A DNA stretch of 64,000 bases from a virus. The notes under the pieces were generated by a model. It was not told the origin of the DNA. It saw only the letters and a list, made by a program, of their open reading frames with translations, and made no database searches. The position numbers and the translations under genes are program-made. Location of the stretch: the IMG/VR virus record IMGVR_UViG_3300021255_002737; one strand, 5' to 3'. This document shows positions 1 through 64,000 of this stretch, one piece after another (within the stretch, counting starts at the first letter, position 1; every line of letters starts with the position of its first letter).

Positions 1-74
1 CCATGCCCCTGCAAGGTATATCAACGTCATGTGATTGGATTCTGCCCATCGCCCAAATTGCAAAACCTTGTCCT

Positions 75-320
75 TCAACGGAATACCCCCCACAATGCAA
101 TGAGAGTAGCAATACCCCACACAAAGAGGTTCTTCGTGGTGAACATCTCGGTATCTGATTGTTCCAGATTACGGATACGCTCTTCGTGCTGCTCTAGTGT
201 CTCCACGATCTCACTTGTTGCGCGTGACCGTTCACTGAGCATTACTTCGACTTTCGCTAGACGCTCAGAAATGTCACTGAGCTTCTCTAGCATCTTCACA
301 ACATCATTTGGTTCCATCAT
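75..320 (-). CDS. XhlA-like lysis-cassette membrane protein
   Basis: 81 aa. N-terminal coiled coil (LAKVEVMLSERS, EERIRNLEQ) plus one C-terminal TM helix. Last visible gene of the late operon. Confidence 0.5.
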   Translation of the reverse strand: MMEPNDVVKMLEKLSDISERLAKVEVMLSERSRATSEIVETLEQHEERIRNLEQSDTEMFTTKNLFVWGIATLIALWGVFR

Positions 321-472
321 TTACTTTCCGTGTTTGGCGTTTCTTCTGTCTCCTCTTTTGTTTCCGGTACATATCCAATAACACACTCTGGATTCTGGCA
401 CGTACCATCCGCACGGAGCTTATGAGCGCAGTACGGACATCTCGGCGGTAATGTAAATTTCTTTCTAGCCAA
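317..472 (-). CDS. small Cys4 zinc-ribbon protein (51 aa, TTG start)
   Basis: Below the ORF-track cutoff. CPYC...CQNPEC; GGAG 8 nt upstream; its TGA overlaps the next ATG (ATGA). Confidence 0.3.
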   Translation of the reverse strand: MARKKFTLPPRCPYCAHKLRADGTCQNPECVIGYVPETKEETEETPNTESK

Positions 473-486
473 TCAAATCACTCCAT

Positions 487-861
487 TCAATTCTCTCCAT
501 AGTATTCCTGCAAATCGGCATAGTCCTTCCGTACACTCGCAACGGCTTTATCGTCGTTTCTCAGCATAGCCACATTGAGGTTATCAATGCATTCCTTCTG
601 CATGGACTCATATTCCTCTTTCTCGATTTGCTCATCGGTCTTGAGCGGCTTTGGCGTGTACACACGGTATTGCCATGCACCATTCTTCCATACCAGCTCA
701 TAGCCTTTCTTAGAGAGAGGAGGGACAACTGGTGTTGTGCGTGTCGGATAAATCCAATCACCGTTCTCTGCACGGTCTGTCGCATCGAGTACAATGGCTT
801 TCAGCAATACACCATCTGCATCGTACTGATAGACTACCTTGTTTTCTTTGATATTGAACAA
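487..861 (-). CDS. tail-fibre assembly/chaperone-like protein
   Basis: 124 aa directly after the fibre genes. The PTRTTPVVPP...WKNGAWQY pattern is typical of fibre assembly proteins. Confidence 0.35.
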   Translation of the reverse strand: MFNIKENKVVYQYDADGVLLKAIVLDATDRAENGDWIYPTRTTPVVPPLSKKGYELVWKNGAWQYRVYTPKPLKTDEQIEKEEYESMQKECIDNLNVAMLRNDDKAVASVRKDYADLQEYYGEN

Positions 862-990
862 AATACATCACTCCTATTCAATTACTTCTCTCATTCGCAT
901 ACGACATAGAAGTAGCCACGGTCATCTATTCATCAAAAGTAAAAAAATAACAGCTCGTCGATTGGGATAAACTGTAAAATATAGATTATG

Positions 991-1776
991 TTAAGGCACT
1001 ACTTTGATAGCTAAATTACATTCTGTTTTGTTCGTTGAACATTCTATCAAGCATTTGCCAAGAGAAGAACTTTCGCTTAGTTCACCGGCCACCACGTCAG
1101 CGCCCATGCCAATATCTCTGACATAAGAAAGCTGTACTGTTTCTGAAATCGTTTTAGTTCCTACCGTAACTGTAATAGAAACGTTGCAATTGGAATAATG
1201 GTTTTTTACTCCAAGAAAGAGTTCTTTTCCATTAACTGTAACATAAGTTATTTCTGGCGTATCTGGAGACTGTGTTTTCACCTGGAAGCCATAAAGGACA
1301 AACATAGGCATTTGACCGCTACCCCTCAAAGCCAGACTAACATCGGTAAAAGTAAGAGCAGGAATCAATGTAGCATCAGTGGCACTGATAATCATCCTAT
1401 TAGTTATTGTAACGTTATTTTTTATAAAACCTCCATTTGTAGTTTCTGAACCTTCTATTTCAGTTCCATTGATTGTAATTTTTCCTGTATTATAGCCACT
1501 ATCAGGGTTAAGTGAAATGTCTATGCTGTCTTGATATTCTGTTCTATAAACTGTATTGCCCGACGTATCTGCCGAAGAAGATAAACCTCTGCCGGATGAC
1601 GTTATGGTCAATGTTTGATGTTCTTTCTGGATAACCGTGATGCTCTTCCGTGTATCAATATTTGTAATAGTATCAGCCATATCTGTTATTTTTATTTTGT
1701 CGGTAGAGCTGTTCTTAGCGCGTATAGCGTTAGCTATATCTGTCAGGTATTGTTCCGTTACTAATACTTTACTCAT
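991..1776 (-). CDS. hypothetical tail-tip/receptor-binding candidate
   Basis: 261-aa ORF downstream of the fibre gene. Beta-rich Thr/Ser/Asn composition; no motif recognised. Confidence 0.45.
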   Translation of the reverse strand: MSKVLVTEQYLTDIANAIRAKNSSTDKIKITDMADTITNIDTRKSITVIQKEHQTLTITSSGRGLSSSADTSGNTVYRTEYQDSIDISLNPDSGYNTGKITINGTEIEGSETTNGGFIKNNVTITNRMIISATDATLIPALTFTDVSLALRGSGQMPMFVLYGFQVKTQSPDTPEITYVTVNGKELFLGVKNHYSNCNVSITVTVGTKTISETVQLSYVRDIGMGADVVAGELSESSSLGKCLIECSTNKTECNLAIKVVP

Positions 1777-1787
1777 ATCTTACCTCC

Positions 1788-3482
1788 TCAATAACTCTTA
1801 TCATCTGCATCGATGAGAGCGGCTAAGGCAGAATCTACATATTTCTTAACGCCATCGCTTGTCACTGGATTACTGGAATTAGCCGTAGGAGCTATATCAA
1901 AGGTTAGAGTATTTTGTTTCGCTGACAATTCTGCTTTAGTGGCATATGTGTTTACGATATTCGCACCATTACCGTCCTGCGTCGCTTTTGTTGCTGTGCC
2001 CTTCAAATCACCGGTAAGGGTAGTTGCAGTCACGCTGTTGAACCTGACGTCCTTACCAAGCTCTGCAAACAGACTCATATCTACGGAACCACCAAGGTTA
2101 TCCCAGCTCTCGCCGTTCCAGACAAGGTTATCTCCTGCATTTACACCATGTGCCTTATCAGCGTTCTTCACGTTATATGAATAACCTACTTGTGGATTTG
2201 TCGGCAAATCGGAGTAATTATCTACAGAACCTTGATAAGTAATTATCTTAGACAATGATTCTTTCGCTGCTTCTACATCGGCCAGAGATTTCTCTGCATT
2301 AGCCTTCGCTGTATCGACAATGGATTGAATTGCCTGTGCTGCTGCAAGTGCTTCTTGGGCTTTCTGCATGTATTCCTTTGCTGTATCCATGTATGACTTA
2401 GCGTTAGATTCAGATACAGCTGCATTAGATTTCGATGCGCTTGCATTGGTCTCCGATGTCAACGCGCTAGATGCAGACTTAGCCGCATTGGTTTCAGAGG
2501 TTTTCGCCTTGTCCTCGGAAGCCTTTGCTGCAGTTGCTCTATCTTTAGAATATAATGCCCATGTTCTACTTGATTGAGTTTTACCAGTAGAGCTATTAGA
2601 GTCAGCTACATTATCAGGGGAAGTTATTGAAGCAGCCCATGCTTTTGATAAATTCATCGAATCGGAAGAAGATTTAGCTGATGTTGCCGAAGAAGTTGCA
2701 GAAGATGATGCATTCGTCTCAGATACTTTTGCATTGGCTTCACTTGTAGCGGCGTCCGATGCGCTCTTTGCACCTTTCGATGCGTTATCTGATGCTTCGT
2801 TCGCCTTATTTGTTGCTACGGTTAAATAGTCAGAAATAGACTGTTCCAGTTCCTTATTGGAGGCATTGAGTTTTTCTACTTTCTCGATATAAGTCTTAAT
2901 CTCTGCAATGGTATTATTGATTTCTGTACTCTTATTTGTAATATCATCATAATACGCTTTTGCATTTGTCTCAGAGCTTTTAGCGTTGGTCTCGCTTGTC
3001 TTGGCATTAGAAGCACTAGTAGATGCGCTATTGGCCCTATTAGTTGCCATAGTAACATTGTCAGCTGTTTGCTTTTGCAGTGCATCGATTTGTTTGAGAT
3101 ATTCCTGTATCTCACTAATAGTTGTACTAACGGCAATGGCCTTGTCGCTATATGTTTTTGCCTGTGATGCACTATCGGCAGCGGCCTGTGCTTGCTTCTT
3201 TGCTTCTTCTGCTTGAGCTTTGGCTGTTGCCTCACCAAAAGAAGAATCGTTCTTCATGGTGTTATACATATCAGTCACAGACTGTTTGATGGCAATCAAA
3301 TCGGAAGTATCTTTTACATCATCGATATTCTCTTTTAACCATCGTAAATCCTCAGCGATAATGTCATAGATACCGCTGTTATCTGATGTAGCAAAAGGGC
3401 TATTCTTGCCCACTACACCGTCTTTCGTTATTGTATCATTGGCATCACGCTGTTCTAAATATTGGAATCCCGCATTTAGCAT
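1788..3482 (-). CDS. tail fibre protein with Ala/Ser-rich coiled-coil repeats
   Basis: 564 aa. Repeated SETNAK/SASxA heptad-like units; C-terminal globular part. Confidence 0.6.
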   Translation of the reverse strand: MLNAGFQYLEQRDANDTITKDGVVGKNSPFATSDNSGIYDIIAEDLRWLKENIDDVKDTSDLIAIKQSVTDMYNTMKNDSSFGEATAKAQAEEAKKQAQAAADSASQAKTYSDKAIAVSTTISEIQEYLKQIDALQKQTADNVTMATNRANSASTSASNAKTSETNAKSSETNAKAYYDDITNKSTEINNTIAEIKTYIEKVEKLNASNKELEQSISDYLTVATNKANEASDNASKGAKSASDAATSEANAKVSETNASSSATSSATSAKSSSDSMNLSKAWAASITSPDNVADSNSSTGKTQSSRTWALYSKDRATAAKASEDKAKTSETNAAKSASSALTSETNASASKSNAAVSESNAKSYMDTAKEYMQKAQEALAAAQAIQSIVDTAKANAEKSLADVEAAKESLSKIITYQGSVDNYSDLPTNPQVGYSYNVKNADKAHGVNAGDNLVWNGESWDNLGGSVDMSLFAELGKDVRFNSVTATTLTGDLKGTATKATQDGNGANIVNTYATKAELSAKQNTLTFDIAPTANSSNPVTSDGVKKYVDSALAALIDADDKSY

Positions 3483-3503
3483 TTATATCACATCCTTATT
3501 TTA

Positions 3504-6500
3504 TTAACTATTACTGATTGTGTATGGGCTGTTATGCTGGTCTGTACACAGGAAAAATGCATTACCAGAAGCAAGAGGTACGTCTGCTGTGGTATTGAAA
3601 GAATAAGAAGATAGGGATATTCTCGAACGAATAGAAGCACTGCTGGCAACATGATGGCCGTAACTATCTTTAGGATTAAGATGTGTCTCTACTTGTAATT
3701 TAATCGTGCCACTTTGGTTAATCTTGACTGTTGTCGTGTACGAAGTGGACTGGTCACCACCCATGCTTGAAAGGTTAGCTAATGTTTGTTGTTTAATAAC
3801 ATTATTATCCTTGAATACAGATAATGACACTGTTAAATTACTGCCCCTTCTAAGGACATTATTCTCATTGTCGGTTGTTGTGCTTCCATAAGCTACAACA
3901 TCTACTTTTATTACTATAGACGTTTCTGTCGCATCTTCTGGTACTTCTATTGTTTTACTCGATGTCTTTGTTCCATAATAATTCTCGCTATCGCGAGAAG
4001 AACTCCAACCGGTAGTCAGATTGCCTTCCCGTAGCTCTACATTGCCATCTACGTTTTCTATATATGCATTTACAGGAACACTACTGCCAGACCCTGCCTT
4101 AAGGACCGTGCGGCAAACCGCTTGGAACCCATTGTTTGTCACATTCTGCGCTCTGCAATCTAAATACAAATTTGTGCTATTATACCCCGGGATAGCTGTC
4201 TGTAGGCTAATTGGTGTAATAATGACATTCGGCGCATTTTTCCACGGTTTTGTAAATTTAATCCATTGTCCATCTTTTACCGTTCCCATGACCATTGCGC
4301 CGACCATTGCAAAAGTATTGCCATTACCGTCGTGAAATTCCATACCATTTGAGCCGTGTACAACATACGAACCATCATTGCCACGTACAGTAAGGCCATT
4401 GGTATCAAGTGTTGCGCCGCCGCCTTTAATCCCCTGATTAGCAGTGAGTTCCATTGTACTAGCACTCAATTTATCAGCAGTAATAGCTCCTGCGGCTATC
4501 ATGCCACGTACAACGACATTATTGTCAAAATGAGTATCGCCAGTGATATGTATCTTTTTGCCGTCGATGAGAATAGATTCTTTGCTAATATTGATTTGAT
4601 TGATAACATCATTTTTAGACACTCTTAGTGCAATATTGTTATCCAATTGAGCGATAGCACTGTAATTTTTCTTTGCTTTGGTCGAATCGGAGAGGTTTGT
4701 GACAACCGATGTAATACTATTGGCATTCTGCGTGATGCGCGACGACAGCCCAGAAATCTGATTGTTAGCATCGGTGTGATAGTTTTGCACAGTAGAACTC
4801 AATGAATTTGCATTTTGTTTGATTTGGGAAATCTGAGTATCTGTAGCACTTTTATTGCTCTGTACTGTAGATGTCAATCCATTGATATCAACCTTGAGCT
4901 GTGAAATAGACTTATACGCGCTCTTAGACGGGTCAGTGTTGTTAAGATTATTCTCGATAGTTACCTTTACGTTGTCAGCCTTTTGCGATACTTGGGAAAT
5001 GGCACTGTCTGAGTTTGTCTTGTTAGTCTGAACAGTAGACTTTATTTCGTTAGCGGTTTGAGATAACTGTGATATAGACTTGTATGCACTCTTAGATGGG
5101 TCGGTGTTGTTAAGGTTCAGTACAACGGATTTAATAGCACTGTCATTTTGCGAAATTAATGATGCGTGCTCTTGATTAACACCATCCTGTGTAGACTTAT
5201 TGGTGGCAATTATTGATTCTAACTTTCCGTCTTTTTTGTTTAGCTCTTGAATTGACTTATATCCATTCGCGTCCGATGGAGACAGGTTTAACTTGTTGTT
5301 GATATTTGCTATATCATTGTTTAAGTCAGATTTAGCCACGGATATATCATTGTTGATATCGGATATATCATTGTTGATATCGGCTATGTCATTGTCTACT
5401 CCATCGAGCCTCGGAATAGCCTGTTGTGCATCTGATACGGCATCTTGGATTTCCTTATCGACTTTCTTGAGCGATATTGCTTCATCTTTAAGCCACTCAG
5501 GATTCATCTCTGGTTTTATCGTATAAGCATATTTTACCGATGTGTATCCTTCGCCCATCATGTCAACGTAAGAAGCCCAGAAATTGTAAATATCAGGTTC
5601 GCCGTTGAATGTATACGATGCATTATTCAAATCGAACGACTTAGAAATGTTATGTCCTTCTACATAGAGACGCATGGATTTGACACGAGCAGGGAACGGA
5701 GCAACCAGAACATTAACACCGCGTAGTGCTTCGGTGAAGTGAATGTAGCTCGGTGCATCTGGCTTTGGATAATTGTATGTTACTTTCGCAGGATAGCTAT
5801 ATTTCTTTAGCGTATTCACACTATATACATAGACTGTTCCTTTGCGTTCCATCAGATTCACATCGATAGAAGTGGACTGTGTTTTACCAAGCAATCCTAC
5901 AGGAGAGCCAACGTTTGTATCCGTGCGAACTTCATAGTACATTACATCAGAATCAGGGACATCCGACCACTTAAACGTAAAAGCGCTCGTGAAATCGTAG
6001 GTGAGATTGTATGGCTGCGAAGGTACAGTCTCTTTTGCCGTCACCTTAATAGTCACTGTTGGTGCAGATGCTTCCGATGAAATCAGACCGTCAGTTGTAC
6101 GGCTTTGCACACGGAACTCATAGACATCGCCAACCTTTGCATTAGGGATAACGATTTTTGTAGGACTATCTCCTGCATATATCCATTCTCTCGATAAGCC
6201 AACAGAGTCAACAACTTCGCCTTGTTTGAATGTCCCAATTTGAGCAGCAGTCATATGATTGGTCTTATAGTAAACCAACCCTGTCTCTACATCGTATCTC
6301 TGGGGAAGCTCATAAGAACAGATAACGTCATAGCCCGTTGTACCATCTTCGTACCGTCTATACTGCGTATATGCTTTGAGGTTCACTGGATTCGACGGAG
6401 TACGCTTCTCGACGGTCTGTGTCGTATCTGTGTAGTTATACCAATGTATGCCACCGCCTAACGCATCGCCATAGATAGTATCGTTGTACTGACGGCCAGT

Positions 6501-8351
6501 GATGTCGAATTTACCATCGTCATCCTGTTTGATCTCCGTGATTCTCACAGGAAGTTCCGTAAATACACCATGATAACTAATGGTTACAACATCGCCCGGT
6601 TCAAGGTGCATACCGTTGATACCTGTTTTCCACGAAAGAGTCAATGGACAAGCAAGGTTTTGGTCACGGTAAAAACGTGCTAATCGTAATGCTTGATATT
6701 GAGATGTCGTGCCATTCAGGTTGACTTCCTTGGTGATTATCTTCTGGCGTTCCTTTTGGTCAGCATAATCTTCAACATTACAAGCAACCGTTGTCCAGTT
6801 GTTACGCGGGTCAATGATTTTCACAACGTATTTATTCGGGGTATCATTCAGACTCAATGGCGTAACACTCAGGTCAGAGCAGTTATCGTCATTGAATTTG
6901 TACGAGATGTCCGTTTGGCTTTCAATGTGAAGTTTGAATTTGCCATTGGTAAGCGTAAGATAACCCTGAAAGTTTGCAAGGATTTCCTGTAACCAACCCA
7001 ATGCGTTACTTTTTTGGTCAATGACCATGTTGAGTTCAAAACGCTTTGCCTTGACGATAGCACCGGATGCATCAAGGAAACTGATTTCTTCATCACAGTA
7101 ATCTGCTGCTTTATTCCATGAATCCTCATCAAGATCGTCAGAGGAAATCCAACGGCCTAATCCGTAGCGTTTCGACAGCATAAAGTCACGCAGACACATG
7201 GCTGGGTTAGTGCTATATGCTGTTTTCTTTGTACGAGTATCGTATACCTTCTTGCCCATGACTACAGCAGACACGCTAGGATTACCGTTGAGTTCATTGG
7301 AAACAATGAAATTCATGTCGAGCCACGCCATCGCAGGATAACCGCCAACGGTATCATAGTTCTCTGGAGTGTCACCGTCGTGGAATGTGTAACTTGTACC
7401 GCCACGGACAGTACTTGCACAGAAATTGACGAAACCATGTGTTGCATCTAGTGCTACATAGTTCTTCTGTTGCCAACGATGGTTGTTCCCAAAGATTTTA
7501 CTGAATGGCGTGTCCGTATAAACAACACCCTCAACGTCCCATAAGTCACCTGGGTAATTATTCGTGGCAGCACATGGAAACGCTTGCCATCCTTCTGCAT
7601 ACAGCTGATTGATATACGAGATTAACGAGGAGACTGACACCTGGTATTCCCAGTACGTGTCATGGCTGTTCTCTACTTCACTCTTTGTACACAGATGGAT
7701 ATGATGATGGCTGTCTCCTGCCCACAAGTCAAAGTCAGAGCCATGTTTCCGTACACGAGCATCTGGATGCTTATTGTTCATCAAGGTGAACACCGTGTTG
7801 CCAGTCTGAGAGCCTGTAGGGATAATCATATCGTTTGCAGTGACAGACACAACACCTTCAATACCACCCTCACAGAGCACTACATGTTTGTGCAATGTAT
7901 TTGCGTCGGCATTCGTTTGGTGAAACGTCTGATTGCCACTGATCTGGCGTGTGCCATATACGATAGGAATCTGCCCATCTGAACTCATGGACTCTTGTGC
8001 TCTATCAAAGCGGGAAACATCGGCAGAGCCATTGGAATCCACATTCTGTTGATGCGTTGCACTCCATACAGAGCCAAACAAAGATGCACCCATGACACCT
8101 GCTGCAAATGCCTTGGCACCAAACAGCCACGGAGTTGTAAAACCAACAATGAAACCTGCAATGCTTGCGAATATCTTGCCGCCGGACTTGCCATGATGGT
8201 GTCCAAAACGCTGTAGGTCGAACGTTGCGGTATGGTTCATGGCATGTTCATATAAGTACCTAAGATGACCATCGGACATGGCATTACGAGCCTTGTGGAC
8301 GTTCGCCTTTTGTTCTTCTGTCATCAACCCTGTTAAATCAAATCTATCCAA
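3504..8351 (-). CDS. central tail fibre / host-specificity protein (lambda J-like)
   Basis: 1615 aa following the L/K/I-like genes. Repeated NDI(S/A)DINN and SAYKSISQL units; large beta-rich C-terminus. Confidence 0.7.
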   Translation of the reverse strand: MDRFDLTGLMTEEQKANVHKARNAMSDGHLRYLYEHAMNHTATFDLQRFGHHHGKSGGKIFASIAGFIVGFTTPWLFGAKAFAAGVMGASLFGSVWSATHQQNVDSNGSADVSRFDRAQESMSSDGQIPIVYGTRQISGNQTFHQTNADANTLHKHVVLCEGGIEGVVSVTANDMIIPTGSQTGNTVFTLMNNKHPDARVRKHGSDFDLWAGDSHHHIHLCTKSEVENSHDTYWEYQVSVSSLISYINQLYAEGWQAFPCAATNNYPGDLWDVEGVVYTDTPFSKIFGNNHRWQQKNYVALDATHGFVNFCASTVRGGTSYTFHDGDTPENYDTVGGYPAMAWLDMNFIVSNELNGNPSVSAVVMGKKVYDTRTKKTAYSTNPAMCLRDFMLSKRYGLGRWISSDDLDEDSWNKAADYCDEEISFLDASGAIVKAKRFELNMVIDQKSNALGWLQEILANFQGYLTLTNGKFKLHIESQTDISYKFNDDNCSDLSVTPLSLNDTPNKYVVKIIDPRNNWTTVACNVEDYADQKERQKIITKEVNLNGTTSQYQALRLARFYRDQNLACPLTLSWKTGINGMHLEPGDVVTISYHGVFTELPVRITEIKQDDDGKFDITGRQYNDTIYGDALGGGIHWYNYTDTTQTVEKRTPSNPVNLKAYTQYRRYEDGTTGYDVICSYELPQRYDVETGLVYYKTNHMTAAQIGTFKQGEVVDSVGLSREWIYAGDSPTKIVIPNAKVGDVYEFRVQSRTTDGLISSEASAPTVTIKVTAKETVPSQPYNLTYDFTSAFTFKWSDVPDSDVMYYEVRTDTNVGSPVGLLGKTQSTSIDVNLMERKGTVYVYSVNTLKKYSYPAKVTYNYPKPDAPSYIHFTEALRGVNVLVAPFPARVKSMRLYVEGHNISKSFDLNNASYTFNGEPDIYNFWASYVDMMGEGYTSVKYAYTIKPEMNPEWLKDEAISLKKVDKEIQDAVSDAQQAIPRLDGVDNDIADINNDISDINNDISVAKSDLNNDIANINNKLNLSPSDANGYKSIQELNKKDGKLESIIATNKSTQDGVNQEHASLISQNDSAIKSVVLNLNNTDPSKSAYKSISQLSQTANEIKSTVQTNKTNSDSAISQVSQKADNVKVTIENNLNNTDPSKSAYKSISQLKVDINGLTSTVQSNKSATDTQISQIKQNANSLSSTVQNYHTDANNQISGLSSRITQNANSITSVVTNLSDSTKAKKNYSAIAQLDNNIALRVSKNDVINQINISKESILIDGKKIHITGDTHFDNNVVVRGMIAAGAITADKLSASTMELTANQGIKGGGATLDTNGLTVRGNDGSYVVHGSNGMEFHDGNGNTFAMVGAMVMGTVKDGQWIKFTKPWKNAPNVIITPISLQTAIPGYNSTNLYLDCRAQNVTNNGFQAVCRTVLKAGSGSSVPVNAYIENVDGNVELREGNLTTGWSSSRDSENYYGTKTSSKTIEVPEDATETSIVIKVDVVAYGSTTTDNENNVLRRGSNLTVSLSVFKDNNVIKQQTLANLSSMGGDQSTSYTTTVKINQSGTIKLQVETHLNPKDSYGHHVASSASIRSRISLSSYSFNTTADVPLASGNAFFLCTDQHNSPYTISNS

Positions 8352-8363
8352 TTTCTCACCACC

Positions 8364-9155
8364 TTAATGATAATTGCTTTCAAACGGAATTGCAGGGAAA
8401 CCGCTGTAGTGCTTCATGTTGCCAAACGCACGGCACGCTTCAACGGTCTTATTGCAACCTCTACGGAGTGTCGCAGAATGTCCCGTGATGTCCTGCACAA
8501 AGTTGACATTGAGTGTCACGGTATTCCCTGAACTTTGCGTGATGATCCTAGATTCACCACCAACGGAAATCACACCGTCTTTCCAGTAGTTTTTGTCATG
8601 GCTCTTTTCCAGTGTCACATCATTGGACGCTGTAGATTGTACAAGCATCGTTTCCTCTGCAAGGCTCATGCCACATTCAGCATCGCCAAACTCACTATTG
8701 CACGCCATACGGAAGTTACGGTTAGGACATTCAATCTCAGGGAGTCTGCTCTTGACCTTACACGTGAACTCACCATTGGTATACGATGGTTCATCAATGT
8801 ATCCCGCAAAGACAGGCTGTGCAATCGTTGGGTCTTTGAGTGAATCTGGATATTGGATACGGAAAATCATGGCATTGCATCCACGGAAATCAAAGCCCTC
8901 GATGACATACTTGAGTGCTTCATAGGTGCAATCACCGAGACTTACCTCGCAGGAGTCCGTGAGATTATCCATGCTTGTCGTGATTTCTCCACGCTGAAAT
9001 GGAACAGCGGTGTATTCTTCGTTGTTATACAAGATATTCTCATCGGTTGCCGCAATACGCATGACACCATCACGAAGTTGTAAGATATACAACTCAATGA
9101 AAAATGGATTGCCAGATTCTTTTGCCTTTGCCATAGAAACTGGTAATGTAATCAA
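8364..9155 (-). CDS. tail-tip assembly protein (DUF2163/BR0599-like)
   Basis: SEFGDAECG motif. I prefer the TTG start at 9155: GGAGGG lies 6 nt upstream and TTGA overlaps the stop of the previous gene. Confidence 0.5.
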   Translation of the reverse strand: MITLPVSMAKAKESGNPFFIELYILQLRDGVMRIAATDENILYNNEEYTAVPFQRGEITTSMDNLTDSCEVSLGDCTYEALKYVIEGFDFRGCNAMIFRIQYPDSLKDPTIAQPVFAGYIDEPSYTNGEFTCKVKSRLPEIECPNRNFRMACNSEFGDAECGMSLAEETMLVQSTASNDVTLEKSHDKNYWKDGVISVGGESRIITQSSGNTVTLNVNFVQDITGHSATLRRGCNKTVEACRAFGNMKHYSGFPAIPFESNYH

Positions 9156-9568
9156 AACAATCCCTCCTTGCGAAATGCATATTTGAAAAATGGTGTCCAC
9201 CAGGCACGATGATAGATAGTAGAAATGGACTCACCGTATACCGTTGGAACCTGCATGGCTAACAAATCGCCATAGCCAAGGTAGATACCCGTGTGCAAAT
9301 CACCGTCTATCTTGAAGATCACGAAGTCACCAAAGGACAGTTCATCGTAATACACCTGTGTCATATTGAGTAGACAATACTTGTACAATCTACGCCAAAC
9401 AGAAGGTTCGGAAAAATGGTCTTTGTCTACGGGTTTTCCATCATCAATCGGATGACTCCACCCATGATTGCGATAGAATAGACGGCACAGTCCAATGCAA
9501 TCACATTTTGAAAAAGAGGATTCGCCAAAATAATGTGGAATCCCAATGTATTTATTCACGTTTTCCAT
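9152..9568 (-). CDS. NlpC/P60-type tail-associated peptidase (lambda K-like)
   Basis: 138 aa. Catalytic-Cys context KCDCIGLCR and a downstream His (GDLHTGIYLG). Confidence 0.65.
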   Translation of the reverse strand: MENVNKYIGIPHYFGESSFSKCDCIGLCRLFYRNHGWSHPIDDGKPVDKDHFSEPSVWRRLYKYCLLNMTQVYYDELSFGDFVIFKIDGDLHTGIYLGYGDLLAMQVPTVYGESISTIYHRAWWTPFFKYAFRKEGLF

Positions 9569-10260
9569 TAAACAATTTCCACCTCCATTTGACAGCTATA
9601 GCCAACAATGTTTTTCCCTTCGCGATAGTCTGTAATCTCCATAGAATCCGGTAGAATAACAGAGATGAGTTTATGGTCGTACATGACCTTGAGCGGGACA
9701 CGACAATGAGAATTAAAGAGTTGAATCATGGTATCTCGTTCGTCTTTCAGGCCACTCCATGTTGCACTCAGCTTCTCGTGTGGTTTATTGGACTTTGCGC
9801 GTCTCTGTGTAGCTCCCATTTCAAGCACCTGTACATTCCAATCGATGGATCGTGTGAACTCATTGTATGGCGATGGTAAAATATCATCGGTTGATGCGTC
9901 GGGATACGACACGCGCTGGGCATCTACTTCCAGTCCAATATCACAGGTGTACATTTGAATTTCCCCTGCTGCCACCTTCTGCTTCACGGACAATGTATTG
10001 GTAAAATAGCATAAGTCCTTGATTCCATCGTATTCAAAGAAGAATGGATTGAGCTGACCATGATGTTTATTGTAAAAGGCAATGAGCTTATCCATGTCTT
10101 CACGGATGCCTTGCACGGTAAAGCTATAGGTTTTCTTTGCATGGACACGTTTACGACAATAGAGTTTCGTGCCATTCTCTGATTCGTATTCATTGGATGA
10201 CCATGCGAAACCCAATTTCACTTTTCCATAGGGAACGAATGAAAATGTATCAATAGCCAT
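9568..10260 (-). CDS. minor/distal tail protein (lambda L position)
   Basis: 230 aa; first tail-tip gene after the tape measure. Called from position only. Confidence 0.5.
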   Translation of the reverse strand: MAIDTFSFVPYGKVKLGFAWSSNEYESENGTKLYCRKRVHAKKTYSFTVQGIREDMDKLIAFYNKHHGQLNPFFFEYDGIKDLCYFTNTLSVKQKVAAGEIQMYTCDIGLEVDAQRVSYPDASTDDILPSPYNEFTRSIDWNVQVLEMGATQRRAKSNKPHEKLSATWSGLKDERDTMIQLFNSHCRVPLKVMYDHKLISVILPDSMEITDYREGKNIVGYSCQMEVEIV

Positions 10261-10305
10261 TGTCTACTTCCTTTCATTGTATATTCCATGAGATACATCG
10301 GAATC

Positions 10306-10779
10306 CAATGGAGGAACTATAGTTTTAAACATAAGGTTTTTCCATTGTCGTTCGATGGATTCATGGTTATCTGAATAGAGGGTTCAATACTTCTGCTTGT
10401 TTAAATGATTACTTACGTCAGTAAGTATTTGCGATAGCAAATCAAACACTGTATGAACTATTTGTCTTATTAAAACAAAATAAGCTATTGATTTCATGTT
10501 GTGATTCCTATGATTTGTTTCTCATAGTTTATTCAACAATTCTTCAATAGCTTATTTTCAATTCAATAGTTTTTATAAACAGACCTTTAGAAGATTTACT
10601 AACGTAAATCATTTGCTAAAGCAAATAATATTTAATCAAGGAGGAAACCACCCAAAGGTTATTCATTATTCTCATATTAGCTCGTGAATCTCAATGAAGG
10701 AACCAAAGTTTTAACTCTAAGGATTCATCCATTGTCATCCACGAAGTCTGTATGGAGATTCAATGTATACTCTATAGTA
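10306..10779. repeat. hairpin-module cluster A (V1, U1, U2, V2, ACTATAG box)
   Basis: V1 10306-10347; U1 10410-10441; U2 10595-10625; V2 10692-10734; box 10755-10779. Homologous modules occur at 34811-35120. Confidence 0.7.
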
Positions 10780-10788
10780 CCCTCTTTA

Positions 10789-10838
10789 TTTACCCCTCTA
10801 TATATAATGTCTTTTTTGGGGCATATTGTTCGGTCAAA
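10789..10838 (-). promoter_or_regulatory. conserved P motif, copy 1 (divergent)
   Basis: ttacccctctatatataatgtc...ttgttcgg is shared with 32357-32405 and 35437-35485. On the minus strand it reads GAAC-N15-AGAC. Confidence 0.45.
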
Positions 10839-11030
10839 ATCAAAAGTTTAATCAAAGTTTTACTTAGCGTTCTAAAACATGTTCTATTTTTGCCATATTT
10901 AATGCGCCTATATGCCTTTTCTATGTGTTTTCTCAGCATATTTTGTGCAATACCAATGGACATTTATTTCAAGATACCATAGAAATATGCACAGAAGGTT
11001 ATGTCTCCTATGCATATTTGCTATAGTATC

Positions 11031-14000
11031 TTAACGGAAACCGTGTCGTTTTTGGTTATGGAGAATCGATTGGAACGCTCTTGGGTTCCTCTGGATCGCA
11101 TTCATAACATCATCACTGGATGCGTGTGTATTCAGTACAACGACATTACCAGAGCCATCGGAATTACCCATGTTCTTAATGGTATCCGTCTGCTCCTGCA
11201 TGAGCTGTTCCATGCGTGCATTCGGATTCGTCACACGGACTCCTTCGGCTCTCTTTGCTACACGTGGGGAAATCTGTGGAACATATGGTGTTGGATTCAA
11301 CGCACCACCATCGGCAAATGCACCGTAATTCATGGCATCCAGATTGTCCTTACCAATGCGGCTCGTTGCTTCCGCTGTCATGACATATTCGCCATTAGAA
11401 AGAAAAACGAACCTGTCCTTGTCCGCTAGATATGCGAGGATACTATCAGATTTACCAGTGCCAGCACCACGAATCATACCGCCGTTAGCATACGCTCTGC
11501 TCAGTAATCCGCCCATAGCATGACCACCCAGACTAATGGATGGCGTAGAACCTGCCATGAGCATTGCTTCGGTGAGTGCTTGCATCTGCAATGTCTGTGC
11601 CTGAGTTGTCACTGTATTCGTCTGGACAGCCGTTGTATTCATTGTGTCTTTCAGGTTAGAGGTCTGTGTCAACGTATTGGAAACATTGGTGAGTGCCGTT
11701 GCTTTCTGTGTGACATTACTGAGTTGACTAGTTGCTTGTACAGACTTGTTCACGGAGGATGCGAGTTCTCCACCACTGGATTTCATGGGGAAGTAATTGC
11801 CATTCAGTACACCGTTGCTCATATCAAGATAACGATTACCCGTTGCAACCTGTGTCCATCTCCTTGGTGTAGCCGTGAATCTCGACGCATTATTTGCAAG
11901 AAGTCCAACACCTGCATTGACAGCCGCGTTCTTCCCTGCATTACGATTACTGATTGCATCGTCAATCGTTGTTCTTGCATTGAACAGCCAACGGTTGACC
12001 GTCATTCTCATGATCTGTTGCAATGCAATCTTAGCAACGTCATCCCAGAGCTTTTTCCATGACTCTTTGAAGGAACTACCTTGCTTGATAATATCGAAGA
12101 ACATATCATCAATATCACTCTCAATGGTGCTCCAGAGATTCTTTGTGACTTCATCGTCCTTCTCAGCAATCTCACGGATTTTCGCTTCTGTTTCTTCGAC
12201 CTCTTTTTGTATTTTCTGGAAGTTCTCACTGCCATGCTTTGAAAGCTGGTCAATGTTTTCCTTGAGGTCTTTGGCCTTTGCCTTGAGTTCCGCAATCTTA
12301 TCCTTGGCCTCATCCGTGTTGTCGCCCTTGTATTGAGCAAGTCCCTTCTCTACGAGTTCACCCTTCTCGTTGTGCTTACCATTCTGGATATCATCAAGCT
12401 GTTCGTAGTATTCCTCAAGCTGTTCTTGGTCACGCCTACGAATATCCATGAGACTTTCCCTTTGTCTCTTTAGTCTCTCGTTGTAAATATCAATTTGAGA
12501 CTGATAGAGTTCATGGGTATCCATATACTTTTCCTCGTCAGTTTTATTGGAAGTTGTACGGTTATACCATTCCTCAAGGCGTTTCAGACGGAAGTCCTCA
12601 TCCTGTTCAGGAGTCATATAGCCATTGCGAATCTTTTCATTTACACGTAACTCAGCGAGTTTGCTATCGGCGTTGCTTAACTGCTCACGAACCTTAAAGA
12701 GGTTATCAACGAGTTTCTTGAACTCATTATCCTTCTTACTGGTTAAATCAGCGAGCTTTCTTAATTCGTCCTGTGGCATGTCATAAATGCTTTTGCCGTC
12801 GAGTTTATTTTTGATTTCTACGTGCTGATTAAGGTATTCGTCAATATCGTCCGTAAGATTATCATAGGTCTCAACCCATCCCTTACGGTTTTTCTCTACG
12901 GCTTCATAGTATGACTTTTCGCTTGCATCGTTTGCACGAAGTAATTCATAGGTATCGCCATGAATCTTCATCTGATACTCGATGTTTTTCTTCTTCGCTT
13001 CGTAGAGTTTTTGCTGACGGTCTTGGTCATAGATAGTTTCTGCAATTTGATCTCTTGTGAAATCTGCAAGGGTACTCTTGCGACCATCCCAGAAAGACGG
13101 TTTACGAATACTATTAGCATTGCCCTGCATCGGGCCATTGTGATAGCGATTCCATGCTTCGGTGCCTGTACCATCACCAACAAGAGGGCCTGATGCAGAG
13201 TCAACAGTTCTTCCGTCGTTACCCTGACCAAAGGACACATCGTAGTGAGTGCCACTTTCAACCGCGGCAGAAACACCATAATCTCCAAGAATATCTTTAA
13301 GTACTGCCCCATTATTGTCTATGGACAAGTCTGCTTTATACCCCGCATAGTGTCCCCACGGAGAATTTGAGTGTCCCGAGCCACCAGTCAACGATGTAAT
13401 GGCTAATTTTTGACCAGTTGCGGCATAATAACGGTTTGCAATGATATTGATAAGCCTACGGACGTATGGCTGTAGATTCTCAATGTTATCCCAGCTGCCA
13501 CTCATTGTGATATATCGAGAGTCAAGGCCATACATAGACTTATCATCAACATCGTAGCCGCCACTCTGGATACCATTGACATCACCAGAAGCTCCTTGTC
13601 CTTGACCAATGAGTCCTTCTGACATGATACCTCTCATGCTTGCGGCATAGTCATTAGGATTAGCCGTGAAATATCCATTGGCATACATGCCATTAGCAAG
13701 TTCCTCTGGACTAGACGGCTCAGAATCAAAGTCGTTGTCAATTGTATTGGCAAGTTTTGTTGTAAAGTTATCGTCACTACCTTCGTCTACATCTTCGCCA
13801 CCATCCATACCAGCAAAGTTGTGATTCCGTTTTGCAGCATCGCGCTTGCCACGAGCTGACTCATGCATCATGATGAGCCAATACCAGAGAGGATTCTTGA
13901 CCTTCCGTGCTTTACCAGCGGCATCTACGGCGAGTTCCCAAAGATGTGCTTCGTCTGAATCATTGCCAATGTATGCTTGACCATCGGCAGAAACAGAGCC

Positions 14001-15938
14001 ACTATAGCCACCAAGGTCATAGAGTCCACCTGCTTGCTCATTTGGATCACTGAATCTTTGGTCATTCTTATTGTAATCATAGTGATTACGGAGGAACAAT
14101 GCTTTATCGTTTAACCATGTTTTCCAGTCTTGATCCGTAATGCCAGGCGTAAGGTGTCCCAGTGCTTCTGGCACAGAGAGTCCCTGGGCAAGATATGGTG
14201 CCATCTTCTCATAAAACAAACGTCCAGATTCCCATGTATTGCGTCCACCAGTGCCAAATGGGTCAGACACACCATCGAACTCAAGAGTATTAATACCAGT
14301 CAATTTCGTGACAATAGCAGACAATGTAGCGATGTCAAGGCCATTCCTTGTATCAAAGTTGGCCTCAAACTTTTTAGACAACTCTGCAAACATCTGTGAT
14401 GTCGTGTCGCCATACTGCCAATCCTCTTTTGGGTCTTTCTTTGTGCGTTCACCGCCACTACTACCGCGCTTTTGTCTTTCACTAGGTGTACGATTATACA
14501 CGTCGCCACCAGCACCTTCACCGGAACCCCATTTTTGCAAGAAGTCATTAGGGTCATTAACAACAGGGGCACTTGTATTAAGTCCACTGGCAAGATTCGA
14601 TGCTTCCTGTGTGGCTTTATCAGCCGCCGCTATGATTTTATCGTATCCTGCATGGTATGCTTCCATATACCTGTCGCCCTTAACATCCTCTTGTGCATTT
14701 TCTGCATTTTTGCGCATTTCTGCAACTCTTTGTGTTAAATTACGATACTGTACAACCTCTGCGTTTGACATATGGTAGTCTGGGTCATTGTATCTGTCAT
14801 TCATCTCGTCAATTTTGCTTTGCAGTTCATCTGCTTGCTTCGTATAGCTATTAGCCTGTGCTTGGTCGAACTGTTCTTTCATTTGATAAAAGGCAGTATA
14901 TGCATTTGCCCAATCGCCGAGTGCCTTAATTCTATCACTAATACCATTGCAGAACTCATATGTCTCTTGTTTCCAGGTATTGAGGTTATCCTGTGCGTTC
15001 TGCCAGTTATTCAGAGCCTCTTGCTGTTTTGCCGAAATAAATTCAGCCAATGCCCTTTTCTTGTCATCCGTTGCTTTCTTATAGTTGTCCCGCACCTTCT
15101 TTGTAGAATCATCTGTCCAGTTATCCGCTTGCATCTGTTGTACAGCAGACCATCCGACAACCTGTGCCATTTGGTTCTCTGTTTCGATACGATCCTCAAG
15201 GAGTTTCTTCTTCTTCTCGTCGCTGACCGTGGAACTCTCAATCTCTGCCGTGAGCTTCTGGTGAGCAGTAAAGAGTGCATCAAGAAACTCCTCCTGCTGT
15301 GTGTACATTTCAATCTCTTGGCGCTTCACTGCCACGCTATCCTGGATTGCTTCGGTCTGTTTCTGTACGGCATTTGTACTCTCATTGATGTTGCTTGTGA
15401 GTGCTTCAAGACCAAGGTCAAGTGCAAGAGAGACACCGAATGTTGCGGTGGCTTTCAGTAAACTAATACTGTTCTTTAGTGAAATGATAGCGGCTTTCAG
15501 TCCCCCTGCTGCTGTTGTTGCAGCAGCAAAGGCTGTTGACATGTTACTGATTGTCGCTGTTGCACCACTTGCTGTAATCATGTTTAACGATGTACGAACC
15601 ATTCTCATAGCTCTGTTTACAGCGTACATGATAGCAGCTAATTTCACCATGCTACCAAGGAAACTGTATGTGGATGTACTGACCGTAGACAGGTAATGTG
15701 CCAGATTATCTAATTCCGTAACGCATTCCTTGAGCCATTCGGTAAGGCCACTGTTGCCACCTTGTGCAACCATACCAGTCAAGTCGGCCTTGAGTTTATT
15801 AATGCGACGAGACAGGGAATCCATCTGGTTTTTCACCTGGTTATCCGTGAATCCCATGGAATTGACAGCAAGGCCCCAGTTCTTGATGATTTCCTGATAG
15901 TTACTGAACATTGCTGCTGCTTTTGCCCATTGAAACTT
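11031..15938 (-). CDS. tape measure protein, exon 2 (1635 aa)
   Basis: Hydrophobic segments, long coiled coil, glucosaminidase-like block (MMHESARGKRD...NFAGM), LAS/M15-like block (GHSNSPWGHYAGYKADLS), and a TMP C-terminal motif (GTGKSDSILAYL..GEYVMTAE). Confidence 0.85.
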   Translation of the reverse strand, partial: KFQWAKAAAMFSNYQEIIKNWGLAVNSMGFTDNQVKNQMDSLSRRINKLKADLTGMVAQGGNSGLTEWLKECVTELDNLAHYLSTVSTSTYSFLGSMVKLAAIMYAVNRAMRMVRTSLNMITASGATATISNMSTAFAAATTAAGGLKAAIISLKNSISLLKATATFGVSLALDLGLEALTSNINESTNAVQKQTEAIQDSVAVKRQEIEMYTQQEEFLDALFTAHQKLTAEIESSTVSDEKKKKLLEDRIETENQMAQVVGWSAVQQMQADNWTDDSTKKVRDNYKKATDDKKRALAEFISAKQQEALNNWQNAQDNLNTWKQETYEFCNGISDRIKALGDWANAYTAFYQMKEQFDQAQANSYTKQADELQSKIDEMNDRYNDPDYHMSNAEVVQYRNLTQRVAEMRKNAENAQEDVKGDRYMEAYHAGYDKIIAAADKATQEASNLASGLNTSAPVVNDPNDFLQKWGSGEGAGGDVYNRTPSERQKRGSSGGERTKKDPKEDWQYGDTTSQMFAELSKKFEANFDTRNGLDIATLSAIVTKLTGINTLEFDGVSDPFGTGGRNTWESGRLFYEKMAPYLAQGLSVPEALGHLTPGITDQDWKTWLNDKALFLRNHYDYNKNDQRFSDPNEQAGGLYDLGGYSGSVSADGQAYIGNDSDEAHLWELAVDAAGKARKVKNPLWYWLIMMHESARGKRDAAKRNHNFAGMDGGEDVDEGSDDNFTTKLANTIDNDFDSEPSSPEELANGMYANGYFTANPNDYAASMRGIMSEGLIGQGQGASGDVNGIQSGGYDVDDKSMYGLDSRYITMSGSWDNIENLQPYVRRLINIIANRYYAATGQKLAITSLTGGSGHSNSPWGHYAGYKADLSIDNNGAVLKDILGDYGVSAAVESGTHYDVSFGQGNDGRTVDSASGPLVGDGTGTEAWNRYHNGPMQGNANSIRKPSFWDGRKSTLADFTRDQIAETIYDQDRQQKLYEAKKKNIEYQMKIHGDTYELLRANDASEKSYYEAVEKNRKGWVETYDNLTDDIDEYLNQHVEIKNKLDGKSIYDMPQDELRKLADLTSKKDNEFKKLVDNLFKVREQLSNADSKLAELRVNEKIRNGYMTPEQDEDFRLKRLEEWYNRTTSNKTDEEKYMDTHELYQSQIDIYNERLKRQRESLMDIRRRDQEQLEEYYEQLDDIQNGKHNEKGELVEKGLAQYKGDNTDEAKDKIAELKAKAKDLKENIDQLSKHGSENFQKIQKEVEETEAKIREIAEKDDEVTKNLWSTIESDIDDMFFDIIKQGSSFKESWKKLWDDVAKIALQQIMRMTVNRWLFNARTTIDDAISNRNAGKNAAVNAGVGLLANNASRFTATPRRWTQVATGNRYLDMSNGVLNGNYFPMKSSGGELASSVNKSVQATSQLSNVTQKATALTNVSNTLTQTSNLKDTMNTTAVQTNTVTTQAQTLQMQALTEAMLMAGSTPSISLGGHAMGGLLSRAYANGGMIRGAGTGKSDSILAYLADKDRFVFLSNGEYVMTAEATSRIGKDNLDAMNYGAFADGGALNPTPYVPQISPRVAKRAEGVRVTNPNARMEQLMQEQTDTIKNMGNSDGSGNVVVLNTHASSDDVMNAIQRNPRAFQSILHNQKRHGFR

Positions 15939-16200
15939 CAATTTGTTACTCATAAAAAATAAGCCATAGCTTATCATTACGGGTACGGTCATTTCTGCCG
16001 TACTCTCACGTTTTATTTCATGACTATATCGTGAGTTCGGACTATACATTCATCCCTCGACTTTACGTTAGGGAGGCTATTTGTAGTCTCTACGGTTCCC
16101 TATATAGGTTTTACCACGGTCTTGTCCTGTCATTAGGAGTTTAACCGTTATTAAAGCATACTAATAATATATTTCTATATTATGCGGCAAGTTTAGGTCT
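15939..16200 (-). ncRNA. group I self-splicing intron, 262 nt, no ORF
   Basis: P/Q/R/S elements are present in order. P1 has a U.G wobble at the 5' splice site; there is a 6-bp P10, an omega-G, and in-frame exon ligation. Details are in the findings. Confidence 0.8.
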
Positions 16201-18363
16201 ACCGCCACTCATTTGAATCCAGAGGTCTTTCAGGTTTTTGTTTGTCCCTTGGGCAGCAACAGCAACATCCATTAAGACAGCCTGTGCAGAGCGAACTTTG
16301 GTGACACCATTGACAACCTCTGTGGTTGCAATGCCGAGCTTATTGAGTTCCTTTACAGCCTTATCGCTATTGAACGATGCAAGCATTGTCTTGAGCATAT
16401 TACCAATTTCCGAACCACTCAATGCCGTTGCACGAGTACCTTGAGCAATGAGTGCATTAAGGAACTCGAAGGAGATTCCTGCCTGTTTAGCGACCGAACC
16501 AGAGCGTTCTACGCCAGCTGCAAGGTCTTGAGCAGAGACACCTGCATTGTGAGATAACTTGGTATATACATCGACAATCTTATTGGAATATGCCAATGCT
16601 TCTGCACTGTTCTTTGCAACAAGTCCGTACTGGAACATAGCTGCTTCTACGGCCTTTGTGGACTCTGCCATAGAGAAGTTATCGGCAACAGCCAGTTTTG
16701 CTGATTGAGAAACCAATGTATTGACCGTTGCTTGGTCTTTGTACATACGTCCCCAAAGTCTTGCAGATTCCATAACATCCTTTACAGACTCACCGTATGC
16801 GCTTGCCGTGTTAATGAGTGCTCGTTGCTCCTCTTGGTATTTCTCAATGGCTTCAGACGATTTACCTTCAAGCTGCGGCATGACCGTTGCCAAGTTATGC
16901 ATTTCCTCATCGAGTTTAACAAGAGAATTGAATGTTTCCGTTGGAACTGCAAAAGCCGCACCAAGCAATGAACCTGCGGTAATCCAATACAGATGACTAC
17001 GCAATTTCTGTTCAAACGACGCAAACTTTTTTGAAGGTTCAGTGTTGTTCACGTCTTTCTGGAAAGCCTCATACTCTTTCCGTACAGCTGCAAGGCTCGC
17101 TTTAACGTTATCCAGTGCGGCCTTATTTGCAGCAGTAGGATCGCTTTTCCAGAGGGCATAGACTCTCTGTTGAACATCTTCAAGTCTACGAAGTTCCCTT
17201 GTATACGATTGGATACCCTCTGCCCATTTACCAGTTGGATCAACTGGCTGTACAGAAGGTGTAGTTGGTGCAGGATTCTTTGTTGTGTTCATACTTCTCT
17301 GATAGGCTTCTTGTTCTGCCCTTACCTTTGCAATGGTAGTAGCAAGTTTATCAAGGTTTTGCCTTGCTTCCTGTGAGCCATCGTGTCTCCAGACGATATA
17401 CATCTGCTCCTGCAATGCCATCAACCGTGATAATTCCTGGGAATACGTCCTGAGTCCAGTTGACCATGCTTCAAGGTTCTTCTGCATAACAGCCTTGTTT
17501 TGTGCTTCGGAATTGTTGAATGAGCTGAATGGAGACGTGAATGTCTTTGCTCCGCCGATTTTCTGATATTCAGCAAGGAGTTGATTGAACTGTTTCATTG
17601 ATAACTCAAAGTCTGCTCTCTTGACCTGCTGTCCACGTTCCATAGCAAGAGTCTGTCTATCAATGATCCTTTCGATTTGTGTCTCAAGTTCTGCACGACG
17701 TTTTAACTCATCAATAGCAGCCTGAGTACTCCACTTATATGTCGAGTAGTTCTCACTATTGTAAACATTGTCACGAGCAATACCATATTCTCTGAGCTTT
17801 GTAATGACCTCATCCAACGCATTTCTGCGGTTATACCATGTAGATTCAGGAATGAGCTTATTGTTACTCTGGGCAATCGAAAGAGTGCGTGTTAACTGCT
17901 CGTACTTCTTGAGTAATTTATCAATAGCTTCATTGTCTTTAATAGCAGCTTCCTGCATCTTCGTCATGTCCTGAACAAGGTTATTGAAAGAGCTTGCCTT
18001 GATATTTTTCAGGGTATCTTCCAGAGTCTTTTCAAGGGAACGTAAAGACTGCTCTGTCTGCTCTACACCATTAACTTTAATGGATGCGCCCTTGTTCAGC
18101 AACTCAATGCCACGCTTAACCTCACGCAAATCCTCACTGATCGTGTGAAGGTTTGATTTGAAGTTATCATTAACACCAATATTTACATTGGAATTATTCA
18201 GTTTATCAACGAAATTCTTTGCACTTTCGAGGGATTTCTTGACACCCTCAATTTTATCCGTGCCATTGGCAATGATATTGATTTCATATACCAACTGTTG
18301 TTTGTCTGCCATTTTATCCCTCCAATTTGACATAAAAAAATAAGGGATACCATGTTTTACCAC
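16201..18363 (-). CDS. tape measure protein, exon 1 (721 aa)
   Basis: TP901-type TMP core (ATVMPQLEG...ASAYGESVKDVMESARLWGRMY). The last 6 codons and stop of the ORF-track ORF lie in the intron. Confidence 0.85.
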
Positions 18364-18384
18364 GATACCCCTTTGTTATATCAG

Positions 18385-18759
18385 TTATTCATCTTGGTGA
18401 TTGATTCTCCAGACACGATTTAGTTTTTTAAGGTCAACGTCTGGGTCGCACGGGTCATATGCGTCGGTTTCTATGACATCCTGTAAACGCTTATCTCTGT
18501 AAAACATCATTTGCATGGATGTTCCACCGAGTTGGTTACGAAAAGATACAACGATAACATAGAGGTTTTCACCGAATGGCCCATTCACAGAACGGAAACG
18601 CACGCTATCTGGTTCATTAAAAATGACTTGATCCACGCAATCATATGCGTATTGTTCTTTTGCGTTTAGGGTGTTGTCCTCTGCAAAACAAACAGATGAC
18701 ATGAGCAACATTGACAATAAGACAATGAGAATCCTTTTCATATAAACCACTCCTTTCAT
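18385..18759 (-). CDS. small secreted protein (moron candidate)
   Basis: 124 aa. Signal peptide MKRILIVLLSMLLMSSVCFA. Inserted between the chaperone and tape-measure genes. Confidence 0.6.
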   Translation of the reverse strand: MKGVVYMKRILIVLLSMLLMSSVCFAEDNTLNAKEQYAYDCVDQVIFNEPDSVRFRSVNGPFGENLYVIVVSFRNQLGGTSMQMMFYRDKRLQDVIETDAYDPCDPDVDLKKLNRVWRINHQDE

Positions 18760-18783
18760 AATAATAGTATATCATAATTATCA

Positions 18784-19388
18784 TTATTTTCCAAGGAGTG
18801 CGCGGATTGCATCATCACCCTCTAGCTGCTCTGTTGTGCCACCACCTTCGTATTGCTTACGAAGGGACTCACTGTTCTCGTTAATACCTTCCAGTAAATC
18901 TTCCATTTCATTTATCCGAAGATTTTCAATGTCACTGATGGTAAGACTCGTGTTCTGTACAAGACTTGCGATTAGATTTCTCCAGTGAGTTTCTTCGCCA
19001 GATTTAACGGACTGTTTTTTTTAAATTGAGAGACACGAAGATATACCATGATGATATTCCTTGCGACCTCAATATCGAGCCATTCTTCAATCTGTTCGCG
19101 AGTTTCACGATGGTCTAATGCCATCTCAATCATTTCCATGAGATCATCATAGAATCCATTGTCATAATTGATGTTACCTTCTGCATCCATGTCTACTTCG
19201 CCATCCTTGTCGATGACAGGGGCAAGCATGTATAAACCAAAGGAATCAGGGCTATAGTGCTGCGTGAAGTTCATAATCGTATGTAAATCCTTGAATCGAG
19301 CACTGTATACCTTATGTTTCTTTCCGTATCTATCACGAACAATCTCATAGAGTCCAATTACATTATCGTCATTTTTATTGTTGTCCAT
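18784..19388 (-). CDS. tail assembly chaperone GT-like -1 frameshift product
   Basis: The minus strand has TTTAAAAAAAAC at 19014-19025. The -1 frame is open from there to the TAA at 18784-18786 (..NLIASLVQNTSLTISDIENL..). Confidence 0.6.
18972..19388 (-). CDS. tail assembly chaperone (G-like)
   Basis: 138 aa, acidic, between the major tail and tape-measure genes. Slippery run near its 3' end. Confidence 0.7.
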   Translation of the reverse strand: MDNNKNDDNVIGLYEIVRDRYGKKHKVYSARFKDLHTIMNFTQHYSPDSFGLYMLAPVIDKDGEVDMDAEGNINYDNGFYDDLMEMIEMALDHRETREQIEEWLDIEVARNIIMVYLRVSQFKKNSPLNLAKKLTGEI

Positions 19389-19466
19389 AAATATACCTCC
19401 TTGGTATTTGATAGCTTAAACAAAGAGCTAACCGAAGCTAGCTCCAAGGTTAAACCGTCAAATCAA

Positions 19467-20207
19467 TCAGGCTGCAAGCGGTGTTACCGTTACAACAGCG
19501 AAATCGTCATGACCATCGCCCGGGTCAAGAATCTTAATCTTGAGCGACGGTGCCGTTGCCTTGTCACGCTCCGTCTCAATCTTGAGTTCGCCATCAGCAC
19601 GGACACGGCGAGCATAAATATCAATCTGATACTTGTTGCCCTCGGAATCCTCCGTGGTAAACATCCAGTTGAACGTTGCGACTTCCGGCATTGCATTCTT
19701 GAGCATCTCAGCACGAACACTGTTGGCATCCGTTGCCTTGAACCATACAGCATACTCGCCCTCTGCGGCACCTTCACCAAACGTTACACCACCAGTCTCC
19801 GTGACAGTGACATTCTTAGATGCATCGTTGCCATCAGGGTCGATAACTGCAATGGTCTCAACGCCAGTCAGCGATGCACCATCAATGAGGTTCTTAGAAG
19901 CCTTTGTGAGGAGAACACGGTAGTTACGCTTGCCACCCGTCGTAATCTTCGTACCCTGTGCGATCTGTACCTGGGAGAGCTTGAACTCCGCATTCGTAAT
20001 CTCTACGTTACCTTCCTTCTTGGAAATGTACGTATAGAGCGGGAACAGACCGTCACCACCATAGACATCCTCTGTCGTAGCCGTAATGTCCATCTTCATG
20101 CTCTGCGAAGTAGTCATCTCAGCAATCTTATTCGTGACACTTTTCAGTACACCTGCACCAATACCATGCAGGAGCAGTCCCTTATTCAAAAGGTCTTTAG
20201 CTGCCAT
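19467..20207 (-). CDS. major tail protein
   Basis: 246 aa, immediately upstream of the chaperone pair. No sheath gene is present. Confidence 0.7.
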   Translation of the reverse strand: MAAKDLLNKGLLLHGIGAGVLKSVTNKIAEMTTSQSMKMDITATTEDVYGGDGLFPLYTYISKKEGNVEITNAEFKLSQVQIAQGTKITTGGKRNYRVLLTKASKNLIDGASLTGVETIAVIDPDGNDASKNVTVTETGGVTFGEGAAEGEYAVWFKATDANSVRAEMLKNAMPEVATFNWMFTTEDSEGNKYQIDIYARRVRADGELKIETERDKATAPSLKIKILDPGDGHDDFAVVTVTPLAA

Positions 20208-20224
20208 TTACACATCATCCTTTC

Positions 20225-20626
20225 TCATGTGAAAATCAATGGAGTAAACTCCAGTCTATATTTATATACATTCGTAATCCCTGAACTTCTTTGTCCTTCT
20301 GCGCGGATACGTTCATCAAAATTCTCATGGACGATTTCTACGATTCGTTTACGGATTGGCTCTACGTCATCTCTATAAGATGTGTAGATGTCAATACGAA
20401 GAAGTCCAAGGTTCAAATAATCGTTCACTGTAGAAGTTGCGTCTGCAAAATAAAACGCAATAAACGGTAGATTTTCTACAGAAAATAACTCTGGTGCAAC
20501 ATCGTCTTGTCGATAGTGTTTAGAATAAGAAGATTCATCATTCACATCGACATTCAGTGCTTGAACCAGAGTTTCATCGTTCGTAAATAGATTCCAAAGC
20601 TCATTACCGTATTCAAAGGCGTTCAT
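20225..20626 (-). CDS. tail terminator/completion protein
   Basis: 133 aa. Position and ATGA-type coupling within the connector gene set. Confidence 0.5.
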   Translation of the reverse strand: MNAFEYGNELWNLFTNDETLVQALNVDVNDESSYSKHYRQDDVAPELFSVENLPFIAFYFADATSTVNDYLNLGLLRIDIYTSYRDDVEPIRKRIVEIVHENFDERIRAEGQRSSGITNVYKYRLEFTPLIFT

Positions 20627-21183
20627 TTCTCATGCACCACCTTTGCAATGGATTCTTTTACAGTCGCTCCAAAGGAACTCAGTAAATCCTGTCTGAATTG
20701 TTCGTTGTATGCGGTGTTTCCCGTAAGAGTTTCCTGTATTGTATGCTTTGGCTCGTGAGCATCCACAGCAAGATTCCCGAAGGTGCTCTTACTTTCCAGT
20801 CTGAGTCCATGCGGCATACCAATGCCAGAACCACGGTGGTTATTTCCATCTAAGTCCTGGTAAAAGTGACCACTTGGCCTTGTACGGATCGCATATTTGA
20901 AATCACCAGTTTCATTCAGTCGTTCTTTATTGAATACCGAAGAACTTGTGTATTGTGATAAAAATGGATTGCTTCGGTCAAGTTTCGAGCCAGAACCGTA
21001 CTCATTCATCCACATTTTCTGTCCACTGGCAGTGAATCGTCCAGTAATTTCATTGGGGCTGTCATCTACAATTTCAAATTTAATCTCTGCTTCGCCATCA
21101 ATGGTCGATTTTCCCCATTCCCGTTCAATATCTGCCATGTTCTTCTTTGCCCATGTCTCCACGGACTTTGCCATGTTACTCAT
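20623..21183 (-). CDS. head-tail joining protein (HK97 gp10-like position)
   Basis: 186 aa; overlapping start/stop with its neighbours. Confidence 0.45.
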   Translation of the reverse strand: MSNMAKSVETWAKKNMADIEREWGKSTIDGEAEIKFEIVDDSPNEITGRFTASGQKMWMNEYGSGSKLDRSNPFLSQYTSSSVFNKERLNETGDFKYAIRTRPSGHFYQDLDGNNHRGSGIGMPHGLRLESKSTFGNLAVDAHEPKHTIQETLTGNTAYNEQFRQDLLSSFGATVKESIAKVVHEK

Positions 21184-21740
21184 TGTCTCGTATCCTCTGA
21201 TAACTGTAGTTCATACAGTCCGACATACTTTGCCGTATCAATATTGTCAATTTGATAATCCCGTTCACCAAAAGAAACACGGTCAAGCAATTTCACAGGC
21301 ACGGAATTGTGAATGATAATTTTCTTTACAGTCTTTGGGAGGAGTCCTGCGTCATACGTGTGCATTGCTGCCGACACATCTTGGTAATACGTTGGGCAAT
21401 TCTCTGCAATAGTCTTTTCTTCTGTCCCAACTTTTTTATGGTTTACATATTTGTCCGCCAATGTACGAATCGTAATATACGCATTGACTCGTTTTCCTTG
21501 CATCTGTACACAGTCTGAACTTTGCTGTTTCGAGATAATAAAGTATTGCTCACCATTCTGACGTTTCAGAATGTCACCGCCAACGAATTGAGTTCCAAGG
21601 TCTACAAGCATTACTCTACCATCTGCAATTGTCCGTGGACTCATTGTCTTACCTCTACGCAATACCAGTGCTTGTTCCGTTATCCCTTTTTCCGATGTCA
21701 ATGGTTCCATTCGGTCAGTATAGTAAGCTAATACATTCAT
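21180..21740 (-). CDS. head closure/adaptor protein
   Basis: 186 aa; position in the connector module. Confidence 0.45.
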   Translation of the reverse strand: MNVLAYYTDRMEPLTSEKGITEQALVLRRGKTMSPRTIADGRVMLVDLGTQFVGGDILKRQNGEQYFIISKQQSSDCVQMQGKRVNAYITIRTLADKYVNHKKVGTEEKTIAENCPTYYQDVSAAMHTYDAGLLPKTVKKIIIHNSVPVKLLDRVSFGERDYQIDNIDTAKYVGLYELQLSEDTRQ

Positions 21741-22306
21741 TGAATCTCTACACCTCGCAATATATCCTCAATCTCAGGAGAAAAGACACCGCTGTCACTG
21801 AGTGTTACTTTAACATCATAGTCATCACGGCTTTTCCATCGTAATGTGCCACCCATCTGCTTGATATTACAAGCAAGGATTCCACACGCTCTCTTGACAG
21901 ACTCAGGAATTTCACTATATCCGCTTGTATATGTCACCTTGATAGTCTTTGGAGGTTTACGGAACATAAACGACTGAGGAAATTCAAAGGTGAAATACAA
22001 GGATTCATCATCGTCAAAGTCAAGTGTGCTTGCATCGAGTGTTAATACGTCATTACCAAAGTAACTATGTGTCTTTGCCGTGATTTTTTCAATGGAAACA
22101 CGCGGGAAATGCTTGAGCTTTCCCCGAAACTCATGGTCTACACGATTATGCTTCAATTCAACACGTTCGGTATGCTCCATTGGGAAAAACGAACGTCCCT
22201 TGTACGCATCAATGAGTGTTGTAGCCGCTTCAATGTGTTCCATTTTGACGCCACTGATAAGCCCACAATAAGCAGGAATCTCGTCCTCAGTCAAGTATGT
22301 TCTCAT
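21737..22306 (-). CDS. head-tail connector (gp6-like)
   Basis: 189 aa; first connector gene after the capsid gene. Confidence 0.5.
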   Translation of the reverse strand: MRTYLTEDEIPAYCGLISGVKMEHIEAATTLIDAYKGRSFFPMEHTERVELKHNRVDHEFRGKLKHFPRVSIEKITAKTHSYFGNDVLTLDASTLDFDDDESLYFTFEFPQSFMFRKPPKTIKVTYTSGYSEIPESVKRACGILACNIKQMGGTLRWKSRDDYDVKVTLSDSGVFSPEIEDILRGVEIQ

Positions 22307-22503
22307 TTCAGGAACCCGCTCTTCTCGAAGATTTCCTTCGTCTTGGCACTGATTTTAACCTTGCCATCAACAATCGGGATAAAGTGCGTACCAAGCATGA
22401 TAGAACCATGAGATTTCATGGCGTCACATACTTCGTACTCCACTGGTTTCTCTACTGCTTCCGCTGGTTTCGCCGTTGTTACTGTTTTTGCTGTTCTTGC
22501 CAT
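22303..22503 (-). CDS. small head-module protein
   Basis: 66 aa between the capsid and connector genes. Confidence 0.4.
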   Translation of the reverse strand: MARTAKTVTTAKPAEAVEKPVEYEVCDAMKSHGSIMLGTHFIPIVDGKVKISAKTKEIFEKSGFLK

Positions 22504-22580
22504 TTAACTACCTCCTCGATAAAAGCCGCTTATTTGTTTATTTGTTGGGTAATACCAAGCGACTATTTTACTTAGTTATC

Positions 22581-23657
22581 TCAGTTCTTCACCGTTTTCG
22601 TGAGGATGAAGTGCATACCCGTGTCAACACCATGAACAATGTAGTTGGCGAAGTCAAGTACGAACTTATCTGTGAGGAGACGGTCATTTGCAAGCGGCGT
22701 GTCAGGGTTTGCAATCTCATAGACCTTCGGGCCATCATTGAAGAGCCATACGCGGTCAATCATTGCAGTGTTAAGAGCAACAATCTGATGTACAGTCGTG
22801 CCCGCTTCGGAGTTGACCGTCGGCTTGATGAACGGCGTAAGGACAATCGGGAGCTTGCCCATCGGCGTGAAGAAGGCAGGAACCTTGACGCCCGGAACAA
22901 TTTCCGTCGTGATGTCACGCTGGTACAGGGAACGCTCTGCTTCCTCCTTGATGAGGATGTCATACGTTGCAGGGTTCATTGCAATGACATTCGGGTAACC
23001 TGCATAATCAAGGCGTGCCATGAGATTTGCAATCTTCGTGTTGAGTGCATCGGCAATCTTCGTGCCATCAGCAATGGCCGTTACATTGTCCTTGTTTGCA
23101 GAAACCTGAGCGATAACACCGTAGTACGTGAACGCATCCGTTGCATCAAACTTCGTTGCGCCATTCCAGAAGTCGTTGCACGTAGTCTTCGTAAAGTCAA
23201 CGAACATGTCGTCGTAGTCCTTCTCGGTCAGATTCTCGAACGTACCGTAGTTGTTCTCCATGTTGCGCGTGAAGAAATCATAGCGGATACCCGTAGCATA
23301 GCAACGAGCAAATGCCGTCTTCCAGTTATCGCGCTTGTACTCCGCGGAGAGCGTCTTCGGACGATAAGACGGAGCATCTGTCGTGCCAAAGCCAACTTTC
23401 GGGTCAACAGCCTTGGTATTTGCAGGGAGACCCTTCTGCTCATTCCATACATGCGGATAGCCAGATGCACGGACACTGTTAACCTTGACGGCGAGAGCAA
23501 AGTCACGCTTCAGATAGTCATGGAGAACCTTGTCGTAGTCCCCAACGACCAGCATATGGTCTTCATTGTAAACACTAATCGGGTTCGATGCAGCCTTAAT
23601 CGGCTGACCTTTGTCTGTAGTTGCGATAGACGCACTATAAAGTACACCATTACTCAT
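22581..23657 (-). CDS. major capsid protein
   Basis: 358 aa after the protease-scaffold gene. Strong RBS region; size typical of an HK97-fold capsid protein. Confidence 0.75.
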   Translation of the reverse strand: MSNGVLYSASIATTDKGQPIKAASNPISVYNEDHMLVVGDYDKVLHDYLKRDFALAVKVNSVRASGYPHVWNEQKGLPANTKAVDPKVGFGTTDAPSYRPKTLSAEYKRDNWKTAFARCYATGIRYDFFTRNMENNYGTFENLTEKDYDDMFVDFTKTTCNDFWNGATKFDATDAFTYYGVIAQVSANKDNVTAIADGTKIADALNTKIANLMARLDYAGYPNVIAMNPATYDILIKEEAERSLYQRDITTEIVPGVKVPAFFTPMGKLPIVLTPFIKPTVNSEAGTTVHQIVALNTAMIDRVWLFNDGPKVYEIANPDTPLANDRLLTDKFVLDFANYIVHGVDTGMHFILTKTVKN

Positions 23658-23727
23658 TATTCACATCATCCTTTCCAATAAAAAAAAGACCATTGCAAAT
23701 GCAACAGTCTTATCTGTTAGTCAAAAA

Positions 23728-24651
23728 TCACTTACCGTAACGAACCTTGGTAATCTCACGAAGCTTCTCAGCGAGAGACATGTCAGAAGCATTGATCTTC
23801 TCAATCTTTTCTTCCTTTGTCTCCTCTTTGTTTGCTTCAAACGGATTCGGTGCAATCTTCTGCGTCTCAGGAGCAGGAACTTCCTTAGAAGCCTCAACCG
23901 TATCCTTTGCCTTTTCTACATCTGCCTTAATCTCCTCAATGGATGCCTTGATAGACTCCTCAACTTCACCCTTAACATTGTCAACAGATGCCTTGATTTC
24001 TTCAATCTTCTTCTCATAGTCTTTCAGTTTCTCGTCAAGACCTGCCATAATGCTATCGATGATTTCTTTCTTTTCCTGTTCATTCATCTTCTTATCACTC
24101 CTATTCTTTTTCTCCATGCTTGCTGCAAGGGTTTCAATAAATGTATCACTAAATGCTGCACAGTTCTTCCAAAGGATTGCACATCCTGCGCCCTGGAACT
24201 CATCCATGAAAATCGTAGTGTCATCTTCATGTGTATTCGTCGGATACCACTCAGCACTAAAACCAAGCGAATCTGCACCATTTACAATCATGAATGCTTC
24301 TTCTGGGAACTTGTCCTTCCAAATGACCATTTCTGCCATCAGGTTGTCATCTTTTGCTTCAACACTACGGATATAACCAATGTTTGTCTCGCCATGTCCC
24401 GTAAATAAATCAGTGCCATCTGCAAAGAAACCTTCTGGATACGTACAATTCAACGGCATACCAACAAACGAATCCGCGCATTTCTTAATAGATTCCGACG
24501 TAAACACTACGAGCTTCCCATCTGAACCGCACGGCGCACCCGTCGATGCCTTATCAATTTTTGCAATGCATCCTTTAATAACCATCTTACCGAGTTCCGA
24601 GGACATTGTGATGTTTGTCATGGAACTCCTCATCAATTCTTTCTTGTTCAA
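23728..24651 (-). CDS. prohead protease-scaffold fusion
   Basis: N-terminus resembles the HK97-type protease (VGMPLN...GHGETNIGYI...DDNLMAEM). C-terminal acidic coiled coil (EEIKASVDNVKGEVEESIKASIEEIKADVEKAK). Confidence 0.55.
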   Translation of the reverse strand: MNKKELMRSSMTNITMSSELGKMVIKGCIAKIDKASTGAPCGSDGKLVVFTSESIKKCADSFVGMPLNCTYPEGFFADGTDLFTGHGETNIGYIRSVEAKDDNLMAEMVIWKDKFPEEAFMIVNGADSLGFSAEWYPTNTHEDDTTIFMDEFQGAGCAILWKNCAAFSDTFIETLAASMEKKNRSDKKMNEQEKKEIIDSIMAGLDEKLKDYEKKIEEIKASVDNVKGEVEESIKASIEEIKADVEKAKDTVEASKEVPAPETQKIAPNPFEANKEETKEEKIEKINASDMSLAEKLREITKVRYGK

Positions 24652-25970
24652 CCACTATCACCGTCCTTATCTGAACCAGTATCATCCTTTGTATTATCCT
24701 TCAAATCGCCAACGCCATTGAAGCCGCCGCCATTTGCCAAGCCAAGGTCAACATTGATATTCGCTGTCTTTTCAACGTGCGTCATATTGGCGTACTTAGA
24801 AGTGCTTTCCTCATATCCAGAGAGAGCGCGGAACTCATTCTCTGTAATAAGATCAGCCTTGTATTCATTGACAAGACGTGTACTCTTTGCTGTCTTTTGG
24901 TTCTCGCTATCCTCATGGATAAAACGGAAACGCAATATGCCACCAAGTCCCATCTTTGCAATGACATAGTTATTATACAAATCTTCAAGAAGATAAGCGT
25001 ATGGTTTAATCGCACCTTCGGTCATGGAATTATCACGATCATCTTCTGTGCTTCTATCGTTCTGAATCGTGATACCAAGTTCTTCTGGTGGAATACTGAA
25101 TGACATAGCAATAATCTTCGTGAGTCTGTCAATCCAGTCAATACCAAGGTTATCCTTGTTGATACTACGAATCTGACGAGAGTCAATCTCTGTGCTGCCA
25201 ACAATCGGGATATGTCCAGTTCCTTCAATCTCATTGTTCATGTAGTCACGGAACTTATCGATTTCCTCTGGCTTTGCATTGCGAAGTCCAATGAGGAACG
25301 ATGAAGTTGTATTTGTTGCAATGTCATTGGCTCTTGCACACGCTTCAATATAGTCACTGATATATTTGTATGCATATCGCACAGGAGAACAGCCATAGTG
25401 CGTGTCTGTGAAGTTCTGTCGTGTTCCGTAGAAGATATTGTCTGCCGTGAACTTCTTTACGCCATCTCCCTGACTCTGTACATAGCGGAATCCATGCGGA
25501 TTTGTGTAATCCCAAGGCTCAAGCAGCTTGATCGTTCCTGCGTCAACAGGATACAGATATACTGGATGATTCCCATCAGATGACTTGACAGATTCAACGA
25601 CCATCGCATCTAATACCAGTGCATCATCCATGATTCTCTTTGTAAAACTGCGCCGACTATCAATGATATTCGGATGTTCAATCACATTCTGAATCACGGC
25701 AATCTCTTTGGTGTATTTCCTACGTCCAGGAGCAATGACATCAATCGTGTACGGCATAGATGACACGGCATCGCTGATGATATTCATGGCTTTCCGTACA
25801 ACAGGTTCACGAGAAAGATTACGAAGTCTACGCTTATCAGGAGGTGGAAGCACCATTTTCCTTGTCTGCTTCCCGTTCGGGATATTCATGCCATAACGGT
25901 CAGTCCAAAGAAGTTTCATGGCAGGAATCTTGGATGCTAAGAATTTCTGTAGTTTATTCGTTAGTTTCAC
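24648..25970 (-). CDS. portal protein
   Basis: 440 aa between terL and the protease; overlaps terL. Confidence 0.75.
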   Translation of the reverse strand: MKLTNKLQKFLASKIPAMKLLWTDRYGMNIPNGKQTRKMVLPPPDKRRLRNLSREPVVRKAMNIISDAVSSMPYTIDVIAPGRRKYTKEIAVIQNVIEHPNIIDSRRSFTKRIMDDALVLDAMVVESVKSSDGNHPVYLYPVDAGTIKLLEPWDYTNPHGFRYVQSQGDGVKKFTADNIFYGTRQNFTDTHYGCSPVRYAYKYISDYIEACARANDIATNTTSSFLIGLRNAKPEEIDKFRDYMNNEIEGTGHIPIVGSTEIDSRQIRSINKDNLGIDWIDRLTKIIAMSFSIPPEELGITIQNDRSTEDDRDNSMTEGAIKPYAYLLEDLYNNYVIAKMGLGGILRFRFIHEDSENQKTAKSTRLVNEYKADLITENEFRALSGYEESTSKYANMTHVEKTANINVDLGLANGGGFNGVGDLKDNTKDDTGSDKDGDSG

Positions 25971-27609
25971 CCCCTAACTTCTGTAAAGTTTCACCTAGTT
26001 GTTTCATAGTAAATCTTGAACCATTATTATGCGTTACATTGCCTCCAAAGCTGCCAAACGAGAATTTAGCAACAGATGACTCAAGCATAGGCTGTAGTGC
26101 CATATGTAATGCGTCAGGGCAATCATCGTGTGTTCTAGGATACATACGAAGCTGATATAGTAATAACGTTTGGTCTTTCTTGAATTTGATATGACCTTGA
26201 CGAATATGCGGTGAAAGACTTTCGATTCTCGTTGCTTTCCTGTCTTTACCCATGTGCATAACATCAATCCATTCAAGGTAAATACCAGAGTCTATCAGGT
26301 CTTTCTGCAATGTCGTTGAGAAGAACGCCTGGAACTGGTTGGTTTCACATACGATCTTCGGACGATACTTATAGTATTCAGCAATGATGTTCTTTGCATC
26401 CTCTATGAGTTTATCGCCGCTTCTCTTTTTCGCGTCACATTCAAGGACATAGAAGTAATTGTCCATGCCACGAGCAAGTACAAGGATAACAGAGTAATCC
26501 GCACTGCGTTTCGTACTGATAGCAGGGTCTAATGCAATGTTGATTTCCTTGATGTCAGGCGGTTTTTCATAGAAGTTATTCTCTAGCCATTCTGTTTTGA
26601 AAATACGAAGGTTTTCGGTCATTGGGTCGTTCTGATATTCGCTTGCAAACGACTCCTCGGATTCCAGACGTTTTTCCATGAGATACAAGTATTGGTCTTT
26701 TCGTTGGTCAGGCCATAGTACCTTTGTGTCTTTCAGCATTTCTTCCTTATGGTCATAGTAGAATTGCTTTGCGTCTCGATAAGAGTTATCTCCACGAGAC
26801 AGGTCTGTCATAATGCTTTCCCATGTTGCCCAAAGCTCACTTGGCGAAAACTCAATGACTGCCTGGAATCTCTTGCGCTCCCACGATGCAAACCGTGCTT
26901 CTGTCAATAAACGCCACAGAACAGAATTATAACTGAGCACTGTTCCGATGAAAATCGCATCACCATCAACGGAAAGCATTGGAATAACATCTGCTGTCAA
27001 CCAGTGCTCTAATGCATCAACCTGAGTTGGACTATCAACTTCCTCTTGAGATTCCATATCATCAAGCAGTGCTAAATCAGGCCTTGTTCCGCCGAATTGA
27101 AGTCCGCGTAACTGTGCATTGGCACCTTTACAGATGATATAGACACCAGTACGAAGAAGTAACTCTTGTGAGTTCCACAGAGAGTCATTCTTAATCATAC
27201 CGAAGTCACGTTTAATCAATGGGTTAAATTCAATCGCATCACGGATATTCAAGATGAACTGTTTGGCAACAATGGCTGTCGCAGAGATGATGACAATGAA
27301 TTTCTTGTAGCCATACAATGCACACCAAAGGACAAACGCAAAGGAAGTCAAGGTTGACTTTGCATGTCCACGAGGAGATGAAACGCAGACCTTGTTCTGT
27401 TCATCTCGATGGTTGAAGATAATGTCTTCGTATTTATGGATGAGCCATTTATGAAAGGCTTCACTCCACGGGGAGCTAAAGTAATCACTCAGGTAATATT
27501 CACAGAAGAACTGGAAGTCATGTGCTGCTCTATCCTTGGGCGACTCTTTTTCCCCTTTGCGTCTAAGGGATTCGCCAAAGATTTCCTTCATGATGTCATT
27601 CTTAGGCAA
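25954..27609 (-). CDS. terL: terminase large subunit
   Basis: 551 aa. Walker A-like SSPRGHAKST, Walker B-like LALLDDME, C-terminal nuclease part. Confidence 0.8.
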   Translation of the reverse strand: MPKNDIMKEIFGESLRRKGEKESPKDRAAHDFQFFCEYYLSDYFSSPWSEAFHKWLIHKYEDIIFNHRDEQNKVCVSSPRGHAKSTLTSFAFVLWCALYGYKKFIVIISATAIVAKQFILNIRDAIEFNPLIKRDFGMIKNDSLWNSQELLLRTGVYIICKGANAQLRGLQFGGTRPDLALLDDMESQEEVDSPTQVDALEHWLTADVIPMLSVDGDAIFIGTVLSYNSVLWRLLTEARFASWERKRFQAVIEFSPSELWATWESIMTDLSRGDNSYRDAKQFYYDHKEEMLKDTKVLWPDQRKDQYLYLMEKRLESEESFASEYQNDPMTENLRIFKTEWLENNFYEKPPDIKEINIALDPAISTKRSADYSVILVLARGMDNYFYVLECDAKKRSGDKLIEDAKNIIAEYYKYRPKIVCETNQFQAFFSTTLQKDLIDSGIYLEWIDVMHMGKDRKATRIESLSPHIRQGHIKFKKDQTLLLYQLRMYPRTHDDCPDALHMALQPMLESSVAKFSFGSFGGNVTHNNGSRFTMKQLGETLQKLGGETNE

Positions 27610-27625
27610 TCTCTAGCACCTCCCT

Positions 27626-28537
27626 TTATAACTTATACTTATTAATATGTCTTTTGATTGCAGAGTATCTTGTATCTGTATAGAAATCCTGTGCCCTGTA
27701 CCATTCTTCCCAGTCATGCCGTAGTTTGCTATGATTACAATCAGAGCAGCTAGGGACGATATTTTGAATCCTATCGACAAGCTCTGGGTGTTCTTTACTA
27801 AGAATCGTTTGAGGAATGAGATGTTCTGGAAGCAACGGCTTTTCCTTGCCACAATATGCACATTTTCCATGAAATTCCTTGACGATCTTATTCCACTCTA
27901 CGGTGTTGCTGTCGAATCCACCCAAGTGAACCCAGGAACCTCTTTCGCTCCTAACAATGGTATGTGACTGAACACCAAGGATAAACTCCTTGATTTTCTT
28001 CATTGGGATGTTCTGTAAAATCCAATCACGGACTGTAATGTTGATTCGACTGCTGTATGGAATGGCGACGCCAATCCAATTGCCAATGGAATCATAGAAT
28101 CCTCTCGGTGTATCGTCACCAGTCACGTCCTTGTAGATTGACTTGAGATTATCAAGCTGATACCTTGGATTTACCCAAGGACGAATCACACCGGCTTCAT
28201 TGAGATCATGACGAAGTGCCGTGAACTCCTTATCGATACAGGTAATGGATTTTGCTATGTCGTAGCGGTGAAGAACACGTAGGCATTCATTGGACTTATT
28301 GCGTATACTTGTCATCATCAGGACAAATCCATCACGAGAGACAAGATATGAGGTTCGTTTTTTACCTTGTGTATCCTTATAGCAAGACTCAATCGAGTCC
28401 ATTGTGTATTTACGTACTTTTTCAAGGATGTCTTTATGACGAAGATGTAAATCCCATGCTAATACACGGCTATCCATGTAGATGTTGCCATGAACGATTA
28501 CCGTGTCTTGTACTGCATAATTTCCTTCTTCGCCCAT
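27626..28537 (-). CDS. HNH endonuclease with Rha-like N-terminal domain
   Basis: CAYCG...EHLIPQ...CSDCNHSK HNH motif. N-terminus VLAWDLHLRHKDILEKVRKY. Adjacent to the terminase genes. Confidence 0.7.
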   Translation of the reverse strand: MGEEGNYAVQDTVIVHGNIYMDSRVLAWDLHLRHKDILEKVRKYTMDSIESCYKDTQGKKRTSYLVSRDGFVLMMTSIRNKSNECLRVLHRYDIAKSITCIDKEFTALRHDLNEAGVIRPWVNPRYQLDNLKSIYKDVTGDDTPRGFYDSIGNWIGVAIPYSSRINITVRDWILQNIPMKKIKEFILGVQSHTIVRSERGSWVHLGGFDSNTVEWNKIVKEFHGKCAYCGKEKPLLPEHLIPQTILSKEHPELVDRIQNIVPSCSDCNHSKLRHDWEEWYRAQDFYTDTRYSAIKRHINKYKL

Positions 28538-28638
28538 TTCTTATCCTCTCTGTTTTTTACTGTACGTCTAACGTCTTTCCCTTTTTTTACATGGTTCAGA
28601 CGCCTATTTTTCTCCTCCATCGACATAACGTTCACTCC

Positions 28639-29286
28639 TTAAATGTTTGATGGTGCAACTTCACGTAATGCTTCGCAGAGAATCGGGTCTTGTCGAAGCA
28701 TATCTTTGAGTTCTTCATACTGATCTGGTGTAATCCATACAGATACCTTTGCCATTACCGTGCCAATAATACGAGATACCGTCTCATACTTATATACCTT
28801 CTCTTGTATCTCACCAATGGATGCCGTGAGGGTTTGACGGCGAAGCGTGAGTTTATCCAATGAGTTAATCATGGTACTCAAGTCTTTTACATTGACAGAA
28901 CCTTTGCCAACCTGTTTGTTCATCTCGTCAAGCTGTACAGAGATAATATCAAGAGCCGTATTGATGTCATGGAGAGATTTACAATTCTCTCTATAGACAT
29001 TCACAGCTTCATCCGTGGACTCCTCGGAGACATCGCCGCCAAGACCGTGGTCTCTACAGTAACGCGCAATAGAATTGTGTGAAATCTTATAGTTATTCGG
29101 GATGAGTCCAGGCGTGTTATTGATATAGTCCGTCAATTCACGGTAACTCATGCCCTGCATACGCTTTTCACGGACAATATTTGTCAGATTGTACTGTTCA
29201 ACCAATGTCATGCCCGCAGCTTCAAAATGAGGATGATCTGCCCGATTGATTCTTGGTGGCGGTGGCGTTGGATGCTTATTTGACAT
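28639..29286 (-). CDS. terS: terminase small subunit candidate
   Basis: 215 aa. HTH-like MQGMSYRELTDYI...SHNSIARYCRDHG. Position upstream of HNH/terL. Confidence 0.5.
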   Translation of the reverse strand: MSNKHPTPPPPRINRADHPHFEAAGMTLVEQYNLTNIVREKRMQGMSYRELTDYINNTPGLIPNNYKISHNSIARYCRDHGLGGDVSEESTDEAVNVYRENCKSLHDINTALDIISVQLDEMNKQVGKGSVNVKDLSTMINSLDKLTLRRQTLTASIGEIQEKVYKYETVSRIIGTVMAKVSVWITPDQYEELKDMLRQDPILCEALREVAPSNI

Positions 29287-29382
29287 AAAATTTCCCCCTT
29301 GTTTTTCCTGTAGGATAAACTATATGCGTCAACGGAGAAACAATGAGTGTATCGTCTAGCTAGACGACACAGATGGAAATAA

Positions 29383-29679
29383 TCAAGTCTTTTTGATTTT
29401 CCTATTGTAGTTTTTCATTCTGTCAGATGCTTTTTTTCGTTCATCCTCGGTATACTTCCTACTTACTCGTTTAGTTCGGAACGACAATAGCTTCTTATCA
29501 AACTCATAGTACGCCGCAATAGGTTTTCCGTTGACGTAGTCCTGCTTAACTCTCTTGTGAATCTTGTCCAATTTTGTCATCACCGTAGAGTCTGTTGTGT
29601 AGACATGGCATACCGTGCCATTACGGTCAAACTGAATTACCGTCTCTTGTTCGTCCGTTGGTACAAAATAGTCATCCAT
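29383..29679 (-). CDS. hypothetical protein
   Basis: 98 aa with a basic C-terminus. Confidence 0.5.
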   Translation of the reverse strand: MDDYFVPTDEQETVIQFDRNGTVCHVYTTDSTVMTKLDKIHKRVKQDYVNGKPIAAYYEFDKKLLSFRTKRVSRKYTEDERKKASDRMKNYNRKIKKT

Positions 29680-29707
29680 ATATTGATACCTTTCAATGTG
29701 TTATTCT

Positions 29708-29803
29708 AAAAAATGGAAAAGCCTGAGTGTCGTGAATCGCGGCTATTCAGCCAAGTCCAGTGTACTCTATTATAGGGCATCTGGAGTTCACGGTGACTCA
29801 AGC
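29708..29803 (-). terminator. long imperfect hairpin plus U-tract closing the tRNA cluster
   Basis: On the minus strand, GCTTGAG (29803-29797) pairs with CTCAGGC (29727-29721) and is followed by TTTTCCATTTTTT. Confidence 0.35.
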
Positions 29804-29814
29804 AAAAAATCAAA

Positions 29815-29889
29815 TGGAGCTACCAGCAGGAATTGCACCCGCGTCCATGGTGTACAAGGCCATTGTTCTGCTTATTGAACTATGGTAGC
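29815..29889 (-). tRNA. tRNA-Thr(UGU)-like, CCA encoded
   Basis: 75 nt. 7-bp acceptor GCTACCA/TGGTAGC; D stem GTTC/GAAC; anticodon loop CTTGTAC; T stem GCGGG/CCTGC. Atypical T loop (TGCAATT) and no GG in the D loop. Confidence 0.55.
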
Positions 29890-29896
29890 ATGATGA

Positions 29897-30033
29897 AACC
29901 GTAGGATGGATTTGAACCACCATAAAGGAACAAGATGCGCTAGAAACACCTCGGTATGTACTTTCCTTGCTCTAGCCGTTGTGAAGGTCTTTACGTCATG
30001 GCATAATACCTTAACACATTGAGCTACTACGGT
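29897..30033 (-). tRNA. 137-nt tRNA-like gene with insertions; internal hairpin has a CUA anticodon-type loop
   Basis: 7-bp acceptor ACCGTAG/CTACGGT; TAGCTCAATG...GGCTAGAGC D-arm halves; canonical T arm GGTGG-TTCAAAT-CCATC; hairpin GGTGT-TTCTAGC-GCATC. Confidence 0.4.
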
Positions 30034-30097
30034 ATGAAAACAGGAGCCGCCAACAAACGACTCCAGAGACTCGATTCCGCATTGTCGCGGACGAGCT

Positions 30098-30136
30098 AAA
30101 AAGACATGAAAAAGGAGTCGGCATTTTACCGACCCC
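30098..30136 (-). terminator. intrinsic terminator after the antirepressor gene
   Basis: Minus strand reads GGGGTCGGTAAAATGCCGACTCC followed by TTTTTCATGTCTTTTT. Confidence 0.6.
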
Positions 30137-30147
30137 ATGTGTGTCAA

Positions 30148-30837
30148 TCAAAGTTCCAGTTCAGGATAAGCGACTTCCCATGCCTTAACATGGTATGTAT
30201 TGACTTCTCCATAGTTTGCATCGAAGATTTTCTTTACACCAATCCCAATGTCAGCCGATGCCTGTTTGAGTTTGCGCCACGAAATGCTTTTCCATGAAAT
30301 ATCATTGAGTTTTGCAACGCGCTTAATGGAATACCATTCTTTGCTGTAGTCCAGCTCTGCCTGTAAGCGTTCTTTCTCCTGCTTTTCTTTCTTGTACTCC
30401 GTGAGTAATTTGATGCAGGAATCAGGATCATTAAGCATCATGTCAATGACACTCTGCTTTGCATACAGGCCATGTTTACGAATGTCAGGAAGAACTTCAT
30501 GTGTAACCCAATGTTTGAACTTCTTGGCTGTAGGGAGTTTACTGCCAAAAATCAGGGCATATACACCGGACTCACTGATAAACCAATTATCCTGACGCCC
30601 AAGTTTATTCTGCATTTCCTTTACCGAACTAAAGAGTTTTAGCATTTCGCTACCACGCTCCGACCTAAGGAATTTATCCTCGCAATCAACATGGTCATGA
30701 ACAGCTTCATTTGGGTTCTTGTATCCGAGAATATCCGCTACATCTTTCCCAACGAACCAAGGCTCATTGTTGATAATAACAGTGCGAACCTTGCCGAACT
30801 CTGGATTGTTAAAAACCTGTAATACATTGTTTTCCAT
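30148..30837 (-). CDS. Bro-N family antirepressor
   Basis: FGKVRTVIINNEPWFVGKDVADILGY and AKKFKHWVTHEVLPDIRKHG. Confidence 0.75.
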   Translation of the reverse strand: MENNVLQVFNNPEFGKVRTVIINNEPWFVGKDVADILGYKNPNEAVHDHVDCEDKFLRSERGSEMLKLFSSVKEMQNKLGRQDNWFISESGVYALIFGSKLPTAKKFKHWVTHEVLPDIRKHGLYAKQSVIDMMLNDPDSCIKLLTEYKKEKQEKERLQAELDYSKEWYSIKRVAKLNDISWKSISWRKLKQASADIGIGVKKIFDANYGEVNTYHVKAWEVAYPELEL

Positions 30838-31613
30838 ATAACACCATACCTTTCAAAGAAACATTCCTTATTCTCGACAACAATCACAAGACGTTAACCT
30901 TGCTTTTGCTATAAAATAACGGCGAGCGACAGGGAAGGAATGGTAAAACCTGTCAATGGGGAGCTACCCCGACTCGCCGGTATAAACAAATAAACATAAA
31001 ACTACACTGGAAAATAAGGTTTCCCTTTATGTCCTCATGTTCTGTGTTATTGTGTTACGAGCAATACAAGTCTGAGCAACGACTAGCAACTTTCGCGCTT
31101 CTTGCACTAGGAGCTAACTCCCCTATGACTCGACAGGACTATGACCTGCATCTTTCATTCATCATTCAGAAATGATATGCTTTTTCTAACCAATATTATG
31201 CAGATTGAACTACTCTACCTATCTACTTCCGTTATAGCTGCGGTTAAACAGCGTCACTGCAATACCTGTTTGATTGGGTTTATACCTATGGTTAGACCAT
31301 GTGAACCCAGACACATGATTTCATAGGCGACCGTATTGGTGCTTGCACAGGCCGGAAGGGACGGACACTACACTCGACATGATTCACACATATCCCAACA
31401 AGATAAGCTCTTTGAACTCTCATCGGCATAATCGCTTACGTCAACTAATGAATGGTACAGGCTATCGTCTATATCATCCATTTCTCTTAACAGGGATATT
31501 CTCAGCGGACTGACAATCCTCTGCACTGAGTTATCTTCCAGTACAGTTTTATGTCTATTTATAATGGTGGGGATGGTTTAATTGGACACATCCCCATAAA
31601 AATAAAATATTAC
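30838..31613. ncRNA. candidate large structured non-coding RNA (776 nt)
   Basis: No credible ORF; many nested GC-rich helices; one gene away from the tRNA cluster. Confidence 0.35.
30881..30909 (-). repeat. 29-nt box upstream of an antirepressor gene (copy a)
   Basis: caatcacaagacgttaaccttgcttttgc matches 32229-32257 at 28 of 29 positions. Confidence 0.7.
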
Positions 31614-32198
31614 TCAATGACGTTCCAGAAGATTTACAATATATTCTTTGCCTTTGTACGTGACTTCCGTATAGCTCCTGTCGTTATTCTTTGGATGAAC
31701 AAGGAACCATCCTTTGTCAATGTACCGTTGATATGGCATGTACTTATTCTCAGGCGTGCGATAGATATACCCATGATTAACTAACCATCGTGACAGCTTG
31801 TTCTGTCCCATGCTGAAACGATTCCATACAATGTCTGCAAGGTCATTCATGGAATACGTTACATCCTTATCCTCGACATCATTGTTTTCAATCATGTCAC
31901 GATCTTGGATACGCCCAATGTGTTTCAGGATGGCGTCCATGAATCGTCTACCGTTTCCTCTAGGGAAGTATGGTGCAACAAGTTTAAACGCATCTACAAT
32001 TGTAATGTAAGGTTCGTTTTCAATGCGCAACGGAATGATTCCCGTCTTTTCAAGCATGACTTCACTACGACCAAGACGATGGTCAATCCAGTCTGCAACA
32101 TCCCTTGCATTCACATAGATATAACCAATCGTTCCATAGAGTGTTACCGTGACACCGTAGGATTCTACATGGGCAACCACGCCAAAATTCTCATTCAT
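31614..32198 (-). CDS. KilAC/ANT-type antirepressor-like protein
   Basis: C-terminus YSMNDLADIV...MGQNKLSRWLVNHGYIYR...YQRYIDKGWF. Start moved to the ATG at 32198 (RBS AAAGGAAA). Confidence 0.6.
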   Translation of the reverse strand: MNENFGVVAHVESYGVTVTLYGTIGYIYVNARDVADWIDHRLGRSEVMLEKTGIIPLRIENEPYITIVDAFKLVAPYFPRGNGRRFMDAILKHIGRIQDRDMIENNDVEDKDVTYSMNDLADIVWNRFSMGQNKLSRWLVNHGYIYRTPENKYMPYQRYIDKGWFLVHPKNNDRSYTEVTYKGKEYIVNLLERH

Positions 32199-32228
32199 TT
32201 CAATTTCCTTTCTGTGTGTCCAATGTTG

Positions 32229-32257
32229 CAATCACAAGACGTTAACCTTGCTCTTGC
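32229..32257 (-). repeat. 29-nt box upstream of an antirepressor gene (copy b)
   Basis: caatcacaagacgttaaccttgctcttgc. Confidence 0.7.
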
Positions 32258-32304
32258 CGTTAGGTGGTGGGAGAAAGTAACGCCCACCTATGCCCCTCTT
32301 TGGA

Positions 32305-32342
32305 CATAATAAAAGGACACGGCAAGGGGGCAAACCGTGTCC
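32305..32342 (-). terminator. leader terminator just downstream of P motif copy 2
   Basis: Minus strand reads GGACACGG-tttgcccccttg-CCGTGTCC followed by TTTTATTATG. Confidence 0.55.
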
Positions 32343-32356
32343 AGAGTGTAATTAAA

Positions 32357-32405
32357 TTACCCCTCTATATATAATGTCGAAAAATGGGGGTAATTGTTCG
32401 GTAAA
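32357..32405 (-). promoter_or_regulatory. conserved P motif, copy 2 (candidate late promoter)
   Basis: Minus strand has GAAC (32399-32396), then N16, then CGAC (32379-32376). An ACCCC/GGGGT inverted repeat flanks the -10 region. Confidence 0.5.
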
Positions 32406-32419
32406 ACGCAAAATTTTTT

Positions 32420-32659
32420 TTATTTTTTCTTGATTTTTTTATCAAGAGCGGATTTTAATAGCTTTGAACGCCTAGATGCTATCATTGCACGTTGAATAAG
32501 CTCGTCTTTAGAGTCAGAATCGGGCATATTTTCTATCATTGTAGCTGCTATGTCATACGGTACGCGCATCACAAGGCACTCGCTGCCACAATCTGCAAAA
32601 CAACTAATGTTGTCATACATAGAGCTTTTCACATCCTGTATGTTCTTGAATCGTATCAA
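32420..32659 (-). CDS. hypothetical protein
   Basis: 79 aa with a basic C-terminus. The true start may be the internal Met, because of the 47-nt overlap. Confidence 0.45.
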   Translation of the reverse strand: MIRFKNIQDVKSSMYDNISCFADCGSECLVMRVPYDIAATMIENMPDSDSKDELIQRAMIASRRSKLLKSALDKKIKKK

Positions 32660-33566
32660 GCAATTCCTTCATTCCCAGCTTGTCCATGCAATACTTGTAC
32701 AACATAGGATGTGTTTTAGACAATCGGACAAACCTACGTCTATCACCCTTTTCTAAGTGGCAACCAATCGGGCAAAACACACATCCCGTCCTGTCCTCTC
32801 CTGTTGTGGCATATTTCCCGTTCTTATCCTTTACAATGTCGCCATAAACACTAGGAATCTTCACATGACGAGTAACAATGTATTCCAATACATCTTGTTC
32901 TGTCCAAAAGCTCATGGGCTTAGACGATGGGTCTTTAGCGTCAAACGCATTGCAGCCATGTCGAATCCATGCGTTATGCCTAAGTCTAGATTCACACGCC
33001 ATAGTTGCTAACATTGGCTTTGTCCCTGTTTGTTTCATGTATTTATGACCGGGCTTCTTTTTCATAACAGTGCAACAATATGGACTGATTTTAATTGGCG
33101 AATCTACCAGCCATGCCCATTTCATCTTATTCTTACACCAAGGGTTGCTGTGTCCCTCTTTATCGAGCCCATGAAATACATTGATTGCCCATTGGGAACC
33201 CTTGCGCCCATAGTAAATAGTCATTGCAACCTCTTTTGAAGGATATACCCATCCTTCGTCTTGAATTACCTGAAGAAAAGATTTCTCTGGACGAATGATA
33301 ACAATATTGTCAAATGACTTCACATGATCTTTAACCTCGGGGAACTCCAAACCAGTGTCTACGAATACCCCTTTGATGTCAGGAAACATCTCGCGCGCAA
33401 TATCCATCAGTACAGAGGAGTCCTTGCCACCGCTGAATGACACGTAGACATTGCCATTGTAATGATTGTACCATTCAGTGATTCTCAGCTTTGTCAGTGT
33501 AATTTTGTCATCAAGGGGAAGTGCCTGTAATTCCCTTAGCTCATCACTTGAGTGTTTCATCGTCAT
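32613..33566 (-). CDS. PAPS reductase/PP-loop ATPase family protein
   Basis: YVSFSGGKDSSVLMDI PP-loop; C-terminal CVFCPIGC. Confidence 0.75.
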   Translation of the reverse strand: MTMKHSSDELRELQALPLDDKITLTKLRITEWYNHYNGNVYVSFSGGKDSSVLMDIAREMFPDIKGVFVDTGLEFPEVKDHVKSFDNIVIIRPEKSFLQVIQDEGWVYPSKEVAMTIYYGRKGSQWAINVFHGLDKEGHSNPWCKNKMKWAWLVDSPIKISPYCCTVMKKKPGHKYMKQTGTKPMLATMACESRLRHNAWIRHGCNAFDAKDPSSKPMSFWTEQDVLEYIVTRHVKIPSVYGDIVKDKNGKYATTGEDRTGCVFCPIGCHLEKGDRRRFVRLSKTHPMLYKYCMDKLGMKELLDTIQEHTGCEKLYV

Positions 33567-33738
33567 CGTCTACCTCAATTCCGATTTTTACAATGGCAGA
33601 AACGAAGAAAATCAGGAGCATGTTAATGAGAATCAGGGAAACACATACGGTTGCACGGAACATCTCTACACTATTCGCGCAAACCATAGCAACGACCATC
33701 ATGATCGCACCAATTAACAATACCATTACGTTATTCAT
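33544..33738 (-). CDS. small membrane protein
   Basis: 64 aa with two hydrophobic helices. Confidence 0.5.
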   Translation of the reverse strand: MNNVMVLLIGAIMMVVAMVCANSVEMFRATVCVSLILINMLLIFFVSAIVKIGIEVDDDDETLK

Positions 33739-33904
33739 CCGGCATTACCTCCATACGTTTTATATTCCAACTTGTGAATAGCTCATTCGCTTTCTCTTGT
33801 ACGCGATGAGAAACAGCTGCGGCATCTCCGTCCTCCTCTACGCACACCGTCATGTCTTTCAGCGTACCTTCAATACTATCATCATGTATCGTAATATAAA
33901 TCAA
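33731..33904 (-). CDS. small acidic protein (57 aa, TTG start)
   Basis: Below the ORF cutoff. AAGGTG RBS; ATGAATAA overlap with the next gene. Confidence 0.3.
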   Translation of the reverse strand: MIYITIHDDSIEGTLKDMTVCVEEDGDAAAVSHRVQEKANELFTSWNIKRMEVMPDE

Positions 33905-33916
33905 ATAAACACCTTC

Positions 33917-34573
33917 TTATGGTTCATATTCTTCTGCAATCCTCGACAACCTTCCACGGAAGTTCCGTGTCAGCTCAACCTTACGTCCAATGTGTTCAAC
34001 CATGTAATTGCCATAGTCGACAAAGCAATGTTCCTTGTCGCCTGGATTGTCACTCTGACGGGAATCACCTAATAACACACATTTAGAATCATCATGAATG
34101 CGCGTCAGGACAAGACGCAGGTCACTCACGCCCATATTCTGTCCTTCGTCGATGATAACAAGGCAATCCATGAGGTTTACGCCGCGAAGGTTATTGTCTG
34201 TAATAAGCATGACCTGTTCTGTATTGACGAGTGCCTGAATATCTCTCTGTGAAAAGCCAAGGACTTCCAGTGCATCGTATGCAGCATAATATAACTGCGC
34301 TGTTTTCTGCTCAAGGTCTCCCGGTAAATATCCGTTGGCATAGCTGCGTTTTGATGGTTTGATGATATAGATGATTTTACTGATAACTCCATTGGCGAGC
34401 ATATCAACCCCCGCAGCAAATGCAACGGTTGTTTTACCAGAACCAGCCTTGGCTTCCACAAACGTAAATGGAACCTCAAGGATGCTATCGAACATCACAT
34501 GTTGTTCATTGGACATCCTTTTGTAAAACCTGTCACGATCCTTGTTGAACAGCGGAATTTCTTTGTCATTCAT
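33917..34573 (-). CDS. phoH: PhoH-like ATPase
   Basis: Walker A AKAGSGKTT; Walker B VIIDEGQN; LGDSRQSD motif. Confidence 0.8.
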   Translation of the reverse strand: MNDKEIPLFNKDRDRFYKRMSNEQHVMFDSILEVPFTFVEAKAGSGKTTVAFAAGVDMLANGVISKIIYIIKPSKRSYANGYLPGDLEQKTAQLYYAAYDALEVLGFSQRDIQALVNTEQVMLITDNNLRGVNLMDCLVIIDEGQNMGVSDLRLVLTRIHDDSKCVLLGDSRQSDNPGDKEHCFVDYGNYMVEHIGRKVELTRNFRGRLSRIAEEYEP

Positions 34574-34810
34574 GTCTTGTCCTCCTGCAAATAAAAAAGA
34601 CCATAGTATCCCATTTCAGAGACATCCTATGGTCTTACCTTGGTACATCTATAGTATATACATTGTATATACTATGTGTATCAATGGATATTATTGTATT
34701 CTATTGTTAAAACCTATGAAATACATCCATAGTTCTTCTAACGTCATTCAATGATTTGATTGAAAGAGTATAGTCTTATCAATGGACACATGGTTTATAC
34801 AGTGTTCTGA

Positions 34811-35120
34811 TTTGCTATCGCAAATACTTGCTAAAGCAAGTGAATCTATTTAATCAAGGGAAGGTTTGGAACCATCATTGCACTCACATTGCTTACTCAT
34901 TAACCCTATGTCTATCATTGTTATCAACGGAGGAACTATGGTTACTATCTAAGGTTCTATCGTTGGTATCAATGTATTCTATAGACACTCAATGGATACT
35001 CAATGTATTACTATGTACTCTCATTGTCTGTCTGTTTATATTATTTGCGAAGCAAATGATTCACGAAGTGAATCTTCTAAAGGTCTGTTTACAGAGATTC
35101 AATGTATTCTATAGTATCTC
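34811..35120. repeat. hairpin-module cluster B (U1', V, U2', ACTATAG box)
   Basis: U1' 34811-34841; V 34925-34965; U2' 35044-35072; box 35094-35120. Homologous to 10306-10779. Confidence 0.7.
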
Positions 35121-35436
35121 TATGGTCTCCCCTATAACCCCAAAAGGGTATATTTTCCCCCACGACTTCCCTTTCTTTTCTCTTTACCCTGTCACTGCCG
35201 CCGTGAAGGTTCCAATGCATGACTCTGATTTGCACCATGCAGGTAAAGAGGAAATAGCCCGACTTCCTACAGTCAGGCAAGGAATATTCTGGGAGATGTC
35301 AACATCTTCCAAGGGAAAGAAAAGAGAAAAGACAAGGCTCATTCCTGTGTACCTGATACCAGTGTACGGCGGTTCCACCCTGTCCAGATTGAGAGAACAG
35401 TCACGCTGTCAACGAGTGACAATGAGGTCAATAAAA

Positions 35437-35485
35437 TTACCCCTCTATATATAATGTCGAAAAATGGGGGTATTTGTTCGGTAAA
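35437..35485 (-). promoter_or_regulatory. conserved P motif, copy 3
   Basis: Nearly identical to 32357-32405 over about 60 nt. Confidence 0.5.
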
Positions 35486-36100
35486 TCTCAAAAAAAATAC
35501 AAAAAATTTTTTCAAACCTCTACAATGCCGTGTATGCTCATTTAGGTATCACCTGTATCACCATGCTCAAACCGTTGATTTACAAGGCTTTACGGCGATT
35601 CTACGGTGTTATGGCAATGGATTCCCTTGTTTCACCCTCGATAAACCCTTGTGGCGTAAGGGTTTGCGGTGTATTTCACTGAAATCATGGGATTTCCGCA
35701 GAGATGCGTAAAATTTCCACTGAGGTGCGCGGTTTGTGCTGTGACTATGCGGGCGATTTTACTGAGAACGTTTCCCATATTGGTACACGCAAAAGCACCC
35801 ACCATGTCCGCGTCTAGTGTACAATTCAATGTGATTCTCGCGAATCCCTTATATATAGCCATTCTTAACATCATATTACTATATGTTATCACATGTATAT
35901 TCTGATGACAACATAATATGATAACGTATCTCATTGAATGACATTGATATACATTGTAATTCCGATGACTACAACAATGCGCTGCTGTTCGAGTTAATGG
36001 CTGTCCGTTGATAACATATGAATAACCATTCATATATCAGTGGTATAGAACGCGCGTCAATCAGAATGCATTCTTATACATTCAATGTATATCTATACAA

Positions 36101-36235
36101 TCTCATTGCAATCTCATTGCCCTACACTAGATATTCATTGTAATCCAGTGCCTTACATTGGAATTTCATTGCCCTGCACTAGAGTCTTATTGTAAACTAA
36201 TTACTTACATTGGAATTTCATTGGCTGCCATTGAT
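36101..36235. repeat. iteron-like array: about three 52-bp direct repeats, each with three (C/T)ATTG cores
   Basis: Cores start at 36104, 36115, 36136, 36156, 36167, 36188, 36208, 36219 and 36229. Spacings are 11, 21, 20, 11, 21, 20, 11 and 10 bp. Confidence 0.65.
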
Positions 36236-36286
36236 CCATTCCGCTGCATAAATCCATTTAATCAAATTGAATTTAGAAAAACAAAT

Positions 36287-36517
36287 TCATTGATCCACAT
36301 CGCGCTTGCGTCGGAAAACAATCTCATATCCTAGAATATCCAGGATATTGTCAATCTCATTAGCTCTTATACTACCTTCATTAATTTTTCGATTAAATGA
36401 CTGCTGATTGTACCTAGTGTTATATTGTCTGTTATATTCTTCTCCAAAAGATTTTAATGAATAACCATTATCTGTTATTAAGTGTTTTATTCTTGTACTT
36501 AACATTGTATTATACAT
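36287..36517 (-). CDS. XRE-family HTH regulator
   Basis: LSTRIKHLITDNGYSLKSFGEEY...; divergent from the plus-strand block. Confidence 0.6.
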   Translation of the reverse strand: MYNTMLSTRIKHLITDNGYSLKSFGEEYNRQYNTRYNQQSFNRKINEGSIRANEIDNILDILGYEIVFRRKRDVDQ

Positions 36518-36649
36518 CCCCTATTACATACTATACATGTATGTATTGTATACTTATTGATATGTTATGTGTCTATTCATACTGTACATCTGTTTTGAAG
36601 CCTTTTTGAAATACTGCGATATAAAGAGCATTTGCGAGATATTTGAAGT

Positions 36650-36716
36650 ATAACAACGATTTTCGTAGTAAATACAACATTTTACGATGTGCAGTACAAC
36701 GTTTTTTGTAGTATAC
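36650..36716. promoter_or_regulatory. three tandem operator-like repeats
   Basis: ACAACGATTTTCGTAGTA, ACAACATTTTACGATGTG and ACAACGTTTTTTGTAGTA, between divergent genes. Confidence 0.5.
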
Positions 36717-36806
36717 TTTAGTTAAAGATAAAGAGAGAGACAAAGAAGTAAGACAAACAAATAATATAATACTAACTCTATTATATCAAATTAGGAGTGA
36801 TTTGTC

Positions 36807-37187
36807 ATGAAGAAAGAGCTGGATCTTTACACAGAATTAAACAACAACCGTCTCTGGCTGACAGAAGGCAAGATCACGAGCCGTGAAGCTCGTGAAGTCG
36901 TTGAAAAAGCCATGTTCTTCATCAGTACTATGCCAGATGACGAGAAAAAAGACGTTCTCGTCGATATGGCTGAAAGCGTCAAGGCGATGCTTGATGTTAC
37001 GTATGTGTTTTGGTGCAAGAATGGTAGTTACTTTGAAGAAGACAGAAAAGCCCTTGTCGCTGAGTGCCGTGCTAGTGATGTTACCTATGAGGTTGGTATG
37101 GATCCATTGGCAGCCGTGCAGGCCGCTTGGAAGAAAAAGGGACTCAAGGATGACCCATTCTTTCCCGTCGATTACTTTGTTGCTTAA
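36807..37187 (+). CDS. hypothetical protein
   Basis: 126 aa; RBS AGGAGTG. Confidence 0.6.
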   Translation: MKKELDLYTELNNNRLWLTEGKITSREAREVVEKAMFFISTMPDDEKKDVLVDMAESVKAMLDVTYVFWCKNGSYFEEDRKALVAECRASDVTYEVGMDPLAAVQAAWKKKGLKDDPFFPVDYFVA

Positions 37188-37238
37188 TTGACAGCTAGAA
37201 TCTACAAGCGCAAAACCTTGTAGATTCCATGGTGCTAA
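37185..37238 (+). repeat. intergenic hairpin element, copy 1
   Basis: TAATTGACAGCTAGAATCTACAAG-loop-CTTGTAGATTCCATGGTGCTAA. Confidence 0.6.
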
Positions 37239-37265
37239 TTAAGTTATCTGAAAGGGGTTTTCAAA

Positions 37266-37724
37266 ATGAAGGGATTTACAGAAGTTACCATTCAAAACCG
37301 TCCGTGTACCATTGTTTACAAGGGCGAGCACTATGCCGTCCGTTGGTTGTCTGGTCGTACCGTTCGCATGTCGAAGGAACGTATTATCAAGAAATTCCAT
37401 CTGCATCACGACGCATTGGACAGGTACGTTGCAGGCGGGTTCAAGAAGCCCCATTGCAATGCCAATGAGGATATCATGCGCGTCAACCGTTCCCTCTGGT
37501 ACGTTGAGAACGTTGCATTCTTTATTACAACGCTTGTCACAATGCTTCCTCAGGTTGCTATTGTCCTTGCCATTGTTATCGGATACATTGACGGCGCGGT
37601 TTTCCGTCCGTATGTCGCGCCAATGGTGTTCGGATCAATGTCGTTGATTCTTGCAAGTGTTATGCTTCCAGAGGTTTTGGCAAAGAAGTTTGATTTTGTG
37701 TTAGGTGTAGAACGTGAAGCGTGA
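37266..37724 (+). CDS. membrane protein
   Basis: 152 aa. Soluble N-terminus, then 2-3 TM helices. Confidence 0.6.
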   Translation: MKGFTEVTIQNRPCTIVYKGEHYAVRWLSGRTVRMSKERIIKKFHLHHDALDRYVAGGFKKPHCNANEDIMRVNRSLWYVENVAFFITTLVTMLPQVAIVLAIVIGYIDGAVFRPYVAPMVFGSMSLILASVMLPEVLAKKFDFVLGVEREA

Positions 37725-37744
37725 ATAGAGAGGAAGCAATTGCG

Positions 37745-38053
37745 ATGAAAAAGTTTACCATCACGAAAACAAAATCCATGATTTGCCTTGATATAGAAGT
37801 CCGCTGTAAGCGAATGTCGACGGCATATCGCCACTTCTACCAGGCAATCGAACAGGCACAGAAAGATGGCGCGTTTGGTTCCTATGACTTAACTAGTGAC
37901 GTTCTGGTTAAGCCAGAGGAATGTGACTGGCGATACAATACGCCAATTCACGACGACATAGAAAACACTGGCTATTGTGTTGGTTTGTATCCAATAAATA
38001 ACGGCTGGTATTTGTGGGCGAACGTAACCTACAAAAGAATGACAATGGATTGA
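37745..38053 (+). CDS. hypothetical protein
   Basis: The ATG at 37745 has RBS GAGAGGAAG. The ORF-track start (37721) is a GTG. Confidence 0.5.
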   Translation: MKKFTITKTKSMICLDIEVRCKRMSTAYRHFYQAIEQAQKDGAFGSYDLTSDVLVKPEECDWRYNTPIHDDIENTGYCVGLYPINNGWYLWANVTYKRMTMD

Positions 38054-38066
38054 AAGGAGTTTCACC

Positions 38067-38333
38067 ATGAAAAAGAACGTAAATGTCCCCATGAACAAGG
38101 TTTTGCCTGTCACTGATGATTTTATTGTGTCCCTTCTCAAGGCAGACACGGTAAACAACCGTATTTTCTACTACATGTCAGAGGAAGGCGGTGAAGGTTA
38201 CAGTACTGACATGTGGCTGGACTACTACAAGCGCTATGCGGACGTAGTGAAGCCAGCAGCCGACGTGTATGGCGGTATCATGTTGCGCCCACTAGGGGAC
38301 AATGGCGTTGAAGCGGTTTTGTATGAGAAGTAA
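38067..38333 (+). CDS. hypothetical protein
   Basis: 88 aa; RBS AAAGGAG. Confidence 0.55.
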   Translation: MKKNVNVPMNKVLPVTDDFIVSLLKADTVNNRIFYYMSEEGGEGYSTDMWLDYYKRYADVVKPAADVYGGIMLRPLGDNGVEAVLYEK

Positions 38334-38348
38334 GGAGCGTGATCCAGT

Positions 38349-38603
38349 ATGAAACGGTTTGTCTATGAGTCGTGCACGGAATGGCACGGCAGCGGCTATA
38401 CAACAACGACGAAAATCTATGCCGTTATCCCTAAAGTGGCACGGGACGCCATTGCAAAGGCAGAGAATTGGCATGGCTGCCATTGGGACGCGCCCGACGT
38501 GATTTTCAGCGAATCCGTAGAGGGCACATTTATGAGTAGAGAAGCGTTTACTATTATCAACGCATTGGGTGCCGTTGAGTATAACGACGATGAAGAAGAA
38601 TAA
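38349..38603 (+). CDS. hypothetical acidic protein
   Basis: 84 aa; RBS AAGGAG. Confidence 0.55.
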   Translation: MKRFVYESCTEWHGSGYTTTTKIYAVIPKVARDAIAKAENWHGCHWDAPDVIFSESVEGTFMSREAFTIINALGAVEYNDDEEE

Positions 38604-38620
38604 GGAAGGAAGTATTCACC

Positions 38621-39292
38621 ATGACAAAGATTTTGTATATCCCCCGCTCTAGTAATAAAAAGACGGGAGATATCAGTCAGACGTATAGCGCGTGCAATAC
38701 GTGTCCCGTATCCTGTCCGTTTAAAGGCCATGGATGTTACGGCGAAAACTTCACGACAAAAATCCATTGGAAAAAGGCGAATTGCACGGAAAAAACATTG
38801 GCAGATTCTATGGCTGAAAAAGGGCATTCGAAGGTTGTTCGCCATAATGTCGCCGGCGACATGTGCAAGCCTGGAACAAGTGAATTGGATACCGCATTGA
38901 TCCATGACTTGATTAAAGCATGGAAAACGATGAAGGTTACGGCGTATACCTATACCCATGCTGACAAAACGTCTCGTAATTTCGCCGTAGTCAAGCACGC
39001 GATTAAAAACGGGTTTATCGTGAATGTTTCTTGCGAATCCCTTGAGCAGGTTGAAGCATGTCATGAGAACAACATTCCGTCTGTTCTCGCCGTCTACGAG
39101 TGGGCAGAAAAAGACAAGGTAACGTGCCGGATCAACGGTATTACCTATCGCCTTTGCCCTGCATGTCATGACAAAAACGTAACTTGCCGTGATTGTGGCA
39201 AGTGTTGGAAAAAAGACAGAAAGGAAGTCATTGTTTTTCCTGCCCATGGTTACGGCAAGAAAAAGACGCGCAGCTTTCTGATGGATTTATAA
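38621..39292 (+). CDS. Cys-rich protein (possibly GP88-like)
   Basis: CNTCPVSCPFKGHGCYGENF near the N-terminus; CPACHDKNVTCRDCGKC near the C-terminus. Confidence 0.35.
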   Translation: MTKILYIPRSSNKKTGDISQTYSACNTCPVSCPFKGHGCYGENFTTKIHWKKANCTEKTLADSMAEKGHSKVVRHNVAGDMCKPGTSELDTALIHDLIKAWKTMKVTAYTYTHADKTSRNFAVVKHAIKNGFIVNVSCESLEQVEACHENNIPSVLAVYEWAEKDKVTCRINGITYRLCPACHDKNVTCRDCGKCWKKDRKEVIVFPAHGYGKKKTRSFLMDL

Positions 39293-39304
39293 GGGGGGGT
39301 TACC

Positions 39305-39769
39305 ATGAAAACGATTGTCAAAAAATACAGTGTAGCACTCGTGAAAGAGTCCGCCCATAAATATGCCGATATTCCTACTCGCCTTGATGATCCTTGGAAA
39401 ATCATTTCGTATGCCGATTCAATTTTGAATTTCGATGGAATGACAAAGGAAAACTTTGTACTCGTTCCCGTCGATACAAAGTTGAAGCCGTTGGGCGTGT
39501 TTGTTCTCACAACGGGAACAATCAACGCTAGTCTCGTTTCGACTAGGGACGTATTCCAGGCGGCGTTGTTATACAATGCGGCAAGCATTTTTGTCCTGCA
39601 CAACCATCCTAGCGGGGATCCATCGCCCTCTAGGCAGGACAAGGGAATTACCAAAAAGCTGATTGATGCAGGAAAGCTGATGGAAATTCCGTTGGTGGAT
39701 CACGTTATTGTCGGTGAGAACAAATACTACTCATTCAAAGTAGACGGAAAGGATGAAATTGAATGGTAA
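39305..39769 (+). CDS. radC: RadC-like JAB/MPN domain protein
   Basis: HNHPSGDPSPSRQD JAMM motif. Confidence 0.8.
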   Translation: MKTIVKKYSVALVKESAHKYADIPTRLDDPWKIISYADSILNFDGMTKENFVLVPVDTKLKPLGVFVLTTGTINASLVSTRDVFQAALLYNAASIFVLHNHPSGDPSPSRQDKGITKKLIDAGKLMEIPLVDHVIVGENKYYSFKVDGKDEIEW

Positions 39770-39777
39770 GGGAAATA

Positions 39778-39936
39778 ATGCTTCTCGTGATCCTGCTGTT
39801 TCTCTCTATGGTGGCGGGATGGTTCTCCCCTCTCGCTCCCTGGTTTGATCTAGGCGGGTTCGTACACTCACATACAGTTTTAGGACTGTACGCGATTACA
39901 CTAGGTGTATACATGTATCATAGAAAGGCGGAATGA
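39778..39936 (+). CDS. small membrane protein (52 aa)
   Basis: Below the ORF cutoff. MLLVILLFLSMVAGWF... with two hydrophobic segments; tightly packed between its neighbours. Confidence 0.4.
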   Translation: MLLVILLFLSMVAGWFSPLAPWFDLGGFVHSHTVLGLYAITLGVYMYHRKAE

Positions 39937-39939
39937 CTT

Positions 39940-40428
39940 ATGTACAAACGTGTTTCTATTCGTGCTGCTGAGATTCGCAAGAAGTTGAAGGGAATTGGCT
40001 ATAATAGCCGCATGGTTAGTGTCCGTTCATCACAATTCTCTGGCGGGGATGACATCGTTATCCGTATGAAGTCCGTAGACGTAGACGAACACAAAGTCAG
40101 AGAGATTGCAAAGGAATATGAAGACATTGCCCGTGATAAATGCAATGGTGAAATTCTAATGGGTTCTAACTCGTTCGTATTCGTTGAATGGGACTGGCAA
40201 TTTATTGAGAAAGCAAAAGAGAAATGGTATAGCCTAGCGAAAACCATCTATAAAAAGCCGTGCATTTCCCTTGATAATTTCCATTGGATCAAGGATAGCT
40301 GTGTTCTGAGTGTATATGACAAGTATGGTATCCGTCATCAGTTTAGGGCAGGAATTGACGGAATTGCAGACGCCCTATTGTATGCCATTGAGATTTACAA
40401 AACAGTCAAGGAGAGTGATTTAAAATGA
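39940..40428 (+). CDS. hypothetical protein
   Basis: 162 aa; overlaps the next gene by ATGA. Confidence 0.55.
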   Translation: MYKRVSIRAAEIRKKLKGIGYNSRMVSVRSSQFSGGDDIVIRMKSVDVDEHKVREIAKEYEDIARDKCNGEILMGSNSFVFVEWDWQFIEKAKEKWYSLAKTIYKKPCISLDNFHWIKDSCVLSVYDKYGIRHQFRAGIDGIADALLYAIEIYKTVKESDLK

Positions 40429-40865
40429 AAACAATCAAACTGTATTCTTACAACGAGCTGAACAGGTCTGCCAAGGCGTCCGCATATAAGACAATGGCAG
40501 CGGATCACAATTTCATGATTAAACAGGAGCTTGCAGGATGTGCAAAAGTCATCTGCAAGGCTTTTAGCGGTATCGAATGGGATGGCACGGCGTTTTATGG
40601 GTTCCAGGATGATAACTTTAGTATGACTAGTGCAATCATCGCCCTTGACGATATGCACAACGTAGAGTTGAAGAACATTATCATGTCTGAGTTACTCATC
40701 GACATGTCATGGAATACCTATGGTTATTCCCCTGCAGAATGGTTTAACAGCGCGTACAAGAAATTCTTCTACAAGTACAAGGCCACTCCTGAGTGCATTG
40801 CAAAGTACTGTAAGGATTGTCATAAATGGTTTTATGTGAATGGTGCTATCTATTATGACGAATAA
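40425..40865 (+). CDS. hypothetical protein
   Basis: 146 aa; C-terminal CKDCHKW. Confidence 0.5.
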   Translation: MKTIKLYSYNELNRSAKASAYKTMAADHNFMIKQELAGCAKVICKAFSGIEWDGTAFYGFQDDNFSMTSAIIALDDMHNVELKNIIMSELLIDMSWNTYGYSPAEWFNSAYKKFFYKYKATPECIAKYCKDCHKWFYVNGAIYYDE

Positions 40866-40915
40866 TTGGCAGCTAGAGTTTACAAGGATAATCCTTGTAG
40901 GCTCTATGGTGTTAA
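40863..40915 (+). repeat. intergenic hairpin element, copy 2
   Basis: TAATTGGCAGCTAGAGTTTACAAGG-loop-CCTTGTAGGCTCTATGGTGTTAA. Confidence 0.6.
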
Positions 40916-40947
40916 CTATCAGTCAACTTATAGGAAGGATGATTAAA

Positions 40948-41250
40948 ATGAAGAGAATGTACTATGCTGAACATTGCAGATGGGGCGTAAATGTGTCCTA
41001 CGAGTCCATGAACGGGAATGCCTTTAGCTTCTATGCATTTGACAGCAAGGCTGCTCGCGATGAATGGGTTGAATCCCATGAGTGGGATGGCTATCCAAAC
41101 AGGACGGCAGGAGAATCCACTAGAAAAGCCGTAGAGCATTGTTGCGGGAAAGACTTTAGTCTCGTGAAAGCCGATGAAGGTGTATGGGTTTGTTGCCGTA
41201 AAGGTTTAGAGTATATCGTAGAAATGGAATTAATTTCTCAGGATAGATAA
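40948..41250 (+). CDS. hypothetical protein
   Basis: Start moved to the ATG at 40948 (RBS GGAAGGATG). Confidence 0.5.
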   Translation: MKRMYYAEHCRWGVNVSYESMNGNAFSFYAFDSKAARDEWVESHEWDGYPNRTAGESTRKAVEHCCGKDFSLVKADEGVWVCCRKGLEYIVEMELISQDR

Positions 41251-41263
41251 GGAGTGAAACAGC

Positions 41264-41686
41264 ATGTTGTATACAGGCGGAAGTTTTTCTGATAAATCAA
41301 AAGAGGACAATGTTATGAGCGGAACAGTCAAAAATGGCGTAATGGTTATTTGGCGCAAGGGTAACAAGAACGACTCGCCCATTATCACTGTTTCTATTAA
41401 TGAAGTGGATCAGGCATTAGAAAAAGGCAGTGCTAATAGTGAGTATACACTTCGCCAACTAGCAAAACAAAAGGACTATGCCGCCGTAGAGATATGGATT
41501 GATGGGACTAAAAAACCGGTGTTGCGCCAGTGGCGCCGCTATTTTTGGGAAAGAGACAAGTCTTTGCCATATGAAGAACATGCTATTGATTCGGCGGTAC
41601 GTGTTATCAAGAATCTTTATAAAATAGCAACGGGCGAATTACCTAGAAGCCCATGGGAAAAGCATTGGGAAGAAAAGGAGATATAA
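41264..41686 (+). CDS. hypothetical protein
   Basis: 140 aa; RBS AAGGAGTG. Confidence 0.55.
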   Translation: MLYTGGSFSDKSKEDNVMSGTVKNGVMVIWRKGNKNDSPIITVSINEVDQALEKGSANSEYTLRQLAKQKDYAAVEIWIDGTKKPVLRQWRRYFWERDKSLPYEEHAIDSAVRVIKNLYKIATGELPRSPWEKHWEEKEI

Positions 41687-41688
41687 CA

Positions 41689-41964
41689 ATGGAAGAACGT
41701 ATTAAGGAGCAGAAAATGAAAGAATTAGGAGAAGAATTGATCGCTAAAAATAGAATTATGTGTCGTACACATGACAATAACTTGCGTATGGTGGCGGCGC
41801 AACATGCTTATGCGAGATTAGGTATGTTGTTGGGATTAGCTGATTTAGACTATAATAATCCAATCGTTGCAGAAATTAGAAGAAAACAGGTAGCCATGTT
41901 TGGTAAACAGGCGGTTGTAAACATTCATACATTTTTCGCCCCAGGGGATCAACACAATAACTAA
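41689..41964 (+). CDS. hypothetical protein
   Basis: Start at 41689 (RBS AAAGGAG). Confidence 0.5.
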   Translation: MEERIKEQKMKELGEELIAKNRIMCRTHDNNLRMVAAQHAYARLGMLLGLADLDYNNPIVAEIRRKQVAMFGKQAVVNIHTFFAPGDQHNN

Positions 41965-42042
41965 TGGACAGCAATACAAGGGACAAGGTTAATCTCCTTG
42001 TCCTCTGCATGGTATTCATTAGGTTAGAAAGGTAGGTATATC

Positions 42043-42690
42043 ATGGACATTAAGGCAAAGATTGAGAAATTACTGGCGAAAACGGTTGAGAATGGTTGCA
42101 CGATGGAAGAAGCTGCGGCAGCTGCAAAGATGGTACAGAAACTCATTGGAAAGCACCATATTGAATTAGCAGAGGTAGGCAATGAGACAGAAACGGCAGA
42201 CGGAGAGATTCTTGATGCAAAGAGTGTAAGGAAATGGGAAATTCGTTTAATTTCTACGATTGCTAGGAATATGCGTTGTGAAGCCATTGTTTCACATCGT
42301 TATACCGCTGGAAATATCAATAGGAAGTCATTCGTCTATATCATTGGTATGGATGCAGACCGTAAAGCTGTCATCTTACTCTATGAGAAATTACGGAAAA
42401 TCTGTAAAATTGGAATGAGAAAAGAACAGAATTACCATAAATCCATGTATGGAAATGCAAAAGGGATAGCCGATAGTTACGGCTTTGGCTTTACGATGGC
42501 AATTAAAGAGGAAATGACAAAACAGGCAAAAGCACTAGTTCTTGTCAAACCAAAAGAGGTAGACGATAAAGTCCAGGAGCTTTTCCCGAACGTTAAAACG
42601 AGACGTGTCAATGTATCTTGTAATGCCCATGCCTATGACAGCGGTATGAGTGACGGGCATAGTGCTATGAGTGTTTCAGCGATTGAATAA
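42043..42690 (+). CDS. DUF2786-like protein
   Basis: N-terminus IEKLLAKTVENGCTMEEAAAAAKMVQKLIGKHHI, typical of DUF2786. Confidence 0.5.
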   Translation: MDIKAKIEKLLAKTVENGCTMEEAAAAAKMVQKLIGKHHIELAEVGNETETADGEILDAKSVRKWEIRLISTIARNMRCEAIVSHRYTAGNINRKSFVYIIGMDADRKAVILLYEKLRKICKIGMRKEQNYHKSMYGNAKGIADSYGFGFTMAIKEEMTKQAKALVLVKPKEVDDKVQELFPNVKTRRVNVSCNAHAYDSGMSDGHSAMSVSAIE

Positions 42691-42702
42691 GGAGGTATAA
42701 CC

Positions 42703-42873
42703 ATGAAAGAGTTTAACACTTTCATCCATGAGTTTACAGAAGACGTAAAGAAGGAATACAGGGAATTAGCAAGGGGAACGCCATGCGATGACTTGTATGC
42801 ACTAGGGAAAATCCAGAGAATTGCCCTGGAACACGTTGCAAATCGGTACAGGACACGTAGAAAGGCAGGGTAA
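42703..42873 (+). CDS. small protein (56 aa)
   Basis: Below the ORF cutoff; strong RBS AAGGAGG. Confidence 0.5.
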   Translation: MKEFNTFIHEFTEDVKKEYRELARGTPCDDLYALGKIQRIALEHVANRYRTRRKAG

Positions 42874-42877
42874 TGAC

Positions 42878-43057
42878 ATGGAGAGAATCATTTTGGAAGC
42901 ACATTCCAGAAGGGAAATGTTAGAGGGAATTAAACGATTCTATATTGATGGTATCTGGGAAATTAGAGAGGATGGCACGGTATATAACGAGATTGGCGGC
43001 ACTGTTTCGCATTTTCATGTAGAGGTATGCAATGACGTTTGGAGGTTTGGCAAATGA
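42878..43057 (+). CDS. small protein (59 aa)
   Basis: The ATG at 42878 lies 4 nt after the previous stop. Confidence 0.45.
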   Translation: MERIILEAHSRREMLEGIKRFYIDGIWEIREDGTVYNEIGGTVSHFHVEVCNDVWRFGK

Positions 43058-43278
43058 AACATATATTGACATATAGAATTATTGGAGAACCTGAGTATGA
43101 TTCTAAAAGGCAAAGAAAATGGCGTTCAGAGGGTTATTGCCTTGAAACAGATCACAGGGTATGGGTGCTGTATAACCTTGGGGAACGTCCATTGATACGA
43201 ACAATGAAGGACAAGGTTATTAGGTCTGCAGCGGAAAGGAGATGGGAACACTATGGGAAGCACGAGTTTATGGCATGA
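43054..43278 (+). CDS. hypothetical protein
   Basis: ATG at 43054 (RBS GGAGG). Confidence 0.5.
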   Translation: MKHILTYRIIGEPEYDSKRQRKWRSEGYCLETDHRVWVLYNLGERPLIRTMKDKVIRSAAERRWEHYGKHEFMA

Positions 43279-44047
43279 CTTCCTGGACGATGTCCATGCA
43301 ACAAAGTCAGAGAACACATACAAAAGCTATCAGAATGCCCTGCGGTATTTCAAGGATGGTTCACTAGAGGAAATTAGGGCGTTTCTAGGCAATGACCTTG
43401 CGGATAGTACTAAAAAACAAACGCTTAGAATCCTTTGTATTGCCCTTGAATACAATGACATGTATGATAATGCTCGTAGAAAACTCATCAAATCATATAG
43501 GCCGAACATTGTTATACAGGAGTGTCCTACGGATAAGGACATAGAGCTTGTATGGGACAATCTATTGACACACAGGGACCGGGCCATGTTCGCCCTGATG
43601 GCTTACAATGGGTTGCGCGTTGGTGAAGTCGCTGGATTCAACGTGGATGATTTACTGAGTGGGGATAGATTGATGCTGCGGAATACCAAAGGAAAACACG
43701 ATGCTATCATCCCATTGGTTCATCCGCGTGTCCTGTCTAGTCTCAGGGCATATATTAAGGAAAGAAAAAGTACATCCCCTGCCCTGTTCTTGAATCACAG
43801 AGGGGCACGCATAAGCTCTAATGGGCTTACTCAGCTGATTCGTAACGAGTTTCATGACAATGGTTTGCCATTCCATGCACATAGCCTGAGAAGGTACTTT
43901 GCTAACACATTGTCAAGGAATGGGATTCCAGTGCAGGATATACAGGTAGCCATGCGTCACGCCAACATTGTAACGACAATGGGATACTTGAATATTGATG
44001 AAGATAGGACGAAAAGTGTATTACAGGAGGTTTATCATGCAATATAA
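43253..44047 (+). CDS. XerC/D-like tyrosine recombinase (second recombinase)
   Basis: 264 aa. RDRAMFALMAYNGLRVGE, HAHSLRRYFAN, MRHANIVTTMGYL. Confidence 0.8.
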   Translation: MGSTSLWHDFLDDVHATKSENTYKSYQNALRYFKDGSLEEIRAFLGNDLADSTKKQTLRILCIALEYNDMYDNARRKLIKSYRPNIVIQECPTDKDIELVWDNLLTHRDRAMFALMAYNGLRVGEVAGFNVDDLLSGDRLMLRNTKGKHDAIIPLVHPRVLSSLRAYIKERKSTSPALFLNHRGARISSNGLTQLIRNEFHDNGLPFHAHSLRRYFANTLSRNGIPVQDIQVAMRHANIVTTMGYLNIDEDRTKSVLQEVYHAI

Positions 44048-44927
44048 GGGCAATCGTGTATTCACAACAGATGACTTCATGAAAATCATTGGAGTTAAAT
44101 CATGGTGCGGTATGAAAGGTTTTTGCAAAAGGAACGGCATTACGCCTATGAAATTATCACGGGATGAAAGTCTCTCTTTCTGTGATGAGAATGGATTCTA
44201 TAAAAACTATCCAAACGGTTTATTGTTGTTCACTATTTCTGATATGGATAAGGCATTGCATGTCCAGGGAATCAGCAAGAGTCTGACACAGGCAAATCCA
44301 GATGGAAATGTTATAGCATTTTCCTGTCCGGAATTTCAGCAGCTACGGGTGATTGAGGATACCAATGGGAATCCATGGTTCATTGGTAAGGATGTTGCTG
44401 AAAATCTGGGGTACGAATACACGGCAAATGCCATGCAGGATCATGTGTATTCCGATGACAAGGCAACGTTAAAGCGTAAGAATGGACAAGGGGTTGTTAT
44501 CCTAAATGAGAATGGTTCTAAAGTGGACAAATCGCCCACTTTGGAAAACCGTAGTATAAATGAGAATGGTTCTAAAGGTTCCATTTCACACCCTTTAGAG
44601 AATCCATTCCCCTCTCCTATCAATATCACGGGACTCAATGTGCCGCCGCGGGGACTCACGATAATCAATGAGTCGGGCATGTACAGCCTTATCTTTGGCA
44701 GCAAACTGGAGTCGGCAAAACGGTTCAAACATTGGGTGACTAGTGAGGTGCTACCGTCTATCCGTAAAACTGGCAGGTATTCTATGAAGGAATCTAATGA
44801 TGGTACGACGAATACTATTGATGAGAAACTGGATGAGATCATGCAGCAGATTCAGAGTATCAAAGCATACCTTGTAACAAGGGACACGGCGCAGGTATTG
44901 GTGAGCAGGGAGATGATGAAGATATGA
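44037..44927 (+). CDS. Bro-N family protein
   Basis: WFIGKDVAENLGY and AKRFKHWVTSEVLPSIRKTGRY. Confidence 0.7.
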   Translation: MQYKGNRVFTTDDFMKIIGVKSWCGMKGFCKRNGITPMKLSRDESLSFCDENGFYKNYPNGLLLFTISDMDKALHVQGISKSLTQANPDGNVIAFSCPEFQQLRVIEDTNGNPWFIGKDVAENLGYEYTANAMQDHVYSDDKATLKRKNGQGVVILNENGSKVDKSPTLENRSINENGSKGSISHPLENPFPSPINITGLNVPPRGLTIINESGMYSLIFGSKLESAKRFKHWVTSEVLPSIRKTGRYSMKESNDGTTNTIDEKLDEIMQQIQSIKAYLVTRDTAQVLVSREMMKI

Positions 44928-44997
44928 TTACGGCAGGGATTTTCTTCTTTGTATTACTATCGCTTGCAACAAAGGATTAATGGGGAGGCACATTAAA

Positions 44998-45198
44998 ATG
45001 AAACTGGTTGATACATACACGGGAAAAGAAATAGCGACTATTATAACGAATCATGGACTGACAATGGACGAAGCAATTAACTTATCTGGTATGGAGGAGA
45101 TTGTGATTGATCCTAGTACAGAAGAAATTGGATACCGTGATGCCGATGGGGACGAGCATTGGTATGACAGTTTGGGATTACTGGATGATGAGGAGTGA
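44998..45198 (+). CDS. small acidic protein
   Basis: RBS GGGGAGG. Confidence 0.45.
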   Translation: MKLVDTYTGKEIATIITNHGLTMDEAINLSGMEEIVIDPSTEEIGYRDADGDEHWYDSLGLLDDEE

Positions 45199-45203
45199 TT
45201 GCA

Positions 45204-45419
45204 ATGAGGGCGACGATTGAAATTAACATTAATACAAAAAGGAAATATGGATACGTAAACTTGACAATGGGATACGGTAAATCTGTATGTGCTAGTATTG
45301 AAAAAGATGAATTTGATAGTGTTGCTACTATTGATAATGCATTAAGGGAAATTGTATTGGACTACATCAAGAAAGACATTAGTGATAAACTGGAAGATGA
45401 AATTTGGGACAATGAATAA
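45204..45419 (+). CDS. small protein
   Basis: ATG at 45204 after GAGGAGTG. Confidence 0.45.
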   Translation: MRATIEININTKRKYGYVNLTMGYGKSVCASIEKDEFDSVATIDNALREIVLDYIKKDISDKLEDEIWDNE

Positions 45420-45434
45420 GGAGCGTGAATAACA

Positions 45435-45698
45435 ATGCTTTGGACAGACGGCAATGGGCATTGGACGAACAGCGTTAGAACAGCAAGGGATGGTAATTAT
45501 TACAACCCATCTGCAAGGGAATTGTATGACTATATCGATGAGGAAACAGACAAGACTCAGTCCTGGGATGCAGTTGATGACGATGCATATGACCAGTTGG
45601 TTTATTATTGTGGTCTTGATATTGGCGACTATGATAACAGGGATGACCTTATGGATGATTGCCTTGTAGAAATTGAGAAGGAGGAAAAGGAGCGATAA
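45435..45698 (+). CDS. small highly acidic protein
   Basis: 87 aa, rich in D/E/Y. Confidence 0.5.
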   Translation: MLWTDGNGHWTNSVRTARDGNYYNPSARELYDYIDEETDKTQSWDAVDDDAYDQLVYYCGLDIGDYDNRDDLMDDCLVEIEKEEKER

Positions 45699-45739
45699 GA
45701 TGAATCTAAAGACGGGCAAAAGGATACGATAATACAAAA

Positions 45740-45777
45740 AACAAGGACTACCATTAAGATAGCCCTTGTTTTTTTTA
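45740..45777. terminator. bidirectional intrinsic terminator between convergent operons
   Basis: AACAAGG-17 nt-CCTTGTT, with T-runs on both strands. Confidence 0.65.
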
Positions 45778-46326
45778 TTGCTTGCGTTTGCAGTTTTGAC
45801 AATAGGTACAAAAGGATTCACAATTCTGGGACTTGAGATATTCAGGAAGGTGGCAACGGACTTTCCCATCTGGATCAGTGACATTTCTTGCAACGTCCAT
45901 TGGATACCGTAGCTTATCCTTTGGCGTCGTAGCGAATAACATAGGTGAGTCCTTTTTCAGCAAGGTGCGTAACTCAGGTTTTACCTTGGAAATACGCTGC
46001 ATATGCCGTATAACAGAGCTGCGTGTGTAATGAAGTTCTCTTGCAATCTGCTCTTGGGTAAATCCCCTAGCTGTCATTAAAAACATCTGCCAGTCATCGT
46101 CTGAGAGGTTTGCTTTTAGGTCACAGAGGGTTTTCATGAGTTCCGCTTTCTTCTCTTGGTTCACCAATACGCTACATGGTTCCTCTCCAGACTCAACGTA
46201 ATCCATTGGCATAACATTGGACTTATTCTGGCTCCAATCCATGTAATTGATTCGACGTTGGAGATCATTGACATCAATGCGCCCCGCATTGTAGTCGTCA
46301 AGGAATTGCTCGATTGCATCCTTCAT
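45775..46326 (-). CDS. sigma-70 region-4 / ArpU-RinA-like late transcription regulator
   Basis: LSDDDWQMFLMTARGFTQEQIARELHYTRSSVIRHMQRI; C-terminal Cys cluster CESFCTYCQNC. Last gene of the early operon. Confidence 0.5.
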   Translation of the reverse strand: MKDAIEQFLDDYNAGRIDVNDLQRRINYMDWSQNKSNVMPMDYVESGEEPCSVLVNQEKKAELMKTLCDLKANLSDDDWQMFLMTARGFTQEQIARELHYTRSSVIRHMQRISKVKPELRTLLKKDSPMLFATTPKDKLRYPMDVARNVTDPDGKVRCHLPEYLKSQNCESFCTYCQNCKRKQ

Positions 46327-46640
46327 ACAATCACCGCCTTACGAATGAGGTTCATGCGGTTCTCTGACTTGTTAAAGGCTGTATTGGCTGATACTTTATC
46401 CCCAAAAGCAGTTGCACCGATGATAATGGAACCATCTGGGAGCACTCTATTCCCCTTGTCATTCTTCCCTGCTTTCTTCTTGACATCCAGATAACGAACG
46501 TCATGGGAATAGCCCTTCATGCAATTCAGCAGTGAGTCTACATCCTTTGTGGCAATGGTCATGCAGTACAGAAACCCTGTGTCTCCATAGTCAATCAGGA
46601 TTCTGATAATAGTCATCCCGTTAAGGTTCTTTTGTCTCAT
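46323..46640 (-). CDS. hypothetical protein
   Basis: 105 aa. Confidence 0.5.
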   Translation of the reverse strand: MRQKNLNGMTIIRILIDYGDTGFLYCMTIATKDVDSLLNCMKGYSHDVRYLDVKKKAGKNDKGNRVLPDGSIIIGATAFGDKVSANTAFNKSENRMNLIRKAVIV

Positions 46641-47053
46641 TTTCCTGTACTCCCAAAACCGCCACGATTTTCATCATCAAGATGGTCAACGGACTCAATA
46701 GAGACTTCTGGCATCTTCTTGACGATACGGAACTGAGCAATGCGATCTCCAACGGAAATCTTGCCAGCCCTCAAGGAATAAGCAGGGAATCCCCAAATAT
46801 CGTTTTGGCCAGAGTACGCGCCGTCGATTACGCCGAGGGAATTGGTCATGATAATGCCATAGTGTTTGAATGTGGACGAACGCGGTAAAAGATGTGCTTC
46901 ATAGTCATCTGGGAGCTTGCACGAGAATCCCAATGGAATGAGAAAAGAGATACCTGCGGGATACGTGATATTTACAGAGGATTTAACGTCAATCCAGTCG
47001 CCGTGTTTTTCAAATTCACATTTTGGGTTATGGTATTTTACTTTAATATTCAA
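46637..47053 (-). CDS. dut: dUTPase
   Basis: GVIDGAYSG, RIAQF, GGFGSTG. Confidence 0.85.
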   Translation of the reverse strand: MNIKVKYHNPKCEFEKHGDWIDVKSSVNITYPAGISFLIPLGFSCKLPDDYEAHLLPRSSTFKHYGIIMTNSLGVIDGAYSGQNDIWGFPAYSLRAGKISVGDRIAQFRIVKKMPEVSIESVDHLDDENRGGFGSTGK

Positions 47054-47244
47054 TGGAAAGCCTCCTGTTCTACAATTTGAGTCTTGGTTACTTCATGGAT
47101 TTTATATCGGACTAAAGGGTGTTTGCCGTGTAATTCCGACGCCTTTTCCATTGCAGCGGCAACGGTAGAGCGCATTGCCCACACGTTGCCATGACTGTCT
47201 GCAATGAGATATGCCTTAATCGACAACACCGAAGTCCTTTGCAT
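47050..47244 (-). CDS. hypothetical protein
   Basis: 64 aa. Confidence 0.45.
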   Translation of the reverse strand: MQRTSVLSIKAYLIADSHGNVWAMRSTVAAAMEKASELHGKHPLVRYKIHEVTKTQIVEQEAFH

Positions 47245-47836
47245 ATGGCAGGGTTTTCACCATGTCACAGAATACATGCCAATGAGGGAGTCTATGGTTC
47301 TTGCGCTGTCTGTAAATGGTTTTCAGCTGCAAGTAATTTGTGGAAACCCTTGCGGTCAGATTGAGTCCAACAGGACAAGACAAAAGAAGTTTAAGATATG
47401 CTTTCTTGGCTGCTTTTGTTGTCTTTTCGTTCCCTGTCTGTTTTGCAATCTCTTGTTTGACAAGGTAATCATTCTGTAATTCCATCATGATGTCAACCAT
47501 TCGATTGTCTACGGATTCATCCATACATGTTCTAATGTCCATTTTGGAGAGTCTATGCATAGTGGACTGGGAAGATACAATGTCGAACCAATGGTATCGT
47601 TCTGCTTCCGTCCAGACTTTAACAGGAGCTTTCAGATCAAACTGCACAATGATTCCTTTTAATGCACAGTCATGCCCTGAACCAGCAGGTGAAGAACCGA
47701 GTCTTGTCATGCGGAGAATATCCTTGTCTGTACATTCATTGGACCTTGGCTCATTGGACTTCATAGGAAATCCCGATGCAGCACAGGATTCATTCAGACC
47801 ATATACGTGTATATTCTTGACTTCTAACAATGTCAT
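47216..47836 (-). CDS. hypothetical protein, weakly ThyX-like
   Basis: GHDCALKGIIVQFDL...ERYHWFDIVSSQSTMHR resembles the ThyX core but lacks a clean RHR motif. Confidence 0.3.
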   Translation of the reverse strand: MTLLEVKNIHVYGLNESCAASGFPMKSNEPRSNECTDKDILRMTRLGSSPAGSGHDCALKGIIVQFDLKAPVKVWTEAERYHWFDIVSSQSTMHRLSKMDIRTCMDESVDNRMVDIMMELQNDYLVKQEIAKQTGNEKTTKAAKKAYLKLLLSCPVGLNLTARVSTNYLQLKTIYRQRKNHRLPHWHVFCDMVKTLPYAKDFGVVD

Positions 47837-48795
47837 TCCCCTTTCTTCATCTGATACTCTGGGTTGATAACCTTGAAGGAAAAGCGATTGCCTGGGAAAC
47901 CTTGCAGCCCTTCAATGGGTTCAATCGGACGGATTACAATGCCCTCTCTAGGGAAATTGCCAAAGGTACTATTGCCGATTGCCATCTTCACTAATTCGTC
48001 AATATTGTCAGTCAGGGCAAACTCATTGACAATCGGAACCGTGTCAACGTTGTGGAAACCAAGGAATACATCCATAGTATCCTGGTCGAAATATCCATGC
48101 TTGGCGATGTCATACACTGAGAAAACATAGATATGATGCTCAGGTAAATGCAGGTGGTTGCCCTGTTGTTTTGGCCCGACAAATTCACCCTGAATAGCAA
48201 TGTCTTTATCCAGATTGGAAATGAAATCAAGGAGCCCCTGTTTCTCTGCTGTTCTGAACATGGGAGACGTATTGTCTACTTCACGTTTCCTTGTACAGAC
48301 ACCAATATGGCCTTTGCTGCGGAAAATCGTACAGGATGAACCGTCGAGCTTTTCAGTAGCATAACAGGGAACGCCTTTGTACTTCGTGAGCAGTTCTGGA
48401 ATATTCTGTGCTCGTACTTCGTCTGTCTTAGGAATGTACCAAGGGAAAGCACCGACGGTATCCATTGGCTGTTCTGGGGGTTCATATTTTACAATGCCAA
48501 GTTCCTTTGTCATATCCGTGCCAACAGGTGCACCTCCGTGATATTCCAGTGCAATGCCCTGAGAATATACACCGCGAATCTTCTGGAGTTTGATATGGGA
48601 TTTACCTTTGAGAAAAGCAAAGGTCTCATTCTTCGGACAAATACTGTCTGTCTCAATGTAGATAACCTTGTCCCCAACATGGTATCCTTTGGGAACAACA
48701 CATTGAAAACCTTCGATATGTGCCAATTCAATACGGTCTGCATTTTCAATCGGTGTAAGGTTACGGATTACCTGTACAGATGCCAATTTTCTCAA
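47833..48795 (-). CDS. ATP-dependent RNA ligase family protein
   Basis: N-terminal OB-like MRKLASVQVIRNLTPIENADRIE; nucleotidyl-transferase motif I ATEKLDGSS. Confidence 0.65.
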   Translation of the reverse strand: MRKLASVQVIRNLTPIENADRIELAHIEGFQCVVPKGYHVGDKVIYIETDSICPKNETFAFLKGKSHIKLQKIRGVYSQGIALEYHGGAPVGTDMTKELGIVKYEPPEQPMDTVGAFPWYIPKTDEVRAQNIPELLTKYKGVPCYATEKLDGSSCTIFRSKGHIGVCTRKREVDNTSPMFRTAEKQGLLDFISNLDKDIAIQGEFVGPKQQGNHLHLPEHHIYVFSVYDIAKHGYFDQDTMDVFLGFHNVDTVPIVNEFALTDNIDELVKMAIGNSTFGNFPREGIVIRPIEPIEGLQGFPGNRFSFKVINPEYQMKKGE

Positions 48796-49055
48796 TGGAA
48801 ATCACTCTCTTTCTTTACAAGACTCTTTGCGTTGAACCATGACTTACGTACATCACAATATCCATTCTTGTCAGTCCCAATAGTTTCAACTTGGGCTTTC
48901 TGTGTGATTTTACCCGTGTCAGGATCAAGAAGCTCCTTGAGTCCAATGACAATCCCTTCTGATTCTAACGGCTTATACATGCGACCAATGATGATAACCT
49001 TGTCTCCAAGGGTCAACATGTGATTTGCAATGTCTTTAATCATTAGATTCACCAC
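48792..49055 (-). CDS. small SH3/KOW-like protein
   Basis: LGDKVIIIG pattern. Paralogous to 49036-49272 and 52713-52943. Confidence 0.4.
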   Translation of the reverse strand: MVNLMIKDIANHMLTLGDKVIIIGRMYKPLESEGIVIGLKELLDPDTGKITQKAQVETIGTDKNGYCDVRKSWFNAKSLVKKESDFH

Positions 49056-49272
49056 TTTCTAAGACAATGACATTCTTTGGTTTTACCCATGAATACTGAA
49101 ACCGTCCATTGTAATGCTCTATACATAATCGTCCTTCTGGGTTAAAGTTACGGAATTTCAGGCCAAGTTTGTTGTAGTATTCCTTGATGGAAACAACCAT
49201 ACCCGCTACACCAACATTAATGGCGTAAACCTCGTCGCCAAGGTGTATCGTTGAACCAAGTTTATCAATCAT
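49036..49272 (-). CDS. small SH3/KOW-like protein
   Basis: LGDEVYAI pattern. Confidence 0.4.
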   Translation of the reverse strand: MIDKLGSTIHLGDEVYAINVGVAGMVVSIKEYYNKLGLKFRNFNPEGRLCIEHYNGRFQYSWVKPKNVIVLESGESND

Positions 49273-49351
49273 ACTGTCCCTCCTTTGAAATCATTAAGAT
49301 AATGGGATTCCCCACAGCGGGGGAGCATTAGCATTCTGTAACGTCACCATG

Positions 49352-49813
49352 TCATTCCTCCATATACCAATGGTTGTCCTTGTCTTTCTTCCAGATATGC
49401 TGATTGGATGAACCACGGAAAGGAATATCTGTCCCATGATATTTCTCAACGTATTTGCCATCAATCAGACAATCAATATCTTGAAGATCGTCTTTATCAA
49501 AGGATAGGAAGGAAAATCCAGTGTACATTGTCGTATGCAATCCATTTTGTTTTGCCCATCTTGCAATTTCTTTTACTTGCCACATTTGATATGCAGGGTC
49601 GCCGCCAGAAAATGTAACGCCATCAATAAATCCGATATAGGATTTGATTTGTTTCATAATCACATCTACTGGAATTTCATCGCCGTCGTTGAAATCCCAT
49701 GTGGATGGATTTTGACAGCCTTTACAGTGATGTTGACAGCCCTGAGTAAAAATGACATAGTTAATACCTTTTCCATCAAAAAGACTCGTAGGTCTTAATC
49801 CTGCAATTCTCAA
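49352..49813 (-). CDS. nrdG: anaerobic ribonucleotide reductase activating protein
   Basis: Radical SAM CQHHCKGCQN; adjacent to nrdD. Confidence 0.85.
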   Translation of the reverse strand: MRIAGLRPTSLFDGKGINYVIFTQGCQHHCKGCQNPSTWDFNDGDEIPVDVIMKQIKSYIGFIDGVTFSGGDPAYQMWQVKEIARWAKQNGLHTTMYTGFSFLSFDKDDLQDIDCLIDGKYVEKYHGTDIPFRGSSNQHIWKKDKDNHWYMEE

Positions 49814-51939
49814 AGAGCATCACCACCTGCATGAGAAATACGGTCACGGGACTCTGCAACTTTACCTGCATTGAAGTGATCCTCTGTAGAAAGGTATCCC
49901 GTAATGATTTTGGTCTCCTTGTAATTCGTACTGCCACACTTTGGGCATTTACCATCGGAAAAAGTACCCTGATAATGGCAGCCATTGCAGAAATCCATTA
50001 CCCAGTTCACGCCACCATATACGATGCCACTGTCGGCGATGTAATTCAGGAGCTTCAACAATCCCTCTTTGTTGTATTTCGGTGAACGTCCTACTTCAAT
50101 GTAGAAAATATCACCTGCATTGCAAAGGAGATGATATGGAGCTTCAATGTCAACTTTCTGCTTCATATCGACATGACACGAAACAGGAACATGATTGCCA
50201 TTAGTAAAGTACTCCTTGTCTGTCACTCCATTTACAATGCCAAATTCATTACGACATTTCTTGAGCAGCGTATAGCAAGCACTCTCGGCAGGACTAGCGA
50301 ACGTTGCGAAGTTCAAATGGTATTTTTCCGTGGCTGCATCTGTCTCGTGACGGATATAGCCAATAATTTTCAGGCCAAGTTCCTGAGCTTCCTTGCTTTC
50401 ACCATGGTGTTTTCCCGTAAGAGCAGTAAGGCACTCTGCAAGACCAAGGAATCCAACGGAAAGACTACCGTTCTTTACCATCTGCTCAACGGTATCATCG
50501 GGTTTGAGTCCTTCATGTCCCTGCCACCACTGTCCAACAAATGGAATGTCCTTAACCTTGAGATTCTTCACGACATCATAGCGTTCCAGAAGTTCGTTGA
50601 TTGCATCGGAAACGACTTCATGGAAATAGGACGTGAACTCATCCATGACATCCGTGCCGTTTTCCTTTGCTCTATGCTTTGCTTCCAGTGCGACATACGG
50701 TAAGGAAATCGTATTGAAGAACAGATTACCTCTTGCGTTTGTATCGGCACTGCCATTGACATTGCCACGGACAGCCGTGCGGCATCCCATCGTTCCAATG
50801 TTATCCAGTGACATTCCCTTGTATGCAGGAGAATCAGCAAAGACAAAACGCGGCTGGATACGCTTACCAATGCAATCCAGTGCTAAATCTGTGATGCCAA
50901 AATTGGGTTCGCCTGGCTTAGAATTGATACCCTTTTTGAATCTATAGCAAAGGTTCGGGAAAATCGGGTTCTCGCCATTGCCAAGACCTGCGATATATGC
51001 TTTGAAAAGGTTCTTAGAAATCATTCTTGCCCACTCGGATTCATCCGTACCGAAGTTTACAGAGCTAAATGTGACCTGTGCGCCACTACGGGAACGCATG
51101 GTATTCATGTTATACACAAAGGCTTCCATTGCCTGATAAACGGCTTTTTCCGTGTGCTGCAATGCAAGTTTCTCTGCTCTCTCGTGATTGACATAGCCGC
51201 CACTGACAACCCTCATGTCATCTTCAATGCGTTTCTTCTGCCATTCGTATTCCTTTTCGACATACGTCGCAAGGTCAGTGTCAAAACGAAGGAATCCCTG
51301 ACCGCCGAACATATCGTTCTGGGAACTCTGGAGGATGATACAAGACAAGGCAACTGCACTAGAAATGCGTTTCGGGGAACGGATACTGCCGACACCATTG
51401 TCAAATCCATGAGAAAGCATGTCGCCCAACGGATTAAAGAAGCAATTCCATGTCAGGCCATAGTATCCAAGATCGTGGATATACACAATGCCTTTCTTGT
51501 GATTCTCTGCGAACTTCGGTGTCATGCGAGAGAGGAAATACGGTTTAGATACAGACTCAGCAATGCCATACATCTTGGAAGCAGCAGAGTTCTGTGTATT
51601 GGCGTTGTCGTGGTTCATTTCTGCAACAAGAGTACCAACGTTTTTCATGAGGTTGCTCTTTGCCATGCGAACCTCATTGCGTTTCTGTCTGTAAAGGATA
51701 TATTCTTTAGCACATTTTTTATCGTGCTTCATCAAGGACTTCTCTACGCTGTCATGAATGGTATCAACAGACACATCCTTGTTAGCCGTACTGAATTTCT
51801 TGTCCATTTCCTCTGCGACTTTTGTAGCGAGCTGTTCATTGAACTTCCCGTAAACACTCATTGTTGTTTTCAGTACAGCATCGTGTACTTTCTTCGCCTT
51901 GAACTCCTCTACCCTTCCGTCGTGCTTGATTACTACCAT
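49810..51939 (-). CDS. nrdD: anaerobic ribonucleoside-triphosphate reductase
   Basis: N-terminal ATP-cone; C-terminal CNGC...CPKCGS zinc site and a glycyl-radical-like TKIITGYLS. Confidence 0.9.
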   Translation of the reverse strand: MVVIKHDGRVEEFKAKKVHDAVLKTTMSVYGKFNEQLATKVAEEMDKKFSTANKDVSVDTIHDSVEKSLMKHDKKCAKEYILYRQKRNEVRMAKSNLMKNVGTLVAEMNHDNANTQNSAASKMYGIAESVSKPYFLSRMTPKFAENHKKGIVYIHDLGYYGLTWNCFFNPLGDMLSHGFDNGVGSIRSPKRISSAVALSCIILQSSQNDMFGGQGFLRFDTDLATYVEKEYEWQKKRIEDDMRVVSGGYVNHERAEKLALQHTEKAVYQAMEAFVYNMNTMRSRSGAQVTFSSVNFGTDESEWARMISKNLFKAYIAGLGNGENPIFPNLCYRFKKGINSKPGEPNFGITDLALDCIGKRIQPRFVFADSPAYKGMSLDNIGTMGCRTAVRGNVNGSADTNARGNLFFNTISLPYVALEAKHRAKENGTDVMDEFTSYFHEVVSDAINELLERYDVVKNLKVKDIPFVGQWWQGHEGLKPDDTVEQMVKNGSLSVGFLGLAECLTALTGKHHGESKEAQELGLKIIGYIRHETDAATEKYHLNFATFASPAESACYTLLKKCRNEFGIVNGVTDKEYFTNGNHVPVSCHVDMKQKVDIEAPYHLLCNAGDIFYIEVGRSPKYNKEGLLKLLNYIADSGIVYGGVNWVMDFCNGCHYQGTFSDGKCPKCGSTNYKETKIITGYLSTEDHFNAGKVAESRDRISHAGGDAL

Positions 51940-51950
51940 CTACACATCAC

Positions 51951-52349
51951 TCACTTTCTGTTGTTTAACATTGCCTTGATTTTATTTCTATATTTCTTGG
52001 CTTCATTCCGGTCGCGGAATACGTTGCCAAAAATACCAATGTGTTTGCAGCTGTATGCCCAATCCTTCTGCTTGATTTCCCCATCAATATCGATGTAACA
52101 AAATGTCTCCCCGATATGCATCGGTTCCCATTTATCAGGACATGGCGTAATATCCGTTGTCCCTGAAAACATTGCACCGAGCTGATTCAGTTGGGCAACA
52201 TTGCCACCTCTATCGTAAATACCATGGTCAGTGATTCTGTATGGACATCCATAGATGTACCCTGTAGCTACCCTGACGTAGAATGGCTGGTTCATTTCTA
52301 CACCGAGATACTCAGCCATCTTCTTATATTTCTCACACCGATCCATCAT
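51951..52349 (-). CDS. hypothetical protein
   Basis: 132 aa. Confidence 0.5.
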   Translation of the reverse strand: MMDRCEKYKKMAEYLGVEMNQPFYVRVATGYIYGCPYRITDHGIYDRGGNVAQLNQLGAMFSGTTDITPCPDKWEPMHIGETFCYIDIDGEIKQKDWAYSCKHIGIFGNVFRDRNEAKKYRNKIKAMLNNRK

Positions 52350-52716
52350 TGAACCTCCTGATTCTCATTTCTAACCGAGGATTTTCACGGTCAACACTGA
52401 AATCCTGTTGTCGACACAATAGCCATCGGTCGTTATTGACAATCCCTGCATTCTGAATGGAATCACAAAGAAGTTTCAACGAGTTGGAACAGTCACGTAT
52501 CCGTCTATCAGGCCAATAGTGCCATAGGTCAACAATGACTTTCTCGTTCCCAACCGTTTGCCATCCCTGTTCTTCCATTGCAGATCGCATGGAATCCTCT
52601 GCGTTTTTCATCCACTCTTTCCCGCGCTTATTCAGGATTTTCATGCCCTTACGATAGAAGAACGCATGATTTTCCGTGATAGGCACGGGAATGGTGATGA
52701 GCAGCTCCCTAGTCAA
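52333..52716 (-). CDS. rusA: RusA-type Holliday junction resolvase
   Basis: DCSNSLKLLCDSIQNAGIVNNDRW (the D..N..K...D pattern). Confidence 0.7.
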   Translation of the reverse strand: MTRELLITIPVPITENHAFFYRKGMKILNKRGKEWMKNAEDSMRSAMEEQGWQTVGNEKVIVDLWHYWPDRRIRDCSNSLKLLCDSIQNAGIVNNDRWLLCRQQDFSVDRENPRLEMRIRRFNDGSV

Positions 52717-52943
52717 TACTGAATGCTTCCTTTAGATATTTCGTTCATTTCACTACCTCTAATTACTACATCCAATTGCTCGCCATCAAGTACATATTCA
52801 TCGCCGCTATTCAACGCTACACGGTAAACGTTATTACCGAAGTCATAGGTAATCACGCCAATGGGATATGTGTATTCGATACATCCCTTCATGTAGAGTG
52901 GTGGGTTATACTTGATAGCCACCTTGTCACCAACGTGAAACAT
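52713..52943 (-). CDS. small SH3/KOW-like protein
   Basis: MFHVGDKVAIKY. Confidence 0.4.
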   Translation of the reverse strand: MFHVGDKVAIKYNPPLYMKGCIEYTYPIGVITYDFGNNVYRVALNSGDEYVLDGEQLDVVIRGSEMNEISKGSIQY

Positions 52944-52995
52944 ATTGAAACCTCCTTATTGTCAATGACAACTATAATTGTCAATCGAGACATAG

Positions 52996-53178
52996 TTAGT
53001 CGATTTCCCAACAATCCGGTGTGTCATGCAATGCACAACCATAGTGGGTGATATTGTTATCATACGGATACTCAATGGATAATGGACAATCCTTACATGG
53101 TTCTTCATTATTCCATGTTCGTTTGTCACAATAGCGTTTGATTTTGCACGCCATGTCATATGCTTCTTGCTGTGTCAT
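52996..53178 (-). CDS. small Cys-rich protein
   Basis: 60 aa with CDK..CKDC..C..C. Confidence 0.4.
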   Translation of the reverse strand: MTQQEAYDMACKIKRYCDKRTWNNEEPCKDCPLSIEYPYDNNITHYGCALHDTPDCWEID

Positions 53179-54074
53179 TCTACATCCATCCCCTTGTTAT
53201 GATTGCCACACCAATGAGTCTGATAGAAATCACACTGCTCATTTACGGAACACCATAGAGCACATCGCCTATTCGGGAATGACTTACTGCTATTCCATCG
53301 TTCTGTTGATGAACATGGTGGCGGACAAGTGTTGGACTCAATGGCTTCTCTGAGCATCCGTTCTTTGGTTTCGAAGTATAACCTTACCCATTTTAGCGAG
53401 ATAAAATTGATAGGCACAATATAGCTAGGTCTAGTCAATCCCATCTTCTTGGCTTCGGCATCTACAGAACTACGAAGGAACATATTTACACAAATAGCTT
53501 TTACTGGAAGTCCTTCGTTCTCCATCATGTAACGATAGTAGTTGAGCTGCAATGCAATATCCATGATGTCACGGACACCACCTGATTCCCATACTTGTTC
53601 CCATCGCTCCTGTCCTTTGTATTTTCCCCTAGTGACTATTTTCTTTGTCCACCTAGGTTTCATACCAAGGCATCTCGCTATTCTTGCACTACGGAAAAAC
53701 TTGAAATCCCATAATACCTGATTCTTCATGTCATAAGCATCAAAGGCACCGCTTGTAATATCATCGGTCATTCGATGCTCTGCCATCCAGCCATCTGGGG
53801 ACGAATCTTCAAAGGCTTTATGGCTATTCGTGCCAATCATAGCAGCAATGCCACCCAATGGATCAACGTAGTAGTCACGAAGATGTTCCAAGTACACCAT
53901 CCTTGTTGGCTTCAACAGCGTTGTAACACTGAACTTTCCGAACCAATGATGCGTGCTTTTTTCAGCGGCATTCAATGCAGGTAATGCCATACATCGATGG
54001 TCGCAATGTCCTTCAAGGCAATCCTTGAATTTCACAGTATCTCCGTTGGGACACCGGAATCCTATTGCTGACAT
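53175..54074 (-). CDS. PD-(D/E)XK / Cas4-like nuclease
   Basis: FDAYD...LWDFKF core; N- and C-terminal Cys (CLEGHCDHRC, CALWCSVNEQC) consistent with an Fe-S cluster. Confidence 0.55.
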   Translation of the reverse strand: MSAIGFRCPNGDTVKFKDCLEGHCDHRCMALPALNAAEKSTHHWFGKFSVTTLLKPTRMVYLEHLRDYYVDPLGGIAAMIGTNSHKAFEDSSPDGWMAEHRMTDDITSGAFDAYDMKNQVLWDFKFFRSARIARCLGMKPRWTKKIVTRGKYKGQERWEQVWESGGVRDIMDIALQLNYYRYMMENEGLPVKAICVNMFLRSSVDAEAKKMGLTRPSYIVPINFISLKWVRLYFETKERMLREAIESNTCPPPCSSTERWNSSKSFPNRRCALWCSVNEQCDFYQTHWCGNHNKGMDVE

Positions 54075-54103
54075 TCAACTTCCTCCTTTCATCGACATTT
54101 TCA

Positions 54104-54132
54104 ATTATACATCGTATAACTATCGTTGTCAA
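54104..54132 (-). promoter_or_regulatory. consensus sigma-70 promoter (internal early promoter)
   Basis: Minus strand reads TTGACA-acgatagttatacgatg-TATAAT with a 17-bp spacer. Confidence 0.65.
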
Positions 54133-54140
54133 TGAAAATA

Positions 54141-54965
54141 TCAAAAACAATCTCTGGCAAAGTTATAGTATTCCTCTGCGATTTCAGGGTATTTCTCGGC
54201 AAATAACTGAGAGGTTTTTACAGCACCTTTGTTGCGCTTGGAGACAAACTGTGAAAATGTCTTGTGTCTACACATAGAGGGCTGATTACACCATGCAGCT
54301 AATGTCACGTACATACTATACCATGGCGATTCTCTATACTTTTCATATCGCATAACATACGCAAAACAACGGTACTGAAATAGGATACGTATTCGTTCAA
54401 ATGTATCGGCAATATCCTGTTTCCAGAAATCATCATCGTATTTATCATTACGATCAAAGGCACACAATATATAGAAACGGCATTCCCGATCCGTATATCG
54501 ACGAATCATCTTGAGTTTATTTATGATAATATCTTTGTCTGCAATATTATCAAAAGCAAACGTCGGAGTACCGTCATAGCGCATGGAAAACAACTTTTGG
54601 CACTTATTATCCGTAAGAATCCTCTCGTCCATTCCTTGCCTGAACTGAAAGGGAATGTCCATGTTATTTACTTCGTCTAGTACGGATTCCCATTCTGGAA
54701 GTCCGAAGAAATTATCATCGAGAAAACAGAGTTTAGGCCGTGACTCGTCGTAAAATTCACGGATAGGGCTGTGAGGAACTACCCTTGTCTTATTCTGATT
54801 GACACAGAACGGACATTGACGAAAACATCCCCTTGTCAGGTATCCAATGGAATAATCCGTGTAGAACTTTAGGTTATTCTTGGATACTCCCTGTTCAAGC
54901 TGCGACATTACAAAGTCATCATATAAGTGATAGTCAGGTATGTGATGTTCAATTTCATCTGGCAA
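54141..54965 (-). CDS. radical SAM enzyme, C-terminal reading frame
   Basis: YLTRGCFRQCPFCVNQ (CxxxCxxC). The frame stays open upstream to the C6 tract. Confidence 0.7.
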   Translation of the reverse strand: MPDEIEHHIPDYHLYDDFVMSQLEQGVSKNNLKFYTDYSIGYLTRGCFRQCPFCVNQNKTRVVPHSPIREFYDESRPKLCFLDDNFFGLPEWESVLDEVNNMDIPFQFRQGMDERILTDNKCQKLFSMRYDGTPTFAFDNIADKDIIINKLKMIRRYTDRECRFYILCAFDRNDKYDDDFWKQDIADTFERIRILFQYRCFAYVMRYEKYRESPWYSMYVTLAAWCNQPSMCRHKTFSQFVSKRNKGAVKTSQLFAEKYPEIAEEYYNFARDCF

Positions 54966-55092
54966 TGGCTTTGCTTTATCATAGAAGAACCCTGTTCCGC
55001 CATAGGTTACATTTTGTCTGTCCAGAACATCATTGGGTACTACTGTATCCGTGAATACCTTTGCAATGAATACTTTGTCGTATTCATCTAGT

Positions 55093-55233
55093 TCATCGTA
55101 GTCTGTCTTTAGTGTGACCCCCCATTTCCTTGTAATATCCAGACAACTTCATGCAGACAAGATTGGGAAAACGATGGTTTTTCCGTCCGATCAAATCCGC
55201 ATCAATAATTGCGACATTCACTTCCATAACCAT
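55093..55233 (-). pseudogene. N-terminal fragment of the radical SAM gene, out of frame by one G
   Basis: MVMEVNVAIIDADLIGRKNHRFPNLVCMKLSGYYKEMGG, then a frameshift at G6 (plus-strand C6, 55118-55123). Confidence 0.5.
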
Positions 55234-55388
55234 TTCCTTGTCCCTTCATCGAGCGCATCGGAAAACCATGTAAAAAGTCCACCAATAATATGTGTGATAT
55301 AGATAATAAGCACAGGGAAAATACAAAAGAGAAGCCTCGTCCTTCTCTGGGGATACTTACGCCAAAAATCTTTGAAACTCTGAATCAT
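55218..55388 (-). CDS. small membrane protein (56 aa)
   Basis: Below the ORF cutoff. ATGA overlap with the primase stop; TM segment LLFCIFPVLIIYITHIIGGLF. Confidence 0.4.
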   Translation of the reverse strand: MIQSFKDFWRKYPQRRTRLLFCIFPVLIIYITHIIGGLFTWFSDALDEGTRKWLWK

Positions 55389-57412
55389 TCTTTATCCACT
55401 CCTAGAAAATTCTCGTCAACTACTTCGGACACCTTGGATGTTGCAGGATCATACCGCATCTTGAATATGGTATTGCCGTTTTTGCTCTCACGGGCCTTAT
55501 CGACTTTGATATAAGAGATATTACGGTTCTTCTCACGGTCAATCGGGGACAAACTTGTATCTACATCGGCTTTCCATAACAGCAGAATGGTATCACCGGA
55601 TGCCACCTGTCCACCTGCGCCCTTAATATCATTCATTGTCGGTTCAGGGATACGCCCCTTATCCTTATTCTGGGATGCCTTATTGAGCTGCGACAGCATG
55701 ACAAAGAGGACGTTATTGCGTTTTGCAATGGCTTTCATCTTCTTTGCAGTGGTCTCCTGTTCTTCTACCGTTTCGGTGTGGCGAAGATACCCAAAGTAGT
55801 CTACAATGACTACATCAATCGTACCAATGTGTGTATTGGCGATTTTTAGATACGACTCAATGTCATCAATGGACAGATCGTTTTTGTCAAGGATATACAA
55901 ATGGTCTGATAGTTTATCACAAATAACCTGATATGTTTCACGATTCTCATGGATAAATTTCCGCACCTTATGTCTTGGAATCCCCATGATCTGTGCAACG
56001 AGAACCTGCATGACACGCTGCCTTGGCATTTCCAATGAGAAAAATAGAACTTTCAATTTCTGTGTAATGCACCAGTTCAATATCATCTGGCAGGTTGTAC
56101 TAGTCTTGCCACTAAATGAATATCCTGCAATTACAGTGACATCCGTCTTAATCATTGTAATTGCATCGTCAATATTCATGAATCCTGTAGTAATGGCCTC
56201 GCCCTCCTCCATTTTGTACAGTGCGCCATACGCATCTTCTACCGTGACAAAATCCTTGAGCTTTTCGTCGATGGTATCTTCTTTTACAGAAAGCAATTCA
56301 CGGACAAGCGATACATCCCTGTTCCATTCCTTGGCAAGATACTCTGCAATATCAGCGCGAACTACAGGATTCGATACAGATTTCATGTACTCAACAATGA
56401 GTTTTTCCTGTACCTCTTTATCGGACTCTCCCTTGATAATCTCTTTGGCACAGTAGTAATCCAATGACTCATACTTGCAATCCTTGGCAATATCAAGGCC
56501 ATTCACGAGCATATCATTGAGGTCTTTGTTTCCATCTGGAATGACAGCGACCTTCACGACAGTCTGCGGGTGATATTTACGAAAGATTTCACGCGCACGC
56601 AAGACAAACTTCGATGCCTTACCATCGTTATCTGGTACAAGAATCACCTTGCCACCCTTGATAGGCCGTAAGATTTCCGTGACCTTATCCGCATGAGATC
56701 GTGTAATACTAATGCCACAATATGCCATACAGCAGAGTCCCTGTTGCGTTGCACTGGCTGCATCCAATGAGCCTTCACAGAGCATGACGCTCTTTGTTAC
56801 ACGGAGATTCTTGATAGTCTCATTGATGCCATACAGAAATTCACCCTTGACGAATAACCCAGGAACATTCTTAGAGTTCTTGTATTTACATGCTCCATCA
56901 AAGTGACGATACAGGAACGCTACACAACGTCCAAATTCGTCACGCATTGGAATAGACAGGACATGATTCTTGGTGCTGTATCCAAAGCCATAGAGCTTTA
57001 TGGTCTCGTCTGTGAACCCTCGATTCTTGAGGTATTTATAGATGGACGCTAAGTTCCTTTGCATTCCCTTTGCCCATGTCTCGTTCCTCTGTACAATATC
57101 CATGTGAGTGTTGAACGAATCATCGGAATCAATGGTAAGACCAAGGTCATCACATAGTGTTTTTACAGCCTGCATGTACGTACAGGAATCACGGTGCTGA
57201 ACAAAGGAAATCACGCCTTTACCCTGTTCATGACAAGAGAAGCAATAGAATGTATTGGTACTCGGAAAGATAGTGAAACTCGTAGGATTCGTTGCACCAC
57301 TATGGAATGGACAGGTACAGCGATACGTTCCATCAGATTGCAATACTGCATCACTGACGTATTCAACGAGACTCCTACGATTCAACTGAGAAATGATATT
57401 ACTCATCACCAT
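55385..57412 (-). CDS. bifunctional primase-helicase
   Basis: CHC2 zinc finger (CTCPFHSGATNPS..YCFSCHEQG); Toprim (LCEGSLD, VPDNDGKA); DnaB-like P-loop (GYSFSGKTS). Confidence 0.85.
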   Translation of the reverse strand: MVMSNIISQLNRRSLVEYVSDAVLQSDGTYRCTCPFHSGATNPTSFTIFPSTNTFYCFSCHEQGKGVISFVQHRDSCTYMQAVKTLCDDLGLTIDSDDSFNTHMDIVQRNETWAKGMQRNLASIYKYLKNRGFTDETIKLYGFGYSTKNHVLSIPMRDEFGRCVAFLYRHFDGACKYKNSKNVPGLFVKGEFLYGINETIKNLRVTKSVMLCEGSLDAASATQQGLCCMAYCGISITRSHADKVTEILRPIKGGKVILVPDNDGKASKFVLRAREIFRKYHPQTVVKVAVIPDGNKDLNDMLVNGLDIAKDCKYESLDYYCAKEIIKGESDKEVQEKLIVEYMKSVSNPVVRADIAEYLAKEWNRDVSLVRELLSVKEDTIDEKLKDFVTVEDAYGALYKMEEGEAITTGFMNIDDAITMIKTDVTVIAGYSFSGKTSTTCQMILNWCITQKLKVLFFSLEMPRQRVMQVLVAQIMGIPRHKVRKFIHENRETYQVICDKLSDHLYILDKNDLSIDDIESYLKIANTHIGTIDVVIVDYFGYLRHTETVEEQETTAKKMKAIAKRNNVLFVMLSQLNKASQNKDKGRIPEPTMNDIKGAGGQVASGDTILLLWKADVDTSLSPIDREKNRNISYIKVDKARESKNGNTIFKMRYDPATSKVSEVVDENFLGVDKE

Positions 57413-57815
57413 ATCCCCTTACACAATCCTGATAATAGTCACTCAATTCTCTCTTTACCTTGTCAGTGTTACGCATTGCTGCCTTTTCGGATGCAAAGAC
57501 ATTATTTGACTTATACAAGGATAAGTGCATTGGATTGTAGATGTCGAACTTATCCTTGGCAACCCCAAGAATTCCATTGACACGTTCAACGAACCAAAAC
57601 GTGTCGCCATATCCAATATTGTCATATACATCGTCTAAAAAACAAACCCCTGAGAGCATGTCTGAGAGCGTTTTCGGCGCATTCATGGTAATTCCATTTA
57701 GCGTATATTTGAGTCCGTTTGGTGTAAAGAAGAAATTACCCGCTCTATCGTTGAGAAGAAAATGTTCTCCATAGTCTACGCCAAACATCTCGATGACCTT
57801 ATCCATATTTTTCAT
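57399..57815 (-). CDS. hypothetical protein
   Basis: 138 aa. Confidence 0.5.
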   Translation of the reverse strand: MKNMDKVIEMFGVDYGEHFLLNDRAGNFFFTPNGLKYTLNGITMNAPKTLSDMLSGVCFLDDVYDNIGYGDTFWFVERVNGILGVAKDKFDIYNPMHLSLYKSNNVFASEKAAMRNTDKVKRELSDYYQDCVRGYGDE

Positions 57816-57816
57816 A

Positions 57817-58203
57817 TCAACACGCCCCTACAATTTCTACGGTTATATATTGTCTACCCCATTCCCAACATGAGGATTCATCGTCCATGTAGATGTCGAA
57901 TCGTTCAATACCATAGCCACCACCAAAGCGATCCTTGACAACGTATTCCCTTCCATTGATACGTACAATGGTTCCAAACGGCAATACATCGTTTGCTACG
58001 GCACCTACATGAGGACGTTCGCCATTTGCCATGACATAGCCACCAGTATAGGCACTGACATTCCCCTGAATCCTACGTGTAACTGGAGTATTTACACTTG
58101 TTTCTATTGGGACTGCACGCAGCTCTGTGTCCTCCACATAGCTCGGATGCAACACCGATGCATCAGCCAGAGGAGAAACCATTGATACAAACAGCCCAAC
58201 CAT
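57817..58203 (-). CDS. 3D-domain cell-wall-binding/lytic protein
   Basis: VLPFGTIVRINGREYVVKDRFGGGYGIERFDIYM; hydrophobic N-terminus. Confidence 0.6.
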   Translation of the reverse strand: MVGLFVSMVSPLADASVLHPSYVEDTELRAVPIETSVNTPVTRRIQGNVSAYTGGYVMANGERPHVGAVANDVLPFGTIVRINGREYVVKDRFGGGYGIERFDIYMDDESSCWEWGRQYITVEIVGAC

Positions 58204-58236
58204 AATAAGTATTCCCTGCTTAATAAAATCATCTCC

Positions 58237-58521
58237 TTAGAATTTGAATAGCCCATCTTTGGATACATAGTCAGCCATGGAATATACAATAGCACCAGTC
58301 ATGAACCCTACCGTGTATATTGCCGTGTACATGTCCATGAGATCATCCACTTGCTTCTTTGAATATCCCTTGTCTTTAAGGTGTTCCTTGATTGTCTCAC
58401 GGAAATTTGACACCATTGGAAAACGATCTTCGTACTTCATCGAGATGGACGAAATGGAGTCAATGTCCCTCTTGTCCAGCCCCGTGAAACAAGCACTAAT
58501 CATCTTCTTGTACTTATTCAT
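58237..58521 (-). CDS. hypothetical membrane-associated protein
   Basis: Start moved to the ATG at 58521 (RBS AAGGAGAAG). Confidence 0.45.
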   Translation of the reverse strand: MNKYKKMISACFTGLDKRDIDSISSISMKYEDRFPMVSNFRETIKEHLKDKGYSKKQVDDLMDMYTAIYTVGFMTGAIVYSMADYVSKDGLFKF

Positions 58522-58684
58522 GTTTCTTCTCCTTCTTATGCTTTGCGTTTTCCTCGGCAACTCTCTTAGCAACAGCCTTAAGATTTTCCTTGGCATGGTG
58601 CGGGGCAATGTCCCTGAATCTACCATTCATATTTCTACGGCGGTTCATGATGATCTGAAATCTCTTGAGTTTGTTATCGGTCAT
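58514..58684 (-). CDS. small basic protein (56 aa)
   Basis: Below the ORF cutoff. MTDNKLKRFQIIMNRRRN...; its stop overlaps the next start. Confidence 0.35.
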   Translation of the reverse strand: MTDNKLKRFQIIMNRRRNMNGRFRDIAPHHAKENLKAVAKRVAEENAKHKKEKKHE

Positions 58685-58688
58685 ATCA

Positions 58689-59003
58689 TTACATCTCCTT
58701 GAGTAATTTAAAGAAATCTACTTCATTCGTCTTGGTTACTTTGGCTACCTTGGTGTTCGTGTTCCAGTCACGCGCTGCCCAGAACAGCTGTGAGACGTTC
58801 ATCTTTTTATCTGGGTTCGCCACTAGGAACTCATGAAGAAGATTCAAGACTTCCATTGGCTGCTTCTTGAAGAAGTTATAGAGTCGAAAGAAATTCTTCG
58901 TTGGCTTTCCATTGGCAAATCCATTGATTCTCTGTGACTTCATGTATTCCATAGTCAGCCTATGCGGTTTATTGCAATCAGCCCATGTCTTCATTGAGTC
59001 CAC
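58689..59003 (-). CDS. hypothetical protein
   Basis: 104 aa. Confidence 0.5.
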   Translation of the reverse strand: MDSMKTWADCNKPHRLTMEYMKSQRINGFANGKPTKNFFRLYNFFKKQPMEVLNLLHEFLVANPDKKMNVSQLFWAARDWNTNTKVAKVTKTNEVDFFKLLKEM

Positions 59004-59706
59004 GCTCCTTCAAGAGAATCTTACGGATATAGTCGATACCCTTCTGCTTGACATAGGTGCATTTGTACACCACATCGTTATCCCCTGCCTTACAATGGTT
59101 TTCGATGAGTCTCAGGTACCCTGCATCGACATATTTCTGATATGGGTGATTGTCATTATCGAGAATACCTTTGTCACGAAGAAATGCAAAGAGCTTGTTG
59201 CGTCCAATGCCCATGTCCAATGTCTTAGCAACGTCCGCCATAGAGAACAAGGACTCTGTGTTGGCTACCGTGTCATAGAACTCTGCCTTGGGCAACATTA
59301 CTTTGTTTTCAGCGCGTAACTTCTGACGTTCTTTTTCTTCCTCAATCCATTTCTTGGCACGCTCAACAGGATCAGAGATCATATAGCTATCATATGTAGC
59401 TTCCTTGAGTTTCCTCTCCATTCCATTGAACGCTTCAATGTATTTGAGTTTCCATTCCAGTGCTTTTGCTCCAGTGAATCCCATAACCAACAATGAAAAA
59501 CCATCGCGGTTCATGAGATACATGGGATACTGCTTTCCACGATTCTCAAAAGTTGTTTTCTGGAAAAGAAATTTGGTGGCTGGATTTTCAGCCGCGAGAT
59601 TTTCAATCGTCTGCAACACATTCTTGTGCTGCTTCCCGAAATGCTCTGCTACGCTACGGCTATCCGTGACAATCTGGTTGTTCTCGACTTTTACCAATGC
59701 TTCCAT
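58978..59706 (-). CDS. Rha-family regulator with KilAC/ANT C-terminal domain
   Basis: VTDSRSVAEHFGKQHKNVLQTIENL; C-terminus ADVAKTLDMGIGRNKLFAFLRDKGIL. Confidence 0.75.
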   Translation of the reverse strand: MEALVKVENNQIVTDSRSVAEHFGKQHKNVLQTIENLAAENPATKFLFQKTTFENRGKQYPMYLMNRDGFSLLVMGFTGAKALEWKLKYIEAFNGMERKLKEATYDSYMISDPVERAKKWIEEEKERQKLRAENKVMLPKAEFYDTVANTESLFSMADVAKTLDMGIGRNKLFAFLRDKGILDNDNHPYQKYVDAGYLRLIENHCKAGDNDVVYKCTYVKQKGIDYIRKILLKERGLNEDMG

Positions 59707-59726
59707 TTATGTAACCTCCTTATTTG

Positions 59727-60200
59727 TTACCAGTAAATAACCTTGTTTGTATTGGCATATTTAGCTGCACACACCATGTATCTATTCTTGAACGCCCTTA
59801 CGAATGCTGTTTTAGAGCCATTCACACTCTGGCACAGGGATACTACATCTTCACTCGACATTACTAAATTAAGTGGATATTCTGGCGAGAACGGTATGGT
59901 CACAAGATAGTCATTGTGATTATTGGTCATTCTTTCAATACCACATCCATCAATCGAACGAATAAAATCCGAACAACTCTCGATTGTCATATCTATGTGA
60001 TAAGGCAAGCATAATACGTCGATTGGGATGTCGAAGATTTTAGACATTTTAATAATGTTGCCAAGTCTAGGCTCTCGTTTTCCTTGTTCATAACACGAAT
60101 AGGCCTGTAAAGTAATTCCAAGTTTCTCAGCGACTTCTTTACGCTTCATCCCAGAACGCTCTCTAATTTCTCTGAGTCTGTTTGCGAATACCATATCCAT
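59727..60200 (-). CDS. XRE-family HTH regulator with C-terminal domain
   Basis: FANRLREIRERSGMKRKEVAEKLGITLQAYSCYEQGKREP. Start at 60200 (GGGGGG RBS; TAATG overlap). Confidence 0.65.
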   Translation of the reverse strand: MDMVFANRLREIRERSGMKRKEVAEKLGITLQAYSCYEQGKREPRLGNIIKMSKIFDIPIDVLCLPYHIDMTIESCSDFIRSIDGCGIERMTNNHNDYLVTIPFSPEYPLNLVMSSEDVVSLCQSVNGSKTAFVRAFKNRYMVCAAKYANTNKVIYW

Positions 60201-60388
60201 TAATAATTCCCCCCATACATCCAATGACGCTTGATTACTTCTTCACATGGTGTATAATACTCAGGAAAATCTACGTACGCCTTATTGCAGAGGACATTCA
60301 TCTTGCACTTTGAACAATCCGCTGCCTTGCTATATTCCTTTGCCGCAATATCCAATGCATCCATTGATTTCTTCAAGAAATCATCCAT
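60200..60388 (-). CDS. small Cys-containing protein
   Basis: 62 aa. Confidence 0.45.
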   Translation of the reverse strand: MDDFLKKSMDALDIAAKEYSKAADCSKCKMNVLCNKAYVDFPEYYTPCEEVIKRHWMYGGNY

Positions 60389-60505
60389 ACCTCTATCTCC
60401 TTATCTATCCTTGGGATCAATGAAAAGTGCCGAAAACAGTATTCCTAAGAAACTCCCTAAGAGGGACGCAAGGATAATCAATGTCATTCCGTTTCCCTCC
60501 TATAC

Positions 60506-60694
60506 TTATTCATATTCATGTTCATGGCAGGAACACTTTTTCTCGTCATCCTCAATGATTTTGGAAATGGCTTCTAAGTGATCGCCAATAAAAACCAGTG
60601 CTTCGGGATTCTCAAATGGCGACTCAGCTATTGCATGGACAATTTGTGACATACCCTTTAGTTCTAAAGCTAACTGTTCGTAATTCACTGTCAT
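60506..60694 (-). CDS. small protein
   Basis: 62 aa. Confidence 0.45.
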   Translation of the reverse strand: MTVNYEQLALELKGMSQIVHAIAESPFENPEALVFIGDHLEAISKIIEDDEKKCSCHEHEYE

Positions 60695-61242
60695 TTCTTG
60701 AATCCCTCTACTTTCATCATCTCTTTGACAAACTCATAACCAACCCGTGTAAAGCGATGGTCAGCGATGAAGATTCCCTTGTTAATTAAACGGAATTTCT
60801 CATCCATGAAATAATGATTCATAAGGAAATCCGTCAACACATTGGTATCAACGTCGAGCCTTTTCTGGATGTCTTTGTATGTATAGACAGGGGTCATCCA
60901 GTATACATAATCTTCCTTGGCTTCCTCCATTTTCATATCACGCATTGCATCTGGAAGAACCTGTGTGTTGAACCAGTTACGGACAAGCGGTGTCCATTCT
61001 GCTTTACAGGTATTAATGAGTTCCAGTGCTCCATCAGCTGAGATACACATGGTTTTCTGTAACACATTGCGACTATCTGGAATATAGTAGGTATCCTTGT
61101 TACGATTACTGACATGTCGTTGAATTGCACCGCGTTCCTTTTTGTACCCCAGGATTCTTGCAAGGTCTTTTCCTACAACATATACCTTGTCATACAGTGC
61201 GATTGTTCGTAAAGATAATGAACCGTAATTATAAATCTTCAT
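60691..61242 (-). CDS. Bro-N family protein
   Basis: VVGKDLARILGYKKERGAIQRHV. Start at 61242 (RBS AAAGGAGAA). Confidence 0.65.
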   Translation of the reverse strand: MKIYNYGSLSLRTIALYDKVYVVGKDLARILGYKKERGAIQRHVSNRNKDTYYIPDSRNVLQKTMCISADGALELINTCKAEWTPLVRNWFNTQVLPDAMRDMKMEEAKEDYVYWMTPVYTYKDIQKRLDVDTNVLTDFLMNHYFMDEKFRLINKGIFIADHRFTRVGYEFVKEMMKVEGFKK

Positions 61243-61306
61243 GTTTTCTCCTTTATGGTAAAACAAAAGGGGAACATGTTTTGTTCCATGCTCCCCCACT
61301 GTTCAA

Positions 61307-61912
61307 TCAGATAGGAATATCTTCTTCAGACAGGAAAGAGTCATCTGCACTGATACCAAATTCACTGAAGTCATCATCGCCGCCACCGAACTTCACCCAT
61401 TTATCAACCACGATCTTACTGAGATACAGGTTGATACCGTTGGATGACTTGTTCATCCAGTACGCACTCGGTGTGAATTTGATGCGAACCACTGAACCAT
61501 TGCCAATGGACTCATCTTTATTCAACTTGCGTTTCTCCTCGTTGGAGAATACCGGGATGATTTTCTGAACTTCCTCGCCAGTCTCACGGTCACGCATGAA
61601 CGCCTTGGTCTGGAAGTGAAAAACCAGATTGCCAGTTTCGTTGTTATCCTTGTCTGTCTCTGGATGATAACTAAGGCGATCCGTATCATTACGCCAAACC
61701 TTACCGGAATACTCTGGGCTGTTCTTGGCTTCATCGAGTGCATGGTTGATGACATCGAGCATCTTCTGCTCGCCGTCCTTGTCAAAGATTACGTCAATGC
61801 TGTATTTCTTTTTGTCCTCATACTCATCAATACGAGAGTTGATTTTCGCCCACATTGCTTTCCCCTTGGGCGATACTCCAGCGTTGAACGACTTGCTGAT
61901 AATGTTTGCCAT
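61307..61912 (-). CDS. gp2.5-like single-stranded DNA-binding protein
   Basis: First early gene. Acidic C-terminal tail GGGDDDFSEF...SEEDIPI is typical of SSB tails. Confidence 0.5.
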   Translation of the reverse strand: MANIISKSFNAGVSPKGKAMWAKINSRIDEYEDKKKYSIDVIFDKDGEQKMLDVINHALDEAKNSPEYSGKVWRNDTDRLSYHPETDKDNNETGNLVFHFQTKAFMRDRETGEEVQKIIPVFSNEEKRKLNKDESIGNGSVVRIKFTPSAYWMNKSSNGINLYLSKIVVDKWVKFGGGDDDFSEFGISADDSFLSEEDIPI

Positions 61913-62024
61913 ATGGCAGACCTCCTTGAAAATAAGTAACTATTTCTATGACAAATATGGTTATATATGGTACAATCAACGTATAAACCATTTAGTGATT
62001 ATTGTTGACAACCATATTTGCCTT

Positions 62025-62053
62025 TCGACAAGTCTTATTATACGACGTATAAC
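62025..62053 (+). promoter_or_regulatory. candidate repressor promoter
   Basis: TCGACA-17 bp-TATAAC, face to face with the early promoter. Confidence 0.4.
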
Positions 62054-62065
62054 TATCGTTGTCAA
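62037..62065 (-). promoter_or_regulatory. consensus sigma-70 early promoter
   Basis: Minus strand reads TTGACA-acgatagttatacgtcg-TATAAT with a 17-bp spacer. It overlaps the divergent repressor promoter. Confidence 0.7.
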
Positions 62066-62397
62066 CAGGGTTAGGAGGATTTTTTATGAATCGCATCAAA
62101 ATGTTACGAGAAGCCAAGGGGCTAGGATTGAGAGAGCTTGCTGCTGACCTTGAAAAACGAGGTACACCATTAAGTTGGATGACCATTAACAAGAGCGAGA
62201 AGTCAGACTCTAACCCTAGCTGGAAAACAATCAGAATCCTTAGTGATTACTTTGGTGTATCTGCTGACTATCTCATGGGAACTGACATTACTGTCGCTGC
62301 TCACAATGATAGCTCTACAGGATTGCCACCAGAATTACAGTTAGCCGTAGAGAAGTTTTATCGGGAACAGCAGGAGAAACATGGAAAGAATGATTGA
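62059..62397 (+). CDS. CI-like XRE-family repressor
   Basis: IKMLREAKGLGLRELAADLEKRG...ILSDYFGVSADYLMG. Confidence 0.75.
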   Translation: MSTGLGGFFMNRIKMLREAKGLGLRELAADLEKRGTPLSWMTINKSEKSDSNPSWKTIRILSDYFGVSADYLMGTDITVAAHNDSSTGLPPELQLAVEKFYREQQEKHGKND

Positions 62398-62788
62398 GTT
62401 GGCACAGTCTGAGCATATCATAGTGGAACCCGCAGACTTTCCTTATCCACTTCGCGGCATTTACATTGACGATGGAAAGATGAAGCTGATTGGCATAGCA
62501 AAGGATATTGACACATTGGCAGAACGACGTTCTGTCCTTGCCGAAGAACTTGGTCATCACTTCACATCCGTTGGAAATGCAACGATATGCCATTGTTATG
62601 CAGATCGTATCTCTATTGACAAGACAGAGCACAAAGCCATGGTCTGGGCATGTCATTACCTTGTTCCAGAGCATGACTTAGACAAGGCTGTACAAATAGG
62701 GCATGTATCTTTGTCTGACTTAGCAGAATACTTTACTGTCACGGAAAGATTCATGGCATTTTGTATTAAGCTGTACAAAGGTGATTGA
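62381..62788 (+). CDS. ImmA/IrrE-like (DUF955) protein with variant metal motif
   Basis: LAEELGHHFTS stands where HEXXH is expected. Position directly after the repressor gene. Confidence 0.5.
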   Translation: MERMIELAQSEHIIVEPADFPYPLRGIYIDDGKMKLIGIAKDIDTLAERRSVLAEELGHHFTSVGNATICHCYADRISIDKTEHKAMVWACHYLVPEHDLDKAVQIGHVSLSDLAEYFTVTERFMAFCIKLYKGD

Positions 62789-63894
62789 AAATGAGACAAC
62801 GTTCCTCTTTGGGTAGTATTCAGCAGCTCCCTGATAAACGATATAGAGTCACGGTCACTGTTGGTTATACCTATGATAAAGACGGAAAGAAGAAACAGAG
62901 ACGCCATAGCCGCATTGTGAAGTCTATGCGCGAAGCAAGGGAACTACTACGGAAATATGATAAATCCGTATCTACTTCATACACGCTTCAAGAGGTCATC
63001 CATATGTATTTCCAAGATAAGAATCTAAAGACCTCTACTAGAAAGACATTGGAAAGCGTGTTCAACACCTGTTTATCCAATATGTACGCTAGGAATATCG
63101 GTTCTATTCAAGGGAATGACATTGATCGTATGTTGGATGACATGGACGCGGCAGAGACAACAATGAGTACCAGGTGCTCTAAGATACACTCCCTGTTCTT
63201 ATATGCCAAGCGCAAAGGATTCATACAGGATGTTCCAGCATTTGGAAACAGGGGAAACGTCAGGCATACAAACACTATGAAGATATTGCCCACAATGGAA
63301 GAAGTACAGGACATTATCCGTGCTGCCATTGAGAGGGCATCCTATCCATATCTATACCACATGATGCTTCTCATTGTATCCTCTGGTATCCGTGTTGGTG
63401 AAGCGTGTGCCTTACGATGGAAAGACATTGACTTCAAGAATGACACGATTAGTATTGTCGCTACAATCACAAGAGGGCAAACGAACTTTGAATATTCCCA
63501 GAACTTAAAAACAGAGTCATCTATGCGCATCATTCCTGTTGGCCATTCTATCCTAGAGATTATCAATGAGATACCGAGGAAAAGCCAGTTTGTATTCTAC
63601 GGACGTAAATATTCCTTTGTTCCTCCATCGACAATCAATAGGAATGTCCGTAAACTATTCGATGAACTTGGCTATCCGAAACTACGGATATACGATCTTC
63701 GCCATGTCCATGCCACTCAGTTACTAGCGCATGGTGTTGATATAAAATCGGTTGCTCATCGTCTTGGTCACGCATCACCTATGACCACCCTCAATGTCTA
63801 CACGCATTATGTCGCAGATAACGACCGTAAAGCAGCGGAACTCATGGGAAAGCTAGTGCTTAAAAAGTGCTTAAACACCAGAAAAACAGAATAA
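62785..63894 (+). CDS. int: tyrosine integrase
   Basis: SSGIRVGEACALRW, LRHVHATQLL, AHRLGHASPMTTLNVYTHY. Confidence 0.9.
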   Translation: MKMRQRSSLGSIQQLPDKRYRVTVTVGYTYDKDGKKKQRRHSRIVKSMREARELLRKYDKSVSTSYTLQEVIHMYFQDKNLKTSTRKTLESVFNTCLSNMYARNIGSIQGNDIDRMLDDMDAAETTMSTRCSKIHSLFLYAKRKGFIQDVPAFGNRGNVRHTNTMKILPTMEEVQDIIRAAIERASYPYLYHMMLLIVSSGIRVGEACALRWKDIDFKNDTISIVATITRGQTNFEYSQNLKTESSMRIIPVGHSILEIINEIPRKSQFVFYGRKYSFVPPSTINRNVRKLFDELGYPKLRIYDLRHVHATQLLAHGVDIKSVAHRLGHASPMTTLNVYTHYVADNDRKAAELMGKLVLKKCLNTRKTE

Positions 63895-63910
63895 CCTCCA
63901 TAAAAACCAG

Positions 63911-63955
63911 AAAACCCCTATAGCTACAAATCTAGTAACCATAGGGGTTTTGCGT
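63911..63955 (+). terminator. intrinsic terminator after int
   Basis: AAAACCCCTAT-19 nt-ATAGGGGTTTTGCG. Confidence 0.65.
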
Positions 63956-64000
63956 TATTCTGATACAGTCATAAATGTTGCTAATTATCTAAAAGCAACA

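Follow-up and report, generated by a model that had tools for sequence, protein, structure and literature searches.

What is the function of a long gene-free stretch in a phage genome when it carries hairpins that recur, in rearranged order, at a second locus 24 kb away, and do these hairpins act as RNA, as double-stranded operators or as folded single strands of DNA? The question arises in a temperate Mitsuokella siphovirus represented by 64 kb of DNA (the window), which is related to a ~77-kb Mitsuokella multacida prophage; no close GenBank phage was found, either by DNA or by two proteins. The long stretch (region B) has a smaller paralogous counterpart (region A), and local blastn identified a third related site at 32305-32413 (region C) that was missed in the preliminary description of this sequence.

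10261-11030, region A, smaller paralogous non-coding region
32306-32400, minus strand, region C, with box C (32357-32400) followed by a hairpin (32342-32315) and U-run
34574-36286, region B, 1.7 kb, non-coding

Two related non-coding regions

Region B is the longest ORF-poor stretch of the window by the ORF table, in agreement with the preliminary description. Protein coding was ruled out here, as every ORF is interrupted by frameshifting indels (5 to 19 each in relatives, almost all of them non-multiples of three, against none in the flanking genes in the same comparison) and the internal ORFs have no PHROG or Pfam matches. The region is conserved in eight related genomes, and no kilobases of the window are richer in A+T than regions A and B (33% G+C). 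Region B also lies at a strand switch and at the cumulative GC-skew minimum of the window, a minimum that is confounded with gene orientation.

Local blastn aligns 34635-34876 with the reverse complement of 10378-10607 (E 2e-15) and 35038-35108 with the reverse complement of 10560-10631 (81%, E 3e-10), and 35055-35136 matches 10719-10800 in direct orientation. Because there are matches in both orientations, the mosaic and partly inverted relation of the two regions is real; it had been proposed from a few shared modules, and is borne out both by these alignments and by the eight related genomes, with every sequence quoted in its support found at its coordinates. Across both regions all eight relatives show the collinear arrangement of the window and no orientation polymorphism, and an invertible promoter segment was dropped from consideration as no flipped segment is present among them. 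Regions A and B are most likely paralogous non-coding control regions of this temperate phage.

Twin-hairpin modules and their conservation

The two regions contain four modules of ~33 nt, each consisting of two abutting perfect hairpins with A+T-rich stems of 6-7 bp. Two are in region B, where they correspond to the hairpin groups first noted at these positions, and two are in region A at 10.4-10.6 kb.

10410-10442, plus strand, module A1, type 1, TACTTAC-gtca-GTAAGTA and ATTTGC-gata-GCAAAT, inverted relative to B1
10576-10644, minus strand, module A2, type 2, twin hairpin (10593-10626) and flank, then TTTAATCAAGGAGG
34797-34864, minus strand, module B1, type 1, hairpins 34810-34825 (ATTTGC-tatc-GCAAAT) and 34826-34841 (ACTTGC-taaa-GCAAGT), flanks ATACAGTGTT and TTTAATCAAGGGAAGG
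35043-35091, plus strand, module B2, type 2, hairpins 35043-35057 (ATTTGC-gaa-GCAAAT, with GCGAAGC inside) and 35058-35074 (GATTCAC-gaa-GTGAATC), conserved flank TTCTAAAGGTCTGTTTA

Module A2 is a hybrid, in which a type-2 flank is combined with the type-1 flank TTTAATCAAGG at the opposite end. A search of regions A and B for abutting perfect hairpin pairs (stem ≥6, loop 3-5) recovered these four, compared with a mean of 0.009 in 2000 shuffles, and the same four and no others are present in the whole 64 kb. Every module is predicted to fold as a twin hairpin as a single strand (z -4.1 to -6.6). The A+T-rich stems are not followed by a T-run, and without a U-run in the transcript the twin hairpins are ruled out as intrinsic terminators.

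Each of the eight relatives has kept the modules at both of these loci. A covariance model, which had been suggested as a check, was built and searched; in the window it recovers the four sites and no others and, in 99 other loci, orthologous sites only. We compared the stems using a padded alignment, as MAFFT misplaced the second hairpin; the 17 distinct versions in it were drawn from the window and the eight relatives, nine genomes in all. All 13 pairs are intact in all versions (211 of 211 cells) and there are no G-T wobbles, whereas slid controls pair in only 26-37%; since every orthologous site was recovered intact, there is no selection bias in this count. Four pairs have independently undergone a double change and no pair a one-sided change, so the compensatory substitutions originally described hold up among the 17 versions, as does the accompanying claim that structure is selected, whether as RNA or as cruciform DNA, once the eight relatives are added. 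The stem comparison thus indicates that the hairpin structure is under selection.

The two hairpins of a module differ in constancy. One has the constant half-site ATTTGC/GCAAAT, which is invariant apart from one outer pair, and the second palindrome is found with four half-site sequences, each perfectly symmetric. There is one clear loss, in which B2 was removed by an 86-bp deletion in the lineage of L015, L044 and L102, which includes the prophage of strain DSM 20544, and this module pair is therefore not indispensable.

Loop sequences and strand polarity

Within orthologous sites the loops differ in sequence and may be 3 or 4 nt long. Thirty of 34 are G..A loops closed by C-G (GAA, GATA, GTAA, GTCA, GCTA or GTTA), and 11 of the 14 distinct loop states fit this G..A rule on the assigned strand compared with none of 14 on the opposite strand, although the versions are phylogenetically related and these counts exceed the number of independent events. 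The rule has survived at least ~10 loop changes. The constant hairpin contains GCGAAGC or GCGNNAGC in 15 of the 17 versions and matches the mini-hairpin DNA motif; heptamers of the GCGNAGC type are not rare in themselves, and we estimate that ~30 are expected per window from base composition.

Mini-hairpin DNA with a C-G closed G..A loop is extraordinarily stable and its RNA counterparts are much less so; the motif has been reported in the priming origins of phages G4, St-1 and alpha3, in ssiA of RSF1010 and in the hairpin promoters of N4 (PMC13037366). By comparison, only one of the five tetraloops here (GTAA) fits the GNRA rule of RNA, with the other four breaking it. Because the loops fit the rule for stable single-strand DNA hairpins, they are possible priming signals rather than ordinary RNA elements, and the most likely form of the hairpins is single-strand DNA with a defined polarity rather than RNA. 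The assigned G..A strand is minus for B1 and plus for B2, and plus for A1 and minus for A2; with the two module types on opposite strands in each region, a single leader RNA is insufficient as an explanation. No sigma-70-like plus-strand site is present upstream of A1 or B2.

The variation in loop length and sequence also argues against a dimeric protein operator. According to this explanation the palindromes are double-stranded sites for a dimeric phage protein, for example the HTH-like protein of 76 aa encoded at 36287-36517 or the HTH_3 repressor (59727-60224), with arrays of CATTG as further sites, and together they form a transcriptional switch. The near-invariance of the constant half-site is consistent with such a role, as are the position of region B between divergent transcription units and beside the small HTH-like gene, and a 2.4-fold enrichment of CATTG/CAATG with 10-11 bp phasing. 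However, the spacer is either 3 or 4 bp within orthologous sites, both halves of the second palindrome change together, and the recognisable lysogeny module (repressor, Ant and integrase, 59.7-63.9 kb) is 25 kb away. Nucleotide identity in the hypervariable 76-aa gene is 40-48%, with no change in the hairpins or, in L018, in the iterons, and immunity-region operators were set aside on this lack of co-variation. Recognition of the palindromes by phage HTH proteins, as suggested in the preliminary description, is thus disfavoured by the switching between 3- and 4-nt loops and the joint change of half-sites, and an operator function seems quite unlikely.

A further possibility is that the modules are selfish or neutral palindromic repeats (REP/BIME- or BOX-like) that recombination at the palindromes has duplicated and shuffled, with pairing kept by propagation or by hairpin-templated repair instead of by any use to the phage. 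Their mosaic order, hybrids such as A2 and the deletion of B2 fit this well, and module edges coincide with rearrangement points, one example being the joint of a cassette deletion in L024, which falls at the border of box C. The modules number only four, however, and are fixed at two loci in the eight relatives; neither the rest of the window nor the 99 other loci contain any, and there is no polymorphism of orientation or presence apart from the one deletion. No HUH or RAYT-type transposase is present among the proteins scanned, and the loop rule has been kept through at least ~10 loop changes; we consider a selfish or neutral origin unlikely.

Promoter-like box, structured element and terminator

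Several other elements accompany the modules, and on the minus strand the order in region B is promoter-like box, structured element of ~320 nt, hairpin modules, terminator and PhoH gene.

10303-10347, plus strand, V module, first copy of region A
10689-10735, V module, second copy of region A, within a block at 10689-10833
10790-10833, box A, region A
34590-34636, minus strand, intrinsic terminator, 13-bp stem (34597-34609/34624-34636) and T-run
34651-34675, perfect A+T-rich palindrome, ATAGTATATAC-att-GTATATACTAT
34925-34965, plus strand, V module, imperfect hairpin with CAACG (34925-34929)/CGTTG (34961-34965) and GGAGG in the 5' arm
34967-34986, plus strand, first copy of the TCAATGTATTCTATAG box
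35094-35120, plus strand, TATAG box GAGATTCAATGTATTCTATAGTATCTC, region A copy at 10755-10779
35116-35436, structured element, ~320 nt, G+C-richer, conserved
35437-35485, minus strand, invariant box, CGAACA (35480-35475), 18 nt, CATTAT (35456-35451), ATATAGAGGGGTAA
35500-35830, conserved non-coding block with a hairpin at 35642-35666 (stem kept, loop free)
35932-36223, A+T-rich zone with iteron-like repeats, the 10-bp CATTGATATA 2.5 times and a 52-bp unit 2.3 times at 36104-36223

The terminator, the promoter-like box, the ~320-nt element and the iteron-like repeats were not part of the preliminary description; the box shared at 35094-35120 and 10755-10779 was, and is present in both places.

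A 21-mer of the invariant box occurs in three exact copies in the window, where none is expected, and each of the three boxes precedes a minus-strand late gene block. The arrangement is identical in all of the relatives and in a distant phage, in which the box is 94 nt ahead of a ROOL RNA and three tRNAs and from which the hairpin modules are absent; elsewhere the box is ahead of a strong terminator and a gene. Region C similarly has the box and a terminator and no modules, with the hairpin and U-run beginning 14 nt after box C and with a compensatory change at the base of the stem in L024. The box is a putative phage-specific late promoter. Other readings of it were rejected: a plus-strand TATAAT promoter would have neither a -35 element nor a good terminator, and as for a coding remnant, an ORF runs into the box in L024 only. 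A Chloroflexota repeat with the same 20-mer was not used as evidence, as 596 Gb of sequence should yield about one such family by chance.

The terminator at 34590 ends 4 nt before the Shine-Dalgarno sequence of PhoH, which leaves no space for a further promoter. It is kept in all relatives, with a compensatory change from C-G to A-T in L018 and L024 and trimming to 8 bp and a T-run in L015 and L044. Terminators with a G+C-rich stem and U-run were found only here and at 32306-32342. The conserved terminator clearly indicates that the regions are transcribed on the minus strand, so RNA hairpins should form too and could be the selected form. L015 and L016 have the neighbouring palindrome (34651-34675) in rearranged or partly deleted form but retain a palindrome of other sequence.

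The consensus fold of the structured element is significant against column shuffles on both strands (z -3.7 plus, -5.2 minus) and is stronger on the minus strand (-64 kcal/mol, compared with -46 on the plus), although the core at 35160-35345 has the reverse preference (z -4.1 plus, -2.4 minus); single sequences give z of about -2 on either strand, and local wobble evidence is mixed. Compensatory changes are present in a helix CTTTACC/GGTAAAG and in a hairpin at 35292-35311. A long-range helix (35176-35185/35322-35331) was not counted, since its double change in L016 and L018 is a one-register shift in a polypyrimidine/polypurine tract. There is no Rfam match with E <0.5 in 34400-36800, and known RNA families were dropped accordingly; the rest of the window has only the ROOL RNA and a tRNA. 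A scan with a conserved 22-mer of the element finds the same four viral contigs only, so that the element was found only in this phage group.

These elements bear on a leader-RNA explanation, in which the box is a late promoter and the stem-loops, together with the ~320-nt element in the long late-operon leaders, modify the polymerase or the transcript, by antitermination of the put/canT/conAn type or protection from RNase, and permit read-through of the PhoH and later terminators. The box ahead of each of the three minus-strand gene blocks is in keeping with this, and so are its contexts in the distant phage, the closely following hairpin and U-run at box C, the conserved and compensating terminator beside the PhoH ribosome-binding site, the significant fold of the structured element, which is better overall on the minus strand, and a gene closing the early block whose 183-aa product weakly resembles sigma or Xpf. 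Mobile elements also have antitermination leaders that are long and structured, such as the 452-nt canT of Tn916 (PMC11658703). The hairpins themselves fit less well: they are inverted in A compared with B relative to transcription, the strand that obeys the G..A rule differs between the modules of a region, four of five tetraloop types violate the GNRA rule, G-U pairs are entirely lacking from the 211 cells, and region C and the distant phage have the box without modules. Leader-RNA hairpins are the chief alternative to DNA hairpins, and we regard them as possible but rather doubtful.

Plus-strand non-coding or antisense RNAs are a different proposal, in which transcripts start at a sigma-70-like site TTTACA-16-TATAGT (35088-35115, formed by the TATAG box and 35088-35093) and cover the structured element, with the V hairpins and GGAGG boxes acting on the plus strand. 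The V module folds better on this strand because of G-T wobbles, which on the minus strand are A-C mismatches; V, the TTTAATCAAGG box, the TATAG box and the invariant box are all plus-oriented in both regions, and the preference of the element's core is also for the plus strand. However, there is no convincing terminator on the plus strand, and both the conserved terminators and the better fold of the full structured element belong to the minus strand. The V module had been described as closing with CAACG/CGTTG where region A has CAATG and CATTG, and this double change is present relative to both region-A copies, but the module is weaker than described, its inner helix being lost in the L015 lineage. 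Plus-strand RNAs are very unlikely to be the explanation.

The iteron-like repeats of region B vary strongly between relatives, and the 52-bp units carry CATTG every 10-11 or about 20 bp. No tandem repeats were found in region A.

A possible role in DNA priming

The explanation that we prefer, albeit tentatively, is that the strand-specific DNA hairpins are candidate priming or entry signals at two origin-like regions inside transcribed late-operon leaders. The twin hairpins would be mini-hairpin DNA (GC-GNA-GC or GC-GNNA-GC), with one module per strand in each region and lying inside stretches that would also be transcribed leftward. The A+T-rich region would be opened by transcription starting at the neighbouring promoter box, by a protein on the iteron-like repeats nearby, or by both; the hairpins would then snap out and remain free of the phage T7-type single-strand binding protein, offering an entry or priming site to a DnaG-type primase fused to a DnaB-like helicase, and DNA synthesis would begin on both strands. 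This logic may be likened to that of the complementary-strand origin of phage G4 and of ssiA/ssiB at the RSF1010 oriV. We infer that the hairpins form as DNA rather than RNA, that they function in priming or at an origin, and that the box acts as a promoter.

The phage encodes both a 675-aa primase-helicase (CHC2 zinc ribbon, DNAG_N, Toprim and DnaB_C) and a T7-type single-strand binding protein, and region B adjoins the 52-bp and 10-bp tandem repeats. As counterpoints, both regions are ~20 kb from the replication genes, and region A is inside the tail gene block and has no clear iterons. No origin-binding initiator was recognised among the proteins scanned. In phage G4 the primer starts at a CTG triplet 3' of the hairpin. 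Such a triplet is present 3' of the hairpins in most versions and absent in L005, L010 and L044, and a CTG primase start site was dropped as not conserved.

Put more specifically, and somewhat more doubtfully, a temperate dsDNA siphovirus of a Gram-negative-type Firmicute may have its own primase-helicase enter via strand-specific DNA mini-hairpins of the G4/RSF1010 ssi type at two dispersed origin-like regions. The box, the ~320-nt element, the terminator and the hairpins would then couple late transcription to the initiation of replication. A bolder variant is that the folded hairpins may be attC-like single-strand recombination sites for an Xer-like second recombinase (43253-44047), which would account for the shuffling of modules.

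If the hairpins are DNA priming signals, then single-strand initiation logic would no longer be confined to small ssDNA phages and IncQ plasmids but would extend to a large, temperate human-gut phage, and a phage group without a cultured model would gain candidate origins; if they are RNA elements instead, they would represent a new leader system governing read-through into late genes. Either way there is a testable box, a new ~320-nt element, a PhoH terminator and a loop evolution confined to G..A, and a related prophage resides in a culturable strain, Mitsuokella multacida DSM 20544.

Comparison with known systems

The modules resemble REP/BIME and pneumococcal BOX elements in being short, palindromic and intergenic, in mosaic order and either orientation, although those elements have tens to hundreds of copies per genome and here there are four at two fixed loci. 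In P4 (ori/crr) and SPP1 (oriL/oriR) two separated regions, non-coding or coding in part, share repeats, one of them away from the replication genes, and P4 replication uses a primase-helicase. Those regions consist of iterons with a known initiator, however, whereas here there are hairpins and no recognised initiator.

HK022 put is composed of two adjacent stem-loops. The succession of promoter-like box, structured leader and conserved terminator is like that in put (putL/putR), lambda nut boxB, Tn916 canT and pLS20 conAn2; in mobile elements such RNAs form non-coding leaders that separate a promoter from terminators (PMC11658703). The modules depart from put RNA in size (~33 nt compared with ~70 nt) and in place of its fixed orientation downstream of the promoter they are in both orientations relative to transcription, inverted between A and B with respect to the minus-strand genes; they also depart from antitermination RNAs in having loops that obey a DNA stability rule, with no homology or Rfam match.

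The N4 virion RNA polymerase promoters have a 5-7 bp stem and a C-G-closed 3-nt loop (GAA or GGA), are extruded from the duplex and are read on one strand (PMC13037366). Module B2 matches this geometry, although many of the loops here are of 4 nt and the hairpins abut in pairs. Hairpin promoters of the N4 type were ruled out for the window, in which no ORF for such a polymerase was found (the ORFs of >750 aa are the tail fibre and tape measure; ~13 kb of the genome is outside it).

Our preferred reading of DNA priming hairpins has its counterparts in the G4 and RSF1010 systems. RSF1010 has two ssi sites on opposite strands, beside iterons and an A+T-rich stretch. The host element here is a dsDNA temperate siphovirus rather than an ssDNA phage or IncQ plasmid, and the proposed likeness comes with A+T-rich stems of 6-7 bp, two separate regions, no recognised initiator and no sequence homology. 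As in the G4, St-1 and alpha3 origins and in RSF1010 ssiA/ssiB, where adjacent short hairpins carry a GCG(N)NAGC or CCGAAGG motif on the template strand (PMC13037366), the hairpins abut and carry such a motif, and like those systems this phage has a DnaG-type primase, which it encodes itself.

Genome organization and relatives

Its ORF table and profile searches identify the window as part of a large siphovirus-type temperate phage, with the following main features.

34.5 kb down to 1 kb, minus strand: structural and late genes (PhoH, PAPS-reductase-like, terminase through tape measure, tail fibre)
30997–31554, minus strand: ROOL RNA (215 bits), in the late region upstream of the tRNA
29815–29889, minus strand: tRNA-Thr
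36.8–45.7 kb, plus strand: block of small genes
62.7–45.8 kb, minus strand: early and replication block (HTH_3 repressor-like protein, Ant/Bro, RusA, NrdDG, RNA ligase, dUTPase, a weak sigma-like protein, a T7-type single-strand binding protein, and a DnaG-type primase fused to a DnaB-type helicase)
62785–63894: integrase

No close phage was found in GenBank. Region B (34574–36286) shares a 20-mer with the Mitsuokella multacida DSM 20544 chromosome, which has it at two places; the prophage sequence there is the same as a 77-kb IMG/VR contig. IMG/VR and human-gut metagenomes supplied seven other relatives (related or compared loci carry L-numbers). Close relatives differ in whether they carry ROOL, with only 177 bp in L007 and L089 where the window has 635 bp, and relative 3300045988_121598 has a ~1.4-kb insertion between the non-coding region and PhoH (L016 4600–6000) that is missing from the window. 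The tape-measure-like protein of the window occupies two minus-strand ORFs (16180–18363 and 11031–16049; 727 and 1672 aa) separated by ~130 bp. Besides the integrase, a further tyrosine recombinase is encoded (264 aa; 43253–44047, plus strand), with similarity to XerA, XerC, XerD and integron integrases under the curated cut-offs.

A long non-coding region with related sites elsewhere

Region B is non-coding. Its internal ORFs have no PHROGs or Pfam match, and in an alignment with four relatives each carries 5–19 indels, almost all of them not multiples of three; there are none in the adjacent PhoH start and 76-aa gene. Identity across the whole 1.7 kb is 80–97% in three relatives and 50–80% in the DSM 20544 lineage. 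The preliminary description had proposed that region B and region A (10261–11030) are mosaics of shared hairpin modules, and all of the sequences it quoted were located where it had placed them. By local alignment, 34635–34876 matches the reverse complement of 10378–10607 (E 2e-15), 35038–35108 that of 10560–10631 (81%), and 35055–35136 matches 10719–10800 in direct orientation; a third related site, region C (32306–32400), emerges from a match of 35385–35493 to 32305–32413.

The best-conserved block of region B is a structured element at 35116–35436, whose consensus fold (−46 kcal/mol plus, −64 minus) has z-scores of −3.7 and −5.2, respectively, against column shuffles. Its clear double changes are CTTTACC/GGTAAAG to CTTTACG/CGTAAAG and, in L015, a different stem in place of the hairpin at 35292–35311. 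Local wobbles point to one strand in some helices and to the other strand in others, and folding of single sequences gives z-scores near −2 for both. There is no Rfam family match, and the same four viral contigs are the only ones with a conserved 22-mer of the element.

To the right lies a further feature.

35932–36223: A+T-rich zone of tandem repeats (10-bp and 52-bp units) with many CATTG copies, strongly variable among relatives

CAATG and CATTG are the two commonest pentamers of the whole 64 kb (237 and 229 copies; z 5.0 and 3.9 against Markov expectation), at equal frequency on the two strands and across all gene blocks, with a density of 17.5 per kb in region B versus 6.5–8 per kb in genes. 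A perfect 13-nt inverted repeat (TGTTATCAACGGA / TCCGTTGATAACA, 34919–34931 and 36004–36016, 1072 nt between), for which we estimate that ~0.03 would be expected, looks like a repeated motif rather than a helix because its arms do not co-vary in relatives. The 76-aa HTH-like gene (36287–36517, minus strand) has no family match and is hypervariable among relatives, with 40–48% nucleotide identity and no indels between flanks at 70–95%. The divergent promoter region between it and the plus-strand block contains 2.9 copies of a 22-bp tandem repeat, ACAACGATTTTCGTAGTAAAT (36653–36713), and the minus strand has a strong sigma-70-like site, ATGACA-17-TATAAT, at 36808–36780.

A promoter-like box and leftward terminators

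The exact 21-mer ACATTATATATAGAGGGGTAA is present on the minus strand in three copies, at 10790, 32357 and 35437, where none is expected, and this box is invariant in all relatives. It is preceded on that strand by A/T tracts, CGAACA and a 17–18-nt spacer, and CATTAT lies inside it. In a distant phage (IMG/VR 2834101283_000005, L003) the box core has GTCACA 16 nt before it; one copy precedes a ROOL RNA by 94 nt, with three tRNAs after the ROOL, and another separates the tape-measure gene from the next tail gene and has a strong hairpin and T-run behind it. This layout suggests that the box is a phage-specific late promoter pointing leftward. A candidate late-gene activator is the 183-aa protein that closes the early block (45775–46326, minus strand), with weak similarity to sigma-70 region 4, ECF and Xpf-like proteins, all under curated cut-offs; Xpf-like proteins are positive control sigma-like factors, and the 183-aa protein has a C-terminal cysteine cluster. 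The 20-mer TTACCCCTCTATATATAATG is shared with the Chloroflexota MAG JALYUO01, where it heads a conserved ~140-nt repeat on at least 14 short contigs (L094–L108), several with a long gene starting ~50 nt past the GGGGTAA side. It could represent a promoter type in common, although the sharing may be coincidence because 596 Gb should contain about one such 20-mer family by chance.

The left end of region B carries a terminator.

34636–34590, minus strand: 13-bp hairpin and T-run, the end lying 4 nt short of the Shine-Dalgarno sequence of PhoH

Every relative retains it; a double change has turned C-G into A-T in L018 and L024, and L015 and L044 have a shorter form. Box C, the copy in region C, has a hairpin and U-run 14 nt beyond it, and L024 carries a compensatory change in this hairpin. 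Together these indicate that region B is transcribed leftward, and therefore that PhoH expression requires read-through. L024 also lacks the PAPS-reductase-like gene cassette (window 32392–33571); the deletion joint is exactly at the box C edge, and an upstream 64-aa membrane-protein ORF now runs through box C to its TAA.

Twin hairpins with fully preserved pairing

A scan for perfect hairpins identified four abutting pairs, and no others across the whole window.

34810–34841: B1, type 1
35043–35074: B2, type 2
10410–10442: A1, type 1
10593–10626: A2, type 2

Shuffles of regions A and B yield a mean of 0.009 such pairs, and each module, made of a constant and a variable hairpin, folds as a single strand into a twin hairpin (z between −4.1 and −6.6). 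The modules are present in all relatives covering the loci, except that B2 was lost from the DSM 20544 lineage through an 86-bp deletion. A covariance model built from the alignment described below matches only these four sites in the window, with filters off, and only orthologous sites in 99 other loci; the modules are missing from the more distant phage that has the box.

Seventeen distinct versions were compared in a padded-loop alignment, as MAFFT placed the second hairpin wrongly. Standard pairing holds for each of the 13 stem pairs, in 211 of 211 cells. Four pairs have two-sided changes, one at the base of the constant hairpin (A-T to G-C in L010 and L044) and three at variable-hairpin positions, with neither one-sided changes nor wobble pairs in any cell. 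Sliding the partner by 1–3 columns leaves only 26–37% pairing. The compensatory changes of the preliminary description thus hold, since the modules persist in relatives and pairing stays intact as copies are added. Loops vary freely, and at orthologous sites their length can be 3 nt in one version and 4 nt in another. A dimeric operator is unlikely because the spacing shifts by one bp and both half-sites always change together. The modules lack U-runs and were rejected as terminators; dispersed selfish repeats fit four copies at two fixed loci poorly, and the collinearity of all genomes gives no support to an invertible segment.

Reading the 34 loops by eye shows that 30 are G...A loops closed by C-G (GAA, GATA, GTAA, GTCA, GCTA, GTTA). 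The strand that follows this rule is the one with the variable hairpin first in type 1 (flank ATACAGTGTT) and the constant hairpin first in type 2 (flank TTCTAAAGGTCTGTTTA), i.e. B1 minus, B2 plus, A1 plus and A2 minus. With each distinct loop state counted once, the rule holds for 11 of 14 on the assigned strand and for 0 of 14 on the opposite strand. Only one (GTAA) of five tetraloops fits the RNA GNRA rule. The constant hairpin on the assigned strand is GCGAAGC, GCGATAGC or GCGTAAGC, which matches the definition of "mini-hairpin DNA" (GCGNAGC or GCGNNAGC). Such hairpins are extraordinarily stable as DNA and far less so as RNA, and have been reported from the priming origins of three phages (G4, St-1 and alpha3), from RSF1010 ssiA and from the phage N4 hairpin promoters (PMC13037366). 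N4-type promoters were rejected here, the required polymerase not being encoded in the window.

Possible roles

We tentatively rank first, on the sequence patterns, that the twin hairpins may be strand-specific DNA hairpins with a priming or origin role. This would account for the module inversion, the loop rule on opposite strands, the DNA-type loops and the lack of G-U pairs, all four of which are left unexplained if they are RNA stem-loops in late leaders: the modules are inverted between regions relative to transcription, the rule falls on opposite strands within each region, and the loops obey a DNA rather than an RNA stability rule. The leader-RNA explanation, a doubtful second, does fit the promoter-leader-terminator layout and has precedents, and both roles may coexist in one locus. 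In line with DNA hairpins, the phage itself encodes a DnaG-type primase-helicase and a T7-type single-strand binding protein, regions A and B are A+T-rich, and iteron-like repeats lie nearby. Against this reading, the replication genes are far away, one lineage has lost B2, and no initiator was recognised.

None of the elements belongs to a database family, and they occur in a single phage group; the mechanisms proposed for them are of known kinds. As leader RNA, they would resemble put, canT and conAn (PMC11658703), here as a structured leader between promoter and terminator.
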